Positions 1 to 64,000 of a DNA stretch of 64,000 bases are shown in pieces. The notes below the pieces were generated by a model. The model did no database searches. It was given only the letters and a program-made list of their open reading frames with translations, and was not told the DNA's origin. Where the stretch lies: assembly GCF_053078305.1 (NCBI RefSeq), contig NZ_CP166879.1. One strand, 5' to 3'. The translations under genes and the position numbers were made by a program. The number at the start of each line of letters is the position of its first letter. Positions within the stretch are counted from its first letter, which is position 1.

Positions 1-1016
1 ATCTCGATGCCATCAGTGCGCAATCCTTGCGGCTGGTGCGCTCAATTTTGATGTTGATCGCCCTGCTTTCGGTCATTGTGCTGTGGTCAGAAATCCATTC
101 CGCTTTCGGCTTCCTCGAAAATATTTCGCTGTGGGATGTCACTTCCACGGTACAGGGCGTGGAAAGTCTGGAGCCGATTACCCTCGGTGCGGTGCTGATT
201 GCCATTCTGGTGTTTATCATCACCACGCAGCTGGTGCGCAACCTGCCCGCGCTGCTGGAACTGGCGATTTTGCAGCACCTGGATTTAACGCCGGGTACGG
301 GTTACGCCATCACCACCATCACCAAATATTTGCTGATGCTGATTGGCGGGCTGGTCGGCTTCTCAATGATTGGTATTGAGTGGTCGAAATTGCAGTGGCT
401 GGTTGCCGCGCTCGGTGTTGGTCTCGGTTTTGGTTTGCAGGAAATTTTCGCCAACTTTATCTCTGGCCTGATCATCCTGTTCGAAAAACCGATTCGCATT
501 GGCGATACGGTAACGATCCGCGATCTTACTGGTAGCGTGACAAAAATTAACACCCGCGCCACCACCATCAGCGACTGGGACCGTAAAGAGATAATCGTGC
601 CGAACAAGGCGTTTATTACCGAGCAGTTTATCAACTGGTCGCTCTCTGACTCGGTCACGCGCGTGGTGTTGACGATTCCGGCCCCTGCCGATGCCAACAG
701 TGAAGAAGTGACGGAAATCCTGCTCACCGCAGCGCGTCGCTGCTCGCTGGTGATCGACAACCCGGCACCGGAAGTCTTCCTGGTGGATCTGCAACAGGGG
801 ATTCAGATTTTCGAGCTGCGTATTTACGCCGCTGAGATGGGTCACCGTATGCCGCTACGCCATGAGATCCACCAGCTGATTCTGGCTGGCTTCCATGCCC
901 ACGGTATCGATATGCCATTCCCGCCCTTCCAGATGCGTCTGGAAAGCCTCAACGGTAAACAAACGGGGAGAACGCTGACGTCTGCGGGCAAAGGTCGTCA
1001 GGCGGGAAGTTTGTAA
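1..1016 (+). CDS. mscM: Mechanosensitive channel MscM (YjeP), C-terminal portion; 5' end lies upstream of window
   Basis: Frame is open from the window edge (no stop before 27); translation shows MscS-family channel domain (GLQEIFANFISGLIILFEKPIRIGDTVTI); position next to yjeM/epmA matches K-12 synteny. Confidence 0.75.
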   Translation, partial: LDAISAQSLRLVRSILMLIALLSVIVLWSEIHSAFGFLENISLWDVTSTVQGVESLEPITLGAVLIAILVFIITTQLVRNLPALLELAILQHLDLTPGTGYAITTITKYLLMLIGGLVGFSMIGIEWSKLQWLVAALGVGLGFGLQEIFANFISGLIILFEKPIRIGDTVTIRDLTGSVTKINTRATTISDWDRKEIIVPNKAFITEQFINWSLSDSVTRVVLTIPAPADANSEEVTEILLTAARRCSLVIDNPAPEVFLVDLQQGIQIFELRIYAAEMGHRMPLRHEIHQLILAGFHAHGIDMPFPPFQMRLESLNGKQTGRTLTSAGKGRQAGSL

Positions 1017-1166
1017 TGCATGAAGCTGCCAAATGATGTCAACGTGGCTCATTTAGCAGCTTAACATCATCTTCAGTTATCACCGGCCCTGGAGAGTATC
1101 ATCCATACGCATTACTTCCTGACAACTCATCGCCGGAGAGACGATGAGTTGCAGGATTTCATATGA

Positions 1167-2669
1167 TCAGTCGAGAGCTAACTCAGGTTTATTCGCCATG
1201 CGACTGCAATAGTTCTGGTAAATCGCCATCGCTAACAGCGAGAAGAAGACAGGGCCGCCAATCATCCACAATGTGCTGTCCCAGTCTCCGGCTTCAACCA
1301 CAGGCTGAATAATGGTGAAGACGTTCGCAAATGTCACCACCAGAACGACAACCACCGTCGCAATCATTGCCGACATACGCGTTTTGAAAATCACAAATGG
1401 TCTGTCGAGATCCTGACGTGCTTTAAAGAATGGGAAAGCCAGCGCGAGGAACAGGTAAGGAAGCGTCATAGACACGTTCGCCATCAGCGTCAGCTTGTTA
1501 AAGAACGCCGATGCGGTACCGCCACCAAACGAAACCAGCAGGATGAAGACAGTAACCAACCCGCACTGCATCCACATGGCGATAGACGGCATCCCCATCG
1601 CATTCAGGCGCGTCATCGGTTCCGGCCACAACGCTTTCGGCGTCCCCTGGATGATGGCTTTCAGCGGTGAATAGCAAAGCGTAAAGAACGCACCGGTATA
1701 AGCGAGGAACATCGAAAGTCCGGTAATACGCGCAAACCATACGCCCAGCGACAATGACGCTTCAGGAGACAAATGCAGTGCGTTACCCAGCGTCACCCCG
1801 AGGCTCTTCATCAGCACATAGGTAATATTGCCGAGGTTAACGGAACCATTACTTAATACCTGCTGCCAGTTTGTGCTGACGCCCCATAAAAATATTGCCA
1901 GCGAATAACCGATTGAAATAACAATAGCGGCAAAAACAATACCTTTGGCAAAGTTCTTTTCTGGATTTTCCGTTTTATCGACCAGACCACCAACCGCTTC
2001 AATTCCGCCATAGGCAAAAATAGCAAATACCACAAACGATAACATTGCCAGACCGGACTGATAACCTGGGTTCGGTGATGTAAGGAAATTAATATCCTGC
2101 GCGAAATGCCCACCATTTAATAACAAAATAGTAATGCTTACTAACAGCAATACTAAATTCAGACACATTACTGCAATACCGCCCACCGCAGTAATGCGGG
2201 CAATTTTATTAATCCCCTTAGAAGCAACGACGGTGACCAGAATCATCCATGCCACTGCCAGCAGACCAACCACCTGCGTAGGCTCCAGTCCGGCAATACG
2301 CCAGTGCTGGGTCATGTCGCTACCATAGAGGAATGTTGAGAACGGTACCCAAACTTTCGCGGAGGTACTCACCATCCAGATGATATAAGAGGAAAACCAC
2401 ATAAACGTACCAATGAAGGCAAAACGTGGTCCGACACTATTATTCATCCAGGAATAGATACCACCTTCTTCTTTGCGATAAGCAGCTCCCATTTCAGCCA
2501 TCATTAAGGCGAATGGAATAAAGAATAACAATGCAGAAAATATATAAAAGGGAATCGCACTATAACCCATTAAGTAATAAGCCGATGGGCTATTGGCAAA
2601 TCCAAATACGGAAGTAAAGATCATCAATATGAGTCCTATCAGACTCATCTTTTTTATCGTGTGAGGCAT
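1167..2669 (-). CDS. yjeM: APC-family amino acid/polyamine transporter YjeM
   Basis: Long multi-pass membrane protein ORF (track 1167..2711); start placed at MPHTIKKMSLIG (ATG 2669) giving about 500 aa; synteny between mscM and epmA. Confidence 0.8.
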   Translation of the reverse strand: MPHTIKKMSLIGLILMIFTSVFGFANSPSAYYLMGYSAIPFYIFSALLFFIPFALMMAEMGAAYRKEEGGIYSWMNNSVGPRFAFIGTFMWFSSYIIWMVSTSAKVWVPFSTFLYGSDMTQHWRIAGLEPTQVVGLLAVAWMILVTVVASKGINKIARITAVGGIAVMCLNLVLLLVSITILLLNGGHFAQDINFLTSPNPGYQSGLAMLSFVVFAIFAYGGIEAVGGLVDKTENPEKNFAKGIVFAAIVISIGYSLAIFLWGVSTNWQQVLSNGSVNLGNITYVLMKSLGVTLGNALHLSPEASLSLGVWFARITGLSMFLAYTGAFFTLCYSPLKAIIQGTPKALWPEPMTRLNAMGMPSIAMWMQCGLVTVFILLVSFGGGTASAFFNKLTLMANVSMTLPYLFLALAFPFFKARQDLDRPFVIFKTRMSAMIATVVVVLVVTFANVFTIIQPVVEAGDWDSTLWMIGGPVFFSLLAMAIYQNYCSRMANKPELALD

Positions 2670-2887
2670 GAAACCATCCTTCATTTCAGCGCGTGTATAA
2701 AACGCGCCCACTGAACTGCACTGCCCAACATTGAGCGGGCAGCGTAAAAACCAATACAGAATTGATACCTGGATGATATCAAATATCCAGTCTTAAATTG
2801 TGGCCTTTAGCGGAAAAATGAAAACATATGCTACAGAATGGCGCTTATCACGCCATTCTTCGCTGTTAATTCAGTAATTTTTCAGAA

Positions 2888-3865
2888 TTATGCCCGGTCA
2901 ACGCTAAAGGCGATGACTTCAGCCAGTGTCTCCGCACCCAGCGCCAACATCACCAGACGATCAACGCCCAATGCCACGCCGGAACAGTCAGGCATACCGA
3001 CTTTCAAGGCTTCAATCAGATTCTGGTCAATGGGGTGCTGCGGCAAACCACGCGCCGCGCGCTTACGGTTATCTTGTTCAAAGCGTTGTTGCTGCTCACG
3101 GGCATCCGTCAATTCATGGAAACCATTCGCCAGCTCAATACCTTTATAATAAACCTCAAAGCGTTCAGCGACCCGATGATCTTCGGTACTGATTTGCGCC
3201 AGTGATGCCTGGCTGGCTGGAAAGTGGTACACAAAGGTCGGTTTTTCTTTACCAATATTTGGCTCTACGCCAAAGGTAAACAGCAATTGTAGCAACGTGT
3301 CGCGGTCTTCTTCGGTATCAGCAACATTGCTCAAATCCAGTTTCGCTGCCACTTCCCGCAGTTGCGTTTTGTCGGCAGAGAGTGGGTCAATTTCCAGATA
3401 ACGCAAGAAAGCTTGTTGATAAGAAAGGCTTTCTGCTGCCGGGCAGTCCAGCACCTGTTGTAAGAGATCGTCCACCTCGTTCATCAACCGGTACATATCA
3501 TAGTGCGGTCGATACCACTCCAGCATAGTGAACTCAGGGTTGTGATAACGCCCCATCTCTTCATTACGAAAGCTGCGGCACAGCTGGAATACCGGCCCAC
3601 AACCGGCAACCAGCAGGCGTTTCATATGGTATTCCGGGCTGGTCATTAACCAGAGATTCATCCCCTGCGAATGCCCGGGGCCAACGAAACGTGTCTCAAA
3701 CGGGACCAAATGAATATCGGTTACCGTCGCCTGGCTCATACAAGGCGTCTCCACCTCCAGCACTCCACGATCGGCAAAGAAACGACGGATCTCCGCCATA
3801 ATCGCCGCGCGTTTTAATAAGTTAGGAATGGATGCGCTCGGCTGCCAGGATGCCGTTTCGCTCAT
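2888..3865 (-). CDS. epmA: EF-P lysine-34 lysyltransferase EpmA (PoxA/YjeA), class II aaRS-like
   Basis: Translation [30 protein letters not shown] with LysRS-like catalytic core; start at ATG 3865 (track ORF has a 15-codon upstream extension); divergent from frdA. Confidence 0.9.
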
Positions 3866-4042
3866 AGTTAAATCTCCAGTTTTTGACAAGGGCACGAAGT
3901 CTACTCGCAACGCGACGGCGAGACAAATTTTACGCAGGAATCAAACAACGGTGGGCAGTGACTAAAAAAAGCACGATCTGATGGTTTAGTAATTAAATTA
4001 ATCATCTTCAGTGATAATTTAGCCCTCTTGCGCACTAAAAAA

Positions 4043-4058
4043 ATCGATCTCGTCAAAT
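4043..4058 (+). promoter_or_regulatory. Candidate FNR binding site of the frdA promoter (TCGATctcgTCAAA)
   Basis: Dyad resembling the FNR consensus TTGAT-N4-ATCAA about 140 bp upstream of the frdA GTG; frd is a known FNR-activated operon. Confidence 0.4.
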
Positions 4059-4189
4059 TTCAGACTTATCCATCAGACTATACTGTTGTACCTATAAAGG
4101 AGCAGTGGAATAGCGTTCGCAGACCGTAACTTTCAGGCACTTACCCTGAAGTACGGGGCTGTGGGATAAAAACAATCTGGAGGAATGTC

Positions 4190-5990
4190 GTGCAAACCTT
4201 TCAAGCCGATCTTGCCATTGTAGGCGCCGGTGGCGCGGGATTACGTGCTGCAATTGCTGCCGCGCAGGCAAATCCAAATGCAAAAATCGCACTAATCTCA
4301 AAAGTATACCCGATGCGTAGCCATACCGTTGCTGCAGAAGGGGGCTCCGCCGCTGTCGCGCAGGATCATGACAGCTTCGAATATCACTTTCACGATACAG
4401 TAGCGGGTGGCGACTGGTTGTGTGAGCAGGATGTCGTGGATTATTTCGTCCACCACTGCCCAACCGAAATGACCCAACTGGAACTGTGGGGGTGCCCATG
4501 GAGCCGTCGCCCGGATGGTAGCGTCAACGTACGTCGCTTCGGCGGCATGAAAATCGAGCGTACCTGGTTCGCCGCCGATAAGACCGGCTTCCATATGCTG
4601 CACACGCTGTTCCAGACCTCTCTGCAATTCCCGCAGATCCAGCGTTTTGACGAACATTTCGTGCTGGATATTCTGGTTGATGATGGTCATGTTCGCGGCC
4701 TGGTAGCAATGAACATGATGGAAGGCACGCTGGTGCAGATCCGTGCTAACGCGGTCGTTATGGCTACTGGCGGTGCGGGTCGCGTTTATCGTTACAACAC
4801 CAACGGCGGCATCGTTACCGGTGACGGTATGGGTATGGCGCTAAGCCACGGCGTTCCGCTGCGTGACATGGAATTCGTTCAGTATCACCCAACCGGTCTG
4901 CCAGGTTCCGGTATCCTGATGACCGAAGGTTGCCGCGGTGAAGGCGGTATTCTGGTCAACAAAAATGGCTACCGTTATCTGCAAGATTACGGCATGGGCC
5001 CGGAAACTCCGCTGGGCGAGCCGAAAAACAAATATATGGAACTGGGTCCACGCGACAAAGTTTCTCAGGCCTTCTGGCACGAATGGCGTAAAGGCAACAC
5101 CATCTCCACGCCGCGTGGTGATGTGGTTTATCTCGACCTGCGTCACCTCGGCGAGAAAAAACTGCATGAACGTCTGCCGTTCATCTGCGAACTGGCGAAA
5201 GCGTACGTTGGCGTCGATCCGGTTAAAGAACCGATTCCGGTACGTCCGACCGCACACTACACCATGGGCGGTATCGAAACCGATCAGAACTGTGAAACCC
5301 GCATTAAAGGTCTGTTCGCCGTGGGTGAATGTTCCTCTGTTGGTCTGCACGGTGCAAACCGTCTGGGTTCTAACTCCCTGGCGGAACTGGTGGTCTTCGG
5401 CCGTCTGGCCGGTGAACAAGCGACAGAGCGTGCAGCAACTGCCGGTAATGGCAACGAAGCGGCAATTGAAGCGCAGGCAGCTGGCGTTGAACAACGTCTG
5501 AAAGATCTGGTTAACCAGGATGGCGGCGAAAACTGGGCGAAGATCCGCGACGAAATGGGCCTGGCTATGGAAGAAGGCTGCGGTATCTACCGTACGCCGG
5601 AACTGATGCAGAAAACCATCGACAAGCTGGCAGAGCTGCAGGAACGCTTCAAGCGCGTGCGCATCACCGACACTTCCAGCGTGTTCAACACCGACCTGCT
5701 CTACACCATTGAACTGGGCCACGGTCTGAACGTTGCTGAATGTATGGCGCACTCCGCAATGGCACGTAAAGAGTCCCGCGGCGCACACCAGCGTCTGGAC
5801 GAAGGTTGCACCGAGCGTGACGACGTCAACTTCCTCAAACACACCCTCGCCTTCCGCGATGCTGATGGCACGACTCGCCTGGAGTACAGCGACGTGAAGA
5901 TTACTACGCTACCGCCAGCTAAACGCGTTTACGGTGGCGAAGCGGATGCAGCCGATAAGGCGGAAGCAGCCAATAAGAAGGAGAAGGCGA

Positions 5991-5998
<8 letters not shown>
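4190..5998 (+). CDS. frdA: Fumarate reductase flavoprotein subunit FrdA
   Basis: 602-aa ORF with GTG start; N-terminal FAD-binding motif [15 protein letters not shown]; followed by frdBCD. Confidence 0.95.
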
Positions 5999-7131
<1,133 letters not shown>

Positions 7132-7141
7132 GGAGCCTGAG

Positions 7142-8697
<1,556 letters not shown>

Positions 8698-8707
8698 AAT
8701 TTCATCG

Positions 8708-8730
8708 GGTCCGAATTTTCGGACCTTTTC
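8708..8730 (+). terminator. Rho-independent terminator after ampC
   Basis: GGTCCG-aatttt-CGGACC followed by TTTTC. Confidence 0.5.
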
Positions 8731-8785
8731 TCCGCTTTTCCTTGCTGTCATCTACACTTAGAAAAAAACCAGTAAGGAAACATTT

Positions 8786-9319
8786 ATGCGCCTGCTCCCT
8801 CTCGTTGCCGCAGCGACAGCTGCATTTCTGGTCGTTGCCTGCAGTTCTCCTACGCCGCCGCGTGGCGTGACCGTAGTGAATAATTTCGACGCCAAACGTT
8901 ATCTCGGTACCTGGTATGAGATTGCCCGTTTTGATCACCGCTTTGAACGTGGACTGGAAAAAGTCACCGCAACATACAGCCTGCGTGATGACGGCGGCCT
9001 GAATGTCATTAATAAAGGCTATAACCCTGACAGAGAAATGTGGCAGCAGAGTGAAGGGAAAGCGTACTTTACCGGCGCACCAACTCGCGCTGCGCTGAAA
9101 GTGTCATTCTTTGGTCCTTTCTATGGCGGTTATAACGTTATTGCACTCGATCGGGAATACCGCCATGCGCTGGTTTGCGGTCCGGACCGCGACTACCTGT
9201 GGATACTCTCCCGCACGCCAACCATTTCTGACGAAGTGAAACAGGAGATGCTGGCAGTCGCGACCCGGGAAGGGTTTGATGTCAGTAAGTTTATTTGGGT
9301 ACAGCAGCCCGGTAGTTAG
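8786..9319 (+). CDS. blc: Outer-membrane lipocalin Blc
   Basis: Lipoprotein signal with lipobox LVVAC; lipocalin motif [11 protein letters not shown]; synteny next to ampC. Confidence 0.9.
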
Positions 9320-9633
9320 TGAGTGCTGAGTTTCAGACCAATAATCCCCAATACGATTAACGCCAGACTCGCCAGACGCATCGGGTTAGCGGACTCACCG
9401 AGCAGCACAATGCCGGTGATGGCCGCGCCGACTGCGCCAATACCCGTCCACACGGCATAAGCCGTCCCTACTGGTAACGCTTTCATCGCCCAGGCAAGTA
9501 GCGCCATACTGACAATCATCGCCGTCACGGTAATAACACTCGGCGTCAAACGACTAAAGCCGTGGGTATATTTCAGGCCAACGGCCCATACCACTTCCAG
9601 CAGACCAGCAATAACTAAGATAATCCAGGACAT
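9316..9633 (-). CDS. gdx: SMR-family guanidinium exporter Gdx (SugE)
   Basis: 105-aa four-helix SMR protein starting [14 protein letters not shown] (ATG 9633); convergent with blc with a 4-bp overlap. Confidence 0.9.
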
Positions 9634-9813
9634 ATCAGGCTCCGGAGAATTGGGGCCGTCCCCGGTGAAAAGAGGCGTTTGCAGGTCGTCCTGCAAAGCT
9701 GATGGTTGAACGGATATTTTGCCAGGTGGCAGAGGAATTTCAACTATTACCTTTGTGACTATCGCAAAAAAACAAACGGCACGACACAGCTGTCGTACCG
9801 TTATTGCTTATTG

Positions 9814-9960
9814 CTATTGCTGCGCTTTCGTTGCTGCGCCAGAAATCGCGTTACCGCCATCAGAAATGTCTTCACCAACGCCACGCGTGGTGTTGCAGGC
9901 AGTTAATACTGTTGAAAGCACCAGAACAGAAAAGATCGCTGCAATTGTCTTCTTCACCAT
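9814..9960 (-). CDS. ecnB: Entericidin B lipoprotein
   Basis: Hand-translated 48 aa: [48 protein letters not shown]; too short for the ORF track. Confidence 0.8.
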
Positions 9961-10070
9961 AACGTCTTCCTTTTAGGTAATGTTATTTATGTTTGCCTAT
10001 AGCAAATTAATAATAGACAACATCGCCAAAAATGATGGAAATCTGATGATTTTTCGGAAGAGAAGAAAAA

Positions 10071-10196
10071 TTAGCTGGCAGCGCGGGAGATGGAGTTGCC
10101 GAGATGTTTGATGTCTTCGCCGAAACCGCGAGCGGTGTTACAGCCCGTGAGCAGCGTGCTGGCAAGCAAAACAAGAACGATAAGGCGTTTCATCAT
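10071..10196 (-). CDS. ecnA: Entericidin A lipoprotein
   Basis: Hand-translated 41 aa: [41 protein letters not shown]; between efp and ecnB. Confidence 0.8.
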
Positions 10197-10247
10197 CTCT
10201 GACCTGAATAAGTGATGGTGCAGCCTGCAGGCCGCACCACAACCGCA

Positions 10248-10814
10248 TTACTTCACGCGAGAGACGTATTCACCAGAGCGGGTATCCACTTTGATGACTT
10301 CGCCGATTTGTACGAACAGCGGAACTTTAACCACAGCGCCAGTAGACAGGGTAGCCGGTTTGCCGCCAGTACCTGCGGTATCACCTTTCAGGCCCGGATC
10401 GGTATCAACGATTTCCAGTTCAACGAAGTTCGGCGGAGTAACGGAGATCGGCTGACCATTCCACAGAGTTACGATACACTCTGCCTGATCCAGCAGCCAT
10501 TTAGCGTTGTCGCCAATTGCTTTTGCGTCAGCAGACAGCTGCTCGAAAGTTTCGTTGTTCATGAAGTGCCAGAACTCACCGTCGTTGTACAGGTAAGTCA
10601 GGTTCATATCGACAACATCAGCGCCTTCAGCGGAATCAGTAGATTTGAAGGTTTTTTCTACGCGAGTACCGGTCAGCAGACGACGCAGTTTAACGCGAGC
10701 AAATGCCTGGCCTTTACCCGGTTTTACGAATTCACTCGCTTCAACCGCGTAAGGTTCGCCGTCTAACATGATTTTAAGACCAGCACGAAAATCGTTGCTA
10801 TAGTACGTTGCCAT
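10248..10814 (-). CDS. efp: Translation elongation factor P
   Basis: 188 aa, [24 protein letters not shown] with the modified-lysine loop KPGKGQAF. Confidence 0.95.
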
Positions 10815-10855
10815 AAGGCCCTCTGAAATTTGTTAATTGGTAGCTAAGCCACAAA

Positions 10856-11884
10856 ATGGCGCATATTGTAACCCTAAATACCCCATCCAGAGAAGATTGG
10901 TTAACGCAACTTGCCGATGTTGTGACCGATCCTGATGAACTTCTGCGTCTTTTGAATATAGACGCGGAGGAAAAACTGTTGGCCGGACGCAGCGCCAAAA
11001 AGCTGTTTGCCCTGCGTGTGCCCCGCTCATTTATCGATCGAATGGAGAAAGGCAATCCGGACGATCCGCTTTTGCGTCAGGTACTTACCTCGCAAGATGA
11101 GTTTGCCATCGCGCCCGGATTCTCCACCGACCCGCTGGAAGAACAGCACAGCGTAGTGCCTGGTTTGTTGCATAAATACCACAACCGGGCGCTTTTGCTG
11201 GTCAAAGGCGGCTGCGCGGTAAATTGCCGCTATTGCTTCCGTCGCCACTTCCCCTATGCCGAAAATCAGGGCAACAAGCGTAACTGGCAAACTGCACTTG
11301 AGTATGTTGCTGCGCATCCGGAACTGGACGAGATGATTTTCTCCGGCGGCGATCCGCTGATGGCGAAAGATCACGAGCTGGACTGGTTGCTCACACAACT
11401 GGAAGCCATCCCGCATATCAAACGTCTGCGGATTCACAGCCGTCTGCCGATTGTGATCCCGGCACGTATCACCGAGGCGCTGGTTGAACGCTTTGCCCGT
11501 TCTACGCTGCAAATCTTGCTGGTGAATCACATCAATCATGCCAATGAGGTAGATGAAACATTCCGTCAGGCGATGGCTAAGTTGCGCCGGGTAGGCGTTA
11601 CTTTGCTGAACCAGAGCGTTCTGTTACGTGATGTGAACGATAACGCACAAACGCTGGCAAACCTGAGTAATGCGTTGTTCGATGCCGGCGTAATGCCGTA
11701 TTACCTGCATGTGCTCGATAAAGTACAGGGCGCGGCGCATTTTATGGTGAGTGATGACGAAGCACGGCAGATTATGCGTGAGTTGCTGACACTGGTGTCG
11801 GGATATCTGGTGCCGAAACTGGCGCGAGAAATTGGCGGCGAACCCAGCAAAACGCCGCTGGATCTCCAGCTACGCCAGCAGTAA
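10856..11884 (+). CDS. epmB: EF-P beta-lysylation enzyme EpmB (lysine 2,3-aminomutase-like radical SAM)
   Basis: 342 aa with radical-SAM cysteine motif CAVNCRYCFRRHF; divergent from efp. Confidence 0.9.
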   Translation: MAHIVTLNTPSREDWLTQLADVVTDPDELLRLLNIDAEEKLLAGRSAKKLFALRVPRSFIDRMEKGNPDDPLLRQVLTSQDEFAIAPGFSTDPLEEQHSVVPGLLHKYHNRALLLVKGGCAVNCRYCFRRHFPYAENQGNKRNWQTALEYVAAHPELDEMIFSGGDPLMAKDHELDWLLTQLEAIPHIKRLRIHSRLPIVIPARITEALVERFARSTLQILLVNHINHANEVDETFRQAMAKLRRVGVTLLNQSVLLRDVNDNAQTLANLSNALFDAGVMPYYLHVLDKVQGAAHFMVSDDEARQIMRELLTLVSGYLVPKLAREIGGEPSKTPLDLQLRQQ

Positions 11885-11916
11885 CTGATTAAACAGGGAA
11901 GTCAAACATTAAAATT

Positions 11917-12016
<100 letters not shown>

Positions 12017-12278
12017 AGAGCAACAAACGCAAGTACAGCAACCTGTCATTAAACAGGGAAGTTTAATCTTTGCCCGTTGCATAACCTTTAATTATTCATA
12101 TGCATTGCTGTTGTTACTCTTTATATAACTAACACCAATAATTAACCTTTCTTTTCTGTTTATATAGAGTGAGTACGGCTATTTATGTTATTTTAACAAC
12201 TATTACTACCAAGCCCATTTATCTGGCTTATAAATTAAAATTAATTATTTAATTGAGAAATGGTTAGGGAGAACCTAC

Positions 12279-13148
12279 ATGGCCATAAGCATCAAGGGTG
12301 TTAATACCGGTGTTATTCGCAAGAGTAATAATTTCATTGCACTGGCGCTGAAAATTAAAGAACCTCGCAATAAAGAATCGTTGTTCTTTATGTCTGTCAT
12401 GGAACTGCGCGACCTGCTGATTGCGCTGGAAAGTCGTCTGCATCAAAAGCATAAACTGGATGCTGCTGCACGCCTTCAGTATGAGCAAGCTCGCGATAAA
12501 GTCATTAAGAAAATGGCAGAAAACATCCCAGAAATTCTGGTTGATGAGCTTAAAAATGCCGATATTAATCGTCGGGTTAACACGCTGGAACTTACCGATA
12601 ATCAAGGCGAAAATCTTACCTTCGTATTAACGCTACATGACGGTAGCAAATGTGAGTTAGTCGTCAATGAGTTGCAGATTGAAATGCTGGCGCGAGCAAT
12701 CATTCATGCAATTAATAATGCGGAAATGCGTGAACTGGCATTACGTATTACCTCACTGTTAGATTTCCTGCCGTTATATGACGTTGACTGCCAGCAAAAT
12801 GGCAATCTGGAATATGACACCTATTCCCAACCGGAATGGAAACATAACTTGTTCGACCATTATCTGGCGGTGCTTTACCGCTTTAAAGATGAAAGTGGCA
12901 AAGAACAATTTAGCGGCGCAGTGGTGAAAACGCGTGAAGCAACGCCGGGTAAAGAAATAGAGGCGATCACTCGCCGAATGCTTGATTTCAGCCCACGACT
13001 GAAAAAACTCGTGGGTGTGCCATGTCAGGTCTATGTTCGCACCGTAGCGGCGAATAACGCCCAACCGCTAACCCAGGATCAATGCTTACGCGCGCTGCAT
13101 CACTTACGTGTTCAATCCACCAGCAAAACTGCACCACAGGCGAAATAA
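12279..13148 (+). CDS. yjeJ: Uncharacterized protein YjeJ
   Basis: 289-aa ORF in the position YjeJ occupies between epmB and yjeI in K-12; AT-rich upstream region. Confidence 0.65.
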   Translation: MAISIKGVNTGVIRKSNNFIALALKIKEPRNKESLFFMSVMELRDLLIALESRLHQKHKLDAAARLQYEQARDKVIKKMAENIPEILVDELKNADINRRVNTLELTDNQGENLTFVLTLHDGSKCELVVNELQIEMLARAIIHAINNAEMRELALRITSLLDFLPLYDVDCQQNGNLEYDTYSQPEWKHNLFDHYLAVLYRFKDESGKEQFSGAVVKTREATPGKEIEAITRRMLDFSPRLKKLVGVPCQVYVRTVAANNAQPLTQDQCLRALHHLRVQSTSKTAPQAK

Positions 13149-13167
13149 TCTCATCTTTGCTAATGCG

Positions 13168-13313
<146 letters not shown>

Positions 13314-13340
13314 GGCAATTATACGTTTGTCACCATCACA

Positions 13341-13694
13341 TCAGTTCGGGCACTTATATACCTGGCCGATAATCTGGCTATCCGTCGGGACAAAACTGGA
13401 CAACATTCCCTGCGACGGGCTACTGATGCCATAAATCACGTTACCGCCCATTGCAGCCGCCTGGTTGCGCAGATCGTTTGCTGCGCCGCGCATAGAACCG
13501 CCTTCTTCTCCGTGTTGCCCGGAAAGCCAGTTGCTTTGCTTACCTGTCGCAGTACCAATCAGCTGGCACTCTGCGCCTGGCTGCTCGTCCACAATGCGTA
13601 CACTCTGACCGGCAGCACTCAATTCGTTGCTGGAGCTACAACCCGCCATCAGTAGCGCGGCACCGACAATCCCTGCTAAGTATTTTACGTGCAT
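13341..13694 (-). CDS. yjeI: DUF4156-type lipoprotein YjeI
   Basis: Start MHVKYLAGIVGAALLMAGCSSS (lipobox); 117 aa; the track ORF 13341..13727 has an upstream extension. Confidence 0.75.
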   Translation of the reverse strand: MHVKYLAGIVGAALLMAGCSSSNELSAAGQSVRIVDEQPGAECQLIGTATGKQSNWLSGQHGEEGGSMRGAANDLRNQAAAMGGNVIYGISSPSQGMLSSFVPTDSQIIGQVYKCPN

Positions 13695-13772
13695 GTTATT
13701 CCCCATAATCAATGAGCTGGACGCCACTCGCGTCGTCCGTGTCTGAATCTTATACTAGAAAGATGACCAAAA

Positions 13773-13806
13773 GAAAAACCCCCAGACATTTCTGCCCGGG
13801 GGTTTG
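13773..13806 (-). terminator. Rho-independent terminator of the groESL operon
   Basis: On the minus strand: CCCCCGGGCAGAAATGTCTGGGGG hairpin followed by a T run, immediately 3' of groEL. Confidence 0.6.
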
Positions 13807-13831
13807 TTTATTTCTGCGAGGTGCAGGGCAA

Positions 13832-15490
<1,659 letters not shown>

Positions 15491-15521
15491 TTAAATTCGT
15501 ATGTTCAGTGTCGTGCGAGGA

Positions 15522-15866
<345 letters not shown>

Positions 15867-15892
15867 TTACGTGGTTTCCCGGCTGGTGACCA

Positions 15893-15926
15893 GAGAAATG
15901 GGGATGAGGCTTCGCCCCTTCAAGGG
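15893..15926 (-). promoter_or_regulatory. Sigma-32 heat-shock promoter of groESL
   Basis: Minus-strand sequence CCCCCTTGAAGGGGCGAAGCCTCATCCCCATTTCTC carries the sigma-32 -35 (CTTGAA) and -10 (CCCCATTT) elements upstream of groES. Confidence 0.7.
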
Positions 15927-16090
15927 GGAAAAAGAAAAAAAATTCTGATCAGCACAAAATCGGGTGAAAACCCTGATTCACCTCACATTTCATCGCAATT
16001 TCTTCATCACCGTCATAAGCGAATCTGATTGTGCTACCATCGAAAATCTACGCAGTTGCCCAAAATTTGGGCGCAATCGGACATCAACCC

Positions 16091-17347
16091 ATGAGTGGAC
16101 TCAAACAAGAACTGGGGCTGGCCCAGGGCATTGGCCTGCTATCGACGTCATTATTAGGCACTGGCGTGTTTGCCGTTCCTGCGTTAGCTGCGCTGGTAGC
16201 GGGCAATAACAGCCTGTGGGCGTGGCCCGTTTTGATTATCTTAGTGTTCCCGATTGCGATTGTGTTTGCGATTCTGGGTCGCCACTATCCCAGTGCAGGC
16301 GGCGTCGCGCACTTCGTCGGTATGGCGTTTGGTTCGCGGCTTGAGCGAGTCACCGGCTGGCTGTTTTTATCGGTCATTCCCGTGGGTTTGCCTGCCGCGC
16401 TACAAATTGCTGCCGGATTCGGCCAGGCAATGTTTGGCTGGCATAGCTGGCAACTGTTGTTGGCAGAACTCGGTACGCTGGCGTTGGTGTGGTATATCGG
16501 TACTCGCGGTGCCAGTTCCAGTGCAAATCTACAAACAGTTATTGCCGGACTTATCGTCGCGCTGATTGTCGCTATCTGGTGGGCGGGCGATATCAAACCT
16601 GCGAATATCCCCTTCCCGGCACCTGGTAATATCGAACTTACCGGGTTATTTGCTGCATTATCAGTGATGTTCTGGTGTTTTGTCGGTCTTGAAGCATTTG
16701 CCCATCTTGCCTCGGAATTTAAAAATCCAGTACGTGATTTTCCTCGTGCTTTGATGATTGGTCTGCTGCTGGCAGGATTAGTCTACTGGGGCTGTACGGT
16801 AGTCGTCTTACACTTCGACGCCTATGGTGAACAAATGGCGGCGGCAGCATCGCTTCCAAAAATTGTAGTGCAGTTGTTCGGTGTAGGAGCGTTATGGATT
16901 GCCTGCGTGATTGGCTATCTGGCCTGCTTTGCCAGTCTCAACATTTATATACAGAGCTTCGCCCGCCTGGTCTGGTCGCAGGCGCAACATAATCCTGACC
17001 ACTACCTGGCACGCCTCTCTTCTCGCCATATCCCGAATAATGCCCTCAATGCGGTGCTCGGCTGCTGCGTGGTGAGCACTTTGGTGATTCATGCTTTAGA
17101 GATCAATCTGGACGCTCTTATTATTTATGCCAATGGCATCTTTATTATGATTTATCTGTTATGCATGCTGGCAGGCTGTAAATTATTGCAAGGACGTTAT
17201 CGACTACTGGCGGTGGTTGGCGGGCTGTTATGCGTTCTGTTACTGACAATGGTCGGCTGGAAAAGTCTCTATGCGCTGATCATGCTGGCGGGGTTATGGC
17301 TGTTTCTGCCAAAACGAAAAACGCCGGAAAATGGCATAACCACATAA
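16091..17347 (+). CDS. yjeH: APC-family amino-acid exporter YjeH
   Basis: Start MSGLKQELGLAQGIGLLSTSLLGTGVF (ATG 16091); 418 aa multi-pass; the track ORF from 16031 is an extension. Confidence 0.85.
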   Translation: MSGLKQELGLAQGIGLLSTSLLGTGVFAVPALAALVAGNNSLWAWPVLIILVFPIAIVFAILGRHYPSAGGVAHFVGMAFGSRLERVTGWLFLSVIPVGLPAALQIAAGFGQAMFGWHSWQLLLAELGTLALVWYIGTRGASSSANLQTVIAGLIVALIVAIWWAGDIKPANIPFPAPGNIELTGLFAALSVMFWCFVGLEAFAHLASEFKNPVRDFPRALMIGLLLAGLVYWGCTVVVLHFDAYGEQMAAAASLPKIVVQLFGVGALWIACVIGYLACFASLNIYIQSFARLVWSQAQHNPDHYLARLSSRHIPNNALNAVLGCCVVSTLVIHALEINLDALIIYANGIFIMIYLLCMLAGCKLLQGRYRLLAVVGGLLCVLLLTMVGWKSLYALIMLAGLWLFLPKRKTPENGITT

Positions 17348-17362
17348 TCCGGCGTTTCGACA

Positions 17363-17839
17363 TTAATCCTGGCGATCGTCTTTATGATCAAGGCGGTCGC
17401 GCTCATCATCCTTTCGCTGGTACTCACCATCAAAAGTATTACCGCCACCGGTCCCGGCGCTAAAACCGCCGCCTGGCATACGAGAAAAGCGCAAATGCGG
17501 CATCAACTTCACTGTCAGATGCTTTTGCACCGGCGGCAATAAAAGCAGAAGACCGAGGAAGTCGGTGAAAAAACCCGGTAATAAAAGCAGCAAACCGGCA
17601 ATGATCAGCGAAACACTTTTAATCATCTCCGCCGCAGGGTTTTCACCCGCCGCCATTTTTTGCTGCATCAGCACGAAATTCTTAAAGCCCTGGTTACGTA
17701 CCAGTGACATACCGATAACTGACGTGAATATAACCAGCACGAGGGTCAGCAATACCCCCAATACATGGGCAACCTGAATAAAGATTGAAATCTCAATATA
17801 GACATAAAGGAAAATGGCAATAAAAGGTAACCAGCGCAA
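17363..17839 (-). CDS. fxsA: Inner-membrane protein FxsA
   Basis: 158 aa, MRWLPFIAIFLYVYIEISIFIQVAHVLGVLLTLVLVIF; sits directly upstream of aspA as in K-12. Confidence 0.85.
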   Translation of the reverse strand: MRWLPFIAIFLYVYIEISIFIQVAHVLGVLLTLVLVIFTSVIGMSLVRNQGFKNFVLMQQKMAAGENPAAEMIKSVSLIIAGLLLLLPGFFTDFLGLLLLLPPVQKHLTVKLMPHLRFSRMPGGGFSAGTGGGNTFDGEYQRKDDERDRLDHKDDRQD

Positions 17840-18174
17840 AGGTTTCTCCTGTAATAGCAGCCGGTTAACCCGGCTACCTGAATGGGTTGCGAATCGCGTT
17901 CAGCTTATATTGTGGTCATTAGCAAAATTTCAAGATGTTTGCGCAACTATTTTTGGTAGTAATCCCAAAGCGGTGATCTATTTCACAAATTAATAATTAA
18001 GGGGTAAAAACCGACACTTAAAGTGATCCAGATTACGGTAGAAATCCTCAAGCAGCATATGATCTCGGGTATTCGGTCGATGCAGGGGATAATCGTCGGT
18101 CGAAAAACATTCGAAACCACATATATTCTGTGTGTTTAAAGCAAATCATTGGCAGCTTGAAAAAGAAGGTTCAC

Positions 18175-19611
18175 ATGTCAAACAACATTCGTATCGAAGA
18201 AGATCTGTTGGGTACCAGGGAAGTTCCAGCTGATGCCTACTATGGTGTTCACACTCTGAGAGCGATTGAAAACTTCTATATCAGCAACAACAAAATCAGT
18301 GATATTCCTGAATTTGTTCGCGGTATGGTAATGGTTAAAAAAGCCGCAGCTATGGCAAACAAAGAGCTGCAAACCATTCCTAAAAGTGTAGCGAATGCCA
18401 TCATTGCCGCATGTGATGAAGTCCTGAACAACGGAAAATGCATGGATCAGTTCCCGGTAGACGTCTACCAGGGCGGCGCAGGTACTTCCGTAAACATGAA
18501 CACCAACGAAGTGCTGGCCAATATCGGTCTGGAACTGATGGGTCACCAGAAAGGTGAATATCAGTACCTGAACCCGAACGACCATGTTAACAAATGTCAG
18601 TCCACTAACGACGCCTACCCGACCGGTTTCCGTATCGCAGTTTACTCTTCCCTGATTAAGCTGGTAGATGCGATTAACCAACTGCGTGAAGGCTTTGAAC
18701 GTAAAGCTGTCGAATTCCAGGACATCCTGAAAATGGGTCGTACCCAGCTGCAGGACGCAGTACCGATGACCCTCGGTCAGGAATTCCGCGCTTTCAGCAT
18801 CCTGCTGAAAGAAGAAGTGAAAAACATCCAACGTACCGCTGAACTGCTGCTGGAAGTTAACCTTGGCGCAACAGCAATCGGTACTGGTCTGAACACGCCG
18901 AAAGAGTACTCTCCGCTGGCAGTGAAAAAACTGGCTGAAGTTACTGGCTTCCCATGCGTACCGGCTGAAGACCTGATCGAAGCGACCTCTGACTGCGGCG
19001 CTTATGTTATGGTTCACGGCGCGCTGAAACGCCTGGCTGTGAAGATGTCCAAAATCTGTAACGACCTGCGCTTGCTCTCTTCTGGTCCACGTGCCGGCCT
19101 GAACGAGATCAACCTGCCGGAACTGCAGGCGGGCTCTTCCATCATGCCAGCTAAAGTAAACCCGGTTGTTCCGGAAGTGGTTAACCAGGTATGCTTCAAA
19201 GTCATCGGTAACGACACCACTGTTACCATGGCAGCAGAAGCAGGTCAGCTGCAGTTGAACGTTATGGAGCCGGTCATTGGCCAGGCCATGTTCGAATCCG
19301 TTCACATTCTGACCAACGCTTGCTACAACCTGCTGGAAAAATGCATTAACGGCATCACTGCTAACAAAGAAGTGTGCGAAGGTTACGTTTACAACTCTAT
19401 CGGTATCGTTACTTACCTGAACCCGTTCATCGGTCACCACAACGGTGACATCGTGGGTAAAATCTGTGCCGAAACCGGTAAGAGTGTACGTGAAGTCGTT
19501 CTGGAACGCGGTCTGTTGACTGAAGCGGAACTTGACGATATTTTCTCCGTACAGAATCTGATGCACCCGGCTTACAAAGCAAAACGCTATACTGATGAAA
19601 GCGAACAGTAA
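18175..19611 (+). CDS. aspA: Aspartate ammonia-lyase AspA
   Basis: Start [18 protein letters not shown] (ATG 18175); fumarase/aspartase signature [12 protein letters not shown]; the track ORF from 18130 is an extension. Confidence 0.95.
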
Positions 19612-19636
19612 TCGTACAGGGTAGTACAAATAAAAA

Positions 19637-19665
19637 AGGCACGTCAGATGACGTGCCTTTTTTCT
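19637..19665. terminator. Rho-independent terminator after aspA
   Basis: AGGCACGTC-agat-GACGTGCCT hairpin flanked by an A run upstream and a T run downstream. Confidence 0.7.
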
Positions 19666-19728
19666 TGTGAGCAGTAACTTAAAAATAACAATCTAATATC
19701 AACTTGTTAAAAAACAAGGAAGGCTAAT

Positions 19729-21030
19729 ATGCTAGTTGTAGAACTCATCATAGTTTTGCTGGCGATCTTCTTGGGCGCCAGATTGGGGGGAATAGGTATT
19801 GGTTTTGCAGGCGGATTGGGGGTGCTGGTTCTTGCCGCTATTGGCGTTAAACCCGGTAACATCCCATTCGATGTCATTTCCATTATCATGGCGGTTATCG
19901 CCGCTATTTCTGCCATGCAGGTTGCTGGCGGTCTGGACTATCTGGTTCATCAGACAGAAAAGCTGCTGCGCCGTAACCCGAAATACATCACGATCCTCGC
20001 ACCGATCGTGACCTATTTCCTGACTATCTTTGCTGGTACTGGCAACATCTCTCTGGCGACACTGCCAGTTATCGCTGAAGTTGCGAAGGAACAAGGCGTT
20101 AAACCTTGCCGTCCGCTGTCTACTGCAGTGGTATCCGCGCAGATTGCGATCACCGCATCGCCAATCTCAGCGGCAGTGGTTTACATGTCTTCCGTGATGG
20201 AAGGTCATGGCATCAGCTACCTCCATCTGCTCTCCGTGGTCATCCCGTCCACCCTGCTGGCGGTTCTGGTGATGTCCTTCCTGGTCACTATGCTGTTCAA
20301 CTCCAAACTCTCTGACGATCCGATTTATCGCAAGCGTCTGGAAGAGGGCCTGGTTGAACTGCGCGGTGAAAAGCAGATTGAAATCAAATCCGGTGCAAAA
20401 ACGTCCGTCTGGCTGTTCCTGCTGGGCGTAGTTGGCGTGGTTATCTATGCAATCATCAACAGCCCAAGCATGGGTCTGGTTGAAAAACCGCTGATGAACA
20501 CCACCAACGCAATCCTGATCATCATGCTCAGCGTTGCAACTCTGACCACCGTTATCTGTAAAGTCGATACCGACAACATCCTCAACTCCAGCACCTTCAA
20601 AGCAGGTATGAGCGCCTGTATTTGTATCCTGGGTGTTGCGTGGCTGGGCGATACTTTCGTTTCCAACAACATCGACTGGATCAAAGATACCGCTGGTGAA
20701 GTGATTCAGGGTCATCCGTGGCTGCTGGCCGTCATCTTCTTCTTTGCTTCTGCTCTGCTGTACTCTCAGGCTGCAACCGCAAAAGCACTGATGCCGATGG
20801 CTCTGGCACTGAACGTTTCTCCGCTGACCGCTGTTGCTTCTTTCGCTGCGGTGTCTGGTCTGTTCATTCTGCCGACCTACCCGACGCTGGTTGCTGCGGT
20901 ACAGATGGATGACACGGGTACTACCCGTATCGGTAAATTCGTCTTCAACCATCCGTTCTTCATCCCGGGTACTCTGGGTGTTGCCCTGGCCGTTTGCTTC
21001 GGCTTCGTGCTGGGTAGCTTCATGCTGTAA
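19729..21030 (+). CDS. dcuA: Anaerobic C4-dicarboxylate transporter DcuA
   Basis: 433-aa multi-pass membrane protein, MLVVELIIVLLAIFLGARLGGIGIGFAGGLGVLVLA; aspA-dcuA arrangement. Confidence 0.95.
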   Translation: MLVVELIIVLLAIFLGARLGGIGIGFAGGLGVLVLAAIGVKPGNIPFDVISIIMAVIAAISAMQVAGGLDYLVHQTEKLLRRNPKYITILAPIVTYFLTIFAGTGNISLATLPVIAEVAKEQGVKPCRPLSTAVVSAQIAITASPISAAVVYMSSVMEGHGISYLHLLSVVIPSTLLAVLVMSFLVTMLFNSKLSDDPIYRKRLEEGLVELRGEKQIEIKSGAKTSVWLFLLGVVGVVIYAIINSPSMGLVEKPLMNTTNAILIIMLSVATLTTVICKVDTDNILNSSTFKAGMSACICILGVAWLGDTFVSNNIDWIKDTAGEVIQGHPWLLAVIFFFASALLYSQAATAKALMPMALALNVSPLTAVASFAAVSGLFILPTYPTLVAAVQMDDTGTTRIGKFVFNHPFFIPGTLGVALAVCFGFVLGSFML

Positions 21031-21039
21031 TGACCAATC

Positions 21040-21066
21040 GCGGGGCGTTCACGCCCCGCTTTCTTT
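21040..21066 (+). terminator. Rho-independent terminator after dcuA
   Basis: GCGGGGCG-ttca-CGCCCCGC followed by TTTCTTT. Confidence 0.65.
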
Positions 21067-21145
21067 CCCGCCGACTAACATCCTTCCCCCGTCCGTTGTA
21101 TAGTGACCTCTCTCTTGCGGTTCCATCTGTTCTTGCGAGGTGTTT

Positions 21146-21484
21146 ATGCTTGATGAAAAAAGTTCGAATACCGCGTCTGTCGTGGTGCTATGTACCGCAC
21201 CGGATGAAGCGACAGCCCAGGATTTAGCCGCCAAAGTGCTGGCGGAAAAACTGGCGGCCTGCGCGACCTTGATCCCCGGCGCTACCTCTCTCTATTACTG
21301 GGAAGGTAAGCTGGAGCAAGAATACGAAGTGCAGATGATTTTAAAAACTACCGTATCTCACCAGCAGGCACTGCTGGAATGCCTGAAGTCTCATCATCCA
21401 TATCAAACCCCGGAACTTCTGGTTTTACCTGTTACACACGGAGACACAGATTACCTCTCATGGCTCAACGCATCTTTACGCTGA
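21146..21484 (+). CDS. cutA: Divalent-cation tolerance protein CutA
   Basis: Start [32 protein letters not shown] (ATG 21146); 112 aa; overlaps the dsbD start. Confidence 0.9.
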
Positions 21485-23157
21485 TCCTGCTACTTTGCAG
21501 CACTTCCGTTTTTGCCGGATTATTCGACGCGCCGGGACGTTCACAATTTGTCCCCGCGGATCAAGCCTTTGCTTTTGATTTTCAGCAAAACCAACATGAC
21601 CTTAATCTGACCTGGCAGATCAAAGACGGTTACTACCTCTACCGTAAACAGATCCGCATTACGCCGGAACACGCGAAAATTGCCGACGTGCAGTTGCCGC
21701 AAGGCGTCTGGCATGAAGATGAGTTTTACGGCAAAAGCGAGATTTACCGCGATCGGCTGACGCTTCCCGTAACCATCAACCAGGCGAGTGCGGGAGCGAC
21801 GTTAACTGTCACCTACCAGGGCTGTGCTGATGCCGGTTTCTGTTATCCGCCAGAAACCAAAACCGTTCCGTTAAGCGAAGTGGTCGCCAACAACGCAGCG
21901 TCACAGCCTGTGTCTGTTCCGCAGCAAGAGCAGCACACCGCGCAATTGCCCTTTTCCGCGCTCTGGGCGTTGTTGATCGGTATTGGTATCGCCTTTACGC
22001 CATGCGTGCTGCCAATGTACCCACTGATTTCTGGCATCGTGCTGGGTGGTAAACAGCGGCTCTCCACTGCCAGAGCATTGTTGCTGACCTTTATTTATGT
22101 GCAGGGGATGGCTCTGACTTACACGGCGCTGGGTCTGGTAGTTGCCGCCGCAGGGTTACAGTTCCAGGCGGCGCTACAGCACCCATACGTGCTCATTGGC
22201 CTCGCCATCGTCTTTACCTTGCTGGCGATGTCAATGTTTGGCTTGTTTACTCTACAACTCCCCTCCTCGCTGCAAACGCGCCTCACGCTGATGAGCAATC
22301 GCCAACAGGGCGGCTCACCCGGCGGAGTGTTTATTATGGGGGCGATTGCCGGACTGATCTGTTCACCATGCACCACCGCACCGCTTAGCGCGATTCTGCT
22401 GTATATCGCCCAAAGCGGGAACATGTGGCTGGGCGGCGGCACGCTTTATCTCTATGCGTTGGGCATGGGCCTGCCGCTGATGCTAATTACCGTCTTTGGT
22501 AACCGCTTGCTGCCGAAAAGCGGCCCGTGGATGGAACAAGTCAAAACCGCGTTTGGTTTTGTGATCCTCGCACTGCCGGTCTTCCTGCTGGAGCGAGTGA
22601 TTGGTGATATATGGGGATTACGCTTGTGGTCGGCGCTGGGTGTCGCATTCTTTGGCTGGGCCTTTATCACCAGCCTACAGGCCAAACGCGGCTGGATGCG
22701 CGTGGTGCAAATAATCCTGCTTGCAGCGGCATTGGTTAGCGTGCGCCCACTTCAGGATTGGGCATTTGGTGCGACGCATACCGCGCAAACTCAGACGCAT
22801 CTCAACTTTACACAAATCAAAACGGTAGATGAGTTAAATCAGGCGCTCGTTGAAGCCAAAGGCAAACCGGTGATGTTAGATCTTTATGCCGACTGGTGCG
22901 TCGCCTGTAAAGAGTTTGAGAAATACACCTTCAGCGACCCGCAGGTGCAAAAAGCGTTAGCAGACACGGTCTTACTTCAGGCCAACGTCACGGCCAACGA
23001 CGCACAAGATGTGGCGCTGTTAAAGCATCTTAATGTCCTTGGCCTACCGACAATTCTCTTTTTTGACGGACAAGGCCAGGAGCATCCACAAGCACGCGTC
23101 ACGGGCTTTATGGATGCTGAAACCTTCAGCGCACATTTGCGCGATCGCCAACCGTGA
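21460..23157 (+). CDS. dsbD: Thiol:disulfide interchange protein DsbD
   Basis: Start [19 protein letters not shown] (ATG 21460); 565 aa; C-terminal thioredoxin CVAC motif ([16 protein letters not shown]); the track ORF from 21379 is an extension. Confidence 0.95.
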
Positions 23158-23193
23158 ACGACACTTGCAGTGGGAAAGACGGAGGAAAATAGC

Positions 23194-23769
23194 GTGCAAC
23201 GTGAAGATGTACTGGGAGAAGCCCTGAAATTATTAGAATTACAAGGGATTGCCAACACCACGCTGGAGATGGTTGCTGAACGTGTGGATTATCCACTGGA
23301 CGAGCTACGCCGCTTCTGGCCAGACAAAGAGGCAATCCTCTACGATGCGCTGCGTTATCTTAGCCAACAGATAGATATCTGGCGTCGTCAGCTGATGCTG
23401 GACGAAACGCAAACCGCCGAACAAAAGCTGCTGGCACGTTATCAGGCGTTATCGGAGTGCGTTAAAAACAACCGCTATCCGGGCTGTCTATTTATCGCTG
23501 CCTGTACGTTTTATCCCGATCCTGGCCACCCTATTCATCAACTGGCCGATCAGCAAAAAAGCGCGGCCTACGATTTCACCCACGAACTGTTAACCACGTT
23601 GGAAGTTGACGATCCGGCGATGGTAGCAAAGCAGATGGAACTGGTGCTGGAAGGCTGTTTAAGCCGAATGCTGGTAAATCGTAGCCAGGCGGATGTCGAC
23701 ACTGCACATCGGCTGGCGGAAGATATCCTGCGCTTCGCCCGCTGCCGCCAGGGTGGCGCATTGACCTGA
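23194..23769 (+). CDS. yjdC: TetR-family transcriptional regulator YjdC
   Basis: In-frame GTG at 23194 gives 191 aa ([31 protein letters not shown], helix-turn-helix N-terminus); the track start 23170 is also a GTG, so the start is uncertain by 8 codons. Confidence 0.8.
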
Positions 23770-23875
23770 CAGAAACACAGAAAAGAAGCGATTTGCCGCA
23801 ATCTTAAGCAGTTGAATCGCTTTTACTGAAATTAGGTTGACGAGATGTGCAGATTACGGTTTAATGCGCCCCGTT

Positions 23876-23951
23876 GCCCGGATAGCTCAGTCGGTAGAGC
23901 AGGGGATTGAAAATCCCCGTGTCGGTGGTTCGATTCCGCCTCCGGGCACCA
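23876..23951 (+). tRNA. pheU: tRNA-Phe (anticodon GAA), pheU-type locus
   Basis: 76 nt: GCCCGGA acceptor stem pairing with TCCGGGC, D-arm AGCTCAGTCGGTAGAGC, anticodon loop ATTGAAAAT (GAA), T-loop TTCGATT, 3' CCA; followed directly by an integrase gene. Confidence 0.95.
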
Positions 23952-24146
23952 TATACCAGAACACGCTGGTTAAGGGATGAGATCCTTGACGGGCGGTTAA
24001 TACAGGATGCGGCATCAAAGGGTCTCCGTTTGTGTAAGTTGTGGTTACACTGATTGAGTTCGGTATCGTATCCTCAAACAGGGTCTCTTTTGCAGAGACG
24101 CCCTGTTCTCGTTAACACTGTATGCTTACATTGCTGATTCAGCCTG

Positions 24147-25184
24147 TCAAGATTTATTCCCCCCTTTGCAAATCTTGCTCACTGTGCGCTCATCTGTATA
24201 CAAACTCAGGGCATCTTCCAGTGTCTGCGCTGCAGACTCCATACAGACATCAACATACCCCATGGTCGTTGTAAGACTCCTGTGTCCCAGTATGGATTTG
24301 ACCAGATGTAAATTACGTTCAGGATATTTCATCAGTCTGGTTGCCAGCGTATGTCTGAAACGATGTGGTGAAACAGGAAAACCACATTCTCGCGAAAGTC
24401 GCCGGAAAAATGAACGTACGGTCTGATGCGCCCGAACGGGACAGTACTGATATCTGTCGGCAGAGATCGGCTCACTGAAACGACAGACGTCAAAAAGATA
24501 GTCATCATCACCTGCCCCGCACTGACGGGCCCGCTCCAGCAGTTTTTCCATCGATACCTTCAGGGGAGCCACCAGAGGAACGCCCCATTCCCTGTGAGTT
24601 TTACTTCCCTCCAGCTTAAGATCAATTATGCTTTCATCCGGACAGACATCCCTCACACGGATATGCTTCAGTTGATTAAAGCGCATTCCGGTATAACGCA
24701 GAACATCCAGAACTGTCAGCCAGTACCAGGCAGGGTATATAGCATTGCGTCGACGACTATTCACCATGTTCTGCTCTTCCGCTTCTGCAAACCTCTGCAC
24801 AACCAGGTAAACCCTGAGCATCTGATTGTCACTCAGTGTCTTTTTCTTTTTTTCAGTACTCGCAACTGATGCTTCCACCAACGGGTTTTCTGTCTGAGGC
24901 AGCAGTTTCATCTTGATCCCGAATCCCATAATTGCCCGCAAGTGGGCCACCTTGTTATTCCAGGTCACCTCCCTGCGCTTCTGCTCTTTCAGGACATAAC
25001 GCCGGTATCGCTGAACATCACGGACAGTCACCTCCCCCGGCAAAATATCACCGATAAATTCCCTGAATACCCTGACAACTTTGCAGTAGCTCCACTCTGT
25101 ATCCGGCCGAAGATTCTTTGAAAAAAAGTACTCTTCCAGCAGTTGTTCCCAGGTGATTTTTGTGACGGAATCGTCATTCTGCAT
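24147..25184 (-). CDS. Tyrosine-type site-specific integrase (island integrase)
   Basis: Start MQNDDSVTKITWEQLL (ATG 25184); catalytic signatures TGMRFNQL, HRFRHTLATRL and LGHRSLTTTMGYV; adjacent to the tRNA 3' end. Confidence 0.85.
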   Translation of the reverse strand: MQNDDSVTKITWEQLLEEYFFSKNLRPDTEWSYCKVVRVFREFIGDILPGEVTVRDVQRYRRYVLKEQKRREVTWNNKVAHLRAIMGFGIKMKLLPQTENPLVEASVASTEKKKKTLSDNQMLRVYLVVQRFAEAEEQNMVNSRRRNAIYPAWYWLTVLDVLRYTGMRFNQLKHIRVRDVCPDESIIDLKLEGSKTHREWGVPLVAPLKVSMEKLLERARQCGAGDDDYLFDVCRFSEPISADRYQYCPVRAHQTVRSFFRRLSRECGFPVSPHRFRHTLATRLMKYPERNLHLVKSILGHRSLTTTMGYVDVCMESAAQTLEDALSLYTDERTVSKICKGGNKS

Positions 25185-25251
25185 TATATATTCCCCTTGT
25201 TTACTGTGCTCCCGCACTCTCCGGTCAAATTCTGCACATCATCGCCTTTAC

Positions 25252-26739
25252 TCACCCGAAAACAATAAGCGGGCTGTCTCCGGGAACCGTAATATTCCCG
25301 TACAGAAACCTGCCCTTAACCAGATATCCCGAAACCATTTTGTAACGTCCGGAATGTTCTGCGTCACTATAAAGACGGGCCTGAAAAAAACGCTCTCCTG
25401 AACGTACCTTATGGATACCTGCCCGTTCAAAGAGCGACTGAACATAACGACGATCCTGCCCGGAACCACTCTCCTTCAGAAAACGATAAAAAATCCCCGG
25501 GGCACACAGAAAAACATATCCGGAAACAACATGAACATTTGAATCAACGCTGTTAACCGAAAGTGAACCCTCCCTCAGCCCCTCTTTTAACCATCTGATA
25601 AATTCACTCTCTACCCTGCTATCCTCTGTCAGGGAAAACTCTGCCGTTTTTTCCACTGTTTCCGGGATACGGTTTCCCTGATTTTCTGTTACACATCCGC
25701 TCTCTTCCGGTAACTCAATACCGCTTTCTTTATCCGGCGGCACGCCTGACGCTATCTGCCCTCCCTCATCCGACAAATCAGCAGCAGAAAACAGCGTAAG
25801 GAGCATTCCGGTATCAGCATCAGTTTCGTTCCCCTCATCCACCTCCTGTTCCGCTGTCCGGCCCTCATTTTCGGCATCCTCCACTGGCGACTGTACAACC
25901 GGCAACGGCTGAATGACGCTTTCTGCTGAAATTGCTGCTGACTGCAGCAGTACCGGAACAACCTCAGCCACCGGAACTTCGGCCACATCTCCTGCAGCGA
26001 GGGGACTCACGACTTCCTCCATAGCTTCCTGTAATACTGTACGTATCAGTGCCATTTCAGGATGCTGATGCCAGACTGCTCCGGCAAGATTCTGTAATGC
26101 CCCCGGGACAGTGGCAAGCCAGGCTCCCGCCTCTCCGGGCAGCAGTTGTCCCGCCATCAGGGCTGCCAGTTGCCGTCCCTCCGTTCCCTGGCAGGGCATC
26201 TTCCTGAACCGGAACCGGTATACGCCCTCAGGTACAGATATCCCCGGCTGCCAGCATCTGCCGTCGGCCTGTTCGCCTTCCAGTTCCGCCAGCAACGGCA
26301 GGTGATAAAACAGAGCCGACCAGAACACCACCATGTTCCACACACTCCCCTGCGCGGCCTGCTCTTCTGCTGTCGCTCCCGGTGGAAACATTCTGCCTCT
26401 GGCCAGCCGGACAGCATACGTCGTGAACTGCAGGGTCAGGTCACCAAAACCACCGGTGTAACCCCAGCGACCTTCTGCTGTGGCCGGCAGATTCTGACTG
26501 ACAGACAACAACTGATGCACAGGATCAAGACAAAGGCGCTGATACATATCCACCGGCATGGAACTGTTTTCCCATAACTGTTTCAGACACCTTTTCCTGA
26601 ACGGTGTGGATACCAGTACATCAGCCGGCAATGGTGTAAAATACCCCTCCGGCACCGTTTCCCCGGGAATATCCGTCCGGACATCAGAACATTCTGTCTT
26701 CACAGGAAATAACCTTTTCAGGCGTTCAAGCATGCCCAT
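25252..26739 (-). CDS. Hypothetical protein (495 aa) with an acidic low-complexity central region; operon partner of the helicase
   Basis: Long ORF whose start overlaps the stop of the upstream helicase gene by 14 nt; no motif I can assign. Confidence 0.5.
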   Translation of the reverse strand: MGMLERLKRLFPVKTECSDVRTDIPGETVPEGYFTPLPADVLVSTPFRKRCLKQLWENSSMPVDMYQRLCLDPVHQLLSVSQNLPATAEGRWGYTGGFGDLTLQFTTYAVRLARGRMFPPGATAEEQAAQGSVWNMVVFWSALFYHLPLLAELEGEQADGRCWQPGISVPEGVYRFRFRKMPCQGTEGRQLAALMAGQLLPGEAGAWLATVPGALQNLAGAVWHQHPEMALIRTVLQEAMEEVVSPLAAGDVAEVPVAEVVPVLLQSAAISAESVIQPLPVVQSPVEDAENEGRTAEQEVDEGNETDADTGMLLTLFSAADLSDEGGQIASGVPPDKESGIELPEESGCVTENQGNRIPETVEKTAEFSLTEDSRVESEFIRWLKEGLREGSLSVNSVDSNVHVVSGYVFLCAPGIFYRFLKESGSGQDRRYVQSLFERAGIHKVRSGERFFQARLYSDAEHSGRYKMVSGYLVKGRFLYGNITVPGDSPLIVFG

Positions 26740-28216
26740 TCTCCTGAACCCGACCTGATGTGTCGTACCCGGTCCCCCGCAGACCTTCAGTTTTCTGCTG
26801 TTCTTCTGCCAGTTGGTGCATCAGGTCATTCAGTACCAGCGTCCTGAGGGCCCGGGTGACAGCCACATATAACAGACAGGTTTCATCATGACGCTCGGCC
26901 TCCGTCATCAGCGGAACCGTGATATCCTGGAAATCCTCATCCAGCATTACAACCGGCCACTCCAGCCCCTTGCTCCGGTGTGCCGTTGACACCGTGATAT
27001 CTGCATCCTGCTCATTCGTTACCGTATACTGCCGGAGAAGTTCCAGTTTTTTCGGTAACGGAAAACACAACTCCAGAAGCCGAAGGGACTGATTCATCTC
27101 CACATCCTTCGTGGATTTTGCAATATATTTATATTCTTCAAAATTCCTGTAGTCCCGGCGCAGCCTGTCTGAATGCATCCGTTCCGGCATATCAACCTGG
27201 AACCAGTAGAGATCCTCAAGTTCCCCGGTCCTGTAACCTTCGATTCCCCCCACCCAGTAAACCTTTTGCCCTTTCATTGCCGCCATCAGCGCAGTACCAA
27301 TCACACCCGCGACAGTACGACTGAGTACCGTGTAATGCCCCTGCAGATGTTCACGCGCATGGCATTTCAGCAATACCTCATCATCACCACCACAACCTTT
27401 CACCTCTCGTGTTTCACCTTCACGCTGCAGAAGCAGATTTGCCATACGAGCCACCGCCGGACCAAAACGGAAACTCTGTGTCAGCCACAACCGGTCCGCA
27501 TTCTTCAGTGCAGGATGGGAAAGCGCATTATTCGCACCCCGAAAGCGGTAAATCTGTTGATAACAATCTCCAACAAGGACCACCCGACACTTCTGCCCCA
27601 GAACCAGAGCAGTGGTCACCGGATTCGCATCCTGCGCCTCATCAAACAGGATGGTGTCCCATCGGTGAGACAGGTCTGCACCGGACAACTGGAAGAGTTT
27701 CAGATAAGTATCGTGCGTCACCGGGAACGTCCCCCCGGGGTTGCTCATTTCGTTCCAGAGCAACTGCACCGCCCGAAGCGCATCTGCTGGCGGAACACCC
27801 CGCATCTCATCCTTATCCGGCAGGTGATGCAGGCCCGGTACCGCATCAGCAGAACAGATAAAATGATTCAGCCCCGTCCCTGCCACCCGTGCCAGAGCCC
27901 AGTATCGTGTATTCAGCTTTCTCGCCACATCAGTAATACGTAATCCCGGAACCAGCCGATGACGGTAGTGTCTTCCAACCCGGGCATACGCCAGCTGATG
28001 TGACGTTCTGCATTCCACGTTAAAGGGAAATTTACGCTCTGCCTCATCACGTATTGCCCGGTTATAGGCAAGATAGAGCATACGGCTGTCCGGACTGGCC
28101 CGGGCAAACTGCACCAGCGTACTCGTCTTCCCTGTGCCGGAAAACGCATTCACAACCAGTTGCTGCCCCTGCCAGTTAATAATGGCGTACTGTTCATCTG
28201 TGGGATTAAAAGACAT
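26726..28216 (-). CDS. UvrD/Rep-like superfamily 1 DNA helicase
   Basis: Start MSFNPTDEQYAIINWQ (ATG 28216); Walker A GTGKTS, motif II FDEAQD, C-terminal VAVTRA-type motif. Confidence 0.8.
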   Translation of the reverse strand: MSFNPTDEQYAIINWQGQQLVVNAFSGTGKTSTLVQFARASPDSRMLYLAYNRAIRDEAERKFPFNVECRTSHQLAYARVGRHYRHRLVPGLRITDVARKLNTRYWALARVAGTGLNHFICSADAVPGLHHLPDKDEMRGVPPADALRAVQLLWNEMSNPGGTFPVTHDTYLKLFQLSGADLSHRWDTILFDEAQDANPVTTALVLGQKCRVVLVGDCYQQIYRFRGANNALSHPALKNADRLWLTQSFRFGPAVARMANLLLQREGETREVKGCGGDDEVLLKCHAREHLQGHYTVLSRTVAGVIGTALMAAMKGQKVYWVGGIEGYRTGELEDLYWFQVDMPERMHSDRLRRDYRNFEEYKYIAKSTKDVEMNQSLRLLELCFPLPKKLELLRQYTVTNEQDADITVSTAHRSKGLEWPVVMLDEDFQDITVPLMTEAERHDETCLLYVAVTRALRTLVLNDLMHQLAEEQQKTEGLRGTGYDTSGRVQENGHA

Positions 28217-28447
28217 GTATTCTCTTCTCCGGAAAAACATTTCCGTAATCTGATGCATCAGGGGTATGCCCACCACAAATAACTCTGTACAGCAACAGAA
28301 AAATTTCCCTGGTCATATGATGAATTAATCATCGCCATCACACCGGATGCTTCTCATCCTGTCCTCAGAAAGACAGGTGGTCTCCTGTCTGCCGCGCTTA
28401 TCCAGGATACCGGGACCTGAAAGGTCATAATCTGGCAGGAAAAAATA

Positions 28448-30124
28448 ATGTCCGAAGTAAAAAAACACGTTTCTTATTCATTAACAGTTGCAGCTATGCT
28501 GTCAGCCGCCATCGTCTGTCAGACAGCACATGCTGATATCAACACACCGAACATCACCGGAGAAAAAAACAATACAACAACACGATTCTCCGGAAATATT
28601 TACGGCAGTGAAAATACTGTCACATCAGAGTCAAACAGTCTGGTTGTGGGTAACAGTAATTCCGTGGAGGGAGGGTATAACAACATTGTTATTGGTAATT
28701 CCTCCACGGTCAAAGCTTCCGGTTTGATCAGAAAAGTGGGCGAAGATATTGTGCTGGATGGTTACAGCGTCAGCCTCGGTAATGCCACCAGAATTAACGG
28801 TGATTCATCTGTTGCCATAGGTCTGACATCGTCCGTAACCGGGAACGACTCCGTGGCACTGGGCAGTCATTCCAGTGCTAACGGAAACAATATCGTATCC
28901 GTCGGCTCTGACACACTGAAACGCCGCATCACAAATCTGGCACAGGGGAAAGATGACCATGATGCGGTAAATCTGATGCAGATGACCAGTGCTGTTAACC
29001 GGGAAGCTGGAGAAAGAATAAAATCAACAAACAACCTGCAGAATCAGCTTAATACCCTCTCTGGTCAGGTCATAACTGAAACCAGGGCCCGAACAGAAGG
29101 TGATGCAGCAGCGCTGGCTGCAGCCAGAGCCCACAGCGATGAAAACGACAAAAGAACACTGGTCAGTGCGAATACCTATGCTGACCAGAAAGAAACCGCC
29201 ATCAATAACCGTACTGACGGATTACTGACGACCGAACGCCAGGCACGCACCGCAGGCGATACTGCAACTCTGGCTGCTGCCAGAACGCACAGCGATGAAA
29301 ACAACAAAAGAACACTGATCAGTGCGAATACCTATGCTGACCAGAAAGAAACCGCCATCAATAACCGTACTGACGGATTACTGGCTACAGAACGCCAGGC
29401 ACGCACCGCAGGCGATACTGCAACTCTGGCTGCTGCCAGAACGCACAGCGATGAAAACAACAAAAGAACACTGGTCAGTGCGAATACTTATGCTGACCAG
29501 AAAGAAACCGACATCAATAACCGTACTGACGGATTACTGGCTACAGAACGCCAGGCACGCACCGCAGGCGATACTGCAACTCTGGCTGCTGCCAGAACGC
29601 ACAGCGATGAAAACAACAAAAGAACACTGATCAGTGCGAATACCTATGCTGACCAGAAAGAAACCGCCATCAATAACCGTACTGACGGATTACTGACGAC
29701 CGAACGCCAGGCACGCATCGCAGGTGATGCCGCAACTCTGGCAACAGCAGCGGCATACAGTGACGCCGGGGATTCACTGACACTGAAACAGGCAACAGCC
29801 TACAGCGATATCAGTACCCGCCGGGCACTGTCAGAGGCCAATCGTTATACCGACAACAAATTCAGAAACCTGAGCAATAAAATTGAACGGGCAGAAAAAA
29901 GACTTAATGCAGGCATCGCCGGAGTGACAGCAATATCCTCCATCCCCTATGTGGCTGAAAATTCTTTTTCATACGGGATCGGCGTGGGTAACTATCAGAA
30001 CGCTAATGCTGTGGCCGCAGGCATTCAGTATAAAACATCACGTAATACCAATATACGCCTCAACATCTCCTGGGACTCATCTCATAACACCGCGATTGGT
30101 GCAGGGGTTGCCGGCGGCTGGTAA
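28448..30124 (+). CDS. Trimeric autotransporter adhesin (YadA-like; Eib/Saa-like size class)
   Basis: Signal peptide (AAMLSAAIVCQTAHA); head repeats (NSVEGGYNNIVIGNSS, SVAIGLTSSVTGNDSVALG); coiled-coil stalk with tandem repeats; C-terminal YadA anchor ending NISWDSSHNTAIGAGVAGGW. Confidence 0.8.
   Translation: MSEVKKHVSYSLTVAAMLSAAIVCQTAHADINTPNITGEKNNTTTRFSGNIYGSENTVTSESNSLVVGNSNSVEGGYNNIVIGNSSTVKASGLIRKVGEDIVLDGYSVSLGNATRINGDSSVAIGLTSSVTGNDSVALGSHSSANGNNIVSVGSDTLKRRITNLAQGKDDHDAVNLMQMTSAVNREAGERIKSTNNLQNQLNTLSGQVITETRARTEGDAAALAAARAHSDENDKRTLVSANTYADQKETAINNRTDGLLTTERQARTAGDTATLAAARTHSDENNKRTLISANTYADQKETAINNRTDGLLATERQARTAGDTATLAAARTHSDENNKRTLVSANTYADQKETDINNRTDGLLATERQARTAGDTATLAAARTHSDENNKRTLISANTYADQKETAINNRTDGLLTTERQARIAGDAATLATAAAYSDAGDSLTLKQATAYSDISTRRALSEANRYTDNKFRNLSNKIERAEKRLNAGIAGVTAISSIPYVAENSFSYGIGVGNYQNANAVAAGIQYKTSRNTNIRLNISWDSSHNTAIGAGVAGGW
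29132..29755 (+). repeat. Four tandem copies of a 156-bp (52-codon) in-frame repeat inside the adhesin stalk
   Basis: Unit starts at 29132, 29288, 29444 and 29600 (CACAGCGATGAAAAC...), near-identical; encodes HSDENNKRTL(V/I)SANTYADQKETAINNRTDGLL(T/A)TERQARTAGDTATLAAART. Confidence 0.9.
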
Positions 30125-30363
30125 ATAATCTTGCGTACATACGGCATTATGGTATTCCATAATCACATTAATTCAGTACGCAACACAGCCCCATCCGGAA
30201 CAGACCACTGGACTGAGCGGGATAATCAAGGAAAAAGGGCGCGCAGTGAGGTCAGCCTTCACAACAATCCGGCGGCAGATTTCCTGCCGCCGTGTTGCCC
30301 GTTAACATTTAACTTCGTGGGCTGACGTTGCCACAAGCACCGTATTTCCCTGATTTATTCTGT

Positions 30364-30852
30364 TTATTTTATTGTGGATAATGATGCCAATGGCATGAAT
30401 AAAGTTCTTCCGGACTCCGGGAACGCCATAAAGCCATAATGTTTGTAAAATGCGACTGCCGTGTCATCTTTTGCATCAACAATAAGCGCATATGCTGCAA
30501 TTTCAGATGTGTATGCACGATATAGCGCATCAGCTAAAAGTGCTCCCCCAAGCCCCGTTCCTTTTGATGACAGACTTACTGCCAGTCGTCCCATACGAAT
30601 AGCCGGAATAGTGGGATATCGCGGAAGCTTTTTTCTCAAATGCTCAGGTAAGTCAGTTAATAATATACTGGCCGCTGATAACGTATAGTATCCGATGATA
30701 TGATGATCGTTATCTACAGCGACAAAACAGGCCGCGATGCGTCGTCGAATATCCTGTGTGACATGCTCTTTTATGTAACGGTCCAGAGCATCAGAGCCAC
30801 ATAAAAATGAGGTTCTGTCATATGTGCTGTTAAATGGTGTCAGTTGAAACAT
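30364..30852 (-). CDS. GNAT-family acetyltransferase toxin (TacT/KacT/ItaT-like type II toxin)
   Basis: 162 aa with GNAT acetyl-CoA motif GTGLGGALLADAL; immediately downstream of, and co-oriented with, a DUF1778-type antitoxin gene (5-bp gap). Confidence 0.75.
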   Translation of the reverse strand: MFQLTPFNSTYDRTSFLCGSDALDRYIKEHVTQDIRRRIAACFVAVDNDHHIIGYYTLSAASILLTDLPEHLRKKLPRYPTIPAIRMGRLAVSLSSKGTGLGGALLADALYRAYTSEIAAYALIVDAKDDTAVAFYKHYGFMAFPESGRTLFMPLASLSTIK

Positions 30853-30857
30853 TATAT

Positions 30858-31139
30858 TTATTTTGTGTACAGCATATTATTACGGCGTTTAAAGGCCCGT
30901 TTAAGCGCATCATTCGGCTCTGTTGGTGACAGTAATGCCTGAGCAAAAATTTCCTGATCTGTCCGGGACAGTCGGATTATATCGGTTTGTTCGATAGCGC
31001 GTTGGGCCGCATCCTGAACGGCAGCAATGATAAAATCGGTCATAGTGCGCCCCTGGATTTCTGCAGCGCGCTTCAGCATGGCATGTAGTTCTGTGCTGAT
31101 CCTTGCTTCCAGTCGGGCAGTTTGTGTTGCAGATGGCAT
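30858..31139 (-). CDS. DUF1778-type ribbon-helix-helix antitoxin (TacA/KacA-like)
   Basis: 93 aa, RLEARISTELHAMLKRAAEIQGRTMTDFIIAAV (RHH fold), upstream partner of the GNAT gene. Confidence 0.75.
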   Translation of the reverse strand: MPSATQTARLEARISTELHAMLKRAAEIQGRTMTDFIIAAVQDAAQRAIEQTDIIRLSRTDQEIFAQALLSPTEPNDALKRAFKRRNNMLYTK

Positions 31140-31157
31140 GATTTGTACCTCCTGAAT

Positions 31158-31184
31158 ACACTGTACGGCAAATTGCCGTATTGT
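31158..31184. promoter_or_regulatory. Palindromic candidate operator upstream of the toxin-antitoxin operon
   Basis: TACGGCAA-a-TTGCCGTA perfect 8-bp arms (31164-31180) inside a longer imperfect dyad, about 25 bp upstream of the antitoxin start. Confidence 0.45.
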
Positions 31185-31556
31185 GCAAATTACACTCTGA
31201 CACCGGGACGGCAGACAGACATTCTGCCTGAAAAGAAAAATCAGATTCAGACAAAACTATCCGGGGGATGTTAACGCCACGATCTTTGACCATTGCATAC
31301 AGATAAAAGCTCAGATTATTTACCAGCAGTGACATCCGGAGTACACCGGGATTTTATCTGTGAGTGAACATACCCGGGCAAAAAAATCCCCCGAATTCAG
31401 GGGGGTGTCAAAGAGGAATTATGTATATTGGTTATTATAATGAGCACGCCTCCGGTATTCCGCGACGAATGTTCACGTGGTGGCATGAACGGCCCGGAAA
31501 CGTGCTCTTCTGATTTTTAACGTAAATTTACACTAAAGGCAACTCTGATACTGCCT

Positions 31557-32132
31557 TCACCGGATATAGGAGAAGGCCGTCGTGACCCGCTTCACTCCGC
31601 TCACCCTACTGGCAACATCTGCTGCCGCTCGCCCTTCCTGCTCTGTAACCAGGCCCAGTAAAAAGACTTCGCTGTTTTCTGTCACCACCTTGACACTGGA
31701 TGATTTGACACGGGCACTTGTGAGTAACTGAGAACGAATTTTTGTCGTAAGCCAGGCATCACCTGCCATTATGACCGGACTGACGGGTGTCCCCTGCCGG
31801 ATTTCATTATAGACCTCCTGAACACCATCGACACCGAGTGCTATCTGACGGGCACGGGCAGATAATTCACGGCCCGGAGACTGACCGATCAGCAGCACGC
31901 GTCCCTGATATGCAATCTCACTGATACGTGCTTCTTTTCTGATTTGTTCATCTTTTGAAAGTGCACTGCTGACCCTCAGCTCCAGCACTTCATCATCCAC
32001 CTGCGCTCCGACACTGCGTGGGTCGGTTGCTGCCTTTGTCCCGACAGCAGCTGTACCCACCACAGCGGCAGCCACGCACCCCTGTAACAATAAGGCTGAA
32101 GTAAGGACAACAGCAGAATATAATAAACGCAT
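31557..32132 (-). CDS. BON-domain outer-membrane lipoprotein, DolP/YraP paralog
   Basis: 191 aa; lipobox LLLQGC then VAAAVVGTAAVGTKAATDPRSVG and two BON-like segments ending VSGVKRVTTAFSYIR; closely resembles core DolP but sits in the island. Confidence 0.8.
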   Translation of the reverse strand: MRLLYSAVVLTSALLLQGCVAAAVVGTAAVGTKAATDPRSVGAQVDDEVLELRVSSALSKDEQIRKEARISEIAYQGRVLLIGQSPGRELSARARQIALGVDGVQEVYNEIRQGTPVSPVIMAGDAWLTTKIRSQLLTSARVKSSSVKVVTENSEVFLLGLVTEQEGRAAADVASRVSGVKRVTTAFSYIR

Positions 32133-32438
32133 ATCTCCCCCGGAATTGTTTTGATTTTTACTTCATATTCCCGGAATTTATCGTACAAAAAGTTTACCTT
32201 CAGTGAAACAAAACAAGCTACAGACTGTTATTATCCTCCGGCACAGCCGGAAACAGCGGATGCGTTACGTGGCATATCTGTATCTGTCAGACGGAAAGAT
32301 TTATATCGGATATGGATGTACTGGAATTTAATATTGATCATGTTTTTTGCACGAAAACTTTGATACCGTCGTAAAGATTCTTTTTTTAACTATCTGGTTC
32401 GCTGAACAGGATCTCCTTTTCGTTATACACAGGCTGAA

Positions 32439-32467
32439 AGGCACCGTGGAGCCCCCGGTGCCTTTTT
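32439..32467. terminator. Hairpin with T tract downstream of the ydcH-like gene (possibly bidirectional)
   Basis: GGCACCG-tggagcccc-CGGTGCC followed by TTTTTC on the plus strand. Confidence 0.35.
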
Positions 32468-32509
32468 CATAAAACAGAGAAAACACGTCTTTGAATATAC
32501 CGTTTATGA

Positions 32510-32737
32510 TTACCGTTCGCCCTTTTCTGACTCATCTTCAAGGATTTTCTGGATTTCTCTTTTGATCTCAAGTTTTTCAAGCTTCAGCCTGACCACTTTC
32601 GTCGAATACGCTGAACCAAATTCATCTTCAATTCTTTTTATTTCGTGATCAAGTTTATTATGCTTTTCAAATAAAGAATCAAAGCGTTTATGATTTCCTT
32701 TCAATGCTGAAATCAGTTCTCTGTACTCCGGGAACAT
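32510..32737 (-). CDS. YdcH-family (DUF465) small protein
   Basis: 75 aa, MFPEYRELISALKGNHKRFDSLFEKHNKLDHEIKRIEDE, resembles E. coli YdcH. Confidence 0.7.
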   Translation of the reverse strand: MFPEYRELISALKGNHKRFDSLFEKHNKLDHEIKRIEDEFGSAYSTKVVRLKLEKLEIKREIQKILEDESEKGER

Positions 32738-33846
32738 TGTTTTTATCTCCTTTCATCAACACTGTAACAATACATATAAACATTAATATTATTAAAGATT
32801 CTCACCATCAATATTCGCAGTGAATAATGCAGCATCTCATATTCACATCCTGCAGAGAAAACCCCTCCGGAGAGGGGTGAGTGTAGCGTAATGGAGTGTT
32901 ATGTAGCATGGTGCCGGGTGCCTCCCGGTGAGTTCAGTATCAGCACCTGAACCCGCACAGATAAGGGATGTGACCAAACACCTACGATACTGATATGCCC
33001 CGCCGCTCAGGGGGATTCACCATGCAGTATTTTTTTAACAAATATCCCGTAAGACCGACAATAATCCACTGACTGAACTGTGAGGTATTTAACATTTACA
33101 GATGACTGACTGTGGTGATCAGAGGTATTACAGTCATCCCCCTGTGGCTGCAGTCCGACCATACCATAACCAGCCATACGTCTTACCCGGAAAGCAAATG
33201 GAGCTTTTTGCCATAAACAACACTCTCCGGCTTCAACAAATGGAGCAGAGAATATCTTCAGAAAGTAACAATCAGTTAAAAACAGATCTTTTTTGTATTC
33301 CGTAAATTTTTCAGAAGAGAAAAAGAATTAATTGTCGCCAACGCCTTCAACAGATCGCATCATCAACGAATGATAACAACCTGAAGGATACCGCGATGGA
33401 GTTGACTGTAGACCTGCTAAAAAACCTTAACAACATCAGACAAAATGCTACTATATATGTTCACGCATACCACTATACTGATGATGAAAAATGCGTTATG
33501 GTGCCACGGATATCTTTACCATCACTGAAATTAACTCCGTTGCAATCAGAAATAATTATTCTGACATCTTCTTAATGGAGTCAATTATATAAGGCACGAC
33601 GGGTATGTTCAGGGATATGAAGAAAAAAATGTGGCAACTTTCACAATACAGGAGGAGGGACACCATCGTTTCAAAGCAGACTTATCACAAAATGGGGAAA
33701 GTGATATAGCCAGCAATGTACTAAATCACTGGCTACATCGTATACATAAAACAGATATCATTGTTCTGTCTGTTGTTCTTACAGAATAAATCCTGTTACC
33801 TCCTGAATGTTACAAGGTTTTATATTTATCCTATGAGCATACGTAC

Positions 33847-34128
33847 GTGAAAACTAATAAAAAAGGCACAACATGGCACATTTTTTACCGTGAAAATTCA
33901 GGCGCGGAAGTTTTGCTTGAAATACCATCATTTCGGGAATGTCTTTCAGTATCTAAAGAATTAATGACCCCATCAAATTACATGATATGCATAGAAAAAA
34001 ATGGCGAAAGAATAAAACGCCGGGACAGGGAAATCATCGCTGGCTCTAACAAATGGATTAACTGCCCACCTGATAACTTCGAAATATCAGGTGAGCTAAT
34101 AACCATTAACAGAATTATTAAAAAGTAA
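33847..34128 (+). CDS. Hypothetical small protein (AT-rich region)
   Basis: 93-aa ORF only; no recognisable motif. Confidence 0.25.
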   Translation: MKTNKKGTTWHIFYRENSGAEVLLEIPSFRECLSVSKELMTPSNYMICIEKNGERIKRRDREIIAGSNKWINCPPDNFEISGELITINRIIKK

Positions 34129-34250
34129 CTCCGGATTCAGACAATGCATTAAGCAAGGCACTATAACAAGCAACGGGTTCATTTTTTGCGGGAGAATGCC
34201 TGTAAGATATCTCTGTGCCAGCACTACCCCTCTATTTTTATAAAACACCT

Positions 34251-34751
34251 TTAACAAACCTCGTCATTCTGATAAACAGAAGCATTCTCCTCATGATGTA
34301 ATTCACCACAGACAGCCCCTTTCCTGTTTAATTTTGCCTGATAGTGTAAATCTGGATATAACTTCACAATATATCGAAGAAACACGGAGTAAGATATATG
34401 ACTGAATAACGCCTCATGCACATTTTTCAGCAAACAACCGGAATTAACCATGAGAGCCATCTCAGAATGTTGTTTCTGCATAAATACAGCAACAGTACTG
34501 CGATTAAAAAGAGCATTTTCATGTAACTCACTTGCATCACGTCTCAGTGAAAATACAAAACCATTCTGTGAAAACGTCAGTTCCGGGTGTTTTTCCTTCA
34601 GTAATCTGTAAATATCTGGCAGTCTCATTCCATCCTTAATCCAGAGTGCAATGGCGTCACGCTCCTGGTTGATTAAGTTTTTTATCTTATTTTTTTCTGG
34701 TATAATCTTACCTTTCATATTATCTCCCTCAGGAACAACAAAGAAGTTCAC
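34251..34751 (-). CDS. Hypothetical protein (AT-rich region upstream of the Type III R-M locus)
   Basis: 166-aa ORF; alternative start MKGKIIPEK; no recognisable motif. Confidence 0.3.
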   Translation of the reverse strand: MNFFVVPEGDNMKGKIIPEKNKIKNLINQERDAIALWIKDGMRLPDIYRLLKEKHPELTFSQNGFVFSLRRDASELHENALFNRSTVAVFMQKQHSEMALMVNSGCLLKNVHEALFSHISYSVFLRYIVKLYPDLHYQAKLNRKGAVCGELHHEENASVYQNDEVC

Positions 34752-34893
34752 ATATACAGAACCAGCTTTGTCTACATACCCGGAATTCAGTAAAGAAACA
34801 TAATCTATAAGACTTACTCACTTTAACAAAACAACATTCCTGGATAAAATAATATCCGATGAAATAATCTCCGCATAAATACATGAGGCTGCC

Positions 34894-35118
34894 ATGACAC
34901 GCAACGCAACGCAACGCAACGCAACGCAACGCAACGCAACGCAACGCAACGCAACGCAACGCAACGCAACGCAACGCAACGCAACGCAACGCAACGCAAC
35001 GCAACAATATGCTCGCCTGAACTCTCTCCGTCAAGTACCTCTACCTCCGTGCTTTCTGGAGGTACTGTATGAATATACGCAACAATCATCTACCGGGAAC
35101 AGAAACTCTTTTTTCTGA
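34894..35118 (+). CDS. Candidate leader ORF containing the pentanucleotide tract and overlapping the mod start
   Basis: ATG 34894 preceded by GAGG (34885-34888); reads MT(RNATQ)x7 through the repeat and ends at 35118, 50 nt beyond the mod ATG; coding status unproven. Confidence 0.35.
   Translation: MTRNATQRNATQRNATQRNATQRNATQRNATQRNATQQYARLNSLRQVPLPPCFLEVLYEYTQQSSTGNRNSFF
34899..35005 (+). repeat. Perfect pentanucleotide simple-sequence repeat (GCAAC)21
   Basis: 21 uninterrupted GCAAC units at 34901-35005 (tract with partial unit starts 34899), ending 63 bp upstream of the mod ATG. Confidence 0.97.
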
Positions 35119-37105
35119 AACTGAAACTGCGAACAGTAAACAACTTGCTGTTTTGAAAACTAACTTTCCACAGTGTTTCGATAAAAACGGAGCTTTCATT
35201 CAGGAAAAGCTGCTTGAGATCATCAGAGCATCAAATGTTGAAATCTCTAAAGAGTCATACTGCTTAAACTGGCTTGGCAAATCCTATGCTCGCCTGCTGG
35301 CTAACCTACCACCAACGACATTGCTGTCAGAAGATAAAGACCATAACCGACGTGAAGAGAACAAGAACAGTCAAAATCTGTTAATCAAAGGGGATAACCT
35401 TGAGGTATTAAAGCATATGGTTAATGCTTATTCTGAAAAGGTTAAAATGATTTATATCGATCCGCCATATAACACGGGTTCTGATGGGTTCGCCTATAAT
35501 GATGATCGCAAATTTACACCAGAACAGCTTTCTGATCTGGCGGGTATCGATCTTGATGAGGCTAAACGTATACTTGAATTTACCACGAATGGTTCAAGCA
35601 GCCATAGCGCATGGTTAACGTTCATTTATCCTCGTTTATATATTGCTCGTGAGCTTCTACGTGAAGATGGTGTGATATTTATTTCGATTGACGAAAATGA
35701 ATTAAATCAACTTAAAACTATTTGTGATGAAATTTTTGGCGAAGCAAATTTCATAGAAAATATTGTATGGAATAAACGTATCCCTAAAAATGATAAGGGT
35801 ATTGGTAATATCCATGAGTACATCCTTGCTTATGCGAAGAATAACGAAATAAGTAAAGAATTTTTAATGCGGAAAGATGGTATTGATGATGTATATCAGT
35901 TTATTGAAAAGTTAAAAAAGGAAAAGGTGCCATTAGATAAAGCAGAGCAGCAACTCAAAAAATTCTACAGCTCCAACGGATATGATCGTGGAATTACTCT
36001 TTACAACGGTTTGAACGAGGATTATAGGCCATGGGGTAAAATTAATATGAGTTGGCCTAATGCAGATTCATTTGGACCCACGTATGAAGTATTGCACCCT
36101 TTGACTAATAACCCTGTCAAAATCCCAGACAGAGGCTGGCGTTGGAAAGAAGGCACTTTTAATCATATTGCAAAAAGAATAGATGGAAAGTATGCAGATA
36201 TCAAAAAACTACATGATGGTAGCGTTATTTGTGGTGGAATTTGGTTTGCCCGTACAGAAAAAACCCAACCCAGTTCGGTTAAATTTTTAGATGAAGTTGA
36301 AGAGTTTTTACTAAGATCAATTATTTCAACTAAAAGTGATGGTGGTGTTGAGGTTGAAAATCTTTTTGGTGGGAAAGGATATTTCTCCTACCCGAAGCCA
36401 ACAAGTTTAATAAAAACACTATTTGGTTCAGTAAGAACCGAAGATAAAGACATTTATCTTGACTTTTTTGCTGGCTCTGGAACTACAGCTCATGGTATTC
36501 TGGAGTTAAATATTGAAGACGGCAGGAAAAGAAACTTCATCTGTGTTCAATTAGATGAAGAAACAGATAAAAAGAAACAAGCCTATAAAGAAGGGTATAA
36601 ATCCATCTTCAATATAACAAAAGACAGAATTATTAAGGCAGGAAAAAAGCTGAAAAAAGATAATCCTAATTATAATGGAGATTTGGGATTTAAAATATTT
36701 GAAACAGTTCATGATTTTCGAGCGAAAGATGAGTCTGAACTTACGCTTTCTAATCTTAGTTTCTTTGACGATGCTGTATTGACACCAGAGCAGTATGACA
36801 CTCTATTGACGACATGGTGCGTGTATGATGGCAGCTTGCTAACAACACCAATTGAAGATATTGACCTTAATGGCTACAAAGCACACTTGTGCGATGGTCG
36901 GCTATATCTAATTGCGCCTAATTTCACAAGTGAGGCTTTGAAAGCTTTACTTCAAAAGCTGGATGCAGACAAAGACTTTGCCCCTAACAAAGTTGTATTT
37001 TATGGCAGCAACTTCGAAAGTGCGAAACAGATGGAACTCAATGAAGCACTAAAAAGTTATGCTAATAAAAAATCTATTGATTTAGATTTGGTGGTAAGGA
37101 ACTAA
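35069..37105 (+). CDS. mod: Type III restriction-modification methyltransferase Mod (N6-adenine)
   Basis: 678 aa; GGAGG Shine-Dalgarno at 35058-35062; motif IV IYIDPPYNTG, motif I FFAGSGTTAHG; followed 2 bp later by res. Confidence 0.9.
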   Translation: MNIRNNHLPGTETLFSETETANSKQLAVLKTNFPQCFDKNGAFIQEKLLEIIRASNVEISKESYCLNWLGKSYARLLANLPPTTLLSEDKDHNRREENKNSQNLLIKGDNLEVLKHMVNAYSEKVKMIYIDPPYNTGSDGFAYNDDRKFTPEQLSDLAGIDLDEAKRILEFTTNGSSSHSAWLTFIYPRLYIARELLREDGVIFISIDENELNQLKTICDEIFGEANFIENIVWNKRIPKNDKGIGNIHEYILAYAKNNEISKEFLMRKDGIDDVYQFIEKLKKEKVPLDKAEQQLKKFYSSNGYDRGITLYNGLNEDYRPWGKINMSWPNADSFGPTYEVLHPLTNNPVKIPDRGWRWKEGTFNHIAKRIDGKYADIKKLHDGSVICGGIWFARTEKTQPSSVKFLDEVEEFLLRSIISTKSDGGVEVENLFGGKGYFSYPKPTSLIKTLFGSVRTEDKDIYLDFFAGSGTTAHGILELNIEDGRKRNFICVQLDEETDKKKQAYKEGYKSIFNITKDRIIKAGKKLKKDNPNYNGDLGFKIFETVHDFRAKDESELTLSNLSFFDDAVLTPEQYDTLLTTWCVYDGSLLTTPIEDIDLNGYKAHLCDGRLYLIAPNFTSEALKALLQKLDADKDFAPNKVVFYGSNFESAKQMELNEALKSYANKKSIDLDLVVRN

Positions 37106-37107
37106 TC

Positions 37108-40020
37108 ATGTCTAAAGGGTTCACATTCGAAAAAAATTTACCTCATCAAAAGGCTGGCGTTGATTCGGTAATGAATGTCTTTGTATCCGCCATACCTCAT
37201 CAGACGGATCATGTTGCAATTCGCCTGTTAGCTAATCCAGAACTGAATCTATCTGAACAACAATACTACAACAACATAAAAAATGTTCAGGAGTTCAATG
37301 GTATTGAGCACTCAAAAGATAATTACGATGCTAAAAGCAACGTAATTGATGTTTCTATGGAGACAGGTACAGGTAAAACTTATACTTACACCAAAACAAT
37401 TTTTGACCTGAACAAATCATTTGGTATTAACAAATTTATCATCATTGTTCCTACCCTATCGATCAAAGCCGGAACCGTTAACTTTTTAAAAAGCGATGCT
37501 ATAAAAGAACACTTTCGAGATGATTACGAGCGTGAACTAAAGACTTACGTTGTTGAAAGTCAGAAAAGTTCGGGTAAAAATACAAAATCGTATATGCCTC
37601 AAGCTATCCATGATTTTGTTGAAGCAAGTAATTTCAATAAGAAATATATACACATTCTTGTGATCAACTCAGGGATGATTAACTCTAAGTCTTTAACTGA
37701 CACTTATGATGTTGGCTTGCTTGATAATCAGTTTGATACCCCATTTTCTGCACTTAGTGCGATAAAACCATTCATTATCATTGATGAGCCTCATAAATTT
37801 CCTACTGGTAAAAAGACATGGGAACATATTCAAAAATTTAATGCCCAATATATCATCCGCTATGGCGCAACCTTTAGTGAAGGCTATAAGAACTTAGTTT
37901 ATCGTCTTACAGCCGTAGATGCCTTCAATGAAGATCTTGTTAAAGGTATTGATGCATACATTGAGGATATAGTTGGTGATGGTAATGCCAACCTCAAGTT
38001 GGTCAAATCTGACGGAAAAGAAGCTACATTTGAACTGAACGAAAATAATAATAAAAAAATTTTTAAGTTAGCCAAAGGTGAATCACTATCTAAGACGCAT
38101 AGTGCGATCCATGATTTAACTCTTGATGCTTTAAATAAGAATACAGCAGTGTTGAGTAATGGTATTGAGCTAAAAATTGGTAGTTCGATAAACCCCTATT
38201 CTTACGATCAGACACTTGCTGATAACATGATGCGTAAAGCTGTCAAAGAACACTTTAAGTTAGAAAAAGAGTATCTGACACAAAGGCCACGCATAAAACC
38301 TCTTACTCTTTTCTTCATTGATGACATTGAAGGCTATCGTGATGGTAATGATATTGCAGGAAGCCTGAAAACTAAGTTCGAAGAATACGTTTTGGCAGAA
38401 GCAAATGAACTGTTAAAAACAGAGAAAGATGAGTTTTACAGAAACTACCTTGAAAAAACTGTTAAGGATATATCTTCTGTTCATGGTGGTTATTTTTCAA
38501 AAGATAATAGTGATAAAGATGATAAAATTGAGCAGGAAATCAACGAAATCCTTCATGATAAAGAGCTTCTATTGTCTTTAGAAAATCCTCGCCGTTTCAT
38601 TTTCTCTAAATGGACGTTGCGTGAGGGATGGGATAACCCAAATGTCTTTCAGATTTGTAAGCTCCGTTCGAGCGGTAGCACCACATCTAAACTTCAGGAG
38701 GTAGGGCGTGGTTTACGTCTTCCAGTGAATGAATACATGTGCCGTGTGAAAAACCGCGATTTTACTCTCAACTATTATGTTGATTTTACGGAAAAAGATT
38801 TTGTTGATTCTCTTGTAAAAGAGGTTAATGATAGTTCTTTCAAAGAAACTGTTCCAGGTAAGTTTACTCAAGAACTTAAGGATAAAATCTTATCTCAGTA
38901 TCCTGAGCTTTCATCCAGAACACTCATGAATGAGATCTTTGATGCTGAAATTATTGATGATAATGAAAACTTCAAAGATTCCGATGCCTATAGCCGTTTA
39001 AAAGCAAAATATCCGGCTGCATTCCCTACCGGGGTGAAACCAACAAAAATAAAAAAAGCCACGGATGGAAAAAAGCGTACTAAAATGCGTATTGGTAAGT
39101 TCAGTGAGTTGAAAGAACTATGGGATTTGATCAATCAAAAAGTAGTAATTGAGTATAAAATAAATAGTGAAAATGAATTCTTATCCATTTTCAAATCATT
39201 CATGATTGAAGAAACAGATAGATTTACTAAATCAGGTGTTCATACTCGCATTGATAGAATTTATATTCATAATGATACGGCGATGTCGAAAAGTATCGTC
39301 AGTGACGATGATAACTTTGCTAAACTAAACACAATGAGCTATCGGGAATTTCTTGATAACTTATCACAAACTATTTTTGCTAAACACGATACCTTACATA
39401 AGGTTTTTTGTGATATAAAAGACACTATCAATATCACCGACTACCTGAACATTCAGACAATCAGAAAGATTAAATCTGGGTTTAGCAAGTATTTGTTGAA
39501 CAATTCATTTAACAAATTCAGCCTTGGATATAATGTAATTTCAGGCTCAATTCATCCTACAAAATTCACTAATGCAGACGGTAATCACCTGCATGAGGTA
39601 TTATCAGGTGATCTTGGAGTATTACAGGATAATACAAAAGCCCCCCTAGACTCTTATCTTTTTGAAGAAGTTTTTTATGATTCAGAGCTTGAAAGACTCA
39701 ATATAACAGACGGAGAGATCCACTCTGTTGCTGTTTTTACAAAGATACCGAAAAACTCAATTAAAATTCCAGTGGCAGGTGGATACACATATTCTCCTGA
39801 CTTTGCTTATGTTGTAAAAACAACAAAGGGTGACTACCTTAACTTTATTATTGAAACAAAAAATGTCGAAGGTAAAGAAAGTTTACGTAAAGAAGAACTG
39901 GATAAAATAAAGCATGCACAAAAACTTTTCGAACAGGTAAGTAAATCTGTAAAAGTAACTTTTATAACTCAATTCTCAGGTGACAGAATCCATGATCTGA
40001 TAAAAAATGTGATTCAGTAA
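37108..40020 (+). CDS. res: Type III restriction enzyme Res subunit (SF2 helicase-like ATPase/nuclease)
   Basis: 970 aa; Walker A TGTGKTYT, DEAH-like IIIDEPHKF; tightly coupled to mod. Confidence 0.9.
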   Translation: MSKGFTFEKNLPHQKAGVDSVMNVFVSAIPHQTDHVAIRLLANPELNLSEQQYYNNIKNVQEFNGIEHSKDNYDAKSNVIDVSMETGTGKTYTYTKTIFDLNKSFGINKFIIIVPTLSIKAGTVNFLKSDAIKEHFRDDYERELKTYVVESQKSSGKNTKSYMPQAIHDFVEASNFNKKYIHILVINSGMINSKSLTDTYDVGLLDNQFDTPFSALSAIKPFIIIDEPHKFPTGKKTWEHIQKFNAQYIIRYGATFSEGYKNLVYRLTAVDAFNEDLVKGIDAYIEDIVGDGNANLKLVKSDGKEATFELNENNNKKIFKLAKGESLSKTHSAIHDLTLDALNKNTAVLSNGIELKIGSSINPYSYDQTLADNMMRKAVKEHFKLEKEYLTQRPRIKPLTLFFIDDIEGYRDGNDIAGSLKTKFEEYVLAEANELLKTEKDEFYRNYLEKTVKDISSVHGGYFSKDNSDKDDKIEQEINEILHDKELLLSLENPRRFIFSKWTLREGWDNPNVFQICKLRSSGSTTSKLQEVGRGLRLPVNEYMCRVKNRDFTLNYYVDFTEKDFVDSLVKEVNDSSFKETVPGKFTQELKDKILSQYPELSSRTLMNEIFDAEIIDDNENFKDSDAYSRLKAKYPAAFPTGVKPTKIKKATDGKKRTKMRIGKFSELKELWDLINQKVVIEYKINSENEFLSIFKSFMIEETDRFTKSGVHTRIDRIYIHNDTAMSKSIVSDDDNFAKLNTMSYREFLDNLSQTIFAKHDTLHKVFCDIKDTINITDYLNIQTIRKIKSGFSKYLLNNSFNKFSLGYNVISGSIHPTKFTNADGNHLHEVLSGDLGVLQDNTKAPLDSYLFEEVFYDSELERLNITDGEIHSVAVFTKIPKNSIKIPVAGGYTYSPDFAYVVKTTKGDYLNFIIETKNVEGKESLRKEELDKIKHAQKLFEQVSKSVKVTFITQFSGDRIHDLIKNVIQ

Positions 40021-40103
40021 ACACATGCATGATAACAAAGTGGAGGTGGTTTCACCCCCACTTTATAATTATACACACATCACAAAATTCGCAGGTGAGT
40101 TCA

Positions 40104-40802
40104 ATGACAACATGTTCTGAACTGAAGGAAAGAGCCCGTTTTGATGGTATGCATGATGCTTCTCTTGAAGTGGCATGGCAATTACTTATGACGAAAAGTG
40201 TATCCACTATTACTACTGAGATAATATCCGGTGCAGACATGTCCAATTTTTCAGTGATTATCAGGGAACGATATAAACATGCAATAGCAAAATCTCTTCT
40301 CAATCATTTATCTCCCGATGTTGTTTCTGACATCATCGGTTTATCTCATGATGAGTTCAATCAACAATATAAAGGCAATTTAACCAGACAACAACACCTG
40401 AGAGATATTGCTGTAAGTTTAACAGATAAAGGATTCACAGAATCATCTGCATGTAATATTGTCAACCTGGACCTAATGTTACTTCCTGAAGAAAACTGGT
40501 TACTTTATAAAGAAAATTACAATACAGGATATCAGGATGCACTTTATAAATCCGTATGGAGAATGCACACATACGAATATCCAACAGCAACCATCAGTTG
40601 TTTGACAAAATTAAATAATGAAAATATATTAAATATTATTACAGGTATAGAAGTAATACTCCTCGCAGCAAAAAAACCTGCATGTAAAGACAGAACAGAT
40701 AAAATTGCTGAAATGCTGAAAATACCATTCTCTGTCGTCAAAGAATTTATTGATGAACAGGCTTTATTGAACAAATCAAACATTCAGGGAACTGGCAGTT
40801 GA
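40104..40802 (+). CDS. Hypothetical protein immediately downstream of res
   Basis: ORF 40029..40802; preferred start ATG 40104 (MTTCSELKERARF) with AGGTGA Shine-Dalgarno; AT-rich like mod/res. Confidence 0.45.
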   Translation: MTTCSELKERARFDGMHDASLEVAWQLLMTKSVSTITTEIISGADMSNFSVIIRERYKHAIAKSLLNHLSPDVVSDIIGLSHDEFNQQYKGNLTRQQHLRDIAVSLTDKGFTESSACNIVNLDLMLLPEENWLLYKENYNTGYQDALYKSVWRMHTYEYPTATISCLTKLNNENILNIITGIEVILLAAKKPACKDRTDKIAEMLKIPFSVVKEFIDEQALLNKSNIQGTGS

Positions 40803-40848
40803 ACAAAACGCCAGTCCGAAGACTGGCGCAGTGATAAAACATTCTGCA

Positions 40849-41535
40849 TCATGCCACATTCTGCTCCTGAAGATGACGCAGACGATGGTCCCAGTTTCCC
40901 AGGTAATGCCCGGGCGTCAGCAGTACGCGGCGTCGCTCATTACAGAGCGAGTTACCAATCACCACTTCTCCGGCCACACCACACAACGACAGTTGTATAT
41001 ACGCCATGCCGGCTGCCAGCGGGTCAATATCCGTTGCCGACACCCACATCCTGCGATATGCCGGATACCCCGAACGGTTCAGGGTGTCAGCCATTGCCAG
41101 AATCATACTGCCGGCACCACAGGCAGGTTCACTGAGCGTGATAAAGGGTTTGTTCTCAAACAACGCCTTCACATCTCCCATCTGCATCTGTGCCATCATG
41201 CTGGCAACACTCCAGGGCGTGAAAAACTGACTCCGGTATTTATCCCCCAGTTCCAGTTGCATGAACACACTCCCCAGAAAATCACAGACTCCCTGCTCCA
41301 GTCCCTCAATGACATGAGCAAGCAAATGCGCAATGTGGATAACATCCTGCTTTTCATAACCACTGACGATCCGCAGATACTTCTGTTCCCGGGCCTCACT
41401 GAACTGAAGCCGGTTTTCCAAGGCAATCACACTACAGCTGACAAAGTCTTCAAACACCTTATGACGTTTGTGATAACAGGCTGTCCGGTTAAACAACGAA
41501 ATGAACTCCTTCTGATGGTCAGTCATGGTGGCCAT
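40849..41535 (-). CDS. N6-adenine DNA methyltransferase-like protein (HsdM-like fold, short, apparent degenerate motif IV)
   Basis: 228 aa; QFFTPWSV and SEPACGAGSM resemble the FxTP and AdoMet-binding motifs of HsdM-like methyltransferases; no canonical NPPF/DPPY seen. Confidence 0.55.
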   Translation of the reverse strand: MATMTDHQKEFISLFNRTACYHKRHKVFEDFVSCSVIALENRLQFSEAREQKYLRIVSGYEKQDVIHIAHLLAHVIEGLEQGVCDFLGSVFMQLELGDKYRSQFFTPWSVASMMAQMQMGDVKALFENKPFITLSEPACGAGSMILAMADTLNRSGYPAYRRMWVSATDIDPLAAGMAYIQLSLCGVAGEVVIGNSLCNERRRVLLTPGHYLGNWDHRLRHLQEQNVA

Positions 41536-41646
41536 GTTTTCTCCGTAAAAACAGGGAACACATGGCCCGGACAGGGGAACAGGTGTTCCCCTTCGGGTTG
41601 AAATGTTGATAAAACGGGCATCACGGACATGATACCCGGAGGTTAA

Positions 41647-42594
41647 TTACTGGGCTGAGACCAGAGGAACCGGTAAAGGTGCGGCTTTCGTCTGTTCTTC
41701 AGCGCACTCCTCCACCAGGTACAGTCGGGGCTGTGGAAGTGTTTCCCTGCCCGGCCATTCGGCCTGCAGATCACTGTCCGTATGCTCTCCGCCATCGTAA
41801 CAGTTGTAACCCTGTATACCGTGTACCGGCTCGCTGTACCAGTGTCGGACCTCGCAGTCAAACACCTTCGAGATCTCACCAACCAGTTCGCCTGAAGGCG
41901 GATACCAGGGCGTGTCGATCAGCAGCACCAGACTGCTCATCTCATCACGCGCATGGCGAACATTATTTCCTGACGGCCACTCCACACCGTATATCCGGCT
42001 GTAAAGGCTGGTCGTTGTGGAAATACCCTGCAGCAGTCCACCTGAACCATTCAGCTCTGTAGCCAGACGGGAGGGTATGACCATCAGCATGTCACAGGGC
42101 TGCGCCTGTTCCGGGTAATCCGACAACCAGCTCCAGCAGGCTTCTGCATCAATGTGTTCACTCAGCCCGGCCAGACCAAACCAGTCAGAATACTGACGGC
42201 TCATCAGCGTGGTGATGATCTCCCTGGCATTATCCGGCAGATTACCCCAGCGAACAGCGCCGATACATGACTGGTGATAAAGACGCTCAATGGTCTTTAT
42301 CGTTTCACCATCCAGAACGGCATTTTTTACCAGCAACCCCAGCCACTGCTCAAACGCCTGGTTAGCCGGAGATGACAACCCCGTTCCGTGACGAACCAGC
42401 GCCGGATATGGCGGATACTGCGTCGTCCGTGTGGGTTTTACCAGCCCTGCACAACCGGCCAGAAACAGCTGTATACTCTGCTGTATGGCATGACGGTAGC
42501 GCGGGGTCTCACGCCCTTCAATCCACTGTGTAAGTACATCAAGACAGACTGATTTACCGGTAATTTCAAAACGGTTTTTGCACCATTCAGACAT
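41647..42594 (-). CDS. Hypothetical protein (315 aa)
   Basis: ORF only; first in a same-strand run of genes. Confidence 0.5.
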   Translation of the reverse strand: MSEWCKNRFEITGKSVCLDVLTQWIEGRETPRYRHAIQQSIQLFLAGCAGLVKPTRTTQYPPYPALVRHGTGLSSPANQAFEQWLGLLVKNAVLDGETIKTIERLYHQSCIGAVRWGNLPDNAREIITTLMSRQYSDWFGLAGLSEHIDAEACWSWLSDYPEQAQPCDMLMVIPSRLATELNGSGGLLQGISTTTSLYSRIYGVEWPSGNNVRHARDEMSSLVLLIDTPWYPPSGELVGEISKVFDCEVRHWYSEPVHGIQGYNCYDGGEHTDSDLQAEWPGRETLPQPRLYLVEECAEEQTKAAPLPVPLVSAQ

Positions 42595-42677
42595 TGTTTA
42601 CGCTCCTCTTTTTTATACAGATGTAAAAAGAGGGCATTGTCCCGTGAGGTACAATGCCCTCACGGGAAAACGGGGTA

Positions 42678-42992
42678 TCACGCCCCGTTGTTGCGGATAA
42701 AACCCTGCAGCCAGGCAGTTCGCTCAGGGCCATACCGCCTGTTGACATTCATCAGTTCGTCTGCAGACGGATTGATGAAAAGGTTGTAGTACCAGAGCTC
42801 TTCCTTTAAATCCGCCAGGTTCCCCCTGCCGGTCCTGAGCCACTCCTGTACAACATCCCTGATTTCAGATGTGACATCTCCACGGTAATTTGACGTGATC
42901 GTAACATCTGCCAGTAATTCACTGATATTTCCTGCTATCAGACACGGTTCAGAGATCCCGTTACAGAACCAGACAAGGCATTTACCAGCCAT
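42678..42992 (-). CDS. Hypothetical protein (104 aa)
   Basis: ORF only; 3-bp gap to the upstream ORF. Confidence 0.4.
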   Translation of the reverse strand: MAGKCLVWFCNGISEPCLIAGNISELLADVTITSNYRGDVTSEIRDVVQEWLRTGRGNLADLKEELWYYNLFINPSADELMNVNRRYGPERTAWLQGFIRNNGA

Positions 42993-42995
42993 ACC

Positions 42996-43433
42996 TTACC
43001 TCCTGTATTTGCTGGTATTTATCCCGATCTCGTTTATGGCTACGGATATGTTGCCCGGAAAACGCGCTGTTTCAATCTTCTCCAGCTCGTTTTTCCGGTA
43101 ACGCTCCACGGTCACACTCAACGGGACGTTCCCCTGTCCGTACTCTTTACGAAGGCGATCAATACACTCCTGTACCAGTTCATCGCTGAAATAACGGGAT
43201 TCAAGCACAGACAGCAGCCCGTCTTTATTCTCAAACCCCTCTGTGACAGAGCGTACTTCGGCCTCCGTTGGACCATCCAGCCAGCTCACCCACACATTGT
43301 TGAAAACTTTCGGGAAAGATGGATCGCATTTCCGCACAGAAAATTTCTGTCCCGGAAATGTATACGCCAGCACATCCCTGATACGGGCCACAACAGCATC
43401 GTCAACATCAACCAGTGCGTTATCGTTCATCAC
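42996..43433 (-). CDS. Hypothetical protein (145 aa)
   Basis: ORF only; same strand, tightly spaced. Confidence 0.45.
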   Translation of the reverse strand: MMNDNALVDVDDAVVARIRDVLAYTFPGQKFSVRKCDPSFPKVFNNVWVSWLDGPTEAEVRSVTEGFENKDGLLSVLESRYFSDELVQECIDRLRKEYGQGNVPLSVTVERYRKNELEKIETARFPGNISVAINEIGINTSKYRR

Positions 43434-43539
43434 TCAGTTCCTCTGTAATCCTGAAATAACAGAGAGCACTGCCCCGTGAGGGACAATGCCCTCACGGGAT
43501 AAATGGCGGTCAGGTTATAACCGCCACCGGTAGTAAAAA

Positions 43540-44517
43540 TTATGCTGCGCACTCCTGCGAAGTTCGCCGCGTCAGTAAATACTCTGATGCTTCACGTGCC
43601 TGCCGGCAGGCGCGAAACAGCGCTTTTTTGTCAGACTTCAGAACCTTAAGCCATCCGTCAATATAACTTTCGTGCTGTACGTCACCGGCAATCCCGAGAT
43701 GTGCACACAGAAAAGCACTGCCCATCTCGGCAATCAGCTCTTCAAACGCATATTCCGGGCTTTTGCGACCGGTAAAGGTACTTATCCCCACCCGCCGCAG
43801 GCGCTTTTCATGACCGGTACTGTGTACCAGCTCATGCAGCAGGGTGGCCTGGTAATCAGCCACCTGGTCAAACTGCGACGACAGTGGCATCACGATACGG
43901 TCAAGATCAGGCCGGTAGAATGCCCTGTCCTGTGGAAGTGACGAGACGCTGACGCCGCTGCCATTCAGTACCTGCAGCACCCGCTCACTGAAGGTATCTG
44001 CCGGCAGTGCATCCGCGCTGCCTTCCGCCTTCACCATCAGATGTTCAGGTAAACCGTCACACTGCCCCACATTAAACAGAGGATTCGATTTCAGTACCGG
44101 TACGATTTCCATGAGAGGCTCCCCCTCACTGTCCGTCAGCCGGTTACCGTGTTCATCCACAGCCTGTTTTTTCCAGTCTTTGTAAATCACCGCCAGCGTG
44201 GCCACCTCCCCTTTACGGACGTGGCCACCCAGTTGTTGCGCCTGACGGTACGTCAGCCAGTCATTGCTGACATACCCGGCTTCATCCGCGGCCAGCCACA
44301 GCAACAGGACGTTCACCCCTGTATAAGGCTTCCCGGTCAGGGCATTTGCCGGCATCATCTCCGGAAGCCCCACGCCATTACGCGCAGAGCGCCAGGGACG
44401 TTTCCAGGGTGGCACACCATTTTCAATGGCCGTAACAACCCTGTCGGTCACAAGCTGATACAGGTCACGTTCCGGAGTTTTAATCGCGGTACGTGAAGTA
44501 TGTTTTTTCGTTTTCAT
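43540..44517 (-). CDS. ArdC-like anti-restriction protein (N-terminal ssDNA-binding domain plus zincin metalloprotease domain)
   Basis: Start MKTKKHTSRTAIKTPE (ATG 44517); HExxH zinc-protease motif in LLHELVHSTGH; architecture typical of conjugative-element ArdC. Confidence 0.7.
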   Translation of the reverse strand: MKTKKHTSRTAIKTPERDLYQLVTDRVVTAIENGVPPWKRPWRSARNGVGLPEMMPANALTGKPYTGVNVLLLWLAADEAGYVSNDWLTYRQAQQLGGHVRKGEVATLAVIYKDWKKQAVDEHGNRLTDSEGEPLMEIVPVLKSNPLFNVGQCDGLPEHLMVKAEGSADALPADTFSERVLQVLNGSGVSVSSLPQDRAFYRPDLDRIVMPLSSQFDQVADYQATLLHELVHSTGHEKRLRRVGISTFTGRKSPEYAFEELIAEMGSAFLCAHLGIAGDVQHESYIDGWLKVLKSDKKALFRACRQAREASEYLLTRRTSQECAA

Positions 44518-44609
44518 AAGAGCATGCCCCCTGAAAAAGATGCACGCTCCCTGTACGGTGAGAGTGCACCGTACAGTTAAATTAATAACGAAAATCAGAC
44601 TGGCCAGAA

Positions 44610-45029
44610 TTACCACAACGCCAGCATCACCAGTGAACGACGCTCAAAATCAAACGTCTTCAGCGTATTGCTGACCCACGCTTTTACGTCATCCACGTCA
44701 TACCAGTAATCACCGGCATAATCTTCCCCCCGTAAACACGAGCCTGTGACATAAGGAAACAGCCTGTGGCAGTTCCCCGGTGTCAGCATACTGAGGTCGC
44801 GCAATAATGCAGCCAGTGAACTGCGGGTTACAGGGAAAGCATGCTGCTCATCTGAAGCACCGGTATGTTCACGAAACCATGTCAGAAGAGGTTTCACCTT
44901 ACGGAAAGCCCCCACCTCCTGATGTTCCTGTGTTCCCACAACGGCACCACTGTGATGGTTATCACGAGCCAGAAAGTAAATATCGAGTCCCATAACAATT
45001 CTCCTGAATAAAGCCGGGACTCTCCCCAC
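44610..45029 (-). CDS. Hypothetical protein (139 aa; may start at the internal MGLDIYF)
   Basis: ORF only. Confidence 0.35.
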   Translation of the reverse strand: MGRVPALFRRIVMGLDIYFLARDNHHSGAVVGTQEHQEVGAFRKVKPLLTWFREHTGASDEQHAFPVTRSSLAALLRDLSMLTPGNCHRLFPYVTGSCLRGEDYAGDYWYDVDDVKAWVSNTLKTFDFERRSLVMLALW

Positions 45030-45108
45030 AGGGATATGTCCCTGCCGGGTGATATAATGACGGAATACGTGATGACGTTATTCCGGATAAAGAAACTACG
45101 GCGTTCTG

Positions 45109-45768
45109 TTACCGCCCACCGGCAAGAGCCCGCAGCCAGTAAAGCTGATATTCGGCCTCTTCCAGTGCTGCCCAGTCATCCGGGGATAACTGTCGCCCCT
45201 GACCGGACAAAAACTGCAGCAGTAAGCTGTCAAACACATCTCCCCTTACCAGGGTGGTTAATACAGACTCCGGAGCAGAAAAATTCTCATGCCCCAGGTA
45301 CCGTTTTATCCATTTCAGCGGCAGCGACCAGCTGGCACCACCGACAGTGGAATGAATACGAAAACAGTCCGGACACAGATTGTGCAACAGCACAAAGACT
45401 GTACGGGCAAAGAAATCTCCCGGCTGACGTCCGAAATTCAGCTCATTAAGAGCCAGAATATTCCGGCTGTGCTCCCGCTCAATAGTGACATTCACCGACC
45501 ACAGCCCGTCGGCAGACCGGCAGTAAAACGCCAGCGTGTCCGTTACCGGAAACAACTCTGACGCCCGGGTCAGGGAGCCGAAATACGCATTCTGCGGCCG
45601 TAACGCCTCCGGCAACTGCCAGAAGGTTTCAGTGGCAGCCAGAACAAAAGCATGCCACTGCTTTTCCGGTATTGTGGAAACCTGCTCAAGGGTATATACC
45701 ACCGGCTCACGGGCCGGACGTGAAGATAACTCAGACATGGAACATTCCTCATGGTTAAAACGAAACAA
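45109..45768 (-). CDS. Hypothetical protein (219 aa)
   Basis: ORF only; same strand as ArdC-like gene. Confidence 0.45.
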   Translation of the reverse strand: MFRFNHEECSMSELSSRPAREPVVYTLEQVSTIPEKQWHAFVLAATETFWQLPEALRPQNAYFGSLTRASELFPVTDTLAFYCRSADGLWSVNVTIEREHSRNILALNELNFGRQPGDFFARTVFVLLHNLCPDCFRIHSTVGGASWSLPLKWIKRYLGHENFSAPESVLTTLVRGDVFDSLLLQFLSGQGRQLSPDDWAALEEAEYQLYWLRALAGGR

Positions 45769-45819
45769 CGGGGAATGTCTCCCGGACGGAGAACTCCCCC
45801 GTCAGGGTCAGGTCATGAA

Positions 45820-46197
45820 TTACATCATGTCGTGCCGGGCAAAATATTCATCCGCTCCGGCCACCATCTTTCCGGTACTGATACTGTCAGCCCAGATTTC
45901 ATGATTAATTTCACGCCCCAGAGCCATCAGACTGTCGAGTGCCTGACGGGCCTGAATTCCCGGTGCGGAAATCTCCTCCTGCTCCAGGTCATACAACAGC
46001 CAGCCCAGCGCCTCGCCGGTATCCCACAGATACACGTATACCAGTGAAGGCTCCGTCTCATCATCCGGCTCCGGGGTAATACCCAGCCGTTGCCAGGCTC
46101 GTAACCGCATCAGCTCGCCTTCCATCTGACTGATATGAGCCAGCAGAGCAGACTGCGTCTGAAGCGCTGAATAATGAGCAATTAAAGGTGAATACAT
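45820..46197 (-). CDS. Hypothetical protein (125 aa)
   Basis: ORF only. Confidence 0.4.
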   Translation of the reverse strand: MYSPLIAHYSALQTQSALLAHISQMEGELMRLRAWQRLGITPEPDDETEPSLVYVYLWDTGEALGWLLYDLEQEEISAPGIQARQALDSLMALGREINHEIWADSISTGKMVAGADEYFARHDMM

Positions 46198-46954
46198 GAT
46201 GACCTCCGTCTCTTAAAGGAAGTCCTGTCCCTGACGGAACAAAACTCCCGTCAGGGAAAACACCGGCGCAAAAACACGGTGCAGTAAGTAAAAGAAAAAC
46301 CGTTACGGGAGCAAAACAGCCATCATTGCAAAATGGCAGTTGCATCGCTCACGATTTGACATCCTTCCTGTGACTGACTGGCATCCTGCCCGTCAGTCTG
46401 CGTCGGAAAATTCAATACAGGCCTGCTTCAGGAGCCCGGCTATACGTTGATTCAGACATTCCGTCCAGCCATCGTTCCATCCACGCTCCCATGGATTGCA
46501 GACATCCTCCTATGGATTGCAGACATCGTTACAGCCATTCTTCCATGTCTTCCATGCCTCCATCTCCATGACAGCCCCCAGCCTGTGGCCTTTCACACGT
46601 ATATGCCACAGAAACGGCCGGAAAAGTCCTGATTTCAGTTGGTCACCACCGCTTTTGTAGCCCAGATGACATGCAACACTTTCAGTATATTCAAATGCAT
46701 CATTCTGCATTCCAGCCGCCTTAGCCAGCGAGCTGTACGCATCACGAAGTATCGTCATACCTTCCAGTTGATACTCACACCACGCACGGACAGCCGACAC
46801 TGGTGCGATTACCCGAAGAATGGTGCAGGGACGCCATACAACAATGTAAAGGAGTATTAACAGACTATGCATGTGTTCACCTCAGATACAAAAAATAACG
46901 GGAACACACCTGCCTTGCGGGAAGCGTGTTCCCGACAGGGTAATAAATGATAAA

Positions 46955-47515
46955 TCAGCAGGGCTGTGCGACGATTCCATCACCCTGCAGACCAAACCGG
47001 TAACGCAGGGTGGTCAGTTGCTCCGCCATACGGCAGGCAGCATGCCATGTCCTGCGACGGGATATCCGTCCGGTAAACCGGTTCAGATAAATGACCTCAC
47101 GCGGTAACGGCTGATACCATCCTGTGTACTCGTTGCGATACATTCCCTGCCGGTAATACAGGCAGGGTGTCCAGACACCGCCACGACGGAACATACAGAC
47201 CCGCACGCTCAGATTGCCGGCCGGATTAGTGTACCAGCGACTGTAATATGACAGGTTATTGCGGGAAAAAAACACCCGCAACTGAGCCGTCATTCGCCGG
47301 AAAAAAGAAGAGATGCCCGGTTCAGGGCACAAAATAAACGTTGACATAAAGACTCCTGTAAAAAAACGGGAGCCTTCGCCCCGACGGACAAAAACTCCCG
47401 TCAGGGTTAAAACACCACCAGTACAGCATGGTGTTGCTGTCAGAAAAAGCCCGTTAATAAAGGGCGCAGTTATAAAGAAACCTTCATCGTCATGACTGAC
47501 GATATCTGCTCTCAA
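46955..47515 (-). CDS. Hypothetical protein; 5' part overlaps the left direct repeat so true start is uncertain
   Basis: 186-aa ORF; alternative start MSTFILCPEPG; possibly a prophage-remnant family but not confirmed. Confidence 0.3.
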   Translation of the reverse strand: MRADIVSHDDEGFFITAPFINGLFLTATPCCTGGVLTLTGVFVRRGEGSRFFTGVFMSTFILCPEPGISSFFRRMTAQLRVFFSRNNLSYYSRWYTNPAGNLSVRVCMFRRGGVWTPCLYYRQGMYRNEYTGWYQPLPREVIYLNRFTGRISRRRTWHAACRMAEQLTTLRYRFGLQGDGIVAQPC

Positions 47516-47773
47516 AGGTGGGCAGATTTACCACCACCAGAAACATCCTGGCTGCACATCCCCTTTCAGGTTACGGGGGTGTTGATCACCCGAAGGCGTT
47601 CCTCTCAGATCAACGGAACATTGGTGCCCACCGAAGCGGGATGTGGTCACCCGAAGGCGCTCCTCTCAGACCACTTATGGAGCATTGGTGGTCGCCGAAG
47701 CGACATGTAGCCACCCGAAGGCGCTCCTCTCAGGCCACTTGTGGAGCATTGGTGGTCGCCGGAGCGACATATA
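47449..47773. repeat. Direct repeat copy 1 (about 325 bp) with three degenerate tandem ~63-bp sub-units
   Basis: Near-identical to 49782-50038 over about 255 bp; sub-units begin CACCCGAAGGCG(C/T)TCCTCTCAG at about 47584, 47647 and 47711. Confidence 0.9.
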
Positions 47774-47812
47774 AGCCTGTATATTTTTAAATCACAAAAG
47801 ATGAATGTCAAG

Positions 47813-48136
47813 TTATTCAACATCAATCCAAAGAGGAATATTATGTATTCCCTTAACGGGTTCTCCCAGAGGAAAAACACAGGTCCCTTTAATCAGTATT
47901 TTTCTTCCCGACCATCTGACATCACAGTTAAAATCTCCCACCACATCAAAATAATCCGCAATGGATTCATAGATGTCCCATTCATCATAGATATCCCATT
48001 TATCTGCTGTTCCTTCACATTCAAACTCGGCCTGATATCCGGAATCAACATATCGCGCCAGATAGTGTGACCACAAAGGCGAATTTTTTGTAATCTCTTT
48101 TACAGAGATTATTTTCAGCAAAATAGTACAATCCAT
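47813..48136 (-). CDS. Hypothetical small protein inside the repeat-flanked segment
   Basis: 107-aa ORF only. Confidence 0.25.
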   Translation of the reverse strand: MDCTILLKIISVKEITKNSPLWSHYLARYVDSGYQAEFECEGTADKWDIYDEWDIYESIADYFDVVGDFNCDVRWSGRKILIKGTCVFPLGEPVKGIHNIPLWIDVE

Positions 48137-48168
48137 AATATTTACCCGTACGAAATCGCCATGAGTTA

Positions 48169-49086
48169 TTACTCATAGCCTAACAACTGACAATAAACCT
48201 GTTCAATATATCGTCCTCTGCCATCACCATGACCAAGATCAATTGATGTCAGTGCAAGTGCCTCCTTATAACTGTAACCGTTCATAATATGATATTTCAT
48301 GGCACTTGCAGCGTAACTGTACCGAAAACTGTGTGCAGTCTCATCTCTGCCTTTCAGTTCTCCATAACGACGTAATGTATTAAGATAATAATCCATTGCC
48401 GACTTAAGATTATCTCTGTCTATAAGACGTCCATTATGTTCACTGGCATATTTGAGTGCATAATTAACAGCATCAAGAACGTTATCCCGGTCAACAACCG
48501 TTGTCATTCTTTCCCGTCCCCCTTTCGTACCAAAAATCACTCTTATTTTTTCATCTCCCCGTTGTAACGCTTTTTTCCAGGTTCGTAATGATTTGGCCGA
48601 CTGGATAGCTTCTTCATTTCTCAGACCGAGGTAACGTGACAGTTTAACAACAGCAGCCACCCCTTTATCTTTTGCTTCCACACGCTGAAGAATCTCCCGA
48701 AAACGCTCATCCGTGATTAATTTTTTTGTTCCCTTACGACTGGAGCCGGAAATGCCTAACGCTTTATTGCTGAGACGAGGATGTTCGGGATCAGCCATCT
48801 TATATTTACCTGCCTGACGTAACATAACCCGTATTGCAGACATTTCATTTTCCCTTGTTCGCCCAGAAACATTATTCCGGCTTCTCATATATAGCTCAAT
48901 ATGCCGGACTTTTACCTGCGCGGCAGAACTGATCTGTACATTCATTTTTGCCAGACTTTCAGCAAAGCGGTGCATGATCCTGGTGTAATCACTCAGCTTC
49001 TTGAAGCTGCCTTTGTCTTTTCGAATGTGAGCAACCAGATCCTGTTTCAGTAATTTTTCACGTCTGGACATCAACTTCTCCTGCAC
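48169..49086 (-). CDS. Putative tyrosine-type site-specific recombinase
   Basis: 305 aa; C-terminal AHSFRYSYAASAM (H-x-x-R box) and LGHGDGRGRYIEQVY (His...Tyr) resemble tyrosine recombinase catalytic motifs; flanked by long direct repeats. Confidence 0.5.
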   Translation of the reverse strand: MQEKLMSRREKLLKQDLVAHIRKDKGSFKKLSDYTRIMHRFAESLAKMNVQISSAAQVKVRHIELYMRSRNNVSGRTRENEMSAIRVMLRQAGKYKMADPEHPRLSNKALGISGSSRKGTKKLITDERFREILQRVEAKDKGVAAVVKLSRYLGLRNEEAIQSAKSLRTWKKALQRGDEKIRVIFGTKGGRERMTTVVDRDNVLDAVNYALKYASEHNGRLIDRDNLKSAMDYYLNTLRRYGELKGRDETAHSFRYSYAASAMKYHIMNGYSYKEALALTSIDLGHGDGRGRYIEQVYCQLLGYE

Positions 49087-49120
49087 ATAATAATTTTTAC
49101 CTTAAACAGCTGTACGTTCG

Positions 49121-49171
49121 GCAGATGAGTTTTTCTGTTGTGCCGTGAACACAACAGAAAAACTCATCTGC
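49121..49171. other. Perfect 22-bp-stem hairpin 35 bp upstream of the recombinase start
   Basis: GCAGATGAGTTTTTCTGTTGTG - ccgtgaa - CACAACAGAAAAACTCATCTGC, arms exactly complementary. Confidence 0.85.
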
Positions 49172-49781
49172 ATTTCTCCCTGACGACACGGTTAAACGTT
49201 GCGATCCTTCGGGTAGTGACTGCCTGTGCGCCAGGGTAGCGCAGATTGTTTAGGTATTGAGGGGTAACAAATCGGTGTTGCACACCGACTGCAGCATTTG
49301 CTGTACCTGTCTCCAGGTCGCCCCCGACACCACCTCTAATAAGTGGTATCGCCGATTCGGCATCTCACTACATAAAACTCCTTAAAAAAACAATTGATTC
49401 TGCAAAAAACCATTTATGGACGTTATTCACAAAATCGTCCGTAAATTTGCAGAAGAGGTTGAAAAAACACTCTCACGCCGGGTCACTTCTTCAAATGTTA
49501 AAAAACATCACGTGAAACGGCAGTTCGTGCGGGTTCGTTAAGCAGACGCGCGTGCGTCACTTTGTCATCGTGACACGCTGACGAAAGTGACGCCGCGCAG
49601 CTTCAGACGCCAGATACACGCGTAAGCGACCAAATTTCAAATGGTCTTATACAGCGCGCACAGTCGCAGGAAGTGCTGGCAAACAAATGAAAAGAATAAA
49701 AGAAGTCAATACCGCCATTACGCAGTAAGAACATTCCGGCATCACCGGATGGATAAGGATCACACAACCACTGCTGTGTAT

Positions 49782-50038
49782 TGCCCGTAATAAAGGGCGC
49801 GGTTAAAAGAAACCTTCATCGTCATGACTGACGATATCTGCTCTCAAAGGTGGGCAGATTTACCACCACCAGAAACATCCTGGCTGCACATCCCCTTTCA
49901 GGTTACGGGGGTGTTGATCACCCGAAGGCGTTCCTCTCAGATCAACGGAACATTGGTGCCCACCGAAGCGGGATGTGGTCACCCGAAGGCGCTCCTCTCA
50001 GACCACTTATGGAGCATTGGTGGTCGCCGAAACGACAG
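49782..50038. repeat. Direct repeat copy 2 (about 255 bp, two ~63-bp sub-units)
   Basis: Matches 47449-47705 nearly base for base; diverges after GGTCGCCGAA. Confidence 0.9.
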
Positions 50039-50385
50039 ATAATGTATTCTGAGCATATCAGAGCGCATAAAAGGCGTCAATTATCCATGCTCCCTCACGA
50101 AACAGAAGCTGAACTCTTAACACCTGCTATCGGAACTCACTGAATAAACAACTAAAAAGGACATTGTGAAAATTAACATCAACAGTATGTAAAGTGATTT
50201 GTTTTGTCTTAAATGGGTGAATGTAAAAAAATATTCTATACAATCCACACATCCTTGTATCATATATCAAGTAAACATCCACAGAGATAACAGCTTATTT
50301 CAAATAAGCAGATTCTGTTTGATACTTCAGAAAAATAGTATATGCTCCTGATTTACTGATGTTATAAGTTATACAGGATAGTTAA

Positions 50386-51342
50386 ATGTGTGATTTTATA
50401 AAATCATGTTATGCAGCACCAAGAATTAACAAAATGGCTGATTTTTTCTCATCAACAGCATCTGGAGTAAAACATAAACCTTTGAAGCATGTAAAAATTG
50501 ATAACAGGCTTTTCCCATCTCCTGAGTATATAATTTTTTCTGACTATCTTACGAAAAACAGTGGTCCATTTGTTAACCACTACTTTTGCAGTATTCCATA
50601 CAGCAAAGAAGAAGAATGCAGGCTGGGTGTGACTATTATGAAATATGCAAGCCATCGAAATAAGCCATTGAGCTTATGGTGTCTTGGAATGGCAGAAGGA
50701 GCCATGGCCAGAACAATTTCTCAACTATCAAAAGGACAGGTTTTATCATTAACAACCAGCCCAACAAAAGAAAATGAACCTGTATTCTTTAGTCATGGTT
50801 CTCATATTCACTCTTACTTTATTTGCTCCCCATTCTTTCTTGTTCATGAAGAAATAAAAAATAACAACCCTGAACTATTTCCTCATGGTTTTGATATTAT
50901 AATAGAAGATACAACGTTTCAGATGTATTCTCCCGACAGAGAACAACAAATAAAACATGTAAAAAAAACATTAAAATACGATGGTATTTTCATTTTCACA
51001 GAGAAATTTTCCACCTCCACAAAAGAATATCAGATTAGAGAATATCAAAAAGATTTTTCATTTAAACAAAGATATTTTTCACAAGATGAAATAGACGCAA
51101 AAAAAGAAAACGTTCTTAATATCATGAATTTAAATGAAGTAACTCTCGAAAGAATGATTACAGCCATTAAGTCACATTTTAAATATTATTCTGTCTACTG
51201 GAATAGTGGTAATTTCTATTCAATAGCTGCCAGCAATTCGCAAAAAAACATTTCTGACTTTATAATGTTGCTTCCTGAGGCAGCCATACCTATGGAGTAT
51301 GTTTATTTTAAGGTTCCAACCAGAATAACAGGAGTTATATAA
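50386..51342 (+). CDS. Hypothetical protein with possible class I SAM-dependent methyltransferase fold (low-GC islet)
   Basis: 318 aa; glycine-rich LWCLGMAEGAM, acidic FDIIIED and DGIFIF segments are consistent with a Rossmann methyltransferase but weakly; AGGA Shine-Dalgarno; very AT-rich. Confidence 0.4.
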   Translation: MCDFIKSCYAAPRINKMADFFSSTASGVKHKPLKHVKIDNRLFPSPEYIIFSDYLTKNSGPFVNHYFCSIPYSKEEECRLGVTIMKYASHRNKPLSLWCLGMAEGAMARTISQLSKGQVLSLTTSPTKENEPVFFSHGSHIHSYFICSPFFLVHEEIKNNNPELFPHGFDIIIEDTTFQMYSPDREQQIKHVKKTLKYDGIFIFTEKFSTSTKEYQIREYQKDFSFKQRYFSQDEIDAKKENVLNIMNLNEVTLERMITAIKSHFKYYSVYWNSGNFYSIAASNSQKNISDFIMLLPEAAIPMEYVYFKVPTRITGVI

Positions 51343-51346
51343 TCCC

Positions 51347-51922
51347 ATGGACTTCTCAACATTAATAACATTCTCTATTATAACCTTATCACAAACAGTA
51401 TCGATTGGTCCGGGGGTGGCATTAATCATATCTGAAAGTCTGACATATGGTGCAAAAAAAGCAATAACGACAAGTATATATATAAGATTTGGCGAAATTG
51501 TTGTCATGCTAGTCACACTATTTTCTATAGCACTGGCAATCAATTTAGAAAAACATCTTGACACAATAAAAACTTGTGGTGGTGGATATCTGATTTTTCT
51601 TGGTATTACTCGTCTCATCAAGAGAAAAGGATCTAAAGGAAACAAAGCAAATATCCCTTTTTTAATACCGATGCTCAATCCAAAGGCCTTTTTGTTCTTT
51701 GCTGCATTTATGCCATCATTCATAAAAAACAACAGTAACTTTAATACTGACTTTTTGTTACTTTGTATCATTTTTATAATTGTGTCATTACTCACTGACT
51801 TAATATATATATGTATATGTTTAACTATAAGAGGGCGTATAAATTCATCATTTTCAAAATATGTTAATTTTATCAGCTCTTTATTTATACTTTTAACTGG
51901 CGCATATCTGGTTTTTTTATGA
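51347..51922 (+). CDS. LysE/RhtB-family small-molecule exporter
   Basis: 191 aa, six predicted helices, SIGPGVALIISESL and NPKAFLFFAAFMP family motifs; starts 5 bp after the preceding gene. Confidence 0.7.
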   Translation: MDFSTLITFSIITLSQTVSIGPGVALIISESLTYGAKKAITTSIYIRFGEIVVMLVTLFSIALAINLEKHLDTIKTCGGGYLIFLGITRLIKRKGSKGNKANIPFLIPMLNPKAFLFFAAFMPSFIKNNSNFNTDFLLLCIIFIIVSLLTDLIYICICLTIRGRINSSFSKYVNFISSLFILLTGAYLVFL

Positions 51923-52070
51923 TATGCCGTCAGGGTGTGCTTCCTTACATATCACGCCCTCTTCCAGACGTCGCTGGTCGTCGCCCTCTGCGTCCCTTAC
52001 TTTCAGCCCCTCTGAGCATAATCGCCCCTCCAGAGGAGCCCATCACAACGACAATGCCAGCGGGTTAATT

Positions 52071-52643
52071 TTATCTGACCCGGCCTTCAGCCACATCCTT
52101 CACACGTTTAACTAATGGCTCAATAAATTTATCTTTCAGATGCCCCGGTGCCGGAGATGCATACGTTATATATATCCGACTTCCTTTGCCATTTTTTTCA
52201 AGTTCAAGCGTCAGATGATCATCAAACTCGCCACCATCCCAGTCACTGCCCATTTTATAATAACTACCGGGCATGGCATCCCACATATGCCCGTTCTGAC
52301 TTATTGCTGCTGCGGCCCACTTCCCGTTCGCATGTCCGTTATTACGAATCGCATCGACTTCTTCATTTGAATAAAACTTATAGTACCGTTTCAGTCTTCC
52401 CGCAGCTGTATCCACATCAACAGGGACTTCTATGACATGATCACGTTTCTCTCTTTTTGCCCGGGGTGCCTGAGACAGATATTTGAGATCATCATCTGCC
52501 TGGTTTACACCTACGTTCAGTACTTTTGTCACAGCAAATGCACCGTCACTTATCTGCCTGTTCAGCTCTGCAATTTCCTGTGCAGAACAGGCACTCAGCG
52601 CAACACACGAAGCACAAACGAGTAACATTTTTTTAGTCAGCAT
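52071..52643 (-). CDS. Putative lipoprotein of unknown function
   Basis: 190 aa; signal peptide with lipobox ALSAC. Confidence 0.55.
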   Translation of the reverse strand: MLTKKMLLVCASCVALSACSAQEIAELNRQISDGAFAVTKVLNVGVNQADDDLKYLSQAPRAKREKRDHVIEVPVDVDTAAGRLKRYYKFYSNEEVDAIRNNGHANGKWAAAAISQNGHMWDAMPGSYYKMGSDWDGGEFDDHLTLELEKNGKGSRIYITYASPAPGHLKDKFIEPLVKRVKDVAEGRVR

Positions 52644-53601
52644 GTCTTCATCCTCATCAGCAGCTCTTCAGTGGATAACATCCACAGTTACACCTGCATT
52701 TACGCGCAACAAAAACACCAGATGAAGATTTTATTCATTCAGCTCCGCTAAAAATTAATCTTGCTGTGGAATATCGGGAAAACAGGAAGTTACGTTAAAA
52801 GCCGAAGGAAAAACTCACAATCCCTTCTTCAATCAGCCTCTGAAAATCGGCTTTTCAGCATGTCTTCCCCCATTGTTCGTATACCCTGTTCGATGGATTA
52901 TTATTGATCCATATGATCGCTTCACGTAAACACGATTCTGGCTCCACACCATTCTGGACGCGATTGTTACCAAAAAAGACAACCATCACAAGACGTCACA
53001 GACGGTGCGTGCGCTTACTCCTGTATATCTGGCGCAACAGAATCTACCAGTGTAAACTCTCTATGCTTTTGCGCAGAAGCAGTGGGCCTGGGTTCGCTTA
53101 TGTCCTGCATCTACAAGCGAATGACTGACCAGAGACTCCCATATCTGGTCAGTCGCCCATTTTTATTTTCCCTATACACTCAGACTACAATAGCCGTAAC
53201 AAACAGCATACCCCCAGTCATAGTGGCCCCTTTATCTTCTTATGGCTTGTCTGTGGTACTGGAGATAGAGCAACTGTGGGAGTACTGTTATGGCCCCCGG
53301 TAAGAAAAACTCTTGCTTAATGTACAGCAGAACTGTTCCCAGAAAGAAGCCTGTGCATATTTTCATAGAAGGAGATCACCCATAACGGCGTTTTTCACGG
53401 TAATACACGCCAGGTAAAGAATGCTGGATTATCAATCAAAGCTCCGCACAGGAAGCGCTTATGCCGTAGAGCGCCCTCTGGAGAAAAGTGCTACTTCTTG
53501 TCGATTCAGACTAGTTCAGGAAATTATACGAAAATATTACCTGAATGAGCTAAATGTTATTTACCTTCCTTTCTGTTCATTGTAAATTTTTTCTTGCTAA
53601 C

Positions 53602-53620
53602 GCAAATCATTATCATTACG
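53602..53620. promoter_or_regulatory. Candidate Fur box upstream of the TonB-dependent receptor gene
   Basis: GCAAATCATTATCATTACG: three NAT(A/T)AT-like hexamers (AATCAT TATCAT TACGAT) matching the Fur consensus GATAATGATAATCATTATC core, 21 bp upstream of the start. Confidence 0.5.
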
Positions 53621-53640
53621 ATTTTAGAAAAGGGAAATTT

Positions 53641-55689
53641 ATGAAGAACAAATATATCATTGCTCCGGGCATTGCCGTGATATGTTCTGCAGTCATATCA
53701 TCAGGTTATGCCAGTTCTGATAAAAAAGAAGATACGCTTGTTGTTACTGCCTCCGGCTTCACTCAGCAACTCAGAAATGCACCGGCCAGTGTTTCAGTCA
53801 TTACTTCAGAGCAACTGCAAAAAAAACCGGTTTCAGACCTGGTCGATGCGGTAAAAGATGTTGAAGGGATTAGTATCACCGGTGGGAATGAAAAACCGGA
53901 TATCAGTATACGTGGGTTAAGTGGCGATTATACATTGATTCTGGTCGATGGACGACGTCAGAGTGGTCGGGAATCCAGACCAAACGGCAGCGGCGGTTTT
54001 GAAGCCGGATTTATCCCTCCTGTGGAAGCAATTGAGCGTATTGAAGTTATACGTGGCCCTATGTCTTCCCTGTATGGTTCCGATGCTATCGGAGGAGTTA
54101 TTAATATCATAACCAAACCTGTTAATAACCAGACATGGGATGGCGTACTTGGGCTTGGGGGAATTATTCAGGAACATGGGAAATTTGGTAACTCAACCAC
54201 GAATGACTTCTACCTGTCAGGCCCATTGGTTAAGGATAAACTTGGTCTTCAGTTATATGGAGGAATGAACTATCGCAAGGAAGATAGTATCTCTCAGGGA
54301 ACACCAGCAAAAGATAATAAGAATATAACGGCAACACTCCAGTTTACTCCGACTGAAAGCCAGAAGTTTGTTTTTGAATACGGAAAAAATAACCAGGAAC
54401 ATACATTAACACCTGGTGATTCTCTTGATGCCTGGACTATGCGGGGAAATCTTAAACAACCAAACAGTAAAAGAGAAACACATAACTCACGTAGTCACTG
54501 GGTAGCAGCATGGAATGCCCAGGGCGAAATACTGCATCCTGAAATTGCTGTTTATCAGGAGAAAGTTATTCGTGAGGTTAAATCTGGTAAAAAAGATAAA
54601 TATAATCATTGGGATCTTAATTACGAGTCAAGAAAACCGGAAATAACCAACACGATCATAGATGCAAAAGTGACGGCATTTCTGCCGGAAAATGTGCTGA
54701 CCATCGGAGGTCAATTTCAGCATGCAGAACTCCGTGATGACTCAGCCACAGGTAAAAAAACGACAGAAACACAGTCTGTTTCAGTTAAACAGAAAGCTGT
54801 TTTTATAGAAAATGAATATGCTGCAACGGATTCTCTCGCCCTGACTGGAGGGCTGCGCCTCGATAACCATGAAATCTATGGCAGTTACTGGAATCCAAGA
54901 TTGTATGCTGTTTATAACCTGACCGATAATCTCACTCTCAAAGGAGGGATCGCAAAAGCATTTCGGGCCCCTTCGATTCGTGAGGTCAGTCCTGGATTTG
55001 GAACACTGACGCAGGGTGGTGCCTCTATTATGTATGGAAACAGGGACCTGAAACCGGAGACCAGTGTAACCGAAGAGATCGGTATTATTTATAATAATGA
55101 CAGTGGTTTTTCAGCAAGCGCGACTCTGTTTAATACAGATTTTAAAAATAAGCTGACCAGTTACGATATAGGCACAAAAGATCCAGTCACTGGGCTAAAC
55201 ACTTTTATTTATGATAATGTGGGTGAGGCAAATATCAGAGGTGTGGAGCTTGCAACTCAGATTCCTGTGTATGATAAATGGCGTGTATCTGCAAACTATA
55301 CATTCACTGACTCCCGTCGAGAAAGCGATGACGAAAGTCTCAATGGCAAGTCGCTGAAAGGGGAACCTCTGGAAAGAACTCCCAGACATGCAGCCAATGC
55401 AAAACTGGAATGGGATTACACTCAGGATATTACATTTTATTCATCTCTGAATTATACAGGAAAACAAATCTGGGCAGCACAAAGAAATGGTGCCAAGGTT
55501 CCCCGTGTTCGTAATGGATTCACTTCTATGGATATTGGTATGAATTACCAGTTCCTGCCAGGCACGCTGATTAATTTTGCCGTACTTAACGTCACAGACA
55601 GAAAGAGCGAAGATATCGATACCATTGATGGTAACTGGCAGGTCGATGAAGGACGTCGTTACTGGGCTAATGTAAGAATATCCTTCTGA
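53641..55689 (+). CDS. TonB-dependent outer-membrane siderophore receptor (IrgA/Iha/CirA-like)
   Basis: Start MKNKYIIAPGIAVICSA (ATG 53641, AAGGGAAA upstream); TonB box DTLVVTAS; plug motifs IRGPMSSLYGSDAIGGVINIIT; C-terminal aromatic residue (RYWANVRISF). Confidence 0.9.
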   Translation: MKNKYIIAPGIAVICSAVISSGYASSDKKEDTLVVTASGFTQQLRNAPASVSVITSEQLQKKPVSDLVDAVKDVEGISITGGNEKPDISIRGLSGDYTLILVDGRRQSGRESRPNGSGGFEAGFIPPVEAIERIEVIRGPMSSLYGSDAIGGVINIITKPVNNQTWDGVLGLGGIIQEHGKFGNSTTNDFYLSGPLVKDKLGLQLYGGMNYRKEDSISQGTPAKDNKNITATLQFTPTESQKFVFEYGKNNQEHTLTPGDSLDAWTMRGNLKQPNSKRETHNSRSHWVAAWNAQGEILHPEIAVYQEKVIREVKSGKKDKYNHWDLNYESRKPEITNTIIDAKVTAFLPENVLTIGGQFQHAELRDDSATGKKTTETQSVSVKQKAVFIENEYAATDSLALTGGLRLDNHEIYGSYWNPRLYAVYNLTDNLTLKGGIAKAFRAPSIREVSPGFGTLTQGGASIMYGNRDLKPETSVTEEIGIIYNNDSGFSASATLFNTDFKNKLTSYDIGTKDPVTGLNTFIYDNVGEANIRGVELATQIPVYDKWRVSANYTFTDSRRESDDESLNGKSLKGEPLERTPRHAANAKLEWDYTQDITFYSSLNYTGKQIWAAQRNGAKVPRVRNGFTSMDIGMNYQFLPGTLINFAVLNVTDRKSEDIDTIDGNWQVDEGRRYWANVRISF

Positions 55690-55702
55690 GAGAATATAGA
55701 TA

Positions 55703-55725
55703 ACCTGAGGCCGTGCGCCTCAGGT
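55703..55725 (+). terminator. Weak hairpin after the receptor gene (no clear U tract)
   Basis: ACCTGAGGC-cgtgc-GCCTCAGGT. Confidence 0.3.
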
Positions 55726-56362
55726 ACCAGTATAGTAATCAGTAACGTCAGCTTCCAGGTTGTAATGCTTTTAATTTTGATAAAAATAAACTTAATAAAT
55801 TACATTTGTTAAATATTGATAATTTTAATTTGGTTTTATTACTCCAGTTATACTCACACTCTATCTTTACACAATTCATCACCATTACACCTCCATAGCC
55901 TGTTGATTTAAAAGATTTAATTTCCTGTGAAACAATCAGGCCTGTATGAACCTGATTATACCACAGAATCTTTTAAGTTATTTAAATTTAACTCTCGGGC
56001 TTTTCTGTCAGTAAAATCAGAAAAATTGCAGGATTTCGTTTTTTTTGCTGCGAAGTGAAATGTATCTCATTTTTACTGCCTTCGCCAGTGCGTCAGGCAA
56101 TGGCAGGTAGTGTACCTGCATTCTGCTGTAACGCGTAATGTCGGGTAGTTTACTTAAACTTAATATGTTTTATGTTTGCATTATTATAAATCACTTTATT
56201 GCCTTTTGTCTGCTTTTTAATGGTTCCCGTTTTGTTCACTTCTGGCTTTATAAAAAATGGATGCTGAAGAAATGAAGGTAGTCCACCTTACATAATATTC
56301 ATGCATGATTTTTATGCTATTCCGACTGAGTGGAAGAAAATAAAGGAGAAAAGAGGGTATAT

Positions 56363-59300
56363 ATGAACCTCAGAAAAAAACATATCTGTATAGCCATATC
56401 ACTTGTTCTTAATCCGGCATCCATATCACAGGTCAGTGCTCAGGCAGATACAAATAAGTTAACTGTTGAAGTTGATGAAACCAGCCTTGGCCATGATGTC
56501 TATGGCGATGACTGGAAGAGCATTGAAATAGGTACAACGAAATTTACAGCAAAAGATGAATCAAAGGGAATTAATTTCGACCATAAATCACCGGTGGCTG
56601 AAGGACGTAACTCTATCGCGATTGGTACCAGTGCAGAGGCTGGAGGTGACATTAGCACGAAGGAAGGTTTGTACACAGGCGAGTCTATTGCGATAGGAGC
56701 GAAAACGAAAGCAACTAAAGAACAGTCAATTGCAATAGGTGGCGATACCAAAGCTACCGGATGGGGGGCTATTGTTATTGGTGGGGATGATTTAACTCCT
56801 TTGCATGGTAAGACTTATGGTCGGGAAAAAATAGAGAATGGCTATCTTGCATCGGAAGCGCAGGGGGATGGCAGTATTGCGCTGGGCAGCAGAACTTTTG
56901 CTAAAGGCGAATTGTCAGTATCGCTTGGTTCGGTGAGTTCTGCTGAGGGGATGGCCTCGAATGCAATTGGAGCCACGGCGGAAGCTAAAGGGGATATGGC
57001 GACTGCGGTTGGTTTTAATGCGCTGGCTAATGCCGGTAATGCTCTGGCCGTTGGTAGTCAGTCCTCTGCAAATAAAAACGATGCTCTTGCTGTTGGTTCA
57101 GAGGCAAATGCCGCTCAGAATGAAACGGTTGCCCTGGGGCATGGAGCAACCGTTACTGTCGCAAAGGGGAACGTGTCCATCGGCGCTGACTCCAGGGATA
57201 AGCAGGCACAAAAAGTAACAGAGGCTAAGGTCAGAACTAAAAGAGGCGCGGAAGTCACATATAGTGGCTTTGCCGGAAATAACGCAGCATCAGTAGTATC
57301 TGTTGGTGATGCGGGTAAAGAGCGTCAGATTGTTAACGTGGGGGCGGGTGCGATTTCTGACACAAGTACAGATGCCATTAACGGTAGTCAGTTATATGCG
57401 ATAGCGAAGACACTGAAAGATGACCTTGATGCCATTAATCCGACGTGGACGCTAAAGGATGATAAGGGAGGTTCTGCGACTATTAATGGTGGGAAGGATA
57501 ATAAGAATGGTAACACTTTAACTGTTAAAGGTGATGGAGATATTGCAGTTACTGTTAATGATAAAGGAATGACGATTGACGGAACAACGCTGAAAAATGA
57601 AATAAAAAATGATGCCATCAAAATTAAAGGTGGAGATGGTAAGACGCTGACGAAGAGTCTTGGTGACAATGTCGAAATCACTGGCAAAGGCCCAATAAAA
57701 ACCCAGGTGGCTGGAGATAAACTGGAGATTTCAGCAGAGACAGCTTCGTTGCCTGTAAATGGTGGTAACGGGAAGATTACAGTAAACAATGGTGATGGCG
57801 ATAAACTTGTTACTGCGAAAAACATTGCTGATGCCATAAACCAGTCTGGCTGGAAAATTAAAGCGGATAAAGATACCGGTGGTGTTATCGAGGGAAATGG
57901 TCAGGGAACAGAAACACTGATAAAACCCGGTGATATGGTTACGCTGAAAGCCGGTAAAAATCTCAGCGTGAAACAAAGTGGTGGTGATTTTACATTCTCT
58001 GTTATTGATACTCCGTCATTCAGCAGTGTTCAGCTGAATGGAAAAGGAAATAACGGAAGTGTAACGCTCTCATCCGAAGGTAATAAGCTGACATTGTCAG
58101 GCGGTAATGGTGCCGGACAAAATGGTGTTGTTATCAGTGGTGTGGCAAGTGGACTGGAAGGTAAGGAACTTTCGACGTTAACGAATACTGATAAAGAGAT
58201 GAAAAATGCCGCCAGTGTTGCAGACCTGAAAACGGCAATTGATGGTGTGTCCTCCAGTATGCAGGGTGCAGGTTTCGCACTGAAAGACTCTGATGATAAG
58301 GAAGTGAAACAGTCTCTTGGGCAGGCGATTAAAGTATCCGGGGACAGCAATATCACCACCACAGCCATCACCAATGGGGATAAGGGGTTAAAAATATCCC
58401 TGAATAATGACCTGAGCGTTGGGAGCAATAATACTCCCGGCAGCATCAAAGTTAACGGGGCTGATGGTAAGGAGGCTGTGAGTCTGAATGGTCAGGATGG
58501 CACGATTAAACTGACATCCTCGCCTGCTGCGGGTGGAAAGTCTGCGTCAGCAACCATTGCTGTTAATGCAGGCAAAGGTGGATTAACAGATGCTGCCGGT
58601 ACCACGAAGACACGTCTGACTTATACCCCGGATGGAAAATCACCGGCAGAAGAGCTGGCGACCATGAATGACGGTCTTTCTTTTGAGGGTGATGACGGAA
58701 AGGTTATTCATAAAAAACTGAATGAAAAACTGACCATCAAAGGTGGTGCAGAGAAGAATGCTGAAGTGACTGACGGCAATATCCGGGTTGATAATGATAA
58801 TGGCGGGCTTCTGGTGAGGATGACCAGAAACCTCCGTGATTTGGCCAGCGCGGTTTTTGGTACAGGTGGGCAGATAACAACAGTTAATGATAAAGGCATC
58901 ACAATCACAACACCTGCTGCGGGCGGTGGTCAGGGGAATACGGTTTCCCTTACCGGCTCCGGCCTGAATAACGGTGGAAATCAGATAACCAGTGTGGCCA
59001 GTGGTCTGAACGGCACTGCGCTTGCTGACGCCGGTGGAGATGTTCTGAATAATGCGGCCAATATCGGTGACCTGAAAAATGCTCTCCGTGACAGCAGTGC
59101 GGCACTGGTGAATACCGGCTTTGGTCTGCAGGCGGATGACGGAAGCAAGGTGAACACGTCTCTCGGGAAGCATATCACGGTTGGTGGTGACGGGCAGAAT
59201 ATCAGCACGACTGTTCAGAACGGGAGCCTGACGGTCAGACTCGCTGATAACATTCGCCTGGGAGATGACGGCAGTGTTTCTGTCGGCGGAACCCGGATGG

Positions 59301-60694
59301 ATAAAAACGGACTGACCATCAAGGATGGCCCGTCAGTGACTGTGAACGGTATTGATGCGGCTGGCCGGGTTATTTCCGGCGTGAAAGACGGGGTGAATGA
59401 CCAGGACGCCGTTAACGTTTCACAACTGAACCGTGAAATCAGTCAGGCAACGGCAGCAACGACCTGGGCACTGAAGACTGAATCCGGTGATGAGGCTGTT
59501 GCTGTTTCCTCCCAGACGGTTGAAGTCCGTCACGGACAGAATACCCGGGTTTCAGCCATCAGTAAGGATGATAAGGGAAATTACAGCTATGAGATTGATG
59601 TGACGGGGATTCCGGTGGAGTACACCGACAGCCAGGGGAACCCGCTTGTCAATATTGGTGGTCGTTTTTACACACAGACCGAAGATGCTGCGACCGGGAA
59701 ACTGACAATGACGCCGGCTGAGCCGGCCCGTGTCAGAATAAGCAGTGAGCAGCCTCTTGTTCTGACAAATGTGGCGGCCGGAAATGTGTCACCGGTATCC
59801 ACGGATGCGGTTAACGGGAGCCAGCTGGCATCTGCAGCCAGAATTGCTGGCGGTGATAATGTTGTCTGGAAAGACGGAAAAGCAGCGCTGGCTCCTGACA
59901 CCTTCAGTGAGCTGACAACTGCAGGTGGCGGTAAGACAACGGTGAATGGTGGTGTACATAAAACACCGGATAATGTGGCTGATGCAGTGAATATGCTGAA
60001 CCGTGAAGGCACGAAGTATTTTAAAGCTGCCTCTTCCGGTCAGGCAGCAAAAGCGGAAGGGCGTGACAGTATTGCTGTCGGACAGGGGGCCGTTTCCCGG
60101 GGACAAAACAGCATTGCCATGGGTAATGGTGCTGAAGTCACGCGTCAGGCTGCTGCCGGCTCTGTTGCAGTTGGCAGCCATGCCCGTGCTGGCCGCGCGA
60201 ATACCGGGACTTATGCCCTGAACGGTCAGGCTGTTGCGGGACGTACCGGAAGTGATACTGCGGTGGTTTCTTTTGGTCAGCCGGGACAGGAGCGTCAGCT
60301 GCAGTCAGTGGCACCGGGTGTGTTGTCTGCGAATTCAACGGATGCCGTCAATGGCAGTCAGTTGCATGCAACTAACCGTCAGGTTGCCGGAAATACACAG
60401 GCGATAAACACCCTCGGGAATAAATTCAGTCAGCTGAGCTACCGGGTGGAAGAGCTTAACCGGGATATCCGTGGTGTTGGTGCATCGGCTGCGGCCATGA
60501 GCGGGATACCTCAGGCCTATCTGCCGGGTAAAAGTCTGATGGGGCTGGGTGTCGGTGGATATGGTGGTGAAAGCGCCATTGCAATAGGGGTGTCCCGAAT
60601 CTCCGATAACGGTAAGATGATAATGAAACTGAATGCAGGTCAGAACACCCGGGGTAATTTCTCCGTCGGTGCCGGTGTGGGCTGGCAGTGGTAA
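56363..60694 (+). CDS. Large trimeric autotransporter adhesin (UpaG/EhaG-like)
   Basis: Start MNLRKKHICIAISLVLNPASISQVSAQA (ATG 56363); many head/neck repeats (SIAIGTSAEA, AVGFNALANAGNALAVGSQSSA, NAIGATAEA); C-terminal YadA anchor ending GAGVGWQW. Confidence 0.85.
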   Translation: MNLRKKHICIAISLVLNPASISQVSAQADTNKLTVEVDETSLGHDVYGDDWKSIEIGTTKFTAKDESKGINFDHKSPVAEGRNSIAIGTSAEAGGDISTKEGLYTGESIAIGAKTKATKEQSIAIGGDTKATGWGAIVIGGDDLTPLHGKTYGREKIENGYLASEAQGDGSIALGSRTFAKGELSVSLGSVSSAEGMASNAIGATAEAKGDMATAVGFNALANAGNALAVGSQSSANKNDALAVGSEANAAQNETVALGHGATVTVAKGNVSIGADSRDKQAQKVTEAKVRTKRGAEVTYSGFAGNNAASVVSVGDAGKERQIVNVGAGAISDTSTDAINGSQLYAIAKTLKDDLDAINPTWTLKDDKGGSATINGGKDNKNGNTLTVKGDGDIAVTVNDKGMTIDGTTLKNEIKNDAIKIKGGDGKTLTKSLGDNVEITGKGPIKTQVAGDKLEISAETASLPVNGGNGKITVNNGDGDKLVTAKNIADAINQSGWKIKADKDTGGVIEGNGQGTETLIKPGDMVTLKAGKNLSVKQSGGDFTFSVIDTPSFSSVQLNGKGNNGSVTLSSEGNKLTLSGGNGAGQNGVVISGVASGLEGKELSTLTNTDKEMKNAASVADLKTAIDGVSSSMQGAGFALKDSDDKEVKQSLGQAIKVSGDSNITTTAITNGDKGLKISLNNDLSVGSNNTPGSIKVNGADGKEAVSLNGQDGTIKLTSSPAAGGKSASATIAVNAGKGGLTDAAGTTKTRLTYTPDGKSPAEELATMNDGLSFEGDDGKVIHKKLNEKLTIKGGAEKNAEVTDGNIRVDNDNGGLLVRMTRNLRDLASAVFGTGGQITTVNDKGITITTPAAGGGQGNTVSLTGSGLNNGGNQITSVASGLNGTALADAGGDVLNNAANIGDLKNALRDSSAALVNTGFGLQADDGSKVNTSLGKHITVGGDGQNISTTVQNGSLTVRLADNIRLGDDGSVSVGGTRMDKNGLTIKDGPSVTVNGIDAAGRVISGVKDGVNDQDAVNVSQLNREISQATAATTWALKTESGDEAVAVSSQTVEVRHGQNTRVSAISKDDKGNYSYEIDVTGIPVEYTDSQGNPLVNIGGRFYTQTEDAATGKLTMTPAEPARVRISSEQPLVLTNVAAGNVSPVSTDAVNGSQLASAARIAGGDNVVWKDGKAALAPDTFSELTTAGGGKTTVNGGVHKTPDNVADAVNMLNREGTKYFKAASSGQAAKAEGRDSIAVGQGAVSRGQNSIAMGNGAEVTRQAAAGSVAVGSHARAGRANTGTYALNGQAVAGRTGSDTAVVSFGQPGQERQLQSVAPGVLSANSTDAVNGSQLHATNRQVAGNTQAINTLGNKFSQLSYRVEELNRDIRGVGASAAAMSGIPQAYLPGKSLMGLGVGGYGGESAIAIGVSRISDNGKMIMKLNAGQNTRGNFSVGAGVGWQW

Positions 60695-60718
60695 CAGGGA
60701 AAAGCAAGGAGAAATGTA

Positions 60719-61498
60719 ATGTTATTTAGTCGAATGATGATGACGGGTGTGCTGTCCCTGATGCTTGCAGGATGTGGAAATCTGAGTCATGTCACGGATG
60801 AAGGAACGACGGAAGAAGTGGTATGGCCTTCTCCGGAGAAGGTGATGTTTAATCATGACGGAACACAGAAAGGTTCGTGGCCACTGCCAGAAAAGTTACG
60901 TCAGATAAAGGCGGGTATGAATAAGGACCAGATTTATCAGCTGGCGGGGAGACCACACTTTGCTGAAGGGATGTCTGGTGTAAGGGAATGGGATTACCTG
61001 TTCAACTTTACCGGACCGGAGGGGGATTATACCTGCCAGTACAAGATACTGTTTGACCGGAACATGGATGCCCGCTCTTTCTACTGGAAGCCGGAAAACT
61101 GTCTGCCGGAGGCAGAGACAGCAGAATACAGGGAGTCAGTCCCCGGTGATATATTATTTGATTTTGATTCATGGACTCTGACAGAGAGGGGGCGTGATGC
61201 GCTTTCCCGTGTGGCAGAGAAGTTTCAGGCGGGTCATGTTGTCGGGGTGAAGATAGAAGGATTTACGGACCATCTTGGCGGGCAGGCGTATAACCGGCTC
61301 CTGTCAGAGAAACGGGCGGAATCAGTCAGGGGGTGGTTTATTGCCCGGGGATTCAGGGCTGAAAGGATACATGCAACGGGCCGTGGATATGATGCACCAG
61401 TGGTGTTCTGCCCGGATGTGGAGGGCGAAGCACTGAAGGAATGTCTGCGCCCCAACCGCAGGGTTGAAATAACCGGGGAAACATCAGTGACTGATTAA
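60719..61498 (+). CDS. OmpA-C-domain lipoprotein (peptidoglycan-binding), co-oriented 24 bp downstream of the adhesin
   Basis: Lipobox LMLAGC; C-terminal OmpA-like domain (ILFDFDSWTL, FTDHLGGQAYNRLLSEKRAESV, RPNRRVEI). Confidence 0.8.
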   Translation: MLFSRMMMTGVLSLMLAGCGNLSHVTDEGTTEEVVWPSPEKVMFNHDGTQKGSWPLPEKLRQIKAGMNKDQIYQLAGRPHFAEGMSGVREWDYLFNFTGPEGDYTCQYKILFDRNMDARSFYWKPENCLPEAETAEYRESVPGDILFDFDSWTLTERGRDALSRVAEKFQAGHVVGVKIEGFTDHLGGQAYNRLLSEKRAESVRGWFIARGFRAERIHATGRGYDAPVVFCPDVEGEALKECLRPNRRVEITGETSVTD

Positions 61499-61522
61499 CA
61501 ATAAAGTGCCCCGGGAACTAAT

Positions 61523-61555
61523 GCCAGTCAGTTCAGCAACTGACTGGCTCTTTTT
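61523..61555 (+). terminator. Rho-independent terminator after the adhesin-lipoprotein pair
   Basis: GCCAGTCAGTT-cagc-AACTGACTGGC followed by TCTTTTT. Confidence 0.7.
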
Positions 61556-61612
61556 CGGGGCTGTGGGGTATTTCCAGGGAGCCTGTTTAGGAATCTGTGT
61601 AAATGCCTTTTC

Positions 61613-62134
61613 TCAGAAGTGACCGTCCAGGCGGTCACCGAACTCGATAATAAAGCGGCTCATTGCCATTCGCCGGTTTTGCCATTCTACAACCTGCTCC
61701 ATCACGGCATCGGTGACCTTTGATATCAGTGCCGGTGAAACATCTGCGTCATACAGCTCTTTGAACGCAGCAGCGATCTCACGGGTGGTCATCCCTTTGG
61801 CATACAACGAGAAGATCTGGTTATCCATCCCAGTAATACGGGTCTGATTTTTCTTTACCAGTTGTGGTTCGAAGGTACCGTCACGATCGCGCGGAGTACG
61901 CAGTTCCAGTGGACCGTCGCCTGTGATAACGGTCTTTGTGGAATAACCGTTGCGGGAGTTAGTTCCCGGTTTGGACTGATTTTTCTCATACCCAAGATGG
62001 TGTGTCATCTCTGCATTGAGAGCGGCTTCAACGCTGATCTTTTTCAGTAGACGGTCAAACTGGCTGAGGTCTTCAGGGGTTTTGAGGTTTTTGGCCAGTT
62101 CGTTAGCCAGAGCCTGTAACTGTTTTTCGTCCAT
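61613..62134 (-). pseudogene. Truncated IS256-family (mutator-type) transposase, N-terminal fragment only
   Basis: 173 aa matching an IS256-family N-terminus (NGYSTKTVITGDGPLELRTPRDRDGTFEPQLVKKNQTRI, YAKGMTTREI) then terminating; the catalytic DDE region is absent. Confidence 0.7.
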
Positions 62135-62182
62135 AAATTAACCTTCATTTGATGCTTGATTGAACATATCAAAATCAGGCAA

Positions 62183-63560
62183 TTACACAAATCTATGTAC
62201 AGGCTCTTTCCAAGGCCTCTCCTTTACCACTCTCGGGAAGCCCCTTTCCCTTCTTGTCGGTAATTTCACAAGTTGTCCCATACTTGCAAGATCGCGCATC
62301 AGCCCCGGTATACGTCCCGGTGAAGCGCCCTGCAATGTCATCACCATTCCGCATGATTCTGAGAAACTCAGTTGATTCGGCCAGTAACCTTTCAGATGTT
62401 CCGCCATTTTAATCATCTGACATCTTACCAGATTATAAGCCAGTAAGACACCCCACAGCTCTTGCTCCACAAGCTCCGGCTTTTTACAGCGTCAGCCTGC
62501 TCAGTTGCATCGTCTGTTTTATCTCCCTGTATCCCAGTTCAATTTCCCGGCGATGACTGTACAGATCCGCCATTTCTCCCCCGGGGAAGCGCATGGCGTC
62601 CGTCATCGACGTCAGCAGATGGCAGACTTCTCCTTTGCGCGTCACGGTCAGCAGGCGGGCTGTCACCTCATTTCCCAGTCCCGGCCACTTTTTTCGTGCC
62701 TGCGGGCTGGTTTTCAGCTTCACCAGATGATCGCCTTTACCCAGTTTTCTGATCTCTTCATATTGCGCTCCCTTTCTGAGAGGGATCATCCAGTGGCGGT
62801 GTTCTCCCACCAGGCTCCAGGCATTTAACAGTCCCAGTGAGTAATAACCTTTATCCATTAACGTCAGGGTGTTATCGCCGGTTTGTTCTATAAGTTGCTC
62901 AGCAAGCTCATTTTCGCTGTTCTTCATCGTGCCGAAGGCTCAGCCGTAAGCAGATGGCTGGTCAGTTCCATCTGGCAGACTATTTTGACCTGCGGGTAGA
63001 GCGCCGGGTTGCCGGCATGTATCTGGCGGGGGAAGGCTGCATCGTTCTCTGGTGTATCCGGTGTGCGCCAGAACATACCATCGATGGCCAGCAGGGTCAG
63101 GCCGCATCAGTGCGGATGCGGCGTGGCGTTATGCCAGAGCTGCGCTGTTTTCGTGAACACGCGGCGGACAGCCTCACTTCCCAGGTGCTGGCGGGCCTGA
63201 ATAACGGCACTGGGGGCAACGAAGGGGCGATTGCCGGCAGCATGATGTCCAGGCGATTCACAATCTGGTGAAGGGGCTCTTTACGCTCAAGCGCCATGCC
63301 AACAATACACCAGACCATCATTTCGAGGGGAAGACGGCGCTTGCGTAGCGTTACCGTACCTGATTCGGCAAGGCAACGAGAGATGAGTTCGGGGTCGAGG
63401 TAATCCCCCAGAGAAGCCAGTGGGTTACGCAGAGAATCGTAACGGGATACCAGATCAAGGGCCTGTCCAGTGTGCATAAAAAATCCGGAAACGAGTGAGC
63501 GTTTCCGGATTCTTACACAACCACTGGATCGGTCAACTGATCCTTAACCGATCGGCATTA
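62183..63560 (-). mobile_element. IS4 insertion sequence copy with a disrupted transposase
   Basis: Transposase split across 63097..63477 (MHTGQALDLVSRYDSLRNPL), 62484..62927 (DKGYYSLGLLNAW) and 62183..62470; IS4-type terminal sequence CCTTAACCGATCGGCATTA at 63542-63560; the other end not identified. Confidence 0.75.
63478..63510 (-). terminator. Terminator-like hairpin inside the IS4 end, upstream of its transposase start
   Basis: ATCCGGAAACG-agtgag-CGTTTCCGGAT with an A run on the plus strand (T run on minus). Confidence 0.45.
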
Positions 63561-63590
63561 CGGCATTGCCGGGGTCAGACTAAGCATCTT

Positions 63591-64000
63591 TTAGACGTTG
63601 ACGCCGTGCTGGGAAGCAAGCGCTGACAGGCCACCGGAAAAACCCTGACCGACAGCTTTAAACTTCCACTCAGCGCCATGGCGATACAGTTCACCGAAGA
63701 CCATTGCGGTTTCAGTTGAGGCGTCTTCAGACAGATCGAAACGGGCAATTTCCGCGCCGTTATCGTTGTTGTAAACGCGCATGAAGCTGTTGCTCACCAT
63801 GCCGAAATTTTGTTTACGCGCTTCTGCATCATAGATGGTAACGGCAAATACCAGTTTTTTGACGTCAACTGAGACTTTTGCCAGATCGATTTTAATTTGC
63901 TCATCGTCACCATCGCCTTCACCGGTACGGTTGTCACCCTGGTGCTCTACTGCGCCATCAGGGCTGGTTTTATTATTGAAGAAAATGAAATGGGCATCTG
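63591..64000 (-). CDS. TerD-family tellurium-resistance/stress protein, 3' portion; 5' end beyond window
   Basis: Frame open to the window edge; C-terminus [83 protein letters not shown] is characteristic of TerD/TerE/TerZ. Confidence 0.8.

Follow-up and report, generated by a model that had tools for sequence, protein, structure and literature searches.

What does a stretch of about 1.1 kb encode when it carries GC-rich hairpins and short broken reading frames, but no gene of appreciable length? This question is raised by positions 32740 to 33850 of a 64,000-nt stretch of DNA (contig NZ_CP166879.1 of assembly GCF_053078305.1, referred to as "the window" in this study), which lie between a YdcH-like DUF465 gene on the minus strand and a PilI-like gene on the plus strand (Table 1). 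The original prediction was that the region contained no open reading frame above about 70 codons and might hold pseudogene remnants or a small RNA. The size limit holds, as the longest frame between the two flanking genes has 67 codons (33102-33305, plus strand) and the rest have 59 codons or fewer. Both guesses were borne out: a full-length STnc100 gene is present on the minus strand, and a conserved 130-amino acid reading frame is frameshifted in the window when compared with related islands. Taken together, it is likely that the left half is a self-contained gene for a trans-acting sRNA of the STnc100/PasD type, which came as a cassette from a prophage; the right half is a frameshifted gene of the island.

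The Rfam scan suggested for this region was run over positions 30000-37000 with a permissive E-value threshold, and the STnc100 result was repeated on the whole window. STnc100 (RF02076) matched 32852-33054 on the minus strand over model positions 1-206 of 206, and its 138.7 bits (E = 1.9e-31) far exceed the gathering score of 47; the only other match within 30000-37000 was a chance match to SNORD95. The RNA in the window is a member of this family, as it matches the model over its whole length and exceeds the curated gathering score. The hairpin CCCCTC-cgga-GAGGGG, one of those reported at the outset, does exist, but it lies at 32862-32877, about 5 nt to the right of 32857-32872 where it had been placed, and it is the terminator of the sRNA gene. 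The other GC-rich hairpins of the region (CCGGG/CCCGG at 32914-32928 and CCCC/GGGG at 32999-33014) fall with it into this single match, and none of them is due to chance. The strand, the family and the union of all these hairpins in one RNA went beyond what the original prediction could show. RefSeq has no annotation under any of the matches to the sRNA region, and the GenBank records examined likewise carry no sRNA annotation. When all small ORFs in 32843-33789 were searched against Pfam (E<=1), two sub-threshold chance matches were obtained, to ParG (15.6 bits) and Ribosomal_L18 (13.4 bits).

Table 1. Features of the sRNA locus, the adjoining pseudogene and the surrounding island (window coordinates).
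Feature	Position	Strand	Basis or remark
tRNA-Phe	23876-23951		start of island
Tyrosine integrase	24147-25217		
TraI_2 relaxase	25252-26739		
UvrD-like helicase	26726-28276		
YadA-like adhesin	28448-30124		
GNAT acetyltransferase	30364-31139		Pfam; adjacent antitoxin is TacA in RefSeq
DolP-like BON lipoprotein	31557-32132		
YdcH-like DUF465 gene, 75 aa	32510-32737	-	PF04325 44.1 bits (cut-off 25); NF008505 equivalog 94 bits (cut-off 91)
Spacer, sRNA terminator to DUF465 start codon, 116 nt	32738-32853	-	poorly conserved; short palindromes (GTGAATA...TATTCAC)
STnc100-family sRNA, predicted ~171 nt	32854-33025	-	RF02076 match, fold, alignment with PasD1 5' end
U-tract UUUUCUCU	32861-32854	-	short
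Terminator stem-loop	32878-32861	-	intrinsic, GC-rich
Single-stranded linker, candidate seed, 28 nt	32905-32878	-	unpaired in MFE fold
Hairpin 3 (CCGGG/CCCGG)	32928-32914	-	MFE fold, consensus
Hairpin 2	32954-32930	-	MFE fold; covarying in consensus
Variable hairpin region	32998-32955	-	MFE fold
Hairpin 1 (CCCC/GGGG)	33014-32999	-	MFE fold, consensus
Closing helix, 8 bp (GCAUGGUG/CACCAUGC)	33025-33018 / 32913-32906	-	MFE fold
Predicted sigma-70 promoter	33026-33061	-	-35 TTGTCG (33061-33056), 18-nt spacer, extended -10 TGtTAAAAA (hexamer 33037-33032)
CRP-like site TGTTA-N6-TCACA	33079-33094	-	centred at -61.5 from predicted start
Element-free non-coding DNA	33095-33395	.	no Pfam match for small ORFs, no Rfam match at E<=1
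Frameshifted conserved 130-aa hypothetical gene (ORF130)	33396-33789	+	extra T at 33562; truncated to 59 aa
PilI-like gene, 93 aa	33847-34128	+	PF10623 E 6.6e-9, 35.7 bits (cut-off 25); PilI in RefSeq relatives
Type III restriction-modification system	35069-40020		

In minus-strand orientation, the terminator reads ACCCCUCUCCGGAGGGGU followed by UUUCUCU, which is the intrinsic terminator of the family. In the minimum free energy (MFE) fold of 33025-32852, the closing helix surrounds four hairpins, of which three are conserved and one is variable, and is followed by the 28-nt linker and the terminator. The MFE of this fold is -61.9 kcal/mol (z = -1.66), and 11 of 200 shuffled sequences folded equally well or better; since this is only a modest gain over shuffled sequences, thermodynamics alone provides weak evidence. 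RNAalifold, applied to 12 diverged copies, gave a consensus with the same architecture, whose predicted pairs are kept in the window sequence. Among its 36 pairs, eight show compensatory changes on both sides, six of these being in hairpin 2, and the closing helix together with hairpins 1 and 3 is almost invariant in sequence across the 12 copies. The window RNA therefore has every element by which STnc100 was judged, namely the closing helix, the CCCC/GGGG hairpin, the covarying hairpin 2, the CCGGG/CCCGG hairpin and the 3' terminator. The U-tract is short; this makes it weak for Hfq binding and may allow some read-through.

Promoter-like conservation is found immediately upstream of the RNA. 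The alignments, which comprised the window copy, island copies and prophage or phage copies, included 80 nt of upstream DNA, and in the alignments of 10 and 13 diverged copies both the TTG of the -35 element and the TTTGTTAAAA block vary hardly or not at all. In a table of upstream regions anchored on the GCAUGG start, with 21 distinct upstream sequences, three blocks (the TTG of the -35 element, the extended -10 element and TCACA) stand at fixed spacing across diverged copies. From canonical promoter geometry, transcription is predicted to start at G33025. PasD1 (NC_011601, 1060260-1060432, 173 nt) has an RNA-seq-estimated 5' end at 1060260 (PMC8550237 Table S6, Pearl Mizrahi et al.), and in our alignment (A2) this published end coincides exactly with the G of GCAUGGUGAAUCC, i.e. 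with the column of window position 33025. With this start and an end at about 32855, the RNA would therefore be about 171 nt long. The family alignments and the published PasD 5' end suggest that the true start of STnc100 RNA is GCAUGG, and positions 1-28 of the Rfam STnc100 model are probably promoter DNA and not RNA.

The TCACA block is one half of a CRP-like site, and most family members retain both this half and its spacing. The site was recognised after the fact, by comparison with the CRP consensus (TGTGA-N6-TCACA) and the class-I position (-61.5). Its pattern is rare, with two matches in the window against 0.78 expected. Class-I control of the sRNA promoter by CRP is a prediction; it would give the STnc100 family a testable regulatory input.

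How common is this RNA, and which of its parts vary? Megablast matches to the sRNA region were found in 921 of 5,426 complete E. coli genomes, with only 43 records being at least 95% identical. Phage copies of STnc100 are 60-90% identical, and the plasmid collection returned only weak matches or mislabelled chromosomal records. When the window was compared with an island variant (L010), the two were 92.8% identical overall, but the identity was distributed unevenly: 100% in the core (32907-32955), 97% in the promoter, 89% in the linker, 78% in the spacer to the DUF465 gene (where L010 has an 11-nt deletion) and 48% in the variable hairpin, while the coding sequence beside the spacer was 98.7% identical. 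The linker in the window is UACAUAACACUCCAUUACGCUACACUCA, in which ACACUC is present twice. This linker variant is private: the linker together with the terminator was found in 18 of the 5,426 E. coli genomes, and not one of 50,697 phage records contains it. The single difference from those 18 genomes is at 32878, with T here and C there, by which a G-U pair at the terminator base becomes A-U. Different family members combine the variable hairpin and the linker in different ways, which suggests that the two assort independently, by recombinational shuffling or seed swapping.

The genomic context sets the window copy apart from the family. All other copies examined are in lambdoid late regions, with the order Q, methylase/tRNAs/stx, STnc100, and then a DUF1737/NanS-p esterase, DUF6645 or a holin; such a location is typical of the family without defining it. 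The window copy, in contrast, is not located in such a late region between Q/tRNAs/stx and the esterase/lysis genes; it is in an ICE-like island, not a prophage. The island starts at the pheU locus, identified from the flanking genes (aspA-dcuA-cutA-dsbD-dicD, a flank that is 99.8% identical to many E. coli strains and marks the chromosome as E. coli), and the neighbours of the sRNA within the island include IS elements and pseudogenes. Strains OkiPb01714 (NZ_AP042687) and STEC17-190 (NZ_CP075649) are further carriers of this island. Beyond the type III restriction-modification system there are DUF1281 and ArdC, with STAXI and EFASI RNA motifs further on. An in-frame fusion of mod with the pentanucleotide repeat that precedes it was also considered, and was ruled out by a TGA in the frame of mod. 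Homology to prophage copies is confined to 33092-32847, and consists of the CRP-like site, which marks its left edge (~33092), the promoter, the RNA and the terminator. As this span exactly matches the cassette, a complete cassette therefore appears to have been transferred.

The gene directly downstream of the sRNA and co-oriented with it had been called YdcH-like from the outset, and both Pfam and NCBIfam agree (Table 1). Twelve loci carrying this DUF465 gene were scanned with Rfam (10 from a protein look-up, plus L008 and L010), and STnc100 was found directly upstream and co-oriented in all of them. These loci have three distinct left-hand contexts, with STnc100 arranged in tandem at L014 and L019 and present as a hybrid at L020. 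The link to DUF465 is not a general trait of STnc100: a genome contig scan gave seven loci with the conserved 5' core (including E. albertii, Superficieibacter, Enterobacter and a Xanthomonas contig suspected of contamination), and DUF465 was present at none of them. DUF1737 was near three of the seven, downstream of the RNA where checked. Since none of these loci outside the island family has DUF465, the association between the sRNA and DUF465 is specific to it. In public assemblies this exact DUF465 protein is frequent, with 7,965 index blocks of the collection listing it.

Previous work on related RNAs provides the basis for proposing a function. STnc100 is a gammaproteobacterial sRNA of which lambdoid and Stx prophages of E. 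coli carry several copies; it is also found in Salmonella prophages, and one copy is located 75 nt downstream of stx2B (PMC12370729; Sakai VT2). In EDL933, 11 copies are transcribed according to RNA-seq, STnc100_4 has been confirmed by northern blotting, and the family is expressed in lysogens as are other prophage sRNAs (PMC5331693); copies in Salmonella LT2 have RpoD/RpoN ChIP-exo signals (PMC10794520). STnc100 and PasD have a common ancestor according to a 2026 bioRxiv preprint (10.64898/2026.05.13.724894), and PasD1 and PasD2 (EcOnc13 homologues of EPEC E2348/69) show Hfq-dependent stability, have mRNA partners in RIL-seq, carry a UGUGAG seed within the linker just before the terminator, and accumulate as a discrete 172-173-nt species on northern blots (PMC8550237).

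The window RNA resembles both groups to different degrees. With STnc100 it shares the closing helix, hairpins 1-3, the terminator and the conserved promoter blocks upstream; its identity to phage copies is no more than 70-82%. It is an ordinary member of a known curated family, with only its location in an island rather than a prophage being new. With PasD it shares the 5' end, the promoter layout, the closing helix, hairpin 1, a single-stranded linker before the terminator and nearly the same length (172-173 nt versus about 171 nt predicted here). However, PasD has no CCGGG/CCCGG hairpin 3, its upstream region is without the CRP-like TCACA block, its linker is different, and so is its terminator, which in the window is of the CCCCUC type. 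As the alignment (A2) revealed neither a UGUGAG linker nor a PasD-type terminator in the window RNA, it does not belong to the PasD subfamily.

By analogy with PasD1 and PasD2, we propose that: the sRNA gene would be transcribed from its own sigma-70 promoter, possibly with class-I CRP input; the RNA would end at the intrinsic terminator (32878-32854); with the help of a chaperone it would act in trans and base-pair with mRNAs, using the linker immediately 5' of the terminator; the conserved multi-helix core would confer stability and bind protein; and the promoter-RNA-terminator cassette, an "RNA moron", would have passed from lambdoid prophages to the ICE-like island at pheU and become fixed beside the ydcH-like DUF465 gene. 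In this respect it would be comparable to phage "moron" cassettes and to AsxR and AgvB, which are also autonomous promoter-gene-terminator units in a mobile element. In Sakai VT2, AsxR directly adjoins STnc100 on the opposite strand; neither AsxR nor AgvB had an Rfam match in the window. Targets and Hfq dependence have been measured for PasD, whereas those of the window copy are suggested by that precedent. The analysis shows to which family the RNA belongs, how it is structured, that its promoter-like blocks are conserved, where it lies and that ORF130 is frameshifted, while transcription of the window copy, CRP control, dependence on a chaperone, the seed and the targets are predicted. A trans-acting role with the linker as seed is the best supported reading, given the PasD precedent and the fact that the core is invariant while the linker varies. 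RNAduplex was run with the 28-nt linker against 209 translation-initiation regions of the window; no local target emerged, since the best energy (-18.8 kcal/mol) was equalled or surpassed by 92 of 100 shuffled linkers.

The same invariance of the core could be read differently, in that the RNA might act through this structured part, by binding or sequestering a protein (ProQ, Hfq) or as a sponge, with the linker not being a seed. The loops (GGUGAAUCCCCC, CCGGGAGGCACCCGG) are as invariant as the stems across copies that are only about 70% identical overall, which exceeds what base-pairing alone needs, and the linker varies between copies and has no local target in the window. However, the linker seed and the Hfq-mediated mRNA partners of PasD are experimentally supported, the exchange of linkers as modules between copies agrees with a diversifying target specificity, and no protein partner is known. 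We found no evidence of anti-sRNA (sponge) activity for the window copy, and we consider action through the core to be unlikely.

The position of the RNA, co-oriented and just upstream of DUF465 in every DUF465 locus scanned, raises the question of whether it is instead a cis-acting leader, in which read-through of a weak terminator would let the structured RNA control the downstream DUF465 (and DolP-like) genes. The short U-tract would favour this, as would the spacer, which has no conserved promoter and in which the 11-nt deletion of L010 removes the best -35 candidate. In prophages, however, unrelated genes are found downstream (DUF1737/NanS-p esterase, DUF6645 or holin), and the RNA is therefore no leader specific to one gene; moreover, the canonical GC-rich terminator is conserved throughout the family and PasD is a discrete species. 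A leader function is accordingly quite improbable.

Alternatively, the sRNA region might be an inert fragment of a lambdoid prophage that was brought into the island by recombination and has no function today. The late-region location of all other copies examined, the IS elements and pseudogenes in the island and the rarity of the linker variant would all agree with such an origin. Nevertheless, what was captured is precisely a whole cassette and not a random piece, its core is 100% conserved while its flanks have diverged, the sole substitution in the terminator stem relative to close relatives (32878) keeps the base pair, and the cassette has been kept in three island contexts, at times in tandem. 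Loss of function is thus a very improbable explanation. Finally, translation of a very short peptide from the AUG at +3 (MVNPPERRGISVS), making the RNA a small mRNA or a dual-function RNA, is hardly credible, because even though this AUG is present in 12 of 13 aligned copies (PhiR5_2a has GCGUGG) and ribosome coverage exceeds a value of 1 for several EDL933 copies (PMC5331693), a Shine-Dalgarno sequence is absent, the AUG is part of the closing helix, variation in the codons after CCU follows hairpin pairing rather than coding, and neither length nor sequence is conserved across the variable region.

The trans-acting sRNA reading can be extended, though only tentatively. The island may have captured a prophage sRNA cassette that is activated by cAMP-CRP and equipped it with a private seed, the two ACACUC copies of the linker, so that a conjugative element would link control of host mRNAs to carbon status; we consider this possible but on the whole doubtful. 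If it were true, the adjoining ydcH-like DUF465 gene might act together with the sRNA, and the Rfam STnc100 model would misplace the 5' end by about 28 nt. As STnc100/PasD sRNAs have been described as prophage-borne, the presence of a complete cassette in a conjugative-type island implies that such cassettes move between kinds of mobile element. The value added for the family is modest, consisting of a revised 5' end, a promoter with a CRP-like site, and the island context.

The remainder of the region belongs to a different module. The short broken frames that had been noted here, 33396-33575 and 33631-33789, together represent one gene of 130 codons (ORF130), which the 1-nt insertion at 33562 has split in two. 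Relative to a related island (L001), this insertion leaves ORFs of 59 and 52 codons, and removal of the extra T restores a 130-amino acid ORF that differs from L001 in three codons with one amino-acid change. In close relatives, RefSeq annotates the counterpart of 33396-33788 as a hypothetical protein of 130 amino acids. The gene is intact in eight loci (L001, L009, L010, L011, L013, L016, L017 and L018), with DNA identities of 85-99%, and searches of Pfam, NCBIfam and PHROGs gave no match for its product. With this pseudogene and the sRNA gene, an apparently empty stretch that is unannotated in RefSeq has been accounted for, although this is mostly a matter of tidying the annotation.

Positions 33218-33395 are probably the upstream region of ORF130. 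In one island (L009), where neither the sRNA nor DUF465 is present, homology to the window begins at about 33145-33210; because L009 carries the ORF130/PilI-like module without the sRNA/DUF465 module, the junction between the two can be placed at about 33100-33210. Among diverged copies of ORF130, synonymous and nonsynonymous codon differences occur at a ratio of about 1:1, which indicates mild purifying selection on this gene. An independent nonsense mutation is present in the ORF130 copy of strain JNEC-KY171 (L023).

The number of STnc100 copies upstream of the YdcH-like gene (DUF465) differs among the loci compared with the window. Two copies stand in tandem in L014, and the same tandem pair was found at a further locus, L019. 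At another locus, L020, only one copy is present, and it is a hybrid: its 5' half matches the upstream tandem copy, its linker and terminator the downstream one. This copy looks like a recombination product. The short palindromes lying between the STnc100 terminator and DUF465 in the window may serve as an operator or as an RNA hairpin controlling DUF465. The counterpart of the second palindrome in L010, a related island locus, differs from that of the window in being perfect (TATTCAC-A-GTGAATA).

Coordinates of features in the window and in the compared loci
Feature	Locus	Position	Strand	Remarks
Tandem STnc100 copies	L014	2232-2419 and 2685-2886		Upstream of DUF465
Hybrid STnc100 copy	L020	2703-2889		Single copy
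Palindromes GTGAATA...TATTCAC and TATTC-ACTGC-GAATA	Window	32790-32850	-	
RefSeq pseudogene	L010	5491-5630		Window ~32885-33025
130-aa island gene	L023 (NZ_AP045167.1)	1197-1589		Nonsense codon at position 85
Type III R-M system	Window	35069-40020		Slot content
KwaA/KwaB-like (Kiwa) genes	L001	8095-9496		Slot content
SAVED / JAB (MPN) / ThiF-E1 set	L010	8147-11374		Slot content
(ACGCA) x 21.4, perfect	Window	34899-35005		64 nt upstream of mod
ORF upstream of mod	Window	34894-35118		Runs through repeat, overlaps mod start
mod (Type III R-M)	Window	35069 (start)		
STAXI motifs	Window	47476-47641 and 49872-50037	-	Scores above Rfam gathering scores
EFASI motif	Window	49214-49371	-	Score above Rfam gathering score
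Guanidine-II (mini-ykkC) riboswitch match	Window	9651-9697	-	50.4 bits; gathering score 32

The RefSeq pseudogene of L010, described as a "frameshifted, incomplete hypothetical protein", overlies the STnc100 RNA; since the gene there makes a non-coding RNA, this annotation is probably spurious. An 888-nt contig (contig_80) of the Xanthomonas pisi DSM 18956 assembly carries an STnc100 copy, AsxR and the start of DUF1737, and its STnc100 score (207.7 bits) equals that of the copy in the Stx prophage Sakai VT2; we suspect contamination of this assembly by E. coli Stx-phage DNA.

The 130-aa island gene is also inactivated in L023, by a nonsense codon that is independent of the frameshift in the window, suggesting recurrent loss of this gene. 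When the window is compared with L001, L010 and L011, the slot on the right-hand side of the PilI-like gene behaves as a defence-cargo hotspot; KwaA/KwaB-like genes fill it in L011 as well as in L001. The set found in L010 resembles CBASS. The pentanucleotide repeat preceding mod in the window may act as a phase-variable switch for the methyltransferase. In-frame fusion of the repeat with mod was also considered, and is blocked by a TGA in the mod frame.

EFASI RNAs are described as typically located near STAXI and integrases (PMC12370729), in agreement with a mobile-element setting. The Rfam scan also placed a Guanidine-II match in the core chromosome flank of the window.

Follow-up and report, generated by a model that had tools for sequence, protein, structure and literature searches.

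A hypermutable pentanucleotide repeat in a leader ORF as a candidate phase-variation switch of a Type III mod-res operon in Escherichia coli

What is the role of a long perfect pentanucleotide repeat that ends 63 nt before the start codon of a DNA methyltransferase gene? Such a repeat precedes the mod gene of a restriction-modification (R-M) system of Type III in the 64,000-nt stretch of E. coli DNA analysed here (hereafter the window). Whole methylomes (phasevarions) are reprogrammed by phase-variable Type III methyltransferases, which also toggle phage defence, and repeat-driven contingency loci are, to our knowledge, rare in E. coli. The evidence in hand comprises the anatomy of the locus, the hypermutability of its tract between strains, the conservation of its layout, the identity of Mod and Res, and the in silico sequestration of the mod Shine-Dalgarno (SD) sequence.

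Organization of the repeat, the leader ORF and the mod-res operon

The mod gene (35069-37105, plus strand), with the SD sequence GGAGG at 35058-35062, encodes a 678-aa EcoP15I-like Type III N6-adenine DNA methyltransferase, as assigned by profile and structure matches. Residues 12-678 of the protein align with residues 4-644 of EcoP15I Mod (PDB 4zcf_A, 800 bits), and it matches PADLOC MTase_III (775 bits) and the Pfam families N6_N4_Mtase and T3RM_EcoP15I_C. The res gene (37108-40020, plus strand) starts 2 nt past the mod stop codon and encodes a 970-aa Type III restriction endonuclease (NCBIfam NF012027, 1073 bits against a cut-off of 564; PADLOC REase_III, 1610 bits). Both ORFs are intact, and together they constitute an EcoP15I-like Type III system. 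The locus is situated on a tRNA-Phe island, and the system occurs in avian-pathogenic and Shiga-toxin E. coli strains.

The repeat itself is a perfect (GCAAC)21 tract at 34901-35005 on the plus strand, and it thus forms a long perfect repeat at the 5' end of an expression unit, as is characteristic of SSR contingency loci. Tandem Repeats Finder reported it as a single array (34899-35005, period 5, 21.4 copies, 100% matches) with a score of 214, whereas the second-best short-period array in the window scored 58; a perfect pentanucleotide array of 105 nt is far beyond chance. Upstream of the tract, the SD sequence GAGG (34885-34888) is followed after 5 nt by an ATG at 34894, which opens a leader ORF on the plus strand. 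In the present state of 21 units, this ORF has 74 codons (34894-35118), encodes MTR(NATQR)n at its N-terminus and ends at TGA 35116-35118, 47 nt into mod. An Rfam search of the leader matched no known RNA family.

No stop codon is possible in any frame of the tract, and translation of the leader can end at three sites, depending on the number of units (n). At n = 1 mod 3, the frame leaving the tract (+0) leads to TGA 35018-35020, which is located 51 nt 5' of the mod ATG and ~14 nt 5' of the hairpin described below. At n = 2 mod 3 (frame +1), the leader ends at TGA 35070-35072, which overlaps the mod start codon as ATGA (35069-35072), and at n = 0 mod 3 (frame +2, the present state) it ends at 35116-35118. 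A first-pass annotation of this DNA had described the leader ORF, the three termination sites and the ATGA overlap; the sequence bears out this anatomy, and the coordinates given there for the tract, the leader, both SDs, mod and the stops were all correct on re-reading. As read from the sequence, leader and mod have the layout of a translationally coupled pair: the leader ORF has its own SD and start codon, its stop overlaps the mod ATG at n = 2 mod 3, and the frames that reach mod take in the 5' arm of the hairpin predicted over the mod SD. The three-frame stop layout by itself is no better than chance, as at least one frame reached the mod start in 91-94% of trials with dinucleotide-shuffled gaps and two frames did so in 37-51%. 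Since the comparison with shuffled gaps gave no signal (one or more reaching frames in 91-100% of shuffles), we left the frame layout out of the evidence.

The classical design, in which mod would extend back into the tract, was considered and rejected. The TGA at 35018 is in the mod frame, so the mod ORF is not extendable into the tract, and the alignment with EcoP15I Mod starts at residue 12. The repeat is thus located outside the mod frame, which is served by a separate GGAGG SD and ATG, whereas in classical phasevarions the repeat is inside it.

Variation and conservation of the tract

E. coli loci with near-identical flanks differ in tract length, which spans 13-47 units, and between them they represent each of the three frame states. 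Loci with an identical Mod protein have 21, 15 and 14 units. Eight complete genomes that carry a second allele of the locus (allele 2) have 13 (CP182371), 19 (CP027340), 25 (CP033635 and CP128970), 29 (CP172185), 30 (CP172127), 33 (CP158308) and 47 (CP126926) units, so that four of them are at n = 1 mod 3; one identical Mod accession covers 13, 25, 29 and 33 units, and another covers 30 and 47. An invariant tract across related genomes had been named by the first-pass annotation as an observation that would count against a switch; the comparison, once run, gave this range of 13-47 units, so the tract is not invariant. The tract is hypermutable between strains, with a unit number that varies between conserved flanks, and we regard the locus as a real contingency locus.

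Allele 2 is ~88% identical to the window locus and retains its layout, with a gap of 57 nt between tract and mod. The leader start (GAGGCT followed by ATG, 7 nt from the tract) is kept despite an otherwise diverged upstream flank, as are the ATGA overlap, the stop at +47 and the SD hairpin. In place of TGA 35018, allele 2 has TAA at the very same codon, although the 16-nt block around it is in other respects only 37% identical. The tracts are long and perfect, with only isolated variant units. A search of one genome per species for the precise junction of tract and flank (GCAACGCAACGCAACGCAACAATATGC) gave no match; the E. coli-type flank is rare and absent from species representatives. The phage collection gave no match either, and plasmids carry only repeat-less relatives, with a 94-aa ORF upstream of mod. 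A metagenome scan with (GCAAC)3...GGAGG...ATG returned 29 matches, nearly all of them chance matches with n = 3; the sole relevant one comes from allele 2, on a contig whose n = 3 probably reflects a collapsed assembly.

Moraxella, Bibersteinia and Rodentibacter likewise have leaders with an SD and ATG followed by (GCAAC)n in front of homologous mod genes of Type III. In the loci of M. catarrhalis, B. trehalosi and R. caecimuris, the SD and ATG are followed by 2-4 codons and then by the repeat; two frames stop early, and one ends on the mod ATG or ~10 nt past it. Between tract and mod, M. catarrhalis and B. trehalosi have a gap of 41-42 nt and R. caecimuris has one of 67 nt, and the M. catarrhalis Mod is 45.5% identical over 635 aa to the window Mod (tblastn). 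The window locus shares with modO of M. catarrhalis and Btr192II of B. trehalosi a sense CAACG/GCAAC tract 40-70 nt 5' of a homologous mod. An SD and ATG are found within 16 nt upstream of the tract in 8/8 leader loci against a background of 2.3%, and among tracts from many species they occur near the tract in 27 of 111 cases in the GCAAC orientation versus 2 of 111 in the reverse. In this sample, the GCAAC repeat occurs in eight leader-type and eight in-ORF loci, and the leader-type loci precede methyltransferase genes of Type III, of EcoRI type and possibly of m5C specificity. The classical in-ORF form with a GCAAC repeat is found in Acinetobacter.

The existence of this in-ORF form accords with a neutral origin of the arrangement, in which a nonsense mutation cut off an ancestral in-ORF mod that is now constitutively expressed from its own SD and ATG, the tract being inconsequential. 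Such a relic would account for the early-stop frame being the mod frame, with one stop alone between the tract and the mod ATG, for the strong and well-spaced GGAGG SD of mod, and for a frame layout no better than chance. However, the split arrangement is kept in at least four genera and in two E. coli alleles, with the stop at the same codon of a diverged block, and the tracts have stayed long and perfect apart from isolated variant units, while a neutral tract would decay. Moreover, activity or mRNA level depends on n in two homologous systems and the mod SD is sequestered in silico (see below), so that we judge a neutral relic to be decidedly improbable.

Predicted read-out of the repeat number

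A consensus scan identified a putative sigma-70 promoter for leader-mod-res at 34823-34850 on the plus strand (TTAACA-16 nt-TAAAAT, 10/12 matches), which would place the transcription start ~35-40 nt 5' of the leader ATG; in allele 2, TTCAGA-17-TAGAAT is aligned at the same place. The scan also gave a promoter-like pair of uncertain status on the minus strand (35006-35034; TTGACG 35034-35029, 17 nt, CATATT 35011-35006; 9/12 matches); its two hexamers flank the diverged 16-nt block, and allele 2 preserves them as well as their 17-nt spacing, despite the divergence of the spacer sequence. If active, this pair could transcribe the repeat in antisense and act via antisense RNA or via the upstream divergent gene. 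We hold this to be very improbable, because the region has no excess of promoter-like sites (3 against an expected 1.7 +/- 1.6) and the leftward neighbours differ between the two E. coli alleles: the window has a 166-aa ORF there, and allele 2 an IS3 fragment together with a different gene. Furthermore, inspection by eye of the Moraxella and Bibersteinia gaps gave no equivalent, and the right-hand hexamer falls within sequence already accounted for by the hairpin region. The minus-strand pair may be coincidental.

The mod SD is predicted to pair within a hairpin at 35034-35066 on the plus strand, whose 3' arm (35057-35066) contains GGAGG and whose 5' arm is formed by 35034-35043 or by a duplicated copy, TACCTCC, at 35042-35048. 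The minimum-free-energy fold has a 10-bp stem over the mod SD, and the probability that the SD window is unpaired is 0.14 at the window locus, below 98.5% of shuffled-upstream controls; allele 2 has a 9-bp stem and a corresponding probability of 0.12, below 96.5% of such controls. The hairpin did not figure in the first-pass annotation and is an addition of the present analysis. Folding of the Rodentibacter locus gave no SD hairpin, and that of the Bibersteinia locus a weak one or none. When the 5' arm was blocked in silico, the SD re-paired with mod codons at 35083-35093, so simple unmasking of the SD is not cleanly predicted.

We consider it fairly probable that the tract is the hypermutable element of a phase-variation switch on mod-res that is read out via translation of the leader ORF. 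A promoter ~45-70 nt 5' of the leader ATG would yield an mRNA with the leader SD and ATG, the repeat, the gap and mod-res, and ribosomes initiating at ATG 34894 would always cross the stop-free repeat. Slipped-strand gain or loss of 5-nt units would then set a new frame at the tract exit. At n = 1 mod 3, ribosomes would halt at 35018, short of the SD-burying hairpin, and mod would be poorly translated (OFF or low), while the untranslated mRNA would probably also be lost by polarity or decay. At n = 2 mod 3, they would melt the hairpin and terminate on ATGA, an arrangement ideal for reinitiation (ON). At n = 0 mod 3, the present state, they would cross the hairpin and run 47 nt into mod, with expression probably ON or intermediate. 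The E. coli version could thereby have three output levels instead of an ON/OFF pair. The effect would presumably extend to res: Res needs Mod for DNA recognition, and its gene starts immediately after the mod stop, so the whole R-M activity would vary between cells. Translational gating by the leader ORF is the best-supported mechanism, albeit an unproven one.

Data from two homologous systems bear on the proposed frame dependence. Phase variation has been shown for M. catarrhalis modO (McaC031IP), a Type III mod whose ORF is preceded by 5'-(CAACG)n; the tract has 12-33 repeats across strains, and length variation inside cultures has been demonstrated experimentally (PMC6241649, PMC7302503). 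With 10 repeats, modO mRNA is ~20-fold more abundant than with 9 or 11, and the authors, who place the tract upstream of the ORF, suggest transcriptional control, with no mention of a leader ORF (PMC6241649, PMC7302503). This pattern is non-monotonic, as expected of a frame effect. With the flanks of strain Z7574, the ON frame of modO needs n = 2 mod 3, whereas the published ON state has 10 repeats. By primer-based arithmetic, the reported amplicons, which come from strain 23246, fit 112+5n, and 110+5n follows from the Z7574 flanks, which leaves an ambiguity of 2 nt; the modO count would agree with the frame model if two further nucleotides were present.

In B. trehalosi, the group C Type III systems Btr192II and Btr190II have (CGCAA)n 43 bp upstream of mod; the mechanism was said to warrant further study, and no leader ORF was proposed (PMC4996451). 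The mod genes and their flanks are identical in strains 188, 189 and 192. According to the published SMRT methylomes, the methylase is active in strain 192 (15 units) and inactive in strains 188 (17 units) and 189 (14 units) (PMC4996451). In our reading of the sequences, the leader of strain 192 extends as far as the mod ATG, and those of strains 188 and 189 stop early. The frame model fits these isogenic methylomes, as it retrodicts activity at 15 units and inactivity at 14 and 17. It does not fit strain 190, which likewise carries 15 units and in which the leader gets as far as mod, but whose methylase is reported as silent; we found no mutation of leader, SD or promoter in this strain to account for the silence. 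The natural tract range in B. trehalosi is 8-19 units.

The same data can be read in terms of tract length rather than frame, through promoter geometry, factor binding, Rho loading or 5'-UTR processing. Such a transcriptional or RNA-level switch is the hypothesis published for modO, whose ~20-fold effect was measured as mRNA, and it resembles the upstream repeats of H. influenzae hmw, for which a 5'-UTR repeat mechanism exists, and of M. catarrhalis uspA2. The tract RNA is unstructured (z = +3.05) with C in excess of G, and in this respect rut-like, and a single optimal length is compatible with the B. trehalosi strains (15 ON; 14 and 17 OFF). In four Pasteurellaceae/Moraxella loci, a possible promoter adjoins the tract, with TTGACA followed at a distance of exactly 17 nt by a -10-like hexamer overlapping the leader ATG; if this pair is a promoter, the leader ATG would not be in the mRNA at those loci. 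In E. coli, however, the predicted promoter and the conserved SD and ATG are upstream of the tract, which at 65-235 bp cannot be inside a -35/-10 spacer. The non-monotonic series of 9/10/11 repeats (modO) and 14/15/17 units (B. trehalosi) argue against a graded length effect, and a single optimum fits poorly with the natural ranges of both E. coli and B. trehalosi. A helical-phase promoter model with a 10-bp period was rejected, as it predicts equal output at 15 and 17 units, whereas the isogenic B. trehalosi strains differ. The orientation-specific occurrence of the SD and ATG (27/111 versus 2/111) also speaks for translation, and a change in mRNA is expected anyway once translation is lost. 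Polarity of mRNA on loss of translation is established for N. meningitidis siaD. A length-dependent switch thus appears unlikely to us, and frame-dependent translation of the leader remains the preferred reading.

Comparison with known phase-variable and coupled systems

The first-pass annotation had presented a repeat in a leader, outside mod and its promoter, as a distinct kind of switch. This claim of novelty stands only in part: the same upstream repeat has been published for modO and Btr192II, but neither paper proposed a leader ORF. In addition, phase variation of an E. coli Type III mod through an in-ORF heptanucleotide SSR, CAGCGAC(n), has already been reported for M.Eco131I of STEC (PMC5909438). 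The present locus, if our reading is true, would be a second, independent phase-variable Type III system in E. coli, carried on a mobile tRNA-Phe island. Read-out through a leader ORF would also account for two puzzles in print: the control of modO, which had been taken to be transcriptional, and the silencing in B. trehalosi, which did not track gene content. Tentatively, we propose a general, hitherto unrecognised class of 'frame-gated leader' in which an SSR lies in a short translated leader ORF with no other meaning and the post-repeat frame sets the distance that ribosomes cover, thereby opening or closing the downstream gene without altering its protein; this may act via an SD hairpin, termination-reinitiation or a terminator. 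As phasevarions have been catalogued via repeats inside annotated mod ORFs, loci of the leader type have been missed, and a suitable search rule would combine an SD and ATG, a repeat, stops in some frames and a separate start. The arrangement might also serve in engineering as a compact stochastic switch with three states and no change to the protein that it regulates.

The modO locus shares with the E. coli locus the repeat unit and its orientation (CAACG is GCAAC with another start), a homologous EcoP15I-like Mod, an SD and ATG 7 nt before the tract, and the ATGA overlap of one leader frame. It differs in host family, in having one frame that reaches mod where the E. coli locus has two, and in lacking a hairpin with an upstream arm, its SD being paired with mod codons instead. 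Btr192II likewise has the GCAAC repeat, a homologous mod-res, a leader with SD and ATG, and one frame that reaches the mod start; however, this frame ends 10 nt beyond the mod ATG and forms no ATGA overlap, and the SD hairpin is weak or absent. A comparable division of labour is known from H. influenzae lex2, where the SSR, a GCAA tetranucleotide repeat, is in the small upstream ORF lex2A and the enzyme, a glycosyltransferase, is Lex2B, encoded by the downstream gene. Here too, a hypermutable repeat in a short upstream ORF precedes the gene for the functional protein, although the genes are unrelated and the unit is a tetranucleotide.

Classical phasevarions (modA, modB and modD of H. influenzae and Neisseria, M. 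catarrhalis modM and H. pylori modH) and M.Eco131I have in common with the E. coli locus the slippage of a 5'-proximal SSR at a Type III mod; in the classical mod genes, as here, tract length varies between strains and a start codon stands immediately 5' of the tract. In these genes, however, the tract belongs to the mod ORF itself and Mod is truncated by a frameshift, which allows two outcomes, whereas three are possible at the E. coli locus. There, the in-frame stop and the separate SD and ATG split the repeat ORF from mod, and thus the sequence of the Mod protein never changes. Known cases of translational coupling, including ATGA and TGATG overlaps, the MS2 coat-replicase pair and ribosomal protein operons (PMC6728339, PMC12548453), resemble the E. 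coli locus in that the upstream ORF ends on or near the downstream start and traverses a hairpin that contains the SD. The upstream frame of those pairs is fixed, whereas at the E. coli locus a mutable repeat would select among three termination sites.

Leader ORF, exit frames and a predicted hairpin over the mod ribosome-binding site

A single long microsatellite was detected by Tandem Repeats Finder in the 64 kb, namely a perfect period-5 array at 34899-35005 (21.4 copies, score 214). Read directly, it is a (GCAAC)21 tract at 34901-35005 inside a short leader ORF, whose Shine-Dalgarno (SD) sequence GAGG (34885-34888) precedes an ATG at 34894, 7 nt from the tract, and whose present stop codon (35116-35118) lies beyond the ATG of the Type III methyltransferase gene mod (35069; SD GGAGG at 35058-35062). 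These positions, reported by the first-pass annotation, were all confirmed by reading the sequence. Mod is intact (35069-37105, 678 aa) and EcoP15I-like (PDB 4zcf_A, 800 bits over residues 12-678; PADLOC MTase_III, 775 bits), and the endonuclease gene res, which starts 2 nt after the mod stop (37108-40020), likewise encodes an intact protein of 970 aa (NF012027, 1073 bits; PADLOC REase_III, 1610 bits).

Because the tract begins 7 nt from the ATG and the unit is 5 nt long, the exit frame is set by the number of units (n) modulo 3. With n = 1 mod 3, the leader ends at TGA 35018-35020; with n = 2 mod 3, it ends at TGA 35070-35072, forming an ATGA overlap with the mod ATG; and with n = 0 mod 3, the present state at n = 21, it ends 47 nt inside mod. 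The reading frames thus bear out the three termination sites proposed earlier, including the ATGA overlap. The early stop sits in the mod frame, so mod is no extension of the leader, and a classical in-frame fusion is ruled out. We do not count this layout as evidence for a switch, because shuffled gaps gave at least one frame reaching mod in >90% of trials and the layout is therefore not improbable alone.

One element absent from the first-pass annotation is a predicted hairpin whose 3′ arm contains the mod SD. The 3′ arm UGGAGGUACU (35057-66) pairs with either of two 5′ arms, AGUACCUCUA (35034-43) or its duplicated copy UACCUCC (35042-48), and the SD window stays unpaired with a probability of 0.14, below 98.5% of controls with shuffling confined to the upstream sequence. 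The early stop is located ~14 nt ahead of the 5′ arm; ribosomes terminating there would halt short of the hairpin, and the two other frames (n = 2 and 0 mod 3) would take ribosomes across it. As modeled, this geometry is the classical one for coupling by structure unmasking and/or termination-reinitiation. When the 5′ arm was blocked in silico, the predicted fold paired the SD with mod codons at 35083-35093 instead; thus, unmasking is not proven by thermodynamics alone.

Tract-length variation and the mobile setting in E. coli

The first-pass annotation had named an invariant tract among related strains as grounds for abandoning the switch; instead, n varies and all three states are seen. Assemblies encoding exactly the Mod protein of the window (allele 1) carry 21, 15 and 14 units, and short-read contigs end within the tract. 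A second version (allele 2), ~88% identical from the tract onward and preceded by the same leader, was found in 8 of 5,426 complete E. coli genomes with n = 13, 19, 25, 25, 29 (one variant unit), 30, 33 and 47; one allele-2 Mod accession occurs with 13, 25, 29 and 33 units, and another with 30 and 47. Across the E. coli loci, four are in the early-stop state, three in the ATGA state (including the allele-1 draft assembly L006, with 14 units) and four in the read-through state. The tract is hypermutable. In L006 (1300-1440, GCA_026420665.1), the leader SD is mutated to GAGT, a TAA occurs early, and repeat-like sequence ahead of the 14 units contains a second start, ATGAAAC; this leader could be decayed or recombined, or could be a short-read assembly artefact.

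Allele 2 retains GAGGCT followed by the ATG, the 7-nt offset, the early stop, in the same codon position beyond the tract (TAA for TGA), the ATGA overlap, the +47 stop and the hairpin, in a 9-bp version (probability of an unpaired SD 0.12, below 96.5% of controls). A predicted promoter, TTAACA-16-TAAAAT (34823-34850), aligns with TTCAGA-17-TAGAAT in allele 2 and would place the leader SD and ATG in the mRNA. A weak alternative reading of the region invokes a minus-strand promoter-like pair, TTGACG-17-CATATT (35034-35006), pointing into the repeat; both hexamers are kept in allele 2, and the intervening 16 nt around the early stop show 37% identity between the alleles. Repeat-less E. coli and plasmid relatives have a small ORF of 94-121 aa instead, 11-17 nt before mod (121 aa at 5616-5978 in the E. 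coli LF82 locus L004; 94 aa at 1191-1478 in the retrieved loci L150 and L151), and where such mod-res relatives are plasmid-borne, the replicons are linear, 40-45 kb in size, and come from Klebsiella, Salmonella and related genera.

The window is E. coli DNA: complete genomes of this species match the segment 16000-23900 (dsbD, aspA, dcuA and neighbors) at 99.7% identity. The tRNA-Phe gene (23876-23951) is followed by genes for a tyrosine recombinase (24147-25217, minus strand), a PFGI-1-class ICE relaxase (25252-26739, minus strand) and, within 23876-28276, a UvrD-like helicase; therefore, the restriction-modification locus resides on an integrative island, possibly a conjugative one too. The allele-2 loci adjoin integrase, TraF, DUF1281 and LPD29 genes. 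The same island encodes a YadA-like trimeric autotransporter adhesin (28448-30124) with four copies of a 156-bp unit (95% matches, 29114-29742), which could form a length-variable stalk. A 64-bp tandem repeat (2.9 copies, 86% matches) is present at 47587-47770.

GCAAC leaders and phase-variable homologs in other species

A (GCAAC)6 scan of species-representative genomes gave at least 120 genomes with a match, and a Mod homolog stood beside the tract at 4 of 120 loci among the matches listed. The Acinetobacter tract lies within mod, the classical design. The tracts of M. catarrhalis Z7574, B. trehalosi and R. caecimuris lie in short leaders led by an SD and ATG, where two frames stop early and the third ends on ATGA or ~10 nt past the mod ATG. 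The same design precedes several unannotated genes and, in Spirabiliibacterium, an EcoRI-type methyltransferase (Pfam PF13651), to which a gene of another Pasteurellaceae genome is similar. An SD and ATG ≤16 nt upstream of the tract characterize all eight leader loci (8/8 vs. a 2.3% background). Among 111 tracts, such a start was found for 27 in GCAAC orientation (8 in-ORF, 8 leader-type, 10 running off the contig end and 1 in neither class) and for 2 in the opposite orientation; therefore, GCAAC tracts are characteristically translated from a start just upstream.

Several retrieved loci show further arrangements. Between the leader and the downstream gene, L070 (Clostridia bacterium) and L060 (Capnocytophaga MAG) contain a GC-rich hairpin and T-run, a terminator-like element that suggests an attenuator-type read-out of frame gating. 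A conserved m5C DNA methyltransferase gene (TIGR00675, 249 bits for the gonococcal protein) in L075 (N. gonorrhoeae), L092 (R. caecimuris) and L100 (A. seminis) has long GTTGC-orientation tracts 69-71 nt upstream, broken by a poly-A run in L100, and one frame ends 8 nt beyond its ATG. In four non-E. coli loci (L127, L093, L130 and L064), TTGACA stands exactly 17 nt ahead of a -10-like hexamer overlapping the leader ATG, with AAGGA in the spacer; this pair would be either part of a shared promoter and leader cassette or a promoter leaving the leader ATG outside the mRNA.

Published phenotypes of the homologs can be set against the frame model. The B. trehalosi mod gene carries (CGCAA)n 43 bp upstream; strain 192, with 15 copies, has an active methylase (AC6mATC), and in strains 188 (17 copies) and 189 (14 copies) the enzyme is inactive, although the gene and 1 kb upstream are identical (PMC4996451). 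Our comparison of 192 with 188 showed complete identity over -330 to +12 relative to the leader ATG and over -48 to +300 relative to the mod ATG. The 46-codon leader of 192 ends 10 nt past the mod ATG, that of 188 ends 24 nt before it, and 14 units also give an early stop; thus, the three isogenic strains all fit the frame model in retrospect. Helical phasing with a 10-bp period fails, since it predicts 15 and 17 units to behave alike. Strain 190 (L141, CP006956), with a different TRD, is a genuine mismatch: its 15 units are perfect and its leader reaches mod, but the methylase is inactive and Btr190II methylation is absent from the published methylome (PMC4996451). L141 differs from 192 by two substitutions in the acrB coding region, a tract-end variant unit and substitutions inside mod, and no mutation explaining the silence was found in this locus.

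In M. catarrhalis modO, a 5′-(CAACG)n tract precedes the ORF, and transcriptional action was hypothesized for it; modO mRNA in strain 23246 was highest with 10 repeats (20.7, against 1.0 with 9 and 1.75 with 11; PMC6241649, PMC7302503). With the Z7574 flanks, the ON frame would be n = 2 mod 3; however, the amplicons reported, of 157, 162 and 167 bp, point to flanks that exceed those of Z7574 (110 nt between primer ends) by 2 nt, and an extra 2 nt would turn n = 1 mod 3, hence 10 repeats, into the ATGA frame. A length-dependent transcriptional or RNA mechanism is possible, as the modO effect is at the mRNA level, the tract is unstructured and rut-like, and the TTGACA-17-hexamer pair overlies the leader ATG in the four loci; it is opposed by the non-monotonic responses to n, the orientation specificity of the SD and ATG, and the upstream location of the predicted E. 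coli promoter. A neutral relic of an in-ORF switch is unlikely, because the design is conserved in four genera and phenotypes depend on n.

Interpretation and relation to known systems

We conclude with high confidence that this Type III restriction-modification operon, carried on a mobile island, has a real and hypermutable contingency switch. Translation of the leader ORF is the best-supported read-out, and we infer it with somewhat better than even confidence. Since a leader terminating beyond the mod ATG is ON in B. trehalosi, mod is, by analogy, probably expressed at the present 21 units.

The leader matches no known RNA family. The repeat-bearing leader design has a conceptual precedent in H. 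influenzae lex2A/lex2B, where lex2A contains the SSR and Lex2B is the enzyme. For E. coli, a single phase-variable Type III mod has been reported, and its CAGCGAC repeat is in-ORF (PMC5909438). The literature searched, with all repeat rotations, yielded no report of this E. coli locus and no account of a methyltransferase coupled to a leader ORF that contains an SSR. The proposal of a distinct switch is overstated for the overall design, which is homologous to that of modO and Btr192II, two systems for which no leader ORF had been proposed. Unlike these two systems, the E. coli locus combines an SD hairpin with two reaching frames, and thus three output states are possible.

Follow-up and report, generated by a model that had tools for sequence, protein, structure and literature searches.

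The ArdC protein of the IncW plasmid R388 is needed in recipient cells only when hsdRMS is present there, and it is dispensable in donors (PMC7213743). Antirestriction genes are also known as companions of the STAXI RNA motif, which has been published together with them, with XerDC genes and with ICEs of the MPF-G type (PMC2864571, PMC5587801). A further point of reference is provided by leading regions, which according to a preprint are difficult to recognise by computation in MOBH systems.

We consider here a stretch of 64,000 nucleotides of E. coli DNA (contig NZ_CP166879.1, assembly GCF_053078305.1), hereafter the window, in which ten consecutive open reading frames lie on the minus strand, separated by gaps of 3-312 bp. 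A sequence-only reading of this DNA had correctly given their positions and strand, but not the end of the run, which is extended by two further genes on the same strand (47813-48136 and 48169-49086). We understand the run as the backbone 'ArdC operon' of an ICE of the PFGI-1/ICEclc/SPI-7 class (MOBH relaxase, MPF-G), located at tRNA-Phe of E. coli, where it would form an establishment and anti-restriction module, a reading to which we give a probability of about 0.62. Among its genes are a genuine ArdC anti-restriction gene and several partners as yet uncharacterised; the operon has no relation to the neighbouring restriction-modification (R-M) system and is therefore mostly ordinary, with two testable oddities. 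The features are the following.

24147..25217, minus strand: ICE tyrosine integrase, adjoining tRNA-Phe (23876-23948)
25252..26739, minus strand: TraI relaxase, PFGI-1 class (MOBH), TIGR03760 210.5 bits for a cutoff of 161.4
26726..28276, minus strand: UvrD-like helicase, the gene directly after ORF1 in cargo-free elements
40849..41535, minus strand: ORF1, 228 aa, HsdM-like half-methylase (N6_Mtase profile, AlphaFold model and fold matches)
41647..42594, minus strand: ORF2, 315 aa, DUF1281/Api92-like (Pfam DUF1281 E 3e-74, DUF1281_C E 5.8e-12)
42678..42992, minus strand: ORF3, 104 aa (PHROG 10958 E 9.6e-11)
42996..43430, minus strand: ORF4, about 144-145 aa, LPD29, large polyvalent-protein-associated domain 29 (Pfam LPD29 E 2.9e-8 and RefSeq name)
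43540..44517, minus strand: ORF5, ArdC, 325 aa, a single-strand DNA-binding ArdC-N domain and a zincin metallopeptidase domain
44610..44993, minus strand: ORF6, 127 aa (PHROG 7971 E 2.9e-12)
45109..45738, minus strand: ORF7, 209 aa, small family
45820..46197, minus strand: ORF8, 125 aa (PHROG 22073 E 1.4e-6)
46393..46872, minus strand: ORF9, 152 aa in the intact allele, here cut to 120 aa (46510-46872)
46955..47347, minus strand: ORF10, 130 aa, first gene of the operon (homologues and RefSeq annotation)
47365..47402, minus strand: terminator-like hairpin of 17 pairs followed by a T-run, ending some 20 nt short of the start codon of ORF10
47476..47641, minus strand: STAXI RNA motif (RF01728), operon-proximal copy, 75.7 bits (gathering score 40.5)
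47813..48136, minus strand: ORF11, 107 aa, found only in E. coli
48169..49086, minus strand: XerDC-like 'integrase domain' protein (Pfam Integrase_1 E 8.2e-55, Phage_int_SAM_2 E 5.1e-22); the RefSeq start gives about 300 aa
49214..49371, minus strand: EFASI RNA motif (RF02957), 53.2 bits (gathering score 51.2)
49872..50037, minus strand: STAXI RNA motif, distal copy, 91 bits

Several of these gene calls depart from those first proposed. The frame of 186 aa, opened at a TTG (47515), runs into the STAXI RNA, and both its homologues and RefSeq support 130 aa (ORF10), while RefSeq starts shorten the frames of 139 and 219 aa to 127 aa (ORF6) and 209 aa (ORF7). The 120-aa frame does exist, but as a truncated allele of a gene that encodes 152 aa in other strains: a 21-bp imperfect tandem duplication (46475-46516) has brought in a TAG stop. 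Of the eight frames said to carry no assignable motif, two do belong to families, those of 315 aa (DUF1281 with DUF1281_C) and 145 aa (LPD29).

That the DNA belongs to a conjugative element, as previously proposed, is borne out by a TraI above the TIGR03760 cutoff and by the integrase at tRNA-Phe. The same order of features recurs on one strand, namely STAXI, EFASI, integrase-domain gene, STAXI, small ORFs, ORF7, ArdC, DUF1281, half-methylase, UvrD, TraI and integrase, in Erwinia, Pantoea, Mixta, Citrobacter, Salmonella SGI-4 and other Enterobacterales; it is uninterrupted in pEB102, and shared by SGI-4 and the Citrobacter element. In a set of 80 ArdC-centred loci, 13-14 from Enterobacterales share positions and strand, and in about 30 from Pseudomonas ArdC lies 1.6 kb upstream of traI. 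The gene run is not a chance arrangement, because distant elements keep this order at 29-77% protein identity.

Conservation as a unit, however, is a property of the core, which is found in other islands and on plasmids, and not of ORF3, ORF4, ORF6, ORF9 and ORF11, which do not accompany it across the 80 loci; these five being lineage-specific, a 'ten-gene functional unit' overstates the case. ORF3, an accessory gene, is confined to this window and strain FHI_NMBU_10, and is missing from E. coli variants of 88% coverage and from all 80 loci; the accessory ORF4 is similarly patchy in these variants and loci. ORF9 is restricted to E. coli in the same comparison, and ORF8 occurs in 3 of the 80 loci, with a homologue in the Citrobacter element. 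In 14 of the 80, DUF1281 is conserved at a distance of +1.1 kb from ArdC, ORF2 being close to Api92 (PDB 2ijr, E 7.5e-116), the structure of which has been solved. ORF7 is a conserved partner of ArdC in Enterobacterales, matched to no solved structure; the C-terminal 36 residues of ORF6 resemble the C-terminus of long proteins of the ORF7 family.

It might be supposed that we are looking at an inactive relic, left by a decayed ICE in a mosaic pathogenicity island and without present function. The absence of transfer genes from the 64-kb window, the presence to the right of ireA, of a haemagglutinin gene and of an OmpA-family gene, the premature stop in ORF9, and the IS and transposase fragments of related islands would all fit, and the element may indeed have decayed in this strain. 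Yet nine ORFs of the ten have remained intact, and the block is 99% identical to that of FHI_NMBU_10, in the island of which TIGR0375x transfer genes follow at a distance of about 6 kb; the window stops short of the far end of the element, so that loss of transfer genes is not demonstrated. We therefore hold a functionless relic to be quite improbable.

The ArdC-like protein with its HExxH motif has proved to be what it was said to be. ORF5 matches Pfam ArdcN (E 2.2e-35) and MPTase-PolyVal (E 3.5e-37), aligns end to end with R388 ArdC (PDB 6i89, E 5.8e-60), and in this alignment keeps both HELVH and the glutamate helix EELIAE. By its sequence it is a bona fide ArdC homologue, in which every sequence feature of R388 ArdC is retained.

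ORF1, the short protein with an HsdM-like methyltransferase fold, was rightly identified as well: its N6_Mtase match is weak and partial (E 1.6e-3); AlphaFold gives it a confident model (pLDDT 92.7), and the best neighbours in the PDB are HsdM and gamma-class N6 methylases. It comprises an N-terminal helical domain, motifs X, I, II and III, and strand beta4; no more than four strands appear in the model, strands 5-7 and the target-recognition domain being absent. At the position of motif IV (NPPF/Y) the family displays an invariant TPxH[YW], and FFTP, EPxCG and D169 are likewise invariant in proteins of constant length (225-235 aa). One could see in ORF1 an active orphan m6A DNA methyltransferase, protecting incoming DNA in the manner of other orphan methylases, which are enriched in leading regions (PMC11541004); its RefSeq name is N-6 DNA methylase and its SAM-binding motifs are conserved. 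But no aligned member of the family contains (D/N/S)PP(Y/F/W), the confident model has four strands and lacks a target-recognition part, and M.EcoGIX, the leading-region enzyme that has been characterised, belongs to another family, being a DPPY methylase of the beta class. With four strands and no NPPY/F motif, ORF1 is unlikely to be an active methylase; deprived of the catalytic motif and of the DNA-target half, it would more probably bind SAM or subunits of the restriction complex than methylate DNA. The missing motifs and the gene context suggest that it may act through such binding as a decoy or as an adaptor of ArdC. Homologues are found on 2,199 plasmids, one of them in the IncF leading region of pGR-1504, flanked there by psiA and oriT, and in 14 of the 80 loci a gene of this type follows ArdC 1.0-2.4 kb downstream. 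In Skermanella pSR-4, ArdC and an N6-like gene directly precede a MobF relaxase, and ORF5 and ORF1 both match PHROG 23459 (649 aa), a fusion seen as a profile only.

Another reading is that of a DNA-processing module. ArdC-N, the half-methylase and the small proteins could be relaxosome or transfer-replication accessories rather than counter-defence proteins, and would assist UvrD and TraI in unwinding, coating or priming the strand under transfer, in donor or recipient. In cargo-free elements uvrD-traI follows the block directly and in the same orientation, across a gap of about 100-140 bp, and this close linkage fits DNA processing equally well; so do the position of ArdC directly upstream of traI across Pseudomonas ICEs, the ssDNA-binding nature of ArdC-N, and the QLTLF/QLTFF ends of long ORF1 homologues (pSR-4, phage FP_Taranis), a putative beta-clamp-binding motif. 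Against it stands the recipient-specific, hsdRMS-dependent need for R388 ArdC; moreover, several elements tolerate cargo between ORF1 and uvrD, so that co-transcription with uvrD-traI is not required. We regard this alternative as possible but doubtful, and anti-restriction or establishment as the most likely function that the sequences suggest for the operon.

In the window the slot between half-methylase and uvrD is filled by low-GC cargo that includes the Type III R-M system; elsewhere it houses subAB, sil or McrBC-like genes, or is empty. The proposal that the ORFs regulate or antagonise this R-M system, whether by controlling it or by conferring self-immunity, drew on physical adjacency only and did not survive comparison. 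The R-M genes have a GC content of about 35%, as against 52% for the block, and run convergently with it; among 5,426 complete genomes of E. coli not one joins the two, which stand about 1.5 Mb apart in STEC2018-553, and elements of Erwinia, Pantoea, Salmonella and Citrobacter have the block without any R-M. The Type III R-M is unrelated cargo, and such a regulatory role is extremely improbable.

Upstream of the genes, STAXI occupies the proximal position in all 13 elements checked, and a hairpin with its T-run is found in 10 of 12 elements though its sequence differs; in the papers that we read, we found no description of such a conserved hairpin separating the first ORF from the proximal STAXI. 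Each STAXI here is enclosed in one copy of a 232-nt perfect direct repeat (47474-47705 and 49806-50037). EFASI scores 85-91 bits at the matching position of other elements, and the XerDC-like protein has counterparts of 50-52% identity in SGI-4, the Citrobacter element and pEB102. Expression of the operon is probably gated by attenuation, because transcription must cross both the STAXI leader and the hairpin before reaching the first start codon.

An establishment and anti-restriction module would act as the element enters a new cell. ArdC would bind the incoming single strand, and its metalloprotease would counter Type I restriction, as shown for R388, with DUF1281, ORF7 together with ORF6, ORF8 and ORF10 as possible accessory factors. 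Early entry and early expression are assumptions, since we did not locate the oriT of this ICE class. What stands of the anti-defence cluster first proposed is thus a real ArdC, the domains MPTase and LPD29, which are associated with polyvalent proteins, and a protein of methylase fold with relatives in the IncF leading region; a free-standing island is rejected, the ORFs forming a backbone operon of the ICE.

Set beside the leading-region anti-defence islands (Samuel et al. 2024, PMC11541004), the locus shares a same-strand run of small genes with anti-restriction and methylase-like members, and homologues of ORF1 as well as DUF5983 occur in the IncF leading region; it differs in having no ssb or psiB within the block and no visible Frpo-like long hairpin, a STAXI RNA leader standing there instead, and the analogy is unproven. 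The polyvalent proteins of conjugative elements (Iyer et al. 2017, PMC5512222) likewise combine ArdC-N, MPTase, LPD29 and an adenine-methylase fold, in one giant polypeptide whereas here the domains are separate small genes. HsdM and the gamma-class N6-adenine methylases (PF02384; 3lkd, 3khk, 7vs4) share with ORF1 the N-terminal helical domain and motifs X, I, II and III, but also have motif IV, strands 5-7 and a C-terminal HsdS-binding region that it lacks, and neither hsdS nor hsdR adjoins it. Both STAXI and EFASI exceed their gathering thresholds, in the published context of an antirestriction gene and a XerDC integrase, with EFASI downstream of STAXI; this arrangement is here resolved into two units, with a conserved hairpin added. 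With ArdC of R388/pSa (PDB 6i89, 6sna), ORF5 shares its two domains over their full length, the HExxH and glutamate helix, and residence on a conjugative element; its identity is just moderate, it is known here from sequence, and its gene, in a MOBH/MPF-G ICE, is placed upstream of that for the relaxase and not within a leading region that has been mapped. The Api92 island of Yersinia pseudotuberculosis and the backbone of SPI-7, SGI-4 and pEB102 agree with the locus in the full order from the integrase-domain gene to TraI, to which the present copy adds ORF3 and ORF4 (LPD29), the E. coli-specific ORF9 and ORF11, and a cargo of its own, the Type III R-M.

The run of small genes beside the Type III restriction-modification (R-M) system belongs to the ICE backbone, as a module already known and widely annotated, and is not a new island. 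The ORF listing of the window places its ten reading frames on the minus strand with gaps of 3–312 bp; the compact one-strand run described by the sequence-only reading is present, with corrected gene boundaries. On the same strand the run is followed by a 107-aa ORF and then by a 305-aa ORF with an integrase domain, and three Rfam matches lie on this gene strand as well.

Features of the operon and its leader, with domains from a Pfam search of the concatenated proteins
40849–41535, minus strand: ORF1, HsdM-like half-methylase; N6_Mtase, weak and partial
41647–42594, minus strand: ORF2; DUF1281 and DUF1281_C
42678–42992, minus strand: ORF3
42996–43430, minus strand: ORF4; LPD29
43540–44517, minus strand: ORF5, ArdC; ArdcN and MPTase-PolyVal
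44610–44993, minus strand: ORF6
45109–45738, minus strand: ORF7
45820–46197, minus strand: ORF8
46393–46872, minus strand: ORF9
46955–47347, minus strand: ORF10
47402–47365, minus strand: 17-bp hairpin followed by a T-run
47476–47641, minus strand: proximal STAXI RNA (RF01728), 75.7 bits
47813–48136, minus strand: ORF11, 107 aa
48169–49086, minus strand: XerDC-like integrase-domain gene, 305 aa
49214–49371, minus strand: EFASI RNA
49872–50037, minus strand: second STAXI RNA (RF01728), 91 bits

The boundaries of ORF6, ORF7 and ORF10 follow RefSeq, which annotates a 99.1%-identical copy of the block in E. coli strain FHI_NMBU_10 with inner starts, giving proteins of 127, 209 and 130 aa. A 186-aa version of ORF10, which overlaps the proximal STAXI element, is unsupported because homologue alignments begin at residue 1 of the 130-aa form. 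ORF9, annotated by RefSeq as 152 aa in FHI_NMBU_10, is cut to 120 aa in the window by a TAG that comes with a 21-bp imperfect tandem duplication (46475–46516). No Pfam match was obtained for ORF3 and ORF6 to ORF11, ORF6 to ORF11 gave only chance matches among PDB sequences, and comparison of the ten ORFs with NCBIfam and PADLOC returned nothing useful beyond weak methylase matches for ORF1. For ORF3, ORF4, ORF6 and ORF8 the matching PHROGs have no known function. ORF2 resembles Api92 (PDB 2ijr, E 7.5e-116 in a PDB sequence search); literature searches found nothing relevant on the function of Api92 or DUF1281. Prophage structural genes were ruled out as the identity of the ORFs, whose PHROG matches are either anti-restriction or without known function and whose surroundings are those of an ICE. 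Three long proteins of the ORF7 family, including a 334-aa protein of Salmonella SGI-4, bear a C-terminal extension whose final 36 residues resemble the ORF6 C-terminus (E-values of 5e-4 to 9e-4 against a small database), a hint that ORF7 and ORF6 may work together. In these 313–342-aa proteins (L004:5278-6282 of SGI-4, P0145 and P0149) the extension ends in an ORF6-like manner (...DFER...W), suggesting a putative ORF7–ORF6 fusion.

In this stretch of E. coli chromosome, dicD and tRNA-Phe (23876–23948) are followed by an adjacent tyrosine integrase (24147–25217), a TraI-domain protein and a UvrD-like helicase, all three on the minus strand, and TraI is a PFGI-1-class MOBH relaxase (TIGR03760, 210.5 bits against a curated cutoff of 161.4). 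The MPF-G transfer genes (TIGR03749–03757 families) are absent from the 64-kb window and lie about 6 kb past the block in the FHI_NMBU_10 island, where subAB and sialic-acid genes occupy the slot held here by the R-M system. The island cargo region of the window also encodes the STnc100 sRNA (RF02076; 32852–33054, minus strand, 138.7 bits), which has a DUF465 gene nearby in a related island; in the core chromosome, a guanidine-II (mini-ykkC) riboswitch (9651–9697, minus strand) lies ahead of sugE, as expected.

The gene order is shared beyond E. coli. Plasmid pEB102 of Erwinia billingiae, typed as conjugative, MOBH and MPF_G, carries uninterrupted on one strand the integrase-domain gene, four small ORFs, an ORF7 homologue, ArdC, DUF1281, DUF5983, an N-6 methylase, UvrD and TraI; the same order is found in SGI-4 and in a circular Citrobacter element, with cargo after the methylase-like or DUF1281 gene (sil genes in SGI-4, an AAA ATPase with DUF2357 in the Citrobacter element). 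By local blastp, conservation among these elements extends to the integrase-domain protein, ORF10, ORF8, ORF7, ORF5, ORF2 and ORF1, and only weakly to ORF6. DUF5983, absent from the window, is a second gene common to the ICE block and the IncF leading region: it sits between DUF1281 and the half-methylase in pEB102 (L005:15070-15381), and beside DUF932 near oriT in a Klebsiella IncF leading region (L007:14373-14702).

A scan with ORF5, keeping one genome per species, gave 80 ArdC loci, which were then searched by tblastn with all block proteins. A uniform one-strand layout was found in 13–14 Enterobacterales loci (Erwinia, Pantoea, Mixta, Chimaeribacter, Pluralibacter, Leclercia and others), with the integrase-domain gene at -3 to -5 kb from ArdC, ORF7 at -1.5 to -2.5 kb, DUF1281 at +1.1 kb, ORF1 at +2.0 to 2.4 kb, UvrD at +2.9 to 3.2 kb and TraI at +4.6 to 4.8 kb. 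Some 30 Pseudomonas loci have traI 1.6 kb downstream of ArdC and lack the other block genes; none of these neighbours occurs at the alphaproteobacterial ArdC loci. Part of the block is present in 117 of the 5,426 complete E. coli genomes, at least 80% of it in 32, and the common E. coli variant is devoid of ORF3 and ORF4. We can therefore understand the block as a conserved core (ORF10, ORF8, ORF7, ArdC, DUF1281 and ORF1) with lineage-specific additions. Conservation as a unit holds for this core and fails for ORF3, ORF4, ORF9 and ORF11, present in none of the 80 loci, and for ORF6, present in one.

The proposal that the uncharacterized ORFs regulate the neighbouring R-M system must be abandoned, as the latter is unrelated cargo. 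Its genes (35069–40020, plus strand, left of the block), whose res matches the Type III endonuclease equivalog, have a GC content of about 35%, as opposed to about 52% in the block. The junction between R-M and ORF1 is found in none of the 5,426 complete E. coli genomes; relatives of the system (at most 94% identity) are located elsewhere, in strain STEC2018-553 some 1.5 Mb from that strain's own copy of the block. Cargo inserts in the slot between ORF1 and uvrD, which is empty in most species, the gap then being only about 100–140 bp. Directly after res lies a 257-aa ORF (40029–40802, plus strand) of low GC, with no NCBIfam match and missing from the other E. coli copies of the R-M system.

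The ArdC-like metalloprotease at the centre of the run has been borne out, and ORF5 is, as judged from its sequence, a genuine ArdC. Its N-terminus matches the ssDNA-binding domain ArdC-N (PF08401, E 2.2e-35) over model positions 2–123 of 123, and its C-terminus the gluzincin metalloprotease domain MPTase-PolyVal (E 3.5e-37). It aligns end to end with R388 ArdC (6i89, E about 1e-59 in a PDB sequence search), its HELVH and EELIAE falling on HEATH and EELIAE, so that the HExxH motif and the glutamate helix, the defining features of the ArdC metalloprotease domain (PMC7213743), are both kept. As an ArdC it would be expected to relieve Type I (HsdRMS) restriction from within the recipient.

The HsdM-like protein is probably of another nature than its annotation implies. 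Among the 120 listed of the 263 relatives of ORF1 that were found, almost all are 220–235 aa long, and in an alignment of 20 members motif X (QFFTP), motif I (EPxCG, EPACGAG), D169 and GNxL show little or no variation. ORF1 contains both SAM-binding motifs, X (FxTP) and I (D/E-P-x-C/G-G-x-G). The catalytic motif IV, (D/N/S)PP(Y/F/W), is absent from close and distant members of the family, and in the alignment TPxH[YW] takes its place after strand beta4; the distant ones are encoded by a Klebsiella IncF plasmid, by Acinetobacter and Skermanella, and by phages of Faecalibacterium and Vibrio. The confident AlphaFold model of ORF1 (pLDDT 92.7) consists of an N-terminal helical domain followed by four strands only, ending 20 residues past beta4; it contains neither the complete seven-stranded methylase fold nor a target-recognition part, and no hsdS is adjacent. 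Its Foldseek neighbours are HsdM, PacII M, M.BseCI and similar gamma-class enzymes, with TM-scores of only 0.36–0.46 because half of the fold is missing. With motif IV absent and half the fold missing, ORF1 is therefore not filed as an active methylase. Membership of the M.EcoGIX ssDNA methylase family was ruled out: M.EcoGIX, a characterized leading-region methylase, is a beta-class DPPY enzyme unrelated to the ORF1 family. A weak DNA match in one E. coli plasmid proved to be a pseudogene fragment.

The ORF1 family is widespread: it occurs on about 2,200 plasmids (2,199 in PLSDB, 1,511 of them typed conjugative), adjoins oriT in the leading regions of IncF plasmids and is found with ArdC repeatedly. 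The F-type leading region of Klebsiella pGR-1504 reads ssb, ParB, psiB, psiA, N-6 methylase (the ORF1 family), DUF932, DUF5983, SLT, traM; Skermanella pSR-4 has an ArdC-like gene, the N6-like gene, a small ORF and a MobF relaxase; and an HMM search finds the family in 14 of the 80 loci, at 1.0–2.4 kb downstream of ArdC. PHROG 23459, a 649-aa profile, matches ORF5 at positions 94–270 and ORF1 at 425–641, which suggests that fused ArdC–ORF1 forms may exist. Phage records yielded no such fusion, their 12 homologues being stand-alone genes of 281–297 aa; the idea of a fusion is therefore drawn from this profile only. The long homologues of pSR-4 (L091:7024-7896) and of Faecalibacterium phage FP_Taranis (L089:3965-4858) have a low-complexity tail, absent from ORF1, ending in QLTLF or QLTFF and similar to a beta-sliding-clamp-binding motif. 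We infer that ORF1 may bind SAM or subunits of Type I restriction complexes, perhaps jointly with ArdC. Thousands of plasmid genes named 'N-6 DNA methylase', devoid of the catalytic motif and of half the fold, are not to be counted as orphan methylases.

Upstream of the operon, both STAXI elements score above the gathering score of 40.5, as EFASI does above its own. Each STAXI belongs to one copy of a 232-nt perfect direct repeat (47474–47705 and 49806–50037, 2,332 bp apart) flanking ORF11 and the integrase-domain gene, with 64-nt internal tandem units at 47615–47774. The elements examined repeat the order STAXI, EFASI, integrase-domain gene, STAXI, first small ORF, and STAXI stands directly ahead of the small-ORF/ArdC operon in all 13 of 13. 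This matches the published context of STAXI, 'Ssbp, Topoisomerase, Antirestriction, XerDC Integrase' (PMC2864571); EFASI takes its name from 'Frequently Around STAXI and Integrases' (quoted in PMC12370729), and MPF-G ICEs are reported to be rich in STAXI (PMC5587801). Between the proximal STAXI and ORF10, the hairpin and its T-run end about 20 nt before the ATG, directly before AGGAG, and 10 of 12 elements have a hairpin with T-run at that place, its sequence taking three different forms (comparison loci L003, L004, L010, L011, L016, L019, L020, L022 and L068 are among those having it). Promoter-like hexamers ahead of both STAXI copies are consensus matches only. This arrangement suggests that the operon may be read through an attenuator-type leader. 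Other strong hairpin and T-run sites on the minus strand follow ORF1 (40808–40829) and separate ORF2 from ORF1 (41615–41638) and ArdC from ORF4 (43462–43493); 10 kb contain 29 terminator-like sites, where shuffles give 9.7 ± 2.8. Between EFASI and the integrase-domain gene, 35 nt upstream of the longest version of that ORF, lies a perfect inverted repeat (49121–49171) of 22 nt around a 7-nt loop.

Two features deserve to be followed up, the family of non-catalytic HsdM-like half-proteins and the STAXI–terminator leader. We would give roughly one chance in five to the proposition that the ORF1 family, an N-terminal domain with the SAM-binding half of HsdM, is a new kind of anti-restriction factor, either a decoy titrating HsdR/HsdS or an adaptor directing the ArdC protease to Type I complexes, and that, separately, STAXI may be the attenuator leader timing expression of the operon. 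The orphan STAXI and EFASI motifs now have fixed positions ahead of an operon, with a terminator-like hairpin, and their function becomes directly testable. ArdC, DUF1281, the half-methylase, ORF7 and ORF6 make a defined syntenic set for studying how these ICEs survive restriction on entry; their family disseminates cargo for virulence and metal resistance among Enterobacterales (subAB islands, SGI-4, Pantoea and Erwinia plasmids).

How far, then, does the operon resemble the anti-defence islands of conjugative leading regions, as had been proposed at the outset? The ardC gene of R388 sits in the leading region (PMC7213743), as do the IncF relatives of ORF1, yet Pfam, NCBIfam and PHROG gave no match to the usual companions ssb, psiB/psiA and ardA/klcA in the twelve ORFs, and ssDNA folds of the STAXI region (47440–47800; z = -2.2 and -2.6), examined for the long imperfect hairpin of a Frpo-type single-strand promoter, show short hairpins and modest structure; the analogy is therefore only plausible. 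ICEclc-class elements have two oriTs according to the literature, where their positions were not found, and a 2026 preprint describes the leading regions of MOBH systems as hard to identify in silico. What stands of the proposal is an operon of a conjugative element, with a genuine ArdC and a likely function in establishment or anti-restriction; what does not is the novelty of the island and any link to the neighbouring R-M system. The apparent anti-defence island beside an R-M system is re-filed as the conserved backbone operon of an ICE family, sharing ArdC with the leading region of R388 and the half-methylase with those of IncF plasmids.

Follow-up and report, generated by a model that had tools for sequence, protein, structure and literature searches.

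A candidate non-methylating half methyltransferase encoded in an ArdC cluster on an ICE and widespread on plasmids

The gene at positions 40849..41535 (minus strand) of the window – the whole stretch of 64,000 nucleotides that was analysed, taken from contig NZ_CP166879.1 of RefSeq assembly GCF_053078305.1 – codes for a protein of 228 aa (WP_044192245.1) with the source name 'N-6 DNA methylase'. We propose, tentatively and with slightly less than an even chance of being correct, that this protein is a non-methylating, AdoMet-binding half methyltransferase that acts as an accessory of an ArdC-type anti-restriction toolkit, perhaps as a mimic or adaptor of an M subunit. The original prediction for this gene had suggested an inactive methyltransferase-like protein, for example a SAM-binding or decoy factor, rather than an orphan methylase; that interpretation is plausible, and the sequence comparisons described here strengthen it.

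The gene and its boundaries

The 228-aa ORF is a real, complete gene. A ribosome-binding site (GGAG) was read directly from the sequence 7 nt 5' of the ATG, and a terminator-like hairpin, G+C-rich and followed by a T-run, lies 20 nt past the stop codon (40808..40829, minus strand; terminator scan and direct reading). The exact sequence of the ORF is present in public collections. Comparison with the orthologue in Salmonella SGI-4 gives a pN of 0.14 and a pS of 0.73, with synonymous sites close to saturation, and the gene is under strong purifying selection. A palindrome upstream of the gene was considered as a repeated operator and rejected, since it occurs as a single copy within the window.

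Only one Pfam domain is matched, and weakly: N6_Mtase (PF02384), with an E-value of 5.9e-5 and 23 bits over residues 100-200. The match covers profile positions 24-118 of 311, and the same limited coverage is seen in every family member tested, whereas EcoKI HsdM spans positions 2-310. Matches in NCBIfam and PADLOC stay below threshold and are confined to the first motifs of type I and type II methylases, and the protein also matches a PHROG of unknown function (E 1.4e-68). The original prediction remarked that the protein is shorter than typical enzymes of its kind, and both its length and its profile coverage agree with this.

The ORF sits at the boundary between a block of 34-40% GC and one of 46-53% GC, and a low-GC type III restriction-modification cassette adjoins it. 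This position at a GC border, together with a match limited to the first third of the Pfam domain, is what might be expected of a pseudogene, the remnant of a full-length hsdM-type gene cut by the adjacent cassette. Such a reading is excluded. The block common to other E. coli ICEs and islands (99% identity) starts at about 40719, approximately 130 bp beyond the stop codon, and the nearby cassette therefore did not truncate the gene. Besides having its own terminator, the gene is strongly selected, its product has the same length in thousands of clusters across phyla, and a compact fold is predicted for it with confidence.

Family size and distribution

When 1.84 billion cluster representatives were searched exhaustively, the protein proved to belong to a large family, with 3845 clusters at 50% identity having E-values of 1e-3 or below, and 2261 having 1e-10 or below. 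A second homologue search with the alignment as query recovered the same close relatives. Nearly all members of the best 150 clusters are stand-alone proteins of 220-300 aa, and the Enterobacterales homologues are uniformly 220-235 aa.

By tblastn the family is present in 2199 of 72,556 plasmid records, 1511 of which are conjugative; the plasmid hosts include Klebsiella, Enterobacter, Acinetobacter, Pseudomonas and even Enterococcus. Members are also found on ICEs such as SGI-4, in 12 phage records and in the early regions of lytic-type phages. In all of the sources sampled they are named either "N-6 DNA methylase" or "SAM-dependent DNA methyltransferase", and literature searches (including the terms yubD, leading region, anti-restriction, and DUF1281/ArdC) yielded no publication in which a family member is characterised.

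Conserved motifs

Conservation was scored on an alignment of 140 representatives of 50%-identity clusters, to which the figures given below refer; a 32-sequence alignment was also used. All of the features described are encoded on the minus strand.

Residues 1-81 (41293..41535, minus strand) form an N-terminal four-helix domain that contains the family-invariant polar residues D30, E50, Y53 and Y60. These four residues could build the active site of another chemistry, an observation that runs against the explanation proposed here. The next segment (41215..41283, minus strand) consists of a helix with the sequence D85-x-L-G88 and of motif X (G/S-Q-F-F-T-P, residues 102-107), which aligns to the QYFTP/EFFTP of HsdM proteins. 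D85 is 99% and G88 100% conserved, Q103, F105, T106 and P107 are conserved at 97-99%, and position 104 is F or Y. In gamma-class enzymes motif X makes the contacts to the methionine side of AdoMet.

Strand beta1 and motif I (L-S-E-P-A-C-G-A-G-S-M; 41104..41136, minus strand) correspond to the glycine-rich AdoMet loop and align to the DPAAG(T/S)G of the EcoKI and EcoR124 HsdM proteins. Four positions of motif I, E/D136, P137, G140 and G142, all within EPACGAG (residues 136-142), are 96-100% conserved. Motif X (F-x-T-P) precedes motif I ((D/E)-P-x-x-G-x-G), and the gamma-class order is kept. The two signatures that the original prediction had picked out in the 228-aa protein, QFFTP (residues 103-107) and SEPACGAGSM (residues 135-144), are both present, and both align to HsdM motifs. 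Further along, strand beta2 (residues 163-169; 41023..41043, minus strand), a strand in the AlphaFold2 model, ends on an acidic residue, D169, which is 99% conserved and is assigned to motif II; in class I methyltransferases the acidic residue of this motif contacts the ribose hydroxyls. Q181 is likewise 99% conserved.

Strand beta3 and the sequence V-V-I-G-N-S-L (residues 191-197; 40945..40965, minus strand) are assigned to motif III. G194 is conserved at 96%, position 195 is N in 115 of the 140 representatives and D in 23, and L197 is conserved at 93%, giving the consensus G-(N/D)-(T/S)-L. When compared with a library of solved structures, the family profile places G-N-[ST]-L on the GNTL at 282-285 of EcoR124 HsdM. 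In EcoKI HsdM, whose sequence includes AIRLGNTLGSDGENLPKAHIVATNPPFG, a GNTL is found at 247-250, 16 residues ahead of the NPPF at 266-269. The assignment of VVIGNSL to motif III follows from the EcoR124 alignment, from the GNTL and NPPF read in the EcoKI sequence, and from the order of strands in the model. It does not make use of hhalign and hmmsearch comparisons with EcoKI HsdM, which, owing to a long insertion in EcoKI, aligned nothing beyond motifs X and I, nor of a local alignment made automatically between the C-terminal parts, which chose the wrong register. VVIGNSLCNE had been put forward originally as the nearest candidate for the catalytic motif IV; it is motif III instead.

The topological position of motif IV is at the end of strand beta4 (residues 200-206 in the model), where the protein has T-P-G-H-Y (residues 207-211; strand and peptide together 40903..40938, minus strand). 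Alignment to HsdM profiles had been suggested as the means of locating motif IV; at the position equivalent to it there is no N/D-P-P-aromatic tetrapeptide. In the family this position reads T-P-x-(H/Y/F/W), with T207 conserved at 98%, P208 at 90%, and position 210 occupied by H in 79, Y in 37, F in 10 and W in six of the 140 representatives. In distant members it drifts to S/T-L-x-(H/Y) or M-P-F-L. The motif IV position of the family has been kept rather than having decayed, and N4-cytosine methylases work with Ser-Pro-Pro-Tyr/Phe as their motif IV, so catalysis of some kind would be possible, which is a point against the explanation that we propose.

The pattern searched for, [NDS]PP[YFWH], which includes Ser-Pro-Pro-Tyr/Phe, is absent from the 228-aa protein and from 131 close homologues, and it does not occur within the module – the part of each family member corresponding to the 228-aa protein – in any of 149 representatives of 50%-identity clusters. 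Three matches among the 149 representatives lie only at an unaligned position or in extra domains. The reported lack of NPPF/DPPY in the 228-aa protein is thereby borne out, and extends to its relatives. The putative AdoMet-binding motifs X, I, II and III, by comparison, are near-invariant, and nothing else in the family is conserved as strongly.

Predicted fold

An AlphaFold2 model built from the 32-sequence alignment has a pLDDT of 93.2 and a pTM of 0.91. Its N-terminal part consists, in order, of four helices (residues 7-81), the D-x-L-G helix and the motif X loop, and its core of beta1 (132-136), a helix, beta2 (163-169), a helix, beta3 (188-195) and beta4 (200-206). Two C-terminal helices (residues 208-212 and 215-227; 40852..40914, minus strand), in the second of which W215 is 86% conserved, stand in place of motifs V-VIII and strands beta5-7, and the protein ends 21 residues beyond the motif IV position. 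The 228-aa protein is thus predicted to be an HsdM-like helical N-domain joined to the first four strands of a gamma-class Rossmann fold. Of the seven strands that a class I methyltransferase has, the model shows only four, and motifs V-VIII, beta5-7 and the DNA-recognition part are absent. A tandem-dimer model gives an intermediate pTM of 0.65. A search of solved structures with the single sequence gave no relevant match, and profiles were required.

These features differ from those of HsdM and other gamma-class proteins (PF02384; EcoKI, EcoR124, PacII M, BseCI and lmo1582), which are approximately 500 aa in length. The 228-aa protein stops after beta4, has TPGHY where they have N/D-P-P-Y/F, and has neither a target-recognition domain (there are zero residues beyond 228) nor the C-terminal helices that HsdM uses to bind HsdS. 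Neither hsdS nor hsdR adjoins the gene in the loci inspected. The suggestion that the protein is an inactive methyltransferase gains from the absence of the tetrapeptide, of the C-terminal half and of the recognition part, and fits less well with a motif IV position that is conserved rather than random.

It is conceivable that the protein is instead an active, unorthodox minimal methyltransferase, whose active site would be built from T-P-x-(H/Y) and conserved residues of the N-domain, perhaps with the help of oligomerisation or of a second protein, and which would promiscuously methylate entering ssDNA or dsDNA, or some other substrate, as other orphan methylases of leading regions do. The AdoMet motifs are intact, as such an enzyme would need, and the motif IV position with its T and P has an aromatic residue or His at +3. 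In addition, P0199, a phage-like protein of 645 aa, joins an N-terminal copy of the module to a complete small C-terminal methylase that has NPPF, which could mean that the two cooperate in methylation. Orphan methylases encoded in leading regions are known to protect entering DNA (PMC7736820, PMC11541004), and they share with the 228-aa protein a niche, a database label and a size (the F plasmid enzyme has 227 aa). Those leading-region enzymes that have been characterised, M.EcoGIX and M.BceJIII, are, however, beta-class proteins with DPPY (PMC7736820). Together with the F plasmid methylase they belong to the N6_N4_Mtase family and have a catalytic DPPY and a complete fold, neither of which is present in the 228-aa protein. 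Identity of the 228-aa protein with the F plasmid or M.EcoGIX type of leading-region methylase was considered and rejected, as they belong to a different Pfam family and have no sequence similarity to it.

The N/D/S-P-P-aromatic tetrapeptide is, moreover, found in the module of none of approximately 280 homologues, the drift seen at this position in distant members would be unusual for a catalytic motif, and only four of seven strands remain for such an enzyme to use, with its DNA-binding and target-recognition part gone. We know of no active class I methyltransferase with a core as small as this four-stranded module. We consider an active enzyme of this kind unlikely, although the two further alternatives discussed below are weaker still.

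Gene neighbourhood

The module gene is the last of a cluster of genes, all on the same strand and located within an ICE. The first encodes an ArdC-family protein (43540..44616, minus strand) with an ArdC-N ssDNA-binding domain (Pfam ArdcN, 2.1e-36) and a zincin metallopeptidase domain (MPTase-PolyVal, 2.9e-38) in which an intact HELVH is kept at residue 261. It is followed by a segment (42678..43433, minus strand) encoding a 145-aa LPD29-domain protein (42996-43433, minus strand; Pfam E 1.3e-10) and a 104-aa ORF with PHROG matches only, and then by the immediate upstream neighbour of the module gene, which encodes a 315-aa protein with DUF1281 and DUF1281_C domains (41647..42594, minus strand; Pfam E 1.8e-75). 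Genes further along the window encode an integrase-domain protein, a TraI_2 (MOBH-type) relaxase, a UvrD-like helicase and another integrase.

ICE conjugation genes adjoin this block in other E. coli chromosomes. Other E. coli islands and Salmonella SGI-4 have the genes in the same order, ArdC-(LPD29)-DUF1281-module, with variable cargo immediately after them; in SGI-4 this cargo is the sil operon. On a Klebsiella IncFII plasmid the leading region carries a member with psiB/psiA/hok on one side and an antirestriction gene on the other, next to an SLT gene and oriT/traM; ssb and psiB point in the same direction as this member. A Serratia plasmid has a member downstream of sopAB and approximately 5 kb from ardA. 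This neighbourhood points to a role for the module in entry or establishment.

Acinetobacter and Shinella plasmids and a Faecalibacterium phage have a member adjoining ParA/ParB or large ParB-like genes. The neighbours of the module on several plasmids are ParA/ParB, SopAB or unrelated small genes, and the link with ArdC is not universal among plasmids, an observation that counts against the explanation favoured here. The family could accordingly help to maintain or regulate plasmids and ICEs (through partition, replication control or gene silencing), with co-location beside ArdC reflecting no more than shared early expression, and the partition genes found beside its members in Acinetobacter, Serratia and Shinella plasmids and in the Faecalibacterium phage favour such a role. 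Against it, ParB-like genes are themselves typical of leading regions, the module is also found in the early regions of lytic-type phages, and it is fused to ArdC and to a polyvalent protein and not to partition proteins. A maintenance function seems to us rather improbable.

Fusions to ArdC and other proteins

Three independent cluster representatives of approximately 651 aa fuse ArdC to the module (the fusions with ArdC-N or a polyvalent protein are P0144, P0158, P0160 and P0275). These proteins consist of ArdC-N, a degenerate metallopeptidase without HExxH, a CbtA-like stretch and a C-terminal module. Their N-terminal 260 residues are matched by the ArdC of the window (E 1e-29) and their last 220 residues by its module (42% identity, E 1e-57). 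At the level of matched domains they are Rosetta-stone fusions of two genes of the cluster in the window. A polyvalent protein of 4104 aa also holds the module, at residues 497-701.

A cluster with ArdC and LPD29, fusions to ArdC-N and a place in a 4104-aa polyvalent protein are features shared with the ArdC/polyvalent-protein toolkit, and the distribution over conjugative plasmids, ICEs and some phages is also like that of the toolkit (PMC5512222, PMC7213743). The methylase module described in the polyvalent-protein survey is a full DarB-type LPD36-methylase-helicase unit, unlike the four-stranded module reported here, and a search of the survey by terms found no description of a truncated module (PMC5512222).

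The fusions also bear on the possibility that the protein acts on the cofactor itself, either as a SAM sponge or as a SAM-consuming hydrolase or lyase, and so starves type I, type III and BREX systems. The analogy would be with the phage T3 SAMase, which is reported to remove SAM and thereby to defeat type I restriction and BREX (bioRxiv 10.1101/2023.02.27.530186). The most strongly selected residues of the family are exactly those of the AdoMet-binding motifs, and members are carried by phages and by those parts of plasmids that enter early, both of which would suit such an activity. But AdoMet is abundant in the cell, which makes stoichiometric sequestration implausible, the family has no similarity to known SAM lyases, no data point to hydrolytic chemistry, and the fusion to ArdC would be left unexplained. 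We regard action on the cofactor as very unlikely. Both this alternative and a maintenance role are weaker than that of an unorthodox enzyme.

Proposed function

In the family the parts that would hold AdoMet are the most conserved, and the parts that would bind DNA and the flipped base are gone; the simplest reading is that of a cofactor-binding, non-methylating derivative of HsdM. We suggest that the 228-aa protein would bind AdoMet (or AdoHcy) and that, on its own, it would not methylate DNA. The module would serve an ArdC-type establishment and anti-restriction toolkit, expressed by conjugative elements and some phages on entry into the cell. More speculatively, its most likely mode of action would be that of a mimic or adaptor, working with ArdC or beside it, of the M subunit found in restriction complexes that depend on AdoMet (type I, HsdRMS-like), and the outcome would be that restriction of the incoming DNA is impeded. 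Mimicry of the M subunit, although speculative, is the most economical mechanism. That the protein may be a SAM binder or decoy and not an orphan methylase is in keeping with the near-invariant AdoMet motifs and with both the ArdC neighbourhood and the fusion to ArdC.

The absence of the HsdS-binding C-terminal helices from the module counts against such mimicry, as a simple replacement of the subunit is not obvious. A DNA mimic of the ArdA/Ocr type, with a pI of approximately 4, was considered as well and rejected; the 228-aa protein has a pI of 6.5 (the family ranges from 5.3 to 9.4) and a predicted methyltransferase fold.

Dnmt3L and METTL14 are catalytically dead paralogues of methyltransferases that act as partners. 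The 228-aa protein is like them in being methyltransferase-derived, in having no catalytic motif, and in being kept by selection, plausibly by way of protein-protein contacts. It differs in what has been retained: Dnmt3L and METTL14 have lost cofactor binding and kept most of the fold, whereas the module has kept the cofactor site and lost half of the fold. A four-stranded methyltransferase remnant that binds the cofactor would be an unusual pseudoenzyme.

Implications

The R388 protein ArdC has to be present in the recipient for type I HsdRMS restriction to be overcome, and its protease activity is dispensable for this (PMC7213743). As protease activity does not account for the effect, the fusion of ArdC to the module offers a concrete, testable way into the mechanism that ArdC-type systems use against type I restriction. 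A broader possibility, which we think unlikely at present, is that the family constitutes a widespread, unrecognised class of anti-restriction proteins: AdoMet-loaded mimics of the M subunit that, either alone or tethered to ArdC, dock on HsdRMS (and possibly on BREX complexes of the PglX type) and block restriction.

Leading regions are enriched in anti-defence genes, and the methylase genes found there have been treated as orphan methylases (PMC11541004). Some families in the supplement of that survey bear the name "N-6 DNA methylase / type I ... methyltransferase subunit"; leading-region surveys list families under these names and, in general, group the methylase genes of those regions as orphan methylases. 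If the mimic reading is true, the 'N-6 DNA methylase' genes of clinical plasmids (Klebsiella IncFII, Acinetobacter and Pseudomonas), of SGI-4 and of phages are not methylases. If the protein does not methylate DNA, interpretations of methylomes and of restriction barriers that rest on the 'methylase' label would be wrong, and a common early-entry function of resistance plasmids would be left without an explanation.

The integrative conjugative element and its type III cassette

Minus-strand genes at 24147-28276, which encode a TraI_2 (MOBH-type) relaxase, an integrase and a UvrD-like helicase, place the window within an integrative conjugative element (ICE). Two YadA-type trimeric autotransporter adhesins of 558 aa and 1454 aa are encoded on the plus strand (28448-30124 and 56330-60694, respectively), and the cargo also includes ireA (53554-55689), which codes for a siderophore receptor.

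A complete type III restriction-modification system, with a 678-aa Mod and a 970-aa Res, occupies 35069-40020 on the plus strand in a block of 34-40% GC that the ICE backbone immediately adjoins; among complete E. coli genomes, no type III res gene exceeds ~85% identity to it. Starting 9 nt 3′ of res on the same strand is a 257-aa ORF (40029-40802), possibly the cassette's third gene. It has no matches in Pfam, NCBIfam, PHROGs or PADLOC, and a search of 5426 complete E. coli genomes did not find its DNA.

The half methyltransferase and the ArdC cluster

In the stretch that separates the DUF1281 terminator from the start of the half methyltransferase gene is a perfect palindrome, GGGGAACA-GG-TGTTCCCC (41574-41591). 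It is the only copy in the whole window, and for this reason could be an operator.

The half methyltransferase module is also found within larger public proteins. Three of these (P0144, P0158 and P0160; ~651 aa) are fusions with ArdC; all three have a metallopeptidase domain that has lost its HExxH, and in each a CbtA-toxin-like stretch separates the ArdC part from the module. The 645-aa homologue P0199, encoded at 8001-9938 of locus L013 on a phage-like contig, joins the truncated module to a complete small methylase (FFPTP...EPSAGRG...NPPF), such that half domain and whole enzyme are united in one chain.

The ArdC ORF is listed as 358 aa with a GTG start (43540-44616, minus strand), whereas RefSeq annotates ArdC in other genomes at ~325 aa; the true start is therefore probably an internal ATG (MKTKKH...). 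One E. coli strain, SCU-171, combines a pseudogenized ardC orthologue with an intact half methyltransferase gene.

Two small minus-strand ORFs of the cluster, of 104 aa (42678-42992) and 139 aa (44610-45029), match only PHROGs (phrog_10958 and phrog_7971, respectively), both of unknown function; the ArdC cluster in its entirety is thus shared with phages.

Follow-up and report, generated by a model that had tools for sequence, protein, structure and literature searches.

What does a perfect 22-bp palindrome do in the leader of a gene annotated as an integrase, and what is the structured, non-coding DNA around it for? The gene (48169–49071, minus strand, 300 amino acids, annotated 'integrase domain-containing protein') lies within the window (that is, the whole stretch of 64,000 nucleotides that was analysed), in what the annotation of its neighbours identifies as an ICE of the TIGR037xx/PFL_4703 (MPF_G) type. 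Nucleotide comparison finds an identical copy of the locus in the chromosome of E. coli FHI_NMBU_10, whose ICE has a separate tyrosine integrase beside tRNA-Phe and also encodes a TraI-domain protein and a UvrD-like helicase. Upstream of the gene, the RefSeq annotation leaves an ORF-free gap of about 1.3 kb (49072–50385), bordered on its left by the gene and on its right by TIGR037xx/PFL_4703 genes and TraG (that is, the side of the T4SS genes); beyond the other side, in the same orientation as the gene, follow a block of hypothetical genes and then ArdC, LPD29, DUF1281 and a methylase. The original prediction of a non-coding, highly structured region that is functionally tied to the adjacent gene holds, except that the stretch free of convincing ORFs is longer than the approximately 700 bp then proposed. 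The sole notable ORF in the gap (49416–49541, plus strand, 41 amino acids) is probably non-coding: it continues to 95 amino acids in strain rl0044, a stop codon truncates it in the window and in EDL933, and indels additionally disrupt its frame in EDL933, on which grounds we rejected a coding role. As far as can be judged from sequence, the region would serve as transfer origin and RNA leader to a MOB_M relaxase gene of an MPF_G ICE, a kind of region already described for related elements.

The gene product, taken for a recombinase in the original prediction, is best read as a mis-annotated putative relaxase of the MOB_M (MpsA) type. It matches Pfam PF12835 (Integrase_1) at 4.6e-55, as well as PF12834, and the SGI-4 protein WP_033567157.1, which is a MOB_M seed sequence (bioRxiv 10.64898/2026.01.13.699239), is 52% identical to it over 98% of its length. 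MOB_M relaxases (TcpM, MobK and MpsA) are remote kin of tyrosine recombinases and are sometimes annotated as integrases, and the position of the gap between TraG/T4SS genes and the gene is the layout stated for the MOB_M module (both from bioRxiv 10.64898/2026.01.13.699239), a match of position only. In the window's protein family, residues typical of tyrosine recombinases (R151, K183, H247, R250, H281 and Y288/Y293) are invariant. An SGI1-type locus, located by probing with a published SGI1 primer and containing the published P5 promoter, encodes an MpsA homologue that also matches PF12835 above threshold (4e-11); hhalign relates this homologue to the family of the window protein with 89.6% probability, and the motifs GLRxEE and GTKGGRxR are common to both. 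The shared Pfam family, the identity to the seed sequence and the profile comparison are the basis for the relaxase reading. Homologues of the protein number more than 1,000, and the named ones among the 120 listed all belong to Enterobacterales; farther relatives, among the matches listed, come from Burkholderiaceae and Vibrio plasmids. Searches by sequence found no relative of solved structure and no NCBIfam match. As for an MpsB partner, the ORFs downstream of the relaxase-like gene in the window (107 amino acids), of its counterpart in SGI-4 (195 amino acids) and of mpsA in the SGI1-type locus are mutually dissimilar and have no Pfam match.

An alignment of the 1,050 nt upstream of the gene in 81 sequences (77 of 80 fetched species-level loci, with the window, rl0044, SGI-4 and EDL933) gives a constant order of leader elements, namely STAXI, a variable stretch, an inverted repeat (hereafter IR2), EFASI, a conserved block, a variable segment, the ribosome-binding site and the gene, a layout shared across approximately 80 Enterobacterales species. 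Much of the structure is explained by the two Rfam motifs in this series, EFASI inside the interval flagged earlier and STAXI beside it, both of which had been missed. On the minus strand of the window, STAXI (RF01728, 50037–49872, 91 bits against a gathering score of 40.5), EFASI (RF02957, 49371–49214, 53.2 bits against 51.2) and the gene (49071–48169) follow one another in the arrangement documented by Rfam, in which EFASI, spelled out as 'Frequently Around STAXI and Integrases' and listed as of unknown function, stands between STAXI and integrase genes. STAXI was described in 2010 and EFASI in 2017, and RNAs of both have been detected experimentally in other strains. Among 16 diverse loci, EFASI is found on the gene's strand upstream of the homologous gene in 15 (64–98 bits) and STAXI upstream of the gene in 12; in all loci tested, both motifs are predicted on the gene's strand.

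Neither the long hairpin nor IR2 is included in the Rfam models of the two motifs, and EFASI itself appears to extend approximately 36 nt further in the 3′ direction by way of an extra helix. The conserved block AACCGTGTCGTCAGGG (49178–49193, minus strand), which is near-universal in the family alignment and reads AACCGTGYCGTCGGGG there, would pair through its 3′ part (49178–49189) with positions 49226–49236, a segment left unpaired in the Rfam model of EFASI. In this helix 90.7% of alignment cells can pair, compared with 31–47% in slid registers, three pairs show compensatory changes, and many of the pairs are U·G, a pairing possible on the gene's strand alone. A structured RNA extended in this way would reach within a few nucleotides of the long hairpin. 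For the start of such an RNA, a consensus scan offers a sigma-70-like promoter candidate (50052–50080, minus strand) directly upstream of STAXI, with TTGACG, a 17-nt spacer, TATGCT and a TG extension; across the 81-sequence alignment this stretch is not conserved. The same kind of scan finds no promoter-like site on the gene's strand between the long hairpin and the gene, and a single one on the plus strand (49065–49094). An antisense RNA, one of the roles originally suggested for the region, was rejected because the −10 element of this plus-strand site is not conserved in rl0044 and the number of such sites is near that expected from shuffled sequence.

IR2 (49545–49601) is the most conserved part of the intergenic region, with an identity of 0.70–0.86 at an occupancy of 1.0 across the 81 loci. 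Its arms (GCGTCACTTT, 49554–49563, and AAAGTGACGC, 49584–49593) are those of the second inverted repeat noted in the original prediction, lie exactly where that repeat was placed and, like those of the long hairpin, go far beyond chance expectation; together with GC-rich complementary flanks and a 20-nt spacer that is itself paired, they fold into a longer imperfect hairpin (−36.2 kcal/mol). Of 84 loci, 77 have the repeat, and the spacer measures 19–20 nt in 72 of these 77. In the arms, 99.7% of cells pair and 8 of the 10 pairs are invariant; the inner stem within the spacer covaries, two of its positions showing four or five pair types and a third switching between C–G and U–A. In SGI-4 (L208), the homologue of IR2 reads GCGCGGTGTCACTTG...CAAGTGACGCGCGC, and STAXI, EFASI and the conserved block of the SGI-4 intergenic region are likewise directly homologous to those of the window. 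Given a folded hairpin with sequence-specific arms, we infer that IR2 is a candidate for the oriT core (that is, for the hairpin recognized by the relaxase), and the earlier idea of a recombinase-binding site, proposed for the long hairpin, is plausible for this element instead.

The IR2 segment is also found outside ICEs of this type. More than 600 E. coli genomes, mostly of the O157 type with the TAI tellurite-resistance island, match positions 49180–49676 of the window at approximately 77%; the matching TAI segment keeps EFASI and IR2 but has lost both the relaxase-like gene and the long hairpin. A preprint (bioRxiv 10.64898/2026.01.13.699239, citing Neupane et al. 2025) classes the TAI islands as oriT-only hitchers and puts the identity of their oriT region to the experimentally localized oriT of SGI-4 at 60%.

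The long hairpin itself (hereafter hairpin 1; 49121–49171, minus strand) lies between EFASI and the gene. As originally reported, its arms (49121–49142 and 49150–49171) are 22 nt each and 100% complementary, far beyond what chance would produce, and they enclose a 7-nt loop (UUCACGG on the gene's strand). An arm is unique in the 64-kb window even when three mismatches are allowed (0.00 expected). Its distance to the gene had been given as 35 bp, counted from a GTG at 49086 that is merely the mechanical start of the ORF; with the RefSeq start (an ATG at 49071 with AGGAG ahead of it), 50 nt lie between the hairpin and the start codon downstream of it, and 36 nt between the hairpin and AGGAG. It is predicted to be highly stable as RNA (−37.5 kcal/mol, z = −10.3) and as DNA (−25.9 kcal/mol, z = −10.7). 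An RNA thermometer, also among the roles first proposed, was rejected, as the stem is clear of the Shine–Dalgarno sequence and too stable to melt. The hairpin is followed by CGAACGUA on the sense strand and AUUUCUCC on the antisense strand, and there is a U-tract on neither; nor was a consistent U-tract found after the homologous hairpins. An intrinsic (Rho-independent) terminator was rejected on account of the missing U-run and of a terminator scan that reports hairpin 1 on neither strand. Matches of hairpin 1 to microRNA families of Rfam were below threshold and reflect only the long stem.

Hairpin 1 falls within a low-occupancy part of the 81-sequence alignment. Of about 80 species, 14 show a long and perfect hairpin at this position and about 25 an extended but imperfect one, with no hairpin in the others. 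The question on which the original prediction was to stand or fall, whether homologous elements conserve the palindrome, receives a split answer: conservation is strong in two lineages and does not extend to the rest of the family. One of the two lineages includes the E. coli type seen in the window. In its four E. coli variants, three stem positions differ and all are compensated, leaving pairing perfect except for a terminal G·T in L207. The hairpin occurs in 53 of 5,426 E. coli genomes, which is the number that has the full locus including the gene; all 53 genomes carrying the gene retain the 22-bp form. Given this count, and the lack of copies elsewhere in the genomes, a dispersed REP- or MITE-like or mobile palindrome was rejected.

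In the second group, the stem is 19 bp long and unrelated in sequence, whereas the loop is similar (TCACNNNG compared with TTCACGG). Among 11 such sequences, all 209 of 209 cells are paired and 10 of the 19 pairs have changed on both sides; none of 500 shuffles reaches this, and slid registers pair 31–44% of cells. A scan of metagenomes for further variants gave 127 matches, of which nine were genuine, and all nine are perfect 19-bp stems, with new compensated variants. The covariation that the original prediction had pointed to as a check is present. In a tree of the relaxases, the 19-bp hairpin marks a single deep clade: its 13 loci group together there, and every member has kept it. The E. 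coli-type hairpin falls in another clade, among relatives whose hairpins are imperfect or missing. In sister lineages, the corresponding position is occupied by imperfect hairpins, of which some include several G·U pairs on the sense strand, and SGI-4 has a short imperfect hairpin only. From these comparisons, we conclude that hairpin 1 is selected for pairing rather than for sequence, is stably inherited and is lineage-specific.

Further features of the variation bear on the level at which hairpin 1 acts. Across approximately 20 variants the stem is nearly pure Watson–Crick, with one internal G·U, and a test of strand by G·U asymmetry finds only three non-Watson–Crick cells in the perfect hairpins. 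Stems that are nearly identical enclose loops of 7, 8 or 9 nt, and TCAC, the 5′ half of the loop, is conserved above a stem that varies. Folding of both strands, which had also been recommended, confirms the strong stem and does not choose between strands: the sense strand folds better than the antisense strand in 39 of 41 leaders, but a G+T-rich composition explains this bias (p = 0.40 against shuffles, for the non-perfect hairpins), and we rejected it as evidence of strand.

A known counterpart of this arrangement is SGI1, in which a primary transcript from P5 (ttgacg-16-taatat) crosses oriT, followed by a functional sgm-sRNA core of approximately 277 nt, a hairpin-like element by the mpsA start and a weakly expressed mpsA; transfer depends on this small RNA, whose gene lies between oriT and that of the relaxase, and the authors infer that functional transcripts end near the hairpin-like element, for which they suggest a termination signal or an RNase site (PMC6414798; PMC9299015). 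The order of elements in the window matches: on one strand, a promoter candidate positioned like P5 (50052–50080), a structured 5′ RNA, a GC-rich inverted repeat, an RNA domain of approximately 300 nt, a stem-loop and the gene, with approximately 380 nt containing EFASI and its extension between IR2 and hairpin 1, and 50 nt from there to the ATG. The proteins belong together as well, given that the window protein shares its Pfam family with the MpsA homologue and that the profile comparison supports homology. However, there are differences. Rfam finds neither EFASI nor STAXI in the SGI1-type locus, whereas the window has both; the stem-loop is an imperfect 9 bp in SGI1 and a perfect 22 bp in the window; mpsB follows mpsA in SGI1, whereas the window has no recognizable MpsB-like partner; and SGI1 is a mobilizable island, whereas the window belongs to a self-transmissible MPF_G ICE with a TraI-domain protein. 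Membership of the SGI1-type module is therefore partial, the protein family and the layout matching and EFASI and MpsB not.

A transcript of the minus strand, probably begun near 50050, can be envisioned to run through STAXI, IR2 and EFASI towards the gene; IR2 would be the sequence-specifically recognized hairpin of the transfer origin and hairpin 1 would close the EFASI-containing RNA as its 3′ boundary stem-loop. Hairpin 1 might do so as a processing site and/or a block to 3′ exonucleases, and in addition as a partial barrier to read-through, and would thereby set the end of the mature RNA and hold expression of the relaxase gene low. This action at the RNA level is the explanation that we favour for hairpin 1, at somewhat less than an even chance of being correct, and it coincides with the processing site that was among the suggestions made at the outset. 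We favour it on the basis of the SGI1-like order, a structured RNA that would end near hairpin 1 and the detection of STAXI and EFASI as RNA elsewhere, and also given selection for pairing and not for sequence, a loop that varies between 7, 8 and 9 nt, imperfect hairpins in sister lineages and the lack of a promoter between hairpin 1 and the gene. For RNase III, a perfect helix of 19–22 bp (that is, approximately two uninterrupted helical turns) is about the minimal length of a substrate, and the two stem lengths, 22 bp in the window and 19 bp in the second group, agree with this in geometry. The likeness to RNase III stems and to 3′ stabilizer hairpins lies in an uninterrupted helix of 19–22 bp in a leader, with no U-tract; the near-absence of G·U pairs is a difference, as such sites do not require it. 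Against action as RNA stands the observation that the stem is almost purely Watson–Crick, whereas the neighbouring extension helix of EFASI is rich in U·G; a stem of Watson–Crick pairs only is the pattern expected of a constraint at the DNA level or of homogenization by template switching.

This pattern is an argument for a different explanation, in which hairpin 1 acts as DNA in the region of the transfer origin, as a folded single strand or an extruded cruciform. It could then serve the relaxosome as an accessory site, mark where transfer of the strand is to terminate or the strand to recircularize, or prime synthesis of the complementary strand in the recipient. Cruciform extrusion and stable DNA hairpins require perfect complementarity, and the variants are Watson–Crick with almost no G·U or G·T even though 10 of 19 positions have changed; a variable stem below a conserved TCAC half-loop is what would be expected of a recognized loop; and the region, which others have assigned to oriT, forms a hairpin that is predicted to be stable as DNA. 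We nevertheless consider a role as DNA fairly unlikely, if deserving of serious attention, as hairpin 1 is missing from most family members and from the oriT-only TAI islands that keep IR2 and EFASI, and the invariant arms that resemble a recognition site belong to IR2. Lineage-specific and absent from the TAI islands, hairpin 1 is rather an accessory element outside the core origin; and with most of the family lacking a long hairpin, its function must be dispensable or fulfilled in a different way elsewhere. Double-stranded DNA bound by a dimer, either as an operator through which the adjacent protein regulates its own gene or as a core recombination site similar to lox or dif, is a role that the inverted arms, the asymmetric 7-nt spacer and the position directly upstream of the gene bring to mind, the more so since the protein retains the invariant residues typical of tyrosine recombinases. 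Yet spacers of 7, 8 or 9 nt between near-identical arms misfit a fixed cleavage geometry, single compensated changes along all 19–22 bp in close relatives point to pairing and not to protein contacts, most of the family has no such hairpin, the window contains no partner copy, and the consensus scan detects no promoter to be controlled, all of which makes binding of this kind distinctly improbable. The lox- or dif-like form, which calls for a spacer of fixed length (6–8 bp) and a site to recombine with, agrees neither with the variable spacer nor with the lack of a second copy in the window.

It is also conceivable that hairpin 1 is a palindromic insertion without function, its perfect pairing being maintained by template switching within a strand as the DNA replicates. 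The correction of quasipalindromes is an established mutational process that would give compensated changes and no G·T pairs, and the patchy distribution in the family would fit. We regard this as very unlikely, given that 13 species-level members of a deep clade and nine metagenomic copies keep exactly 19 bp in the same place while their sequences diverge, and that the 22-bp form is kept in 53 of 53 gene-carrying E. coli genomes with no dispersal elsewhere in these genomes.

By analogy with SGI1, EFASI, lengthened by its 3′ helix and closed in some lineages by the perfect hairpin, might be the ICE counterpart of sgm-sRNA (that is, of a required MOB_M relaxosome RNA that is transcribed across oriT), an identification that we offer tentatively and hold to be rather doubtful. 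EFASI is not detectably homologous to the sRNA region of SGI1, and a counterpart of MpsB was not found. Were the identification true, RNA-dependent initiation of conjugation would be widespread in MPF_G ICEs of Enterobacterales, and two orphan Rfam motifs, EFASI and STAXI, would gain a function.

Hairpin 1 alone is a small accessory element, and its context carries more weight. In the literature searched, the perfect covarying hairpin, the family-wide definition of IR2 and the extra helix of EFASI appear undescribed, as does an explicit link of EFASI and STAXI to MOB_M and oriT with the positional analogy to sgm-sRNA; of the papers on the EFASI and STAXI RNA motifs in this literature, none treats relaxases or oriT. 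On the above reading of the protein, the 'integrases' behind the names of the two motifs would belong to the newly recognized MOB_M class of relaxases, and IR2 would be a candidate recognition element common to ICEs and to the TAI virulence islands of O157, which may travel with them as hitch-hikers. The two motifs can then be seen to bracket both the putative transfer origin and the relaxase-like gene in a family of enterobacterial ICEs that is very common, with a second STAXI located downstream of the gene in 8 of the 16 diverse loci and also in the window, where it follows the relaxase-like gene and a small ORF (47476–47641, minus strand, 75.7 bits).

The relaxase-like gene, together with a small ORF, is followed downstream by a second STAXI RNA (47476-47641, minus strand), which borders the oriT-relaxase unit. 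As this copy stands downstream of the gene, with the other upstream at 49872-50037, the unit is flanked by STAXI on both sides in many species; the downstream copy also occurs in the homologous loci L004, L006, L008, L011, L019, L022, L047 and L208 (SGI-4). One Brenneria locus (L065) lacks STAXI and carries the radC RNA motif (RF01754, at 3346-3482 of that locus) in the equivalent place, with EFASI and then the relaxase-like gene downstream of it, which suggests that the two motifs are exchangeable at that site. Between STAXI and IR2 (the inverted repeat that is the candidate oriT core) lies a small conserved inverted repeat, GACCA...TGGTC (49628-49646), with a family-wide identity of 0.5-0.6 in the alignment of species-level loci; the SGI-4 version reads GGCCA...TGGCC.

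On the other side of IR2, just upstream of hairpin 1 (the perfect 22-bp stem at 49121-49171), a block at 49178-49189 pairs on the minus strand with 49226-49236, a segment that is unpaired in the Rfam EFASI model, to form a conserved helix. This helix would constitute an extension of EFASI by approximately 36 nt towards 3', and it would enclose the 3' strand of the EFASI outer helix (that is, a pseudoknot-like topology would result). The homology between the ICE and the O157 tellurite-resistance islands has its left end at 49180 (approximately 5990-6000 in the EDL933 locus), separated from the edge of hairpin 1 by 9 nt; past this point, EDL933 carries an unrelated tandem duplication of around 115 nt beside IS66 remnants.

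Several short reading frames were found in the leader. A 41-aa ORF on the plus strand (49416-49541) corresponds to an annotated hypothetical protein of 95 aa in strain rl0044 (L002, 6506-6790). The ORF is unlikely to be a gene, because a stop codon interrupts the frame in both the window and EDL933, and indels additionally break it in EDL933. A start-stop element on the minus strand (49369-49386), consisting of AAGGAG, 4 nt and ATG-TAG, is located where EFASI has its 5' edge and is invariant among the window, rl0044 and EDL933; SGI-4 has TAAGGAG at the equivalent site, and the family alignment revealed no conservation of the element across the family. A five-codon upstream ORF (ATG TGC AGG AGA AGT TGA; 49072-49090, minus strand) overlaps the relaxase start codon through a terminal TGATG; rl0044 lacks this ORF, and the relaxase-like gene there starts with GTG.

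Elsewhere in the window, Rfam models identified a guanidine-II riboswitch (9651-9697, minus strand), a tRNA (23876-23948, plus strand) and the sRNA STnc100 (32852-33054, minus strand). The position of the tRNA shows that, far from the relaxase-like locus, the window and FHI_NMBU_10 (an E. coli with an identical locus) are not collinear, with an offset of approximately 8.6 kb.

PF12835-like genes are also carried by small plasmids typed as 'non-mobilizable', among them the 8.2-kb Caballeronia plasmid p4 (L209), which has a separate tyrosine recombinase as well. This would fit with the PF12835 protein being an overlooked relaxase rather than the resolvase.
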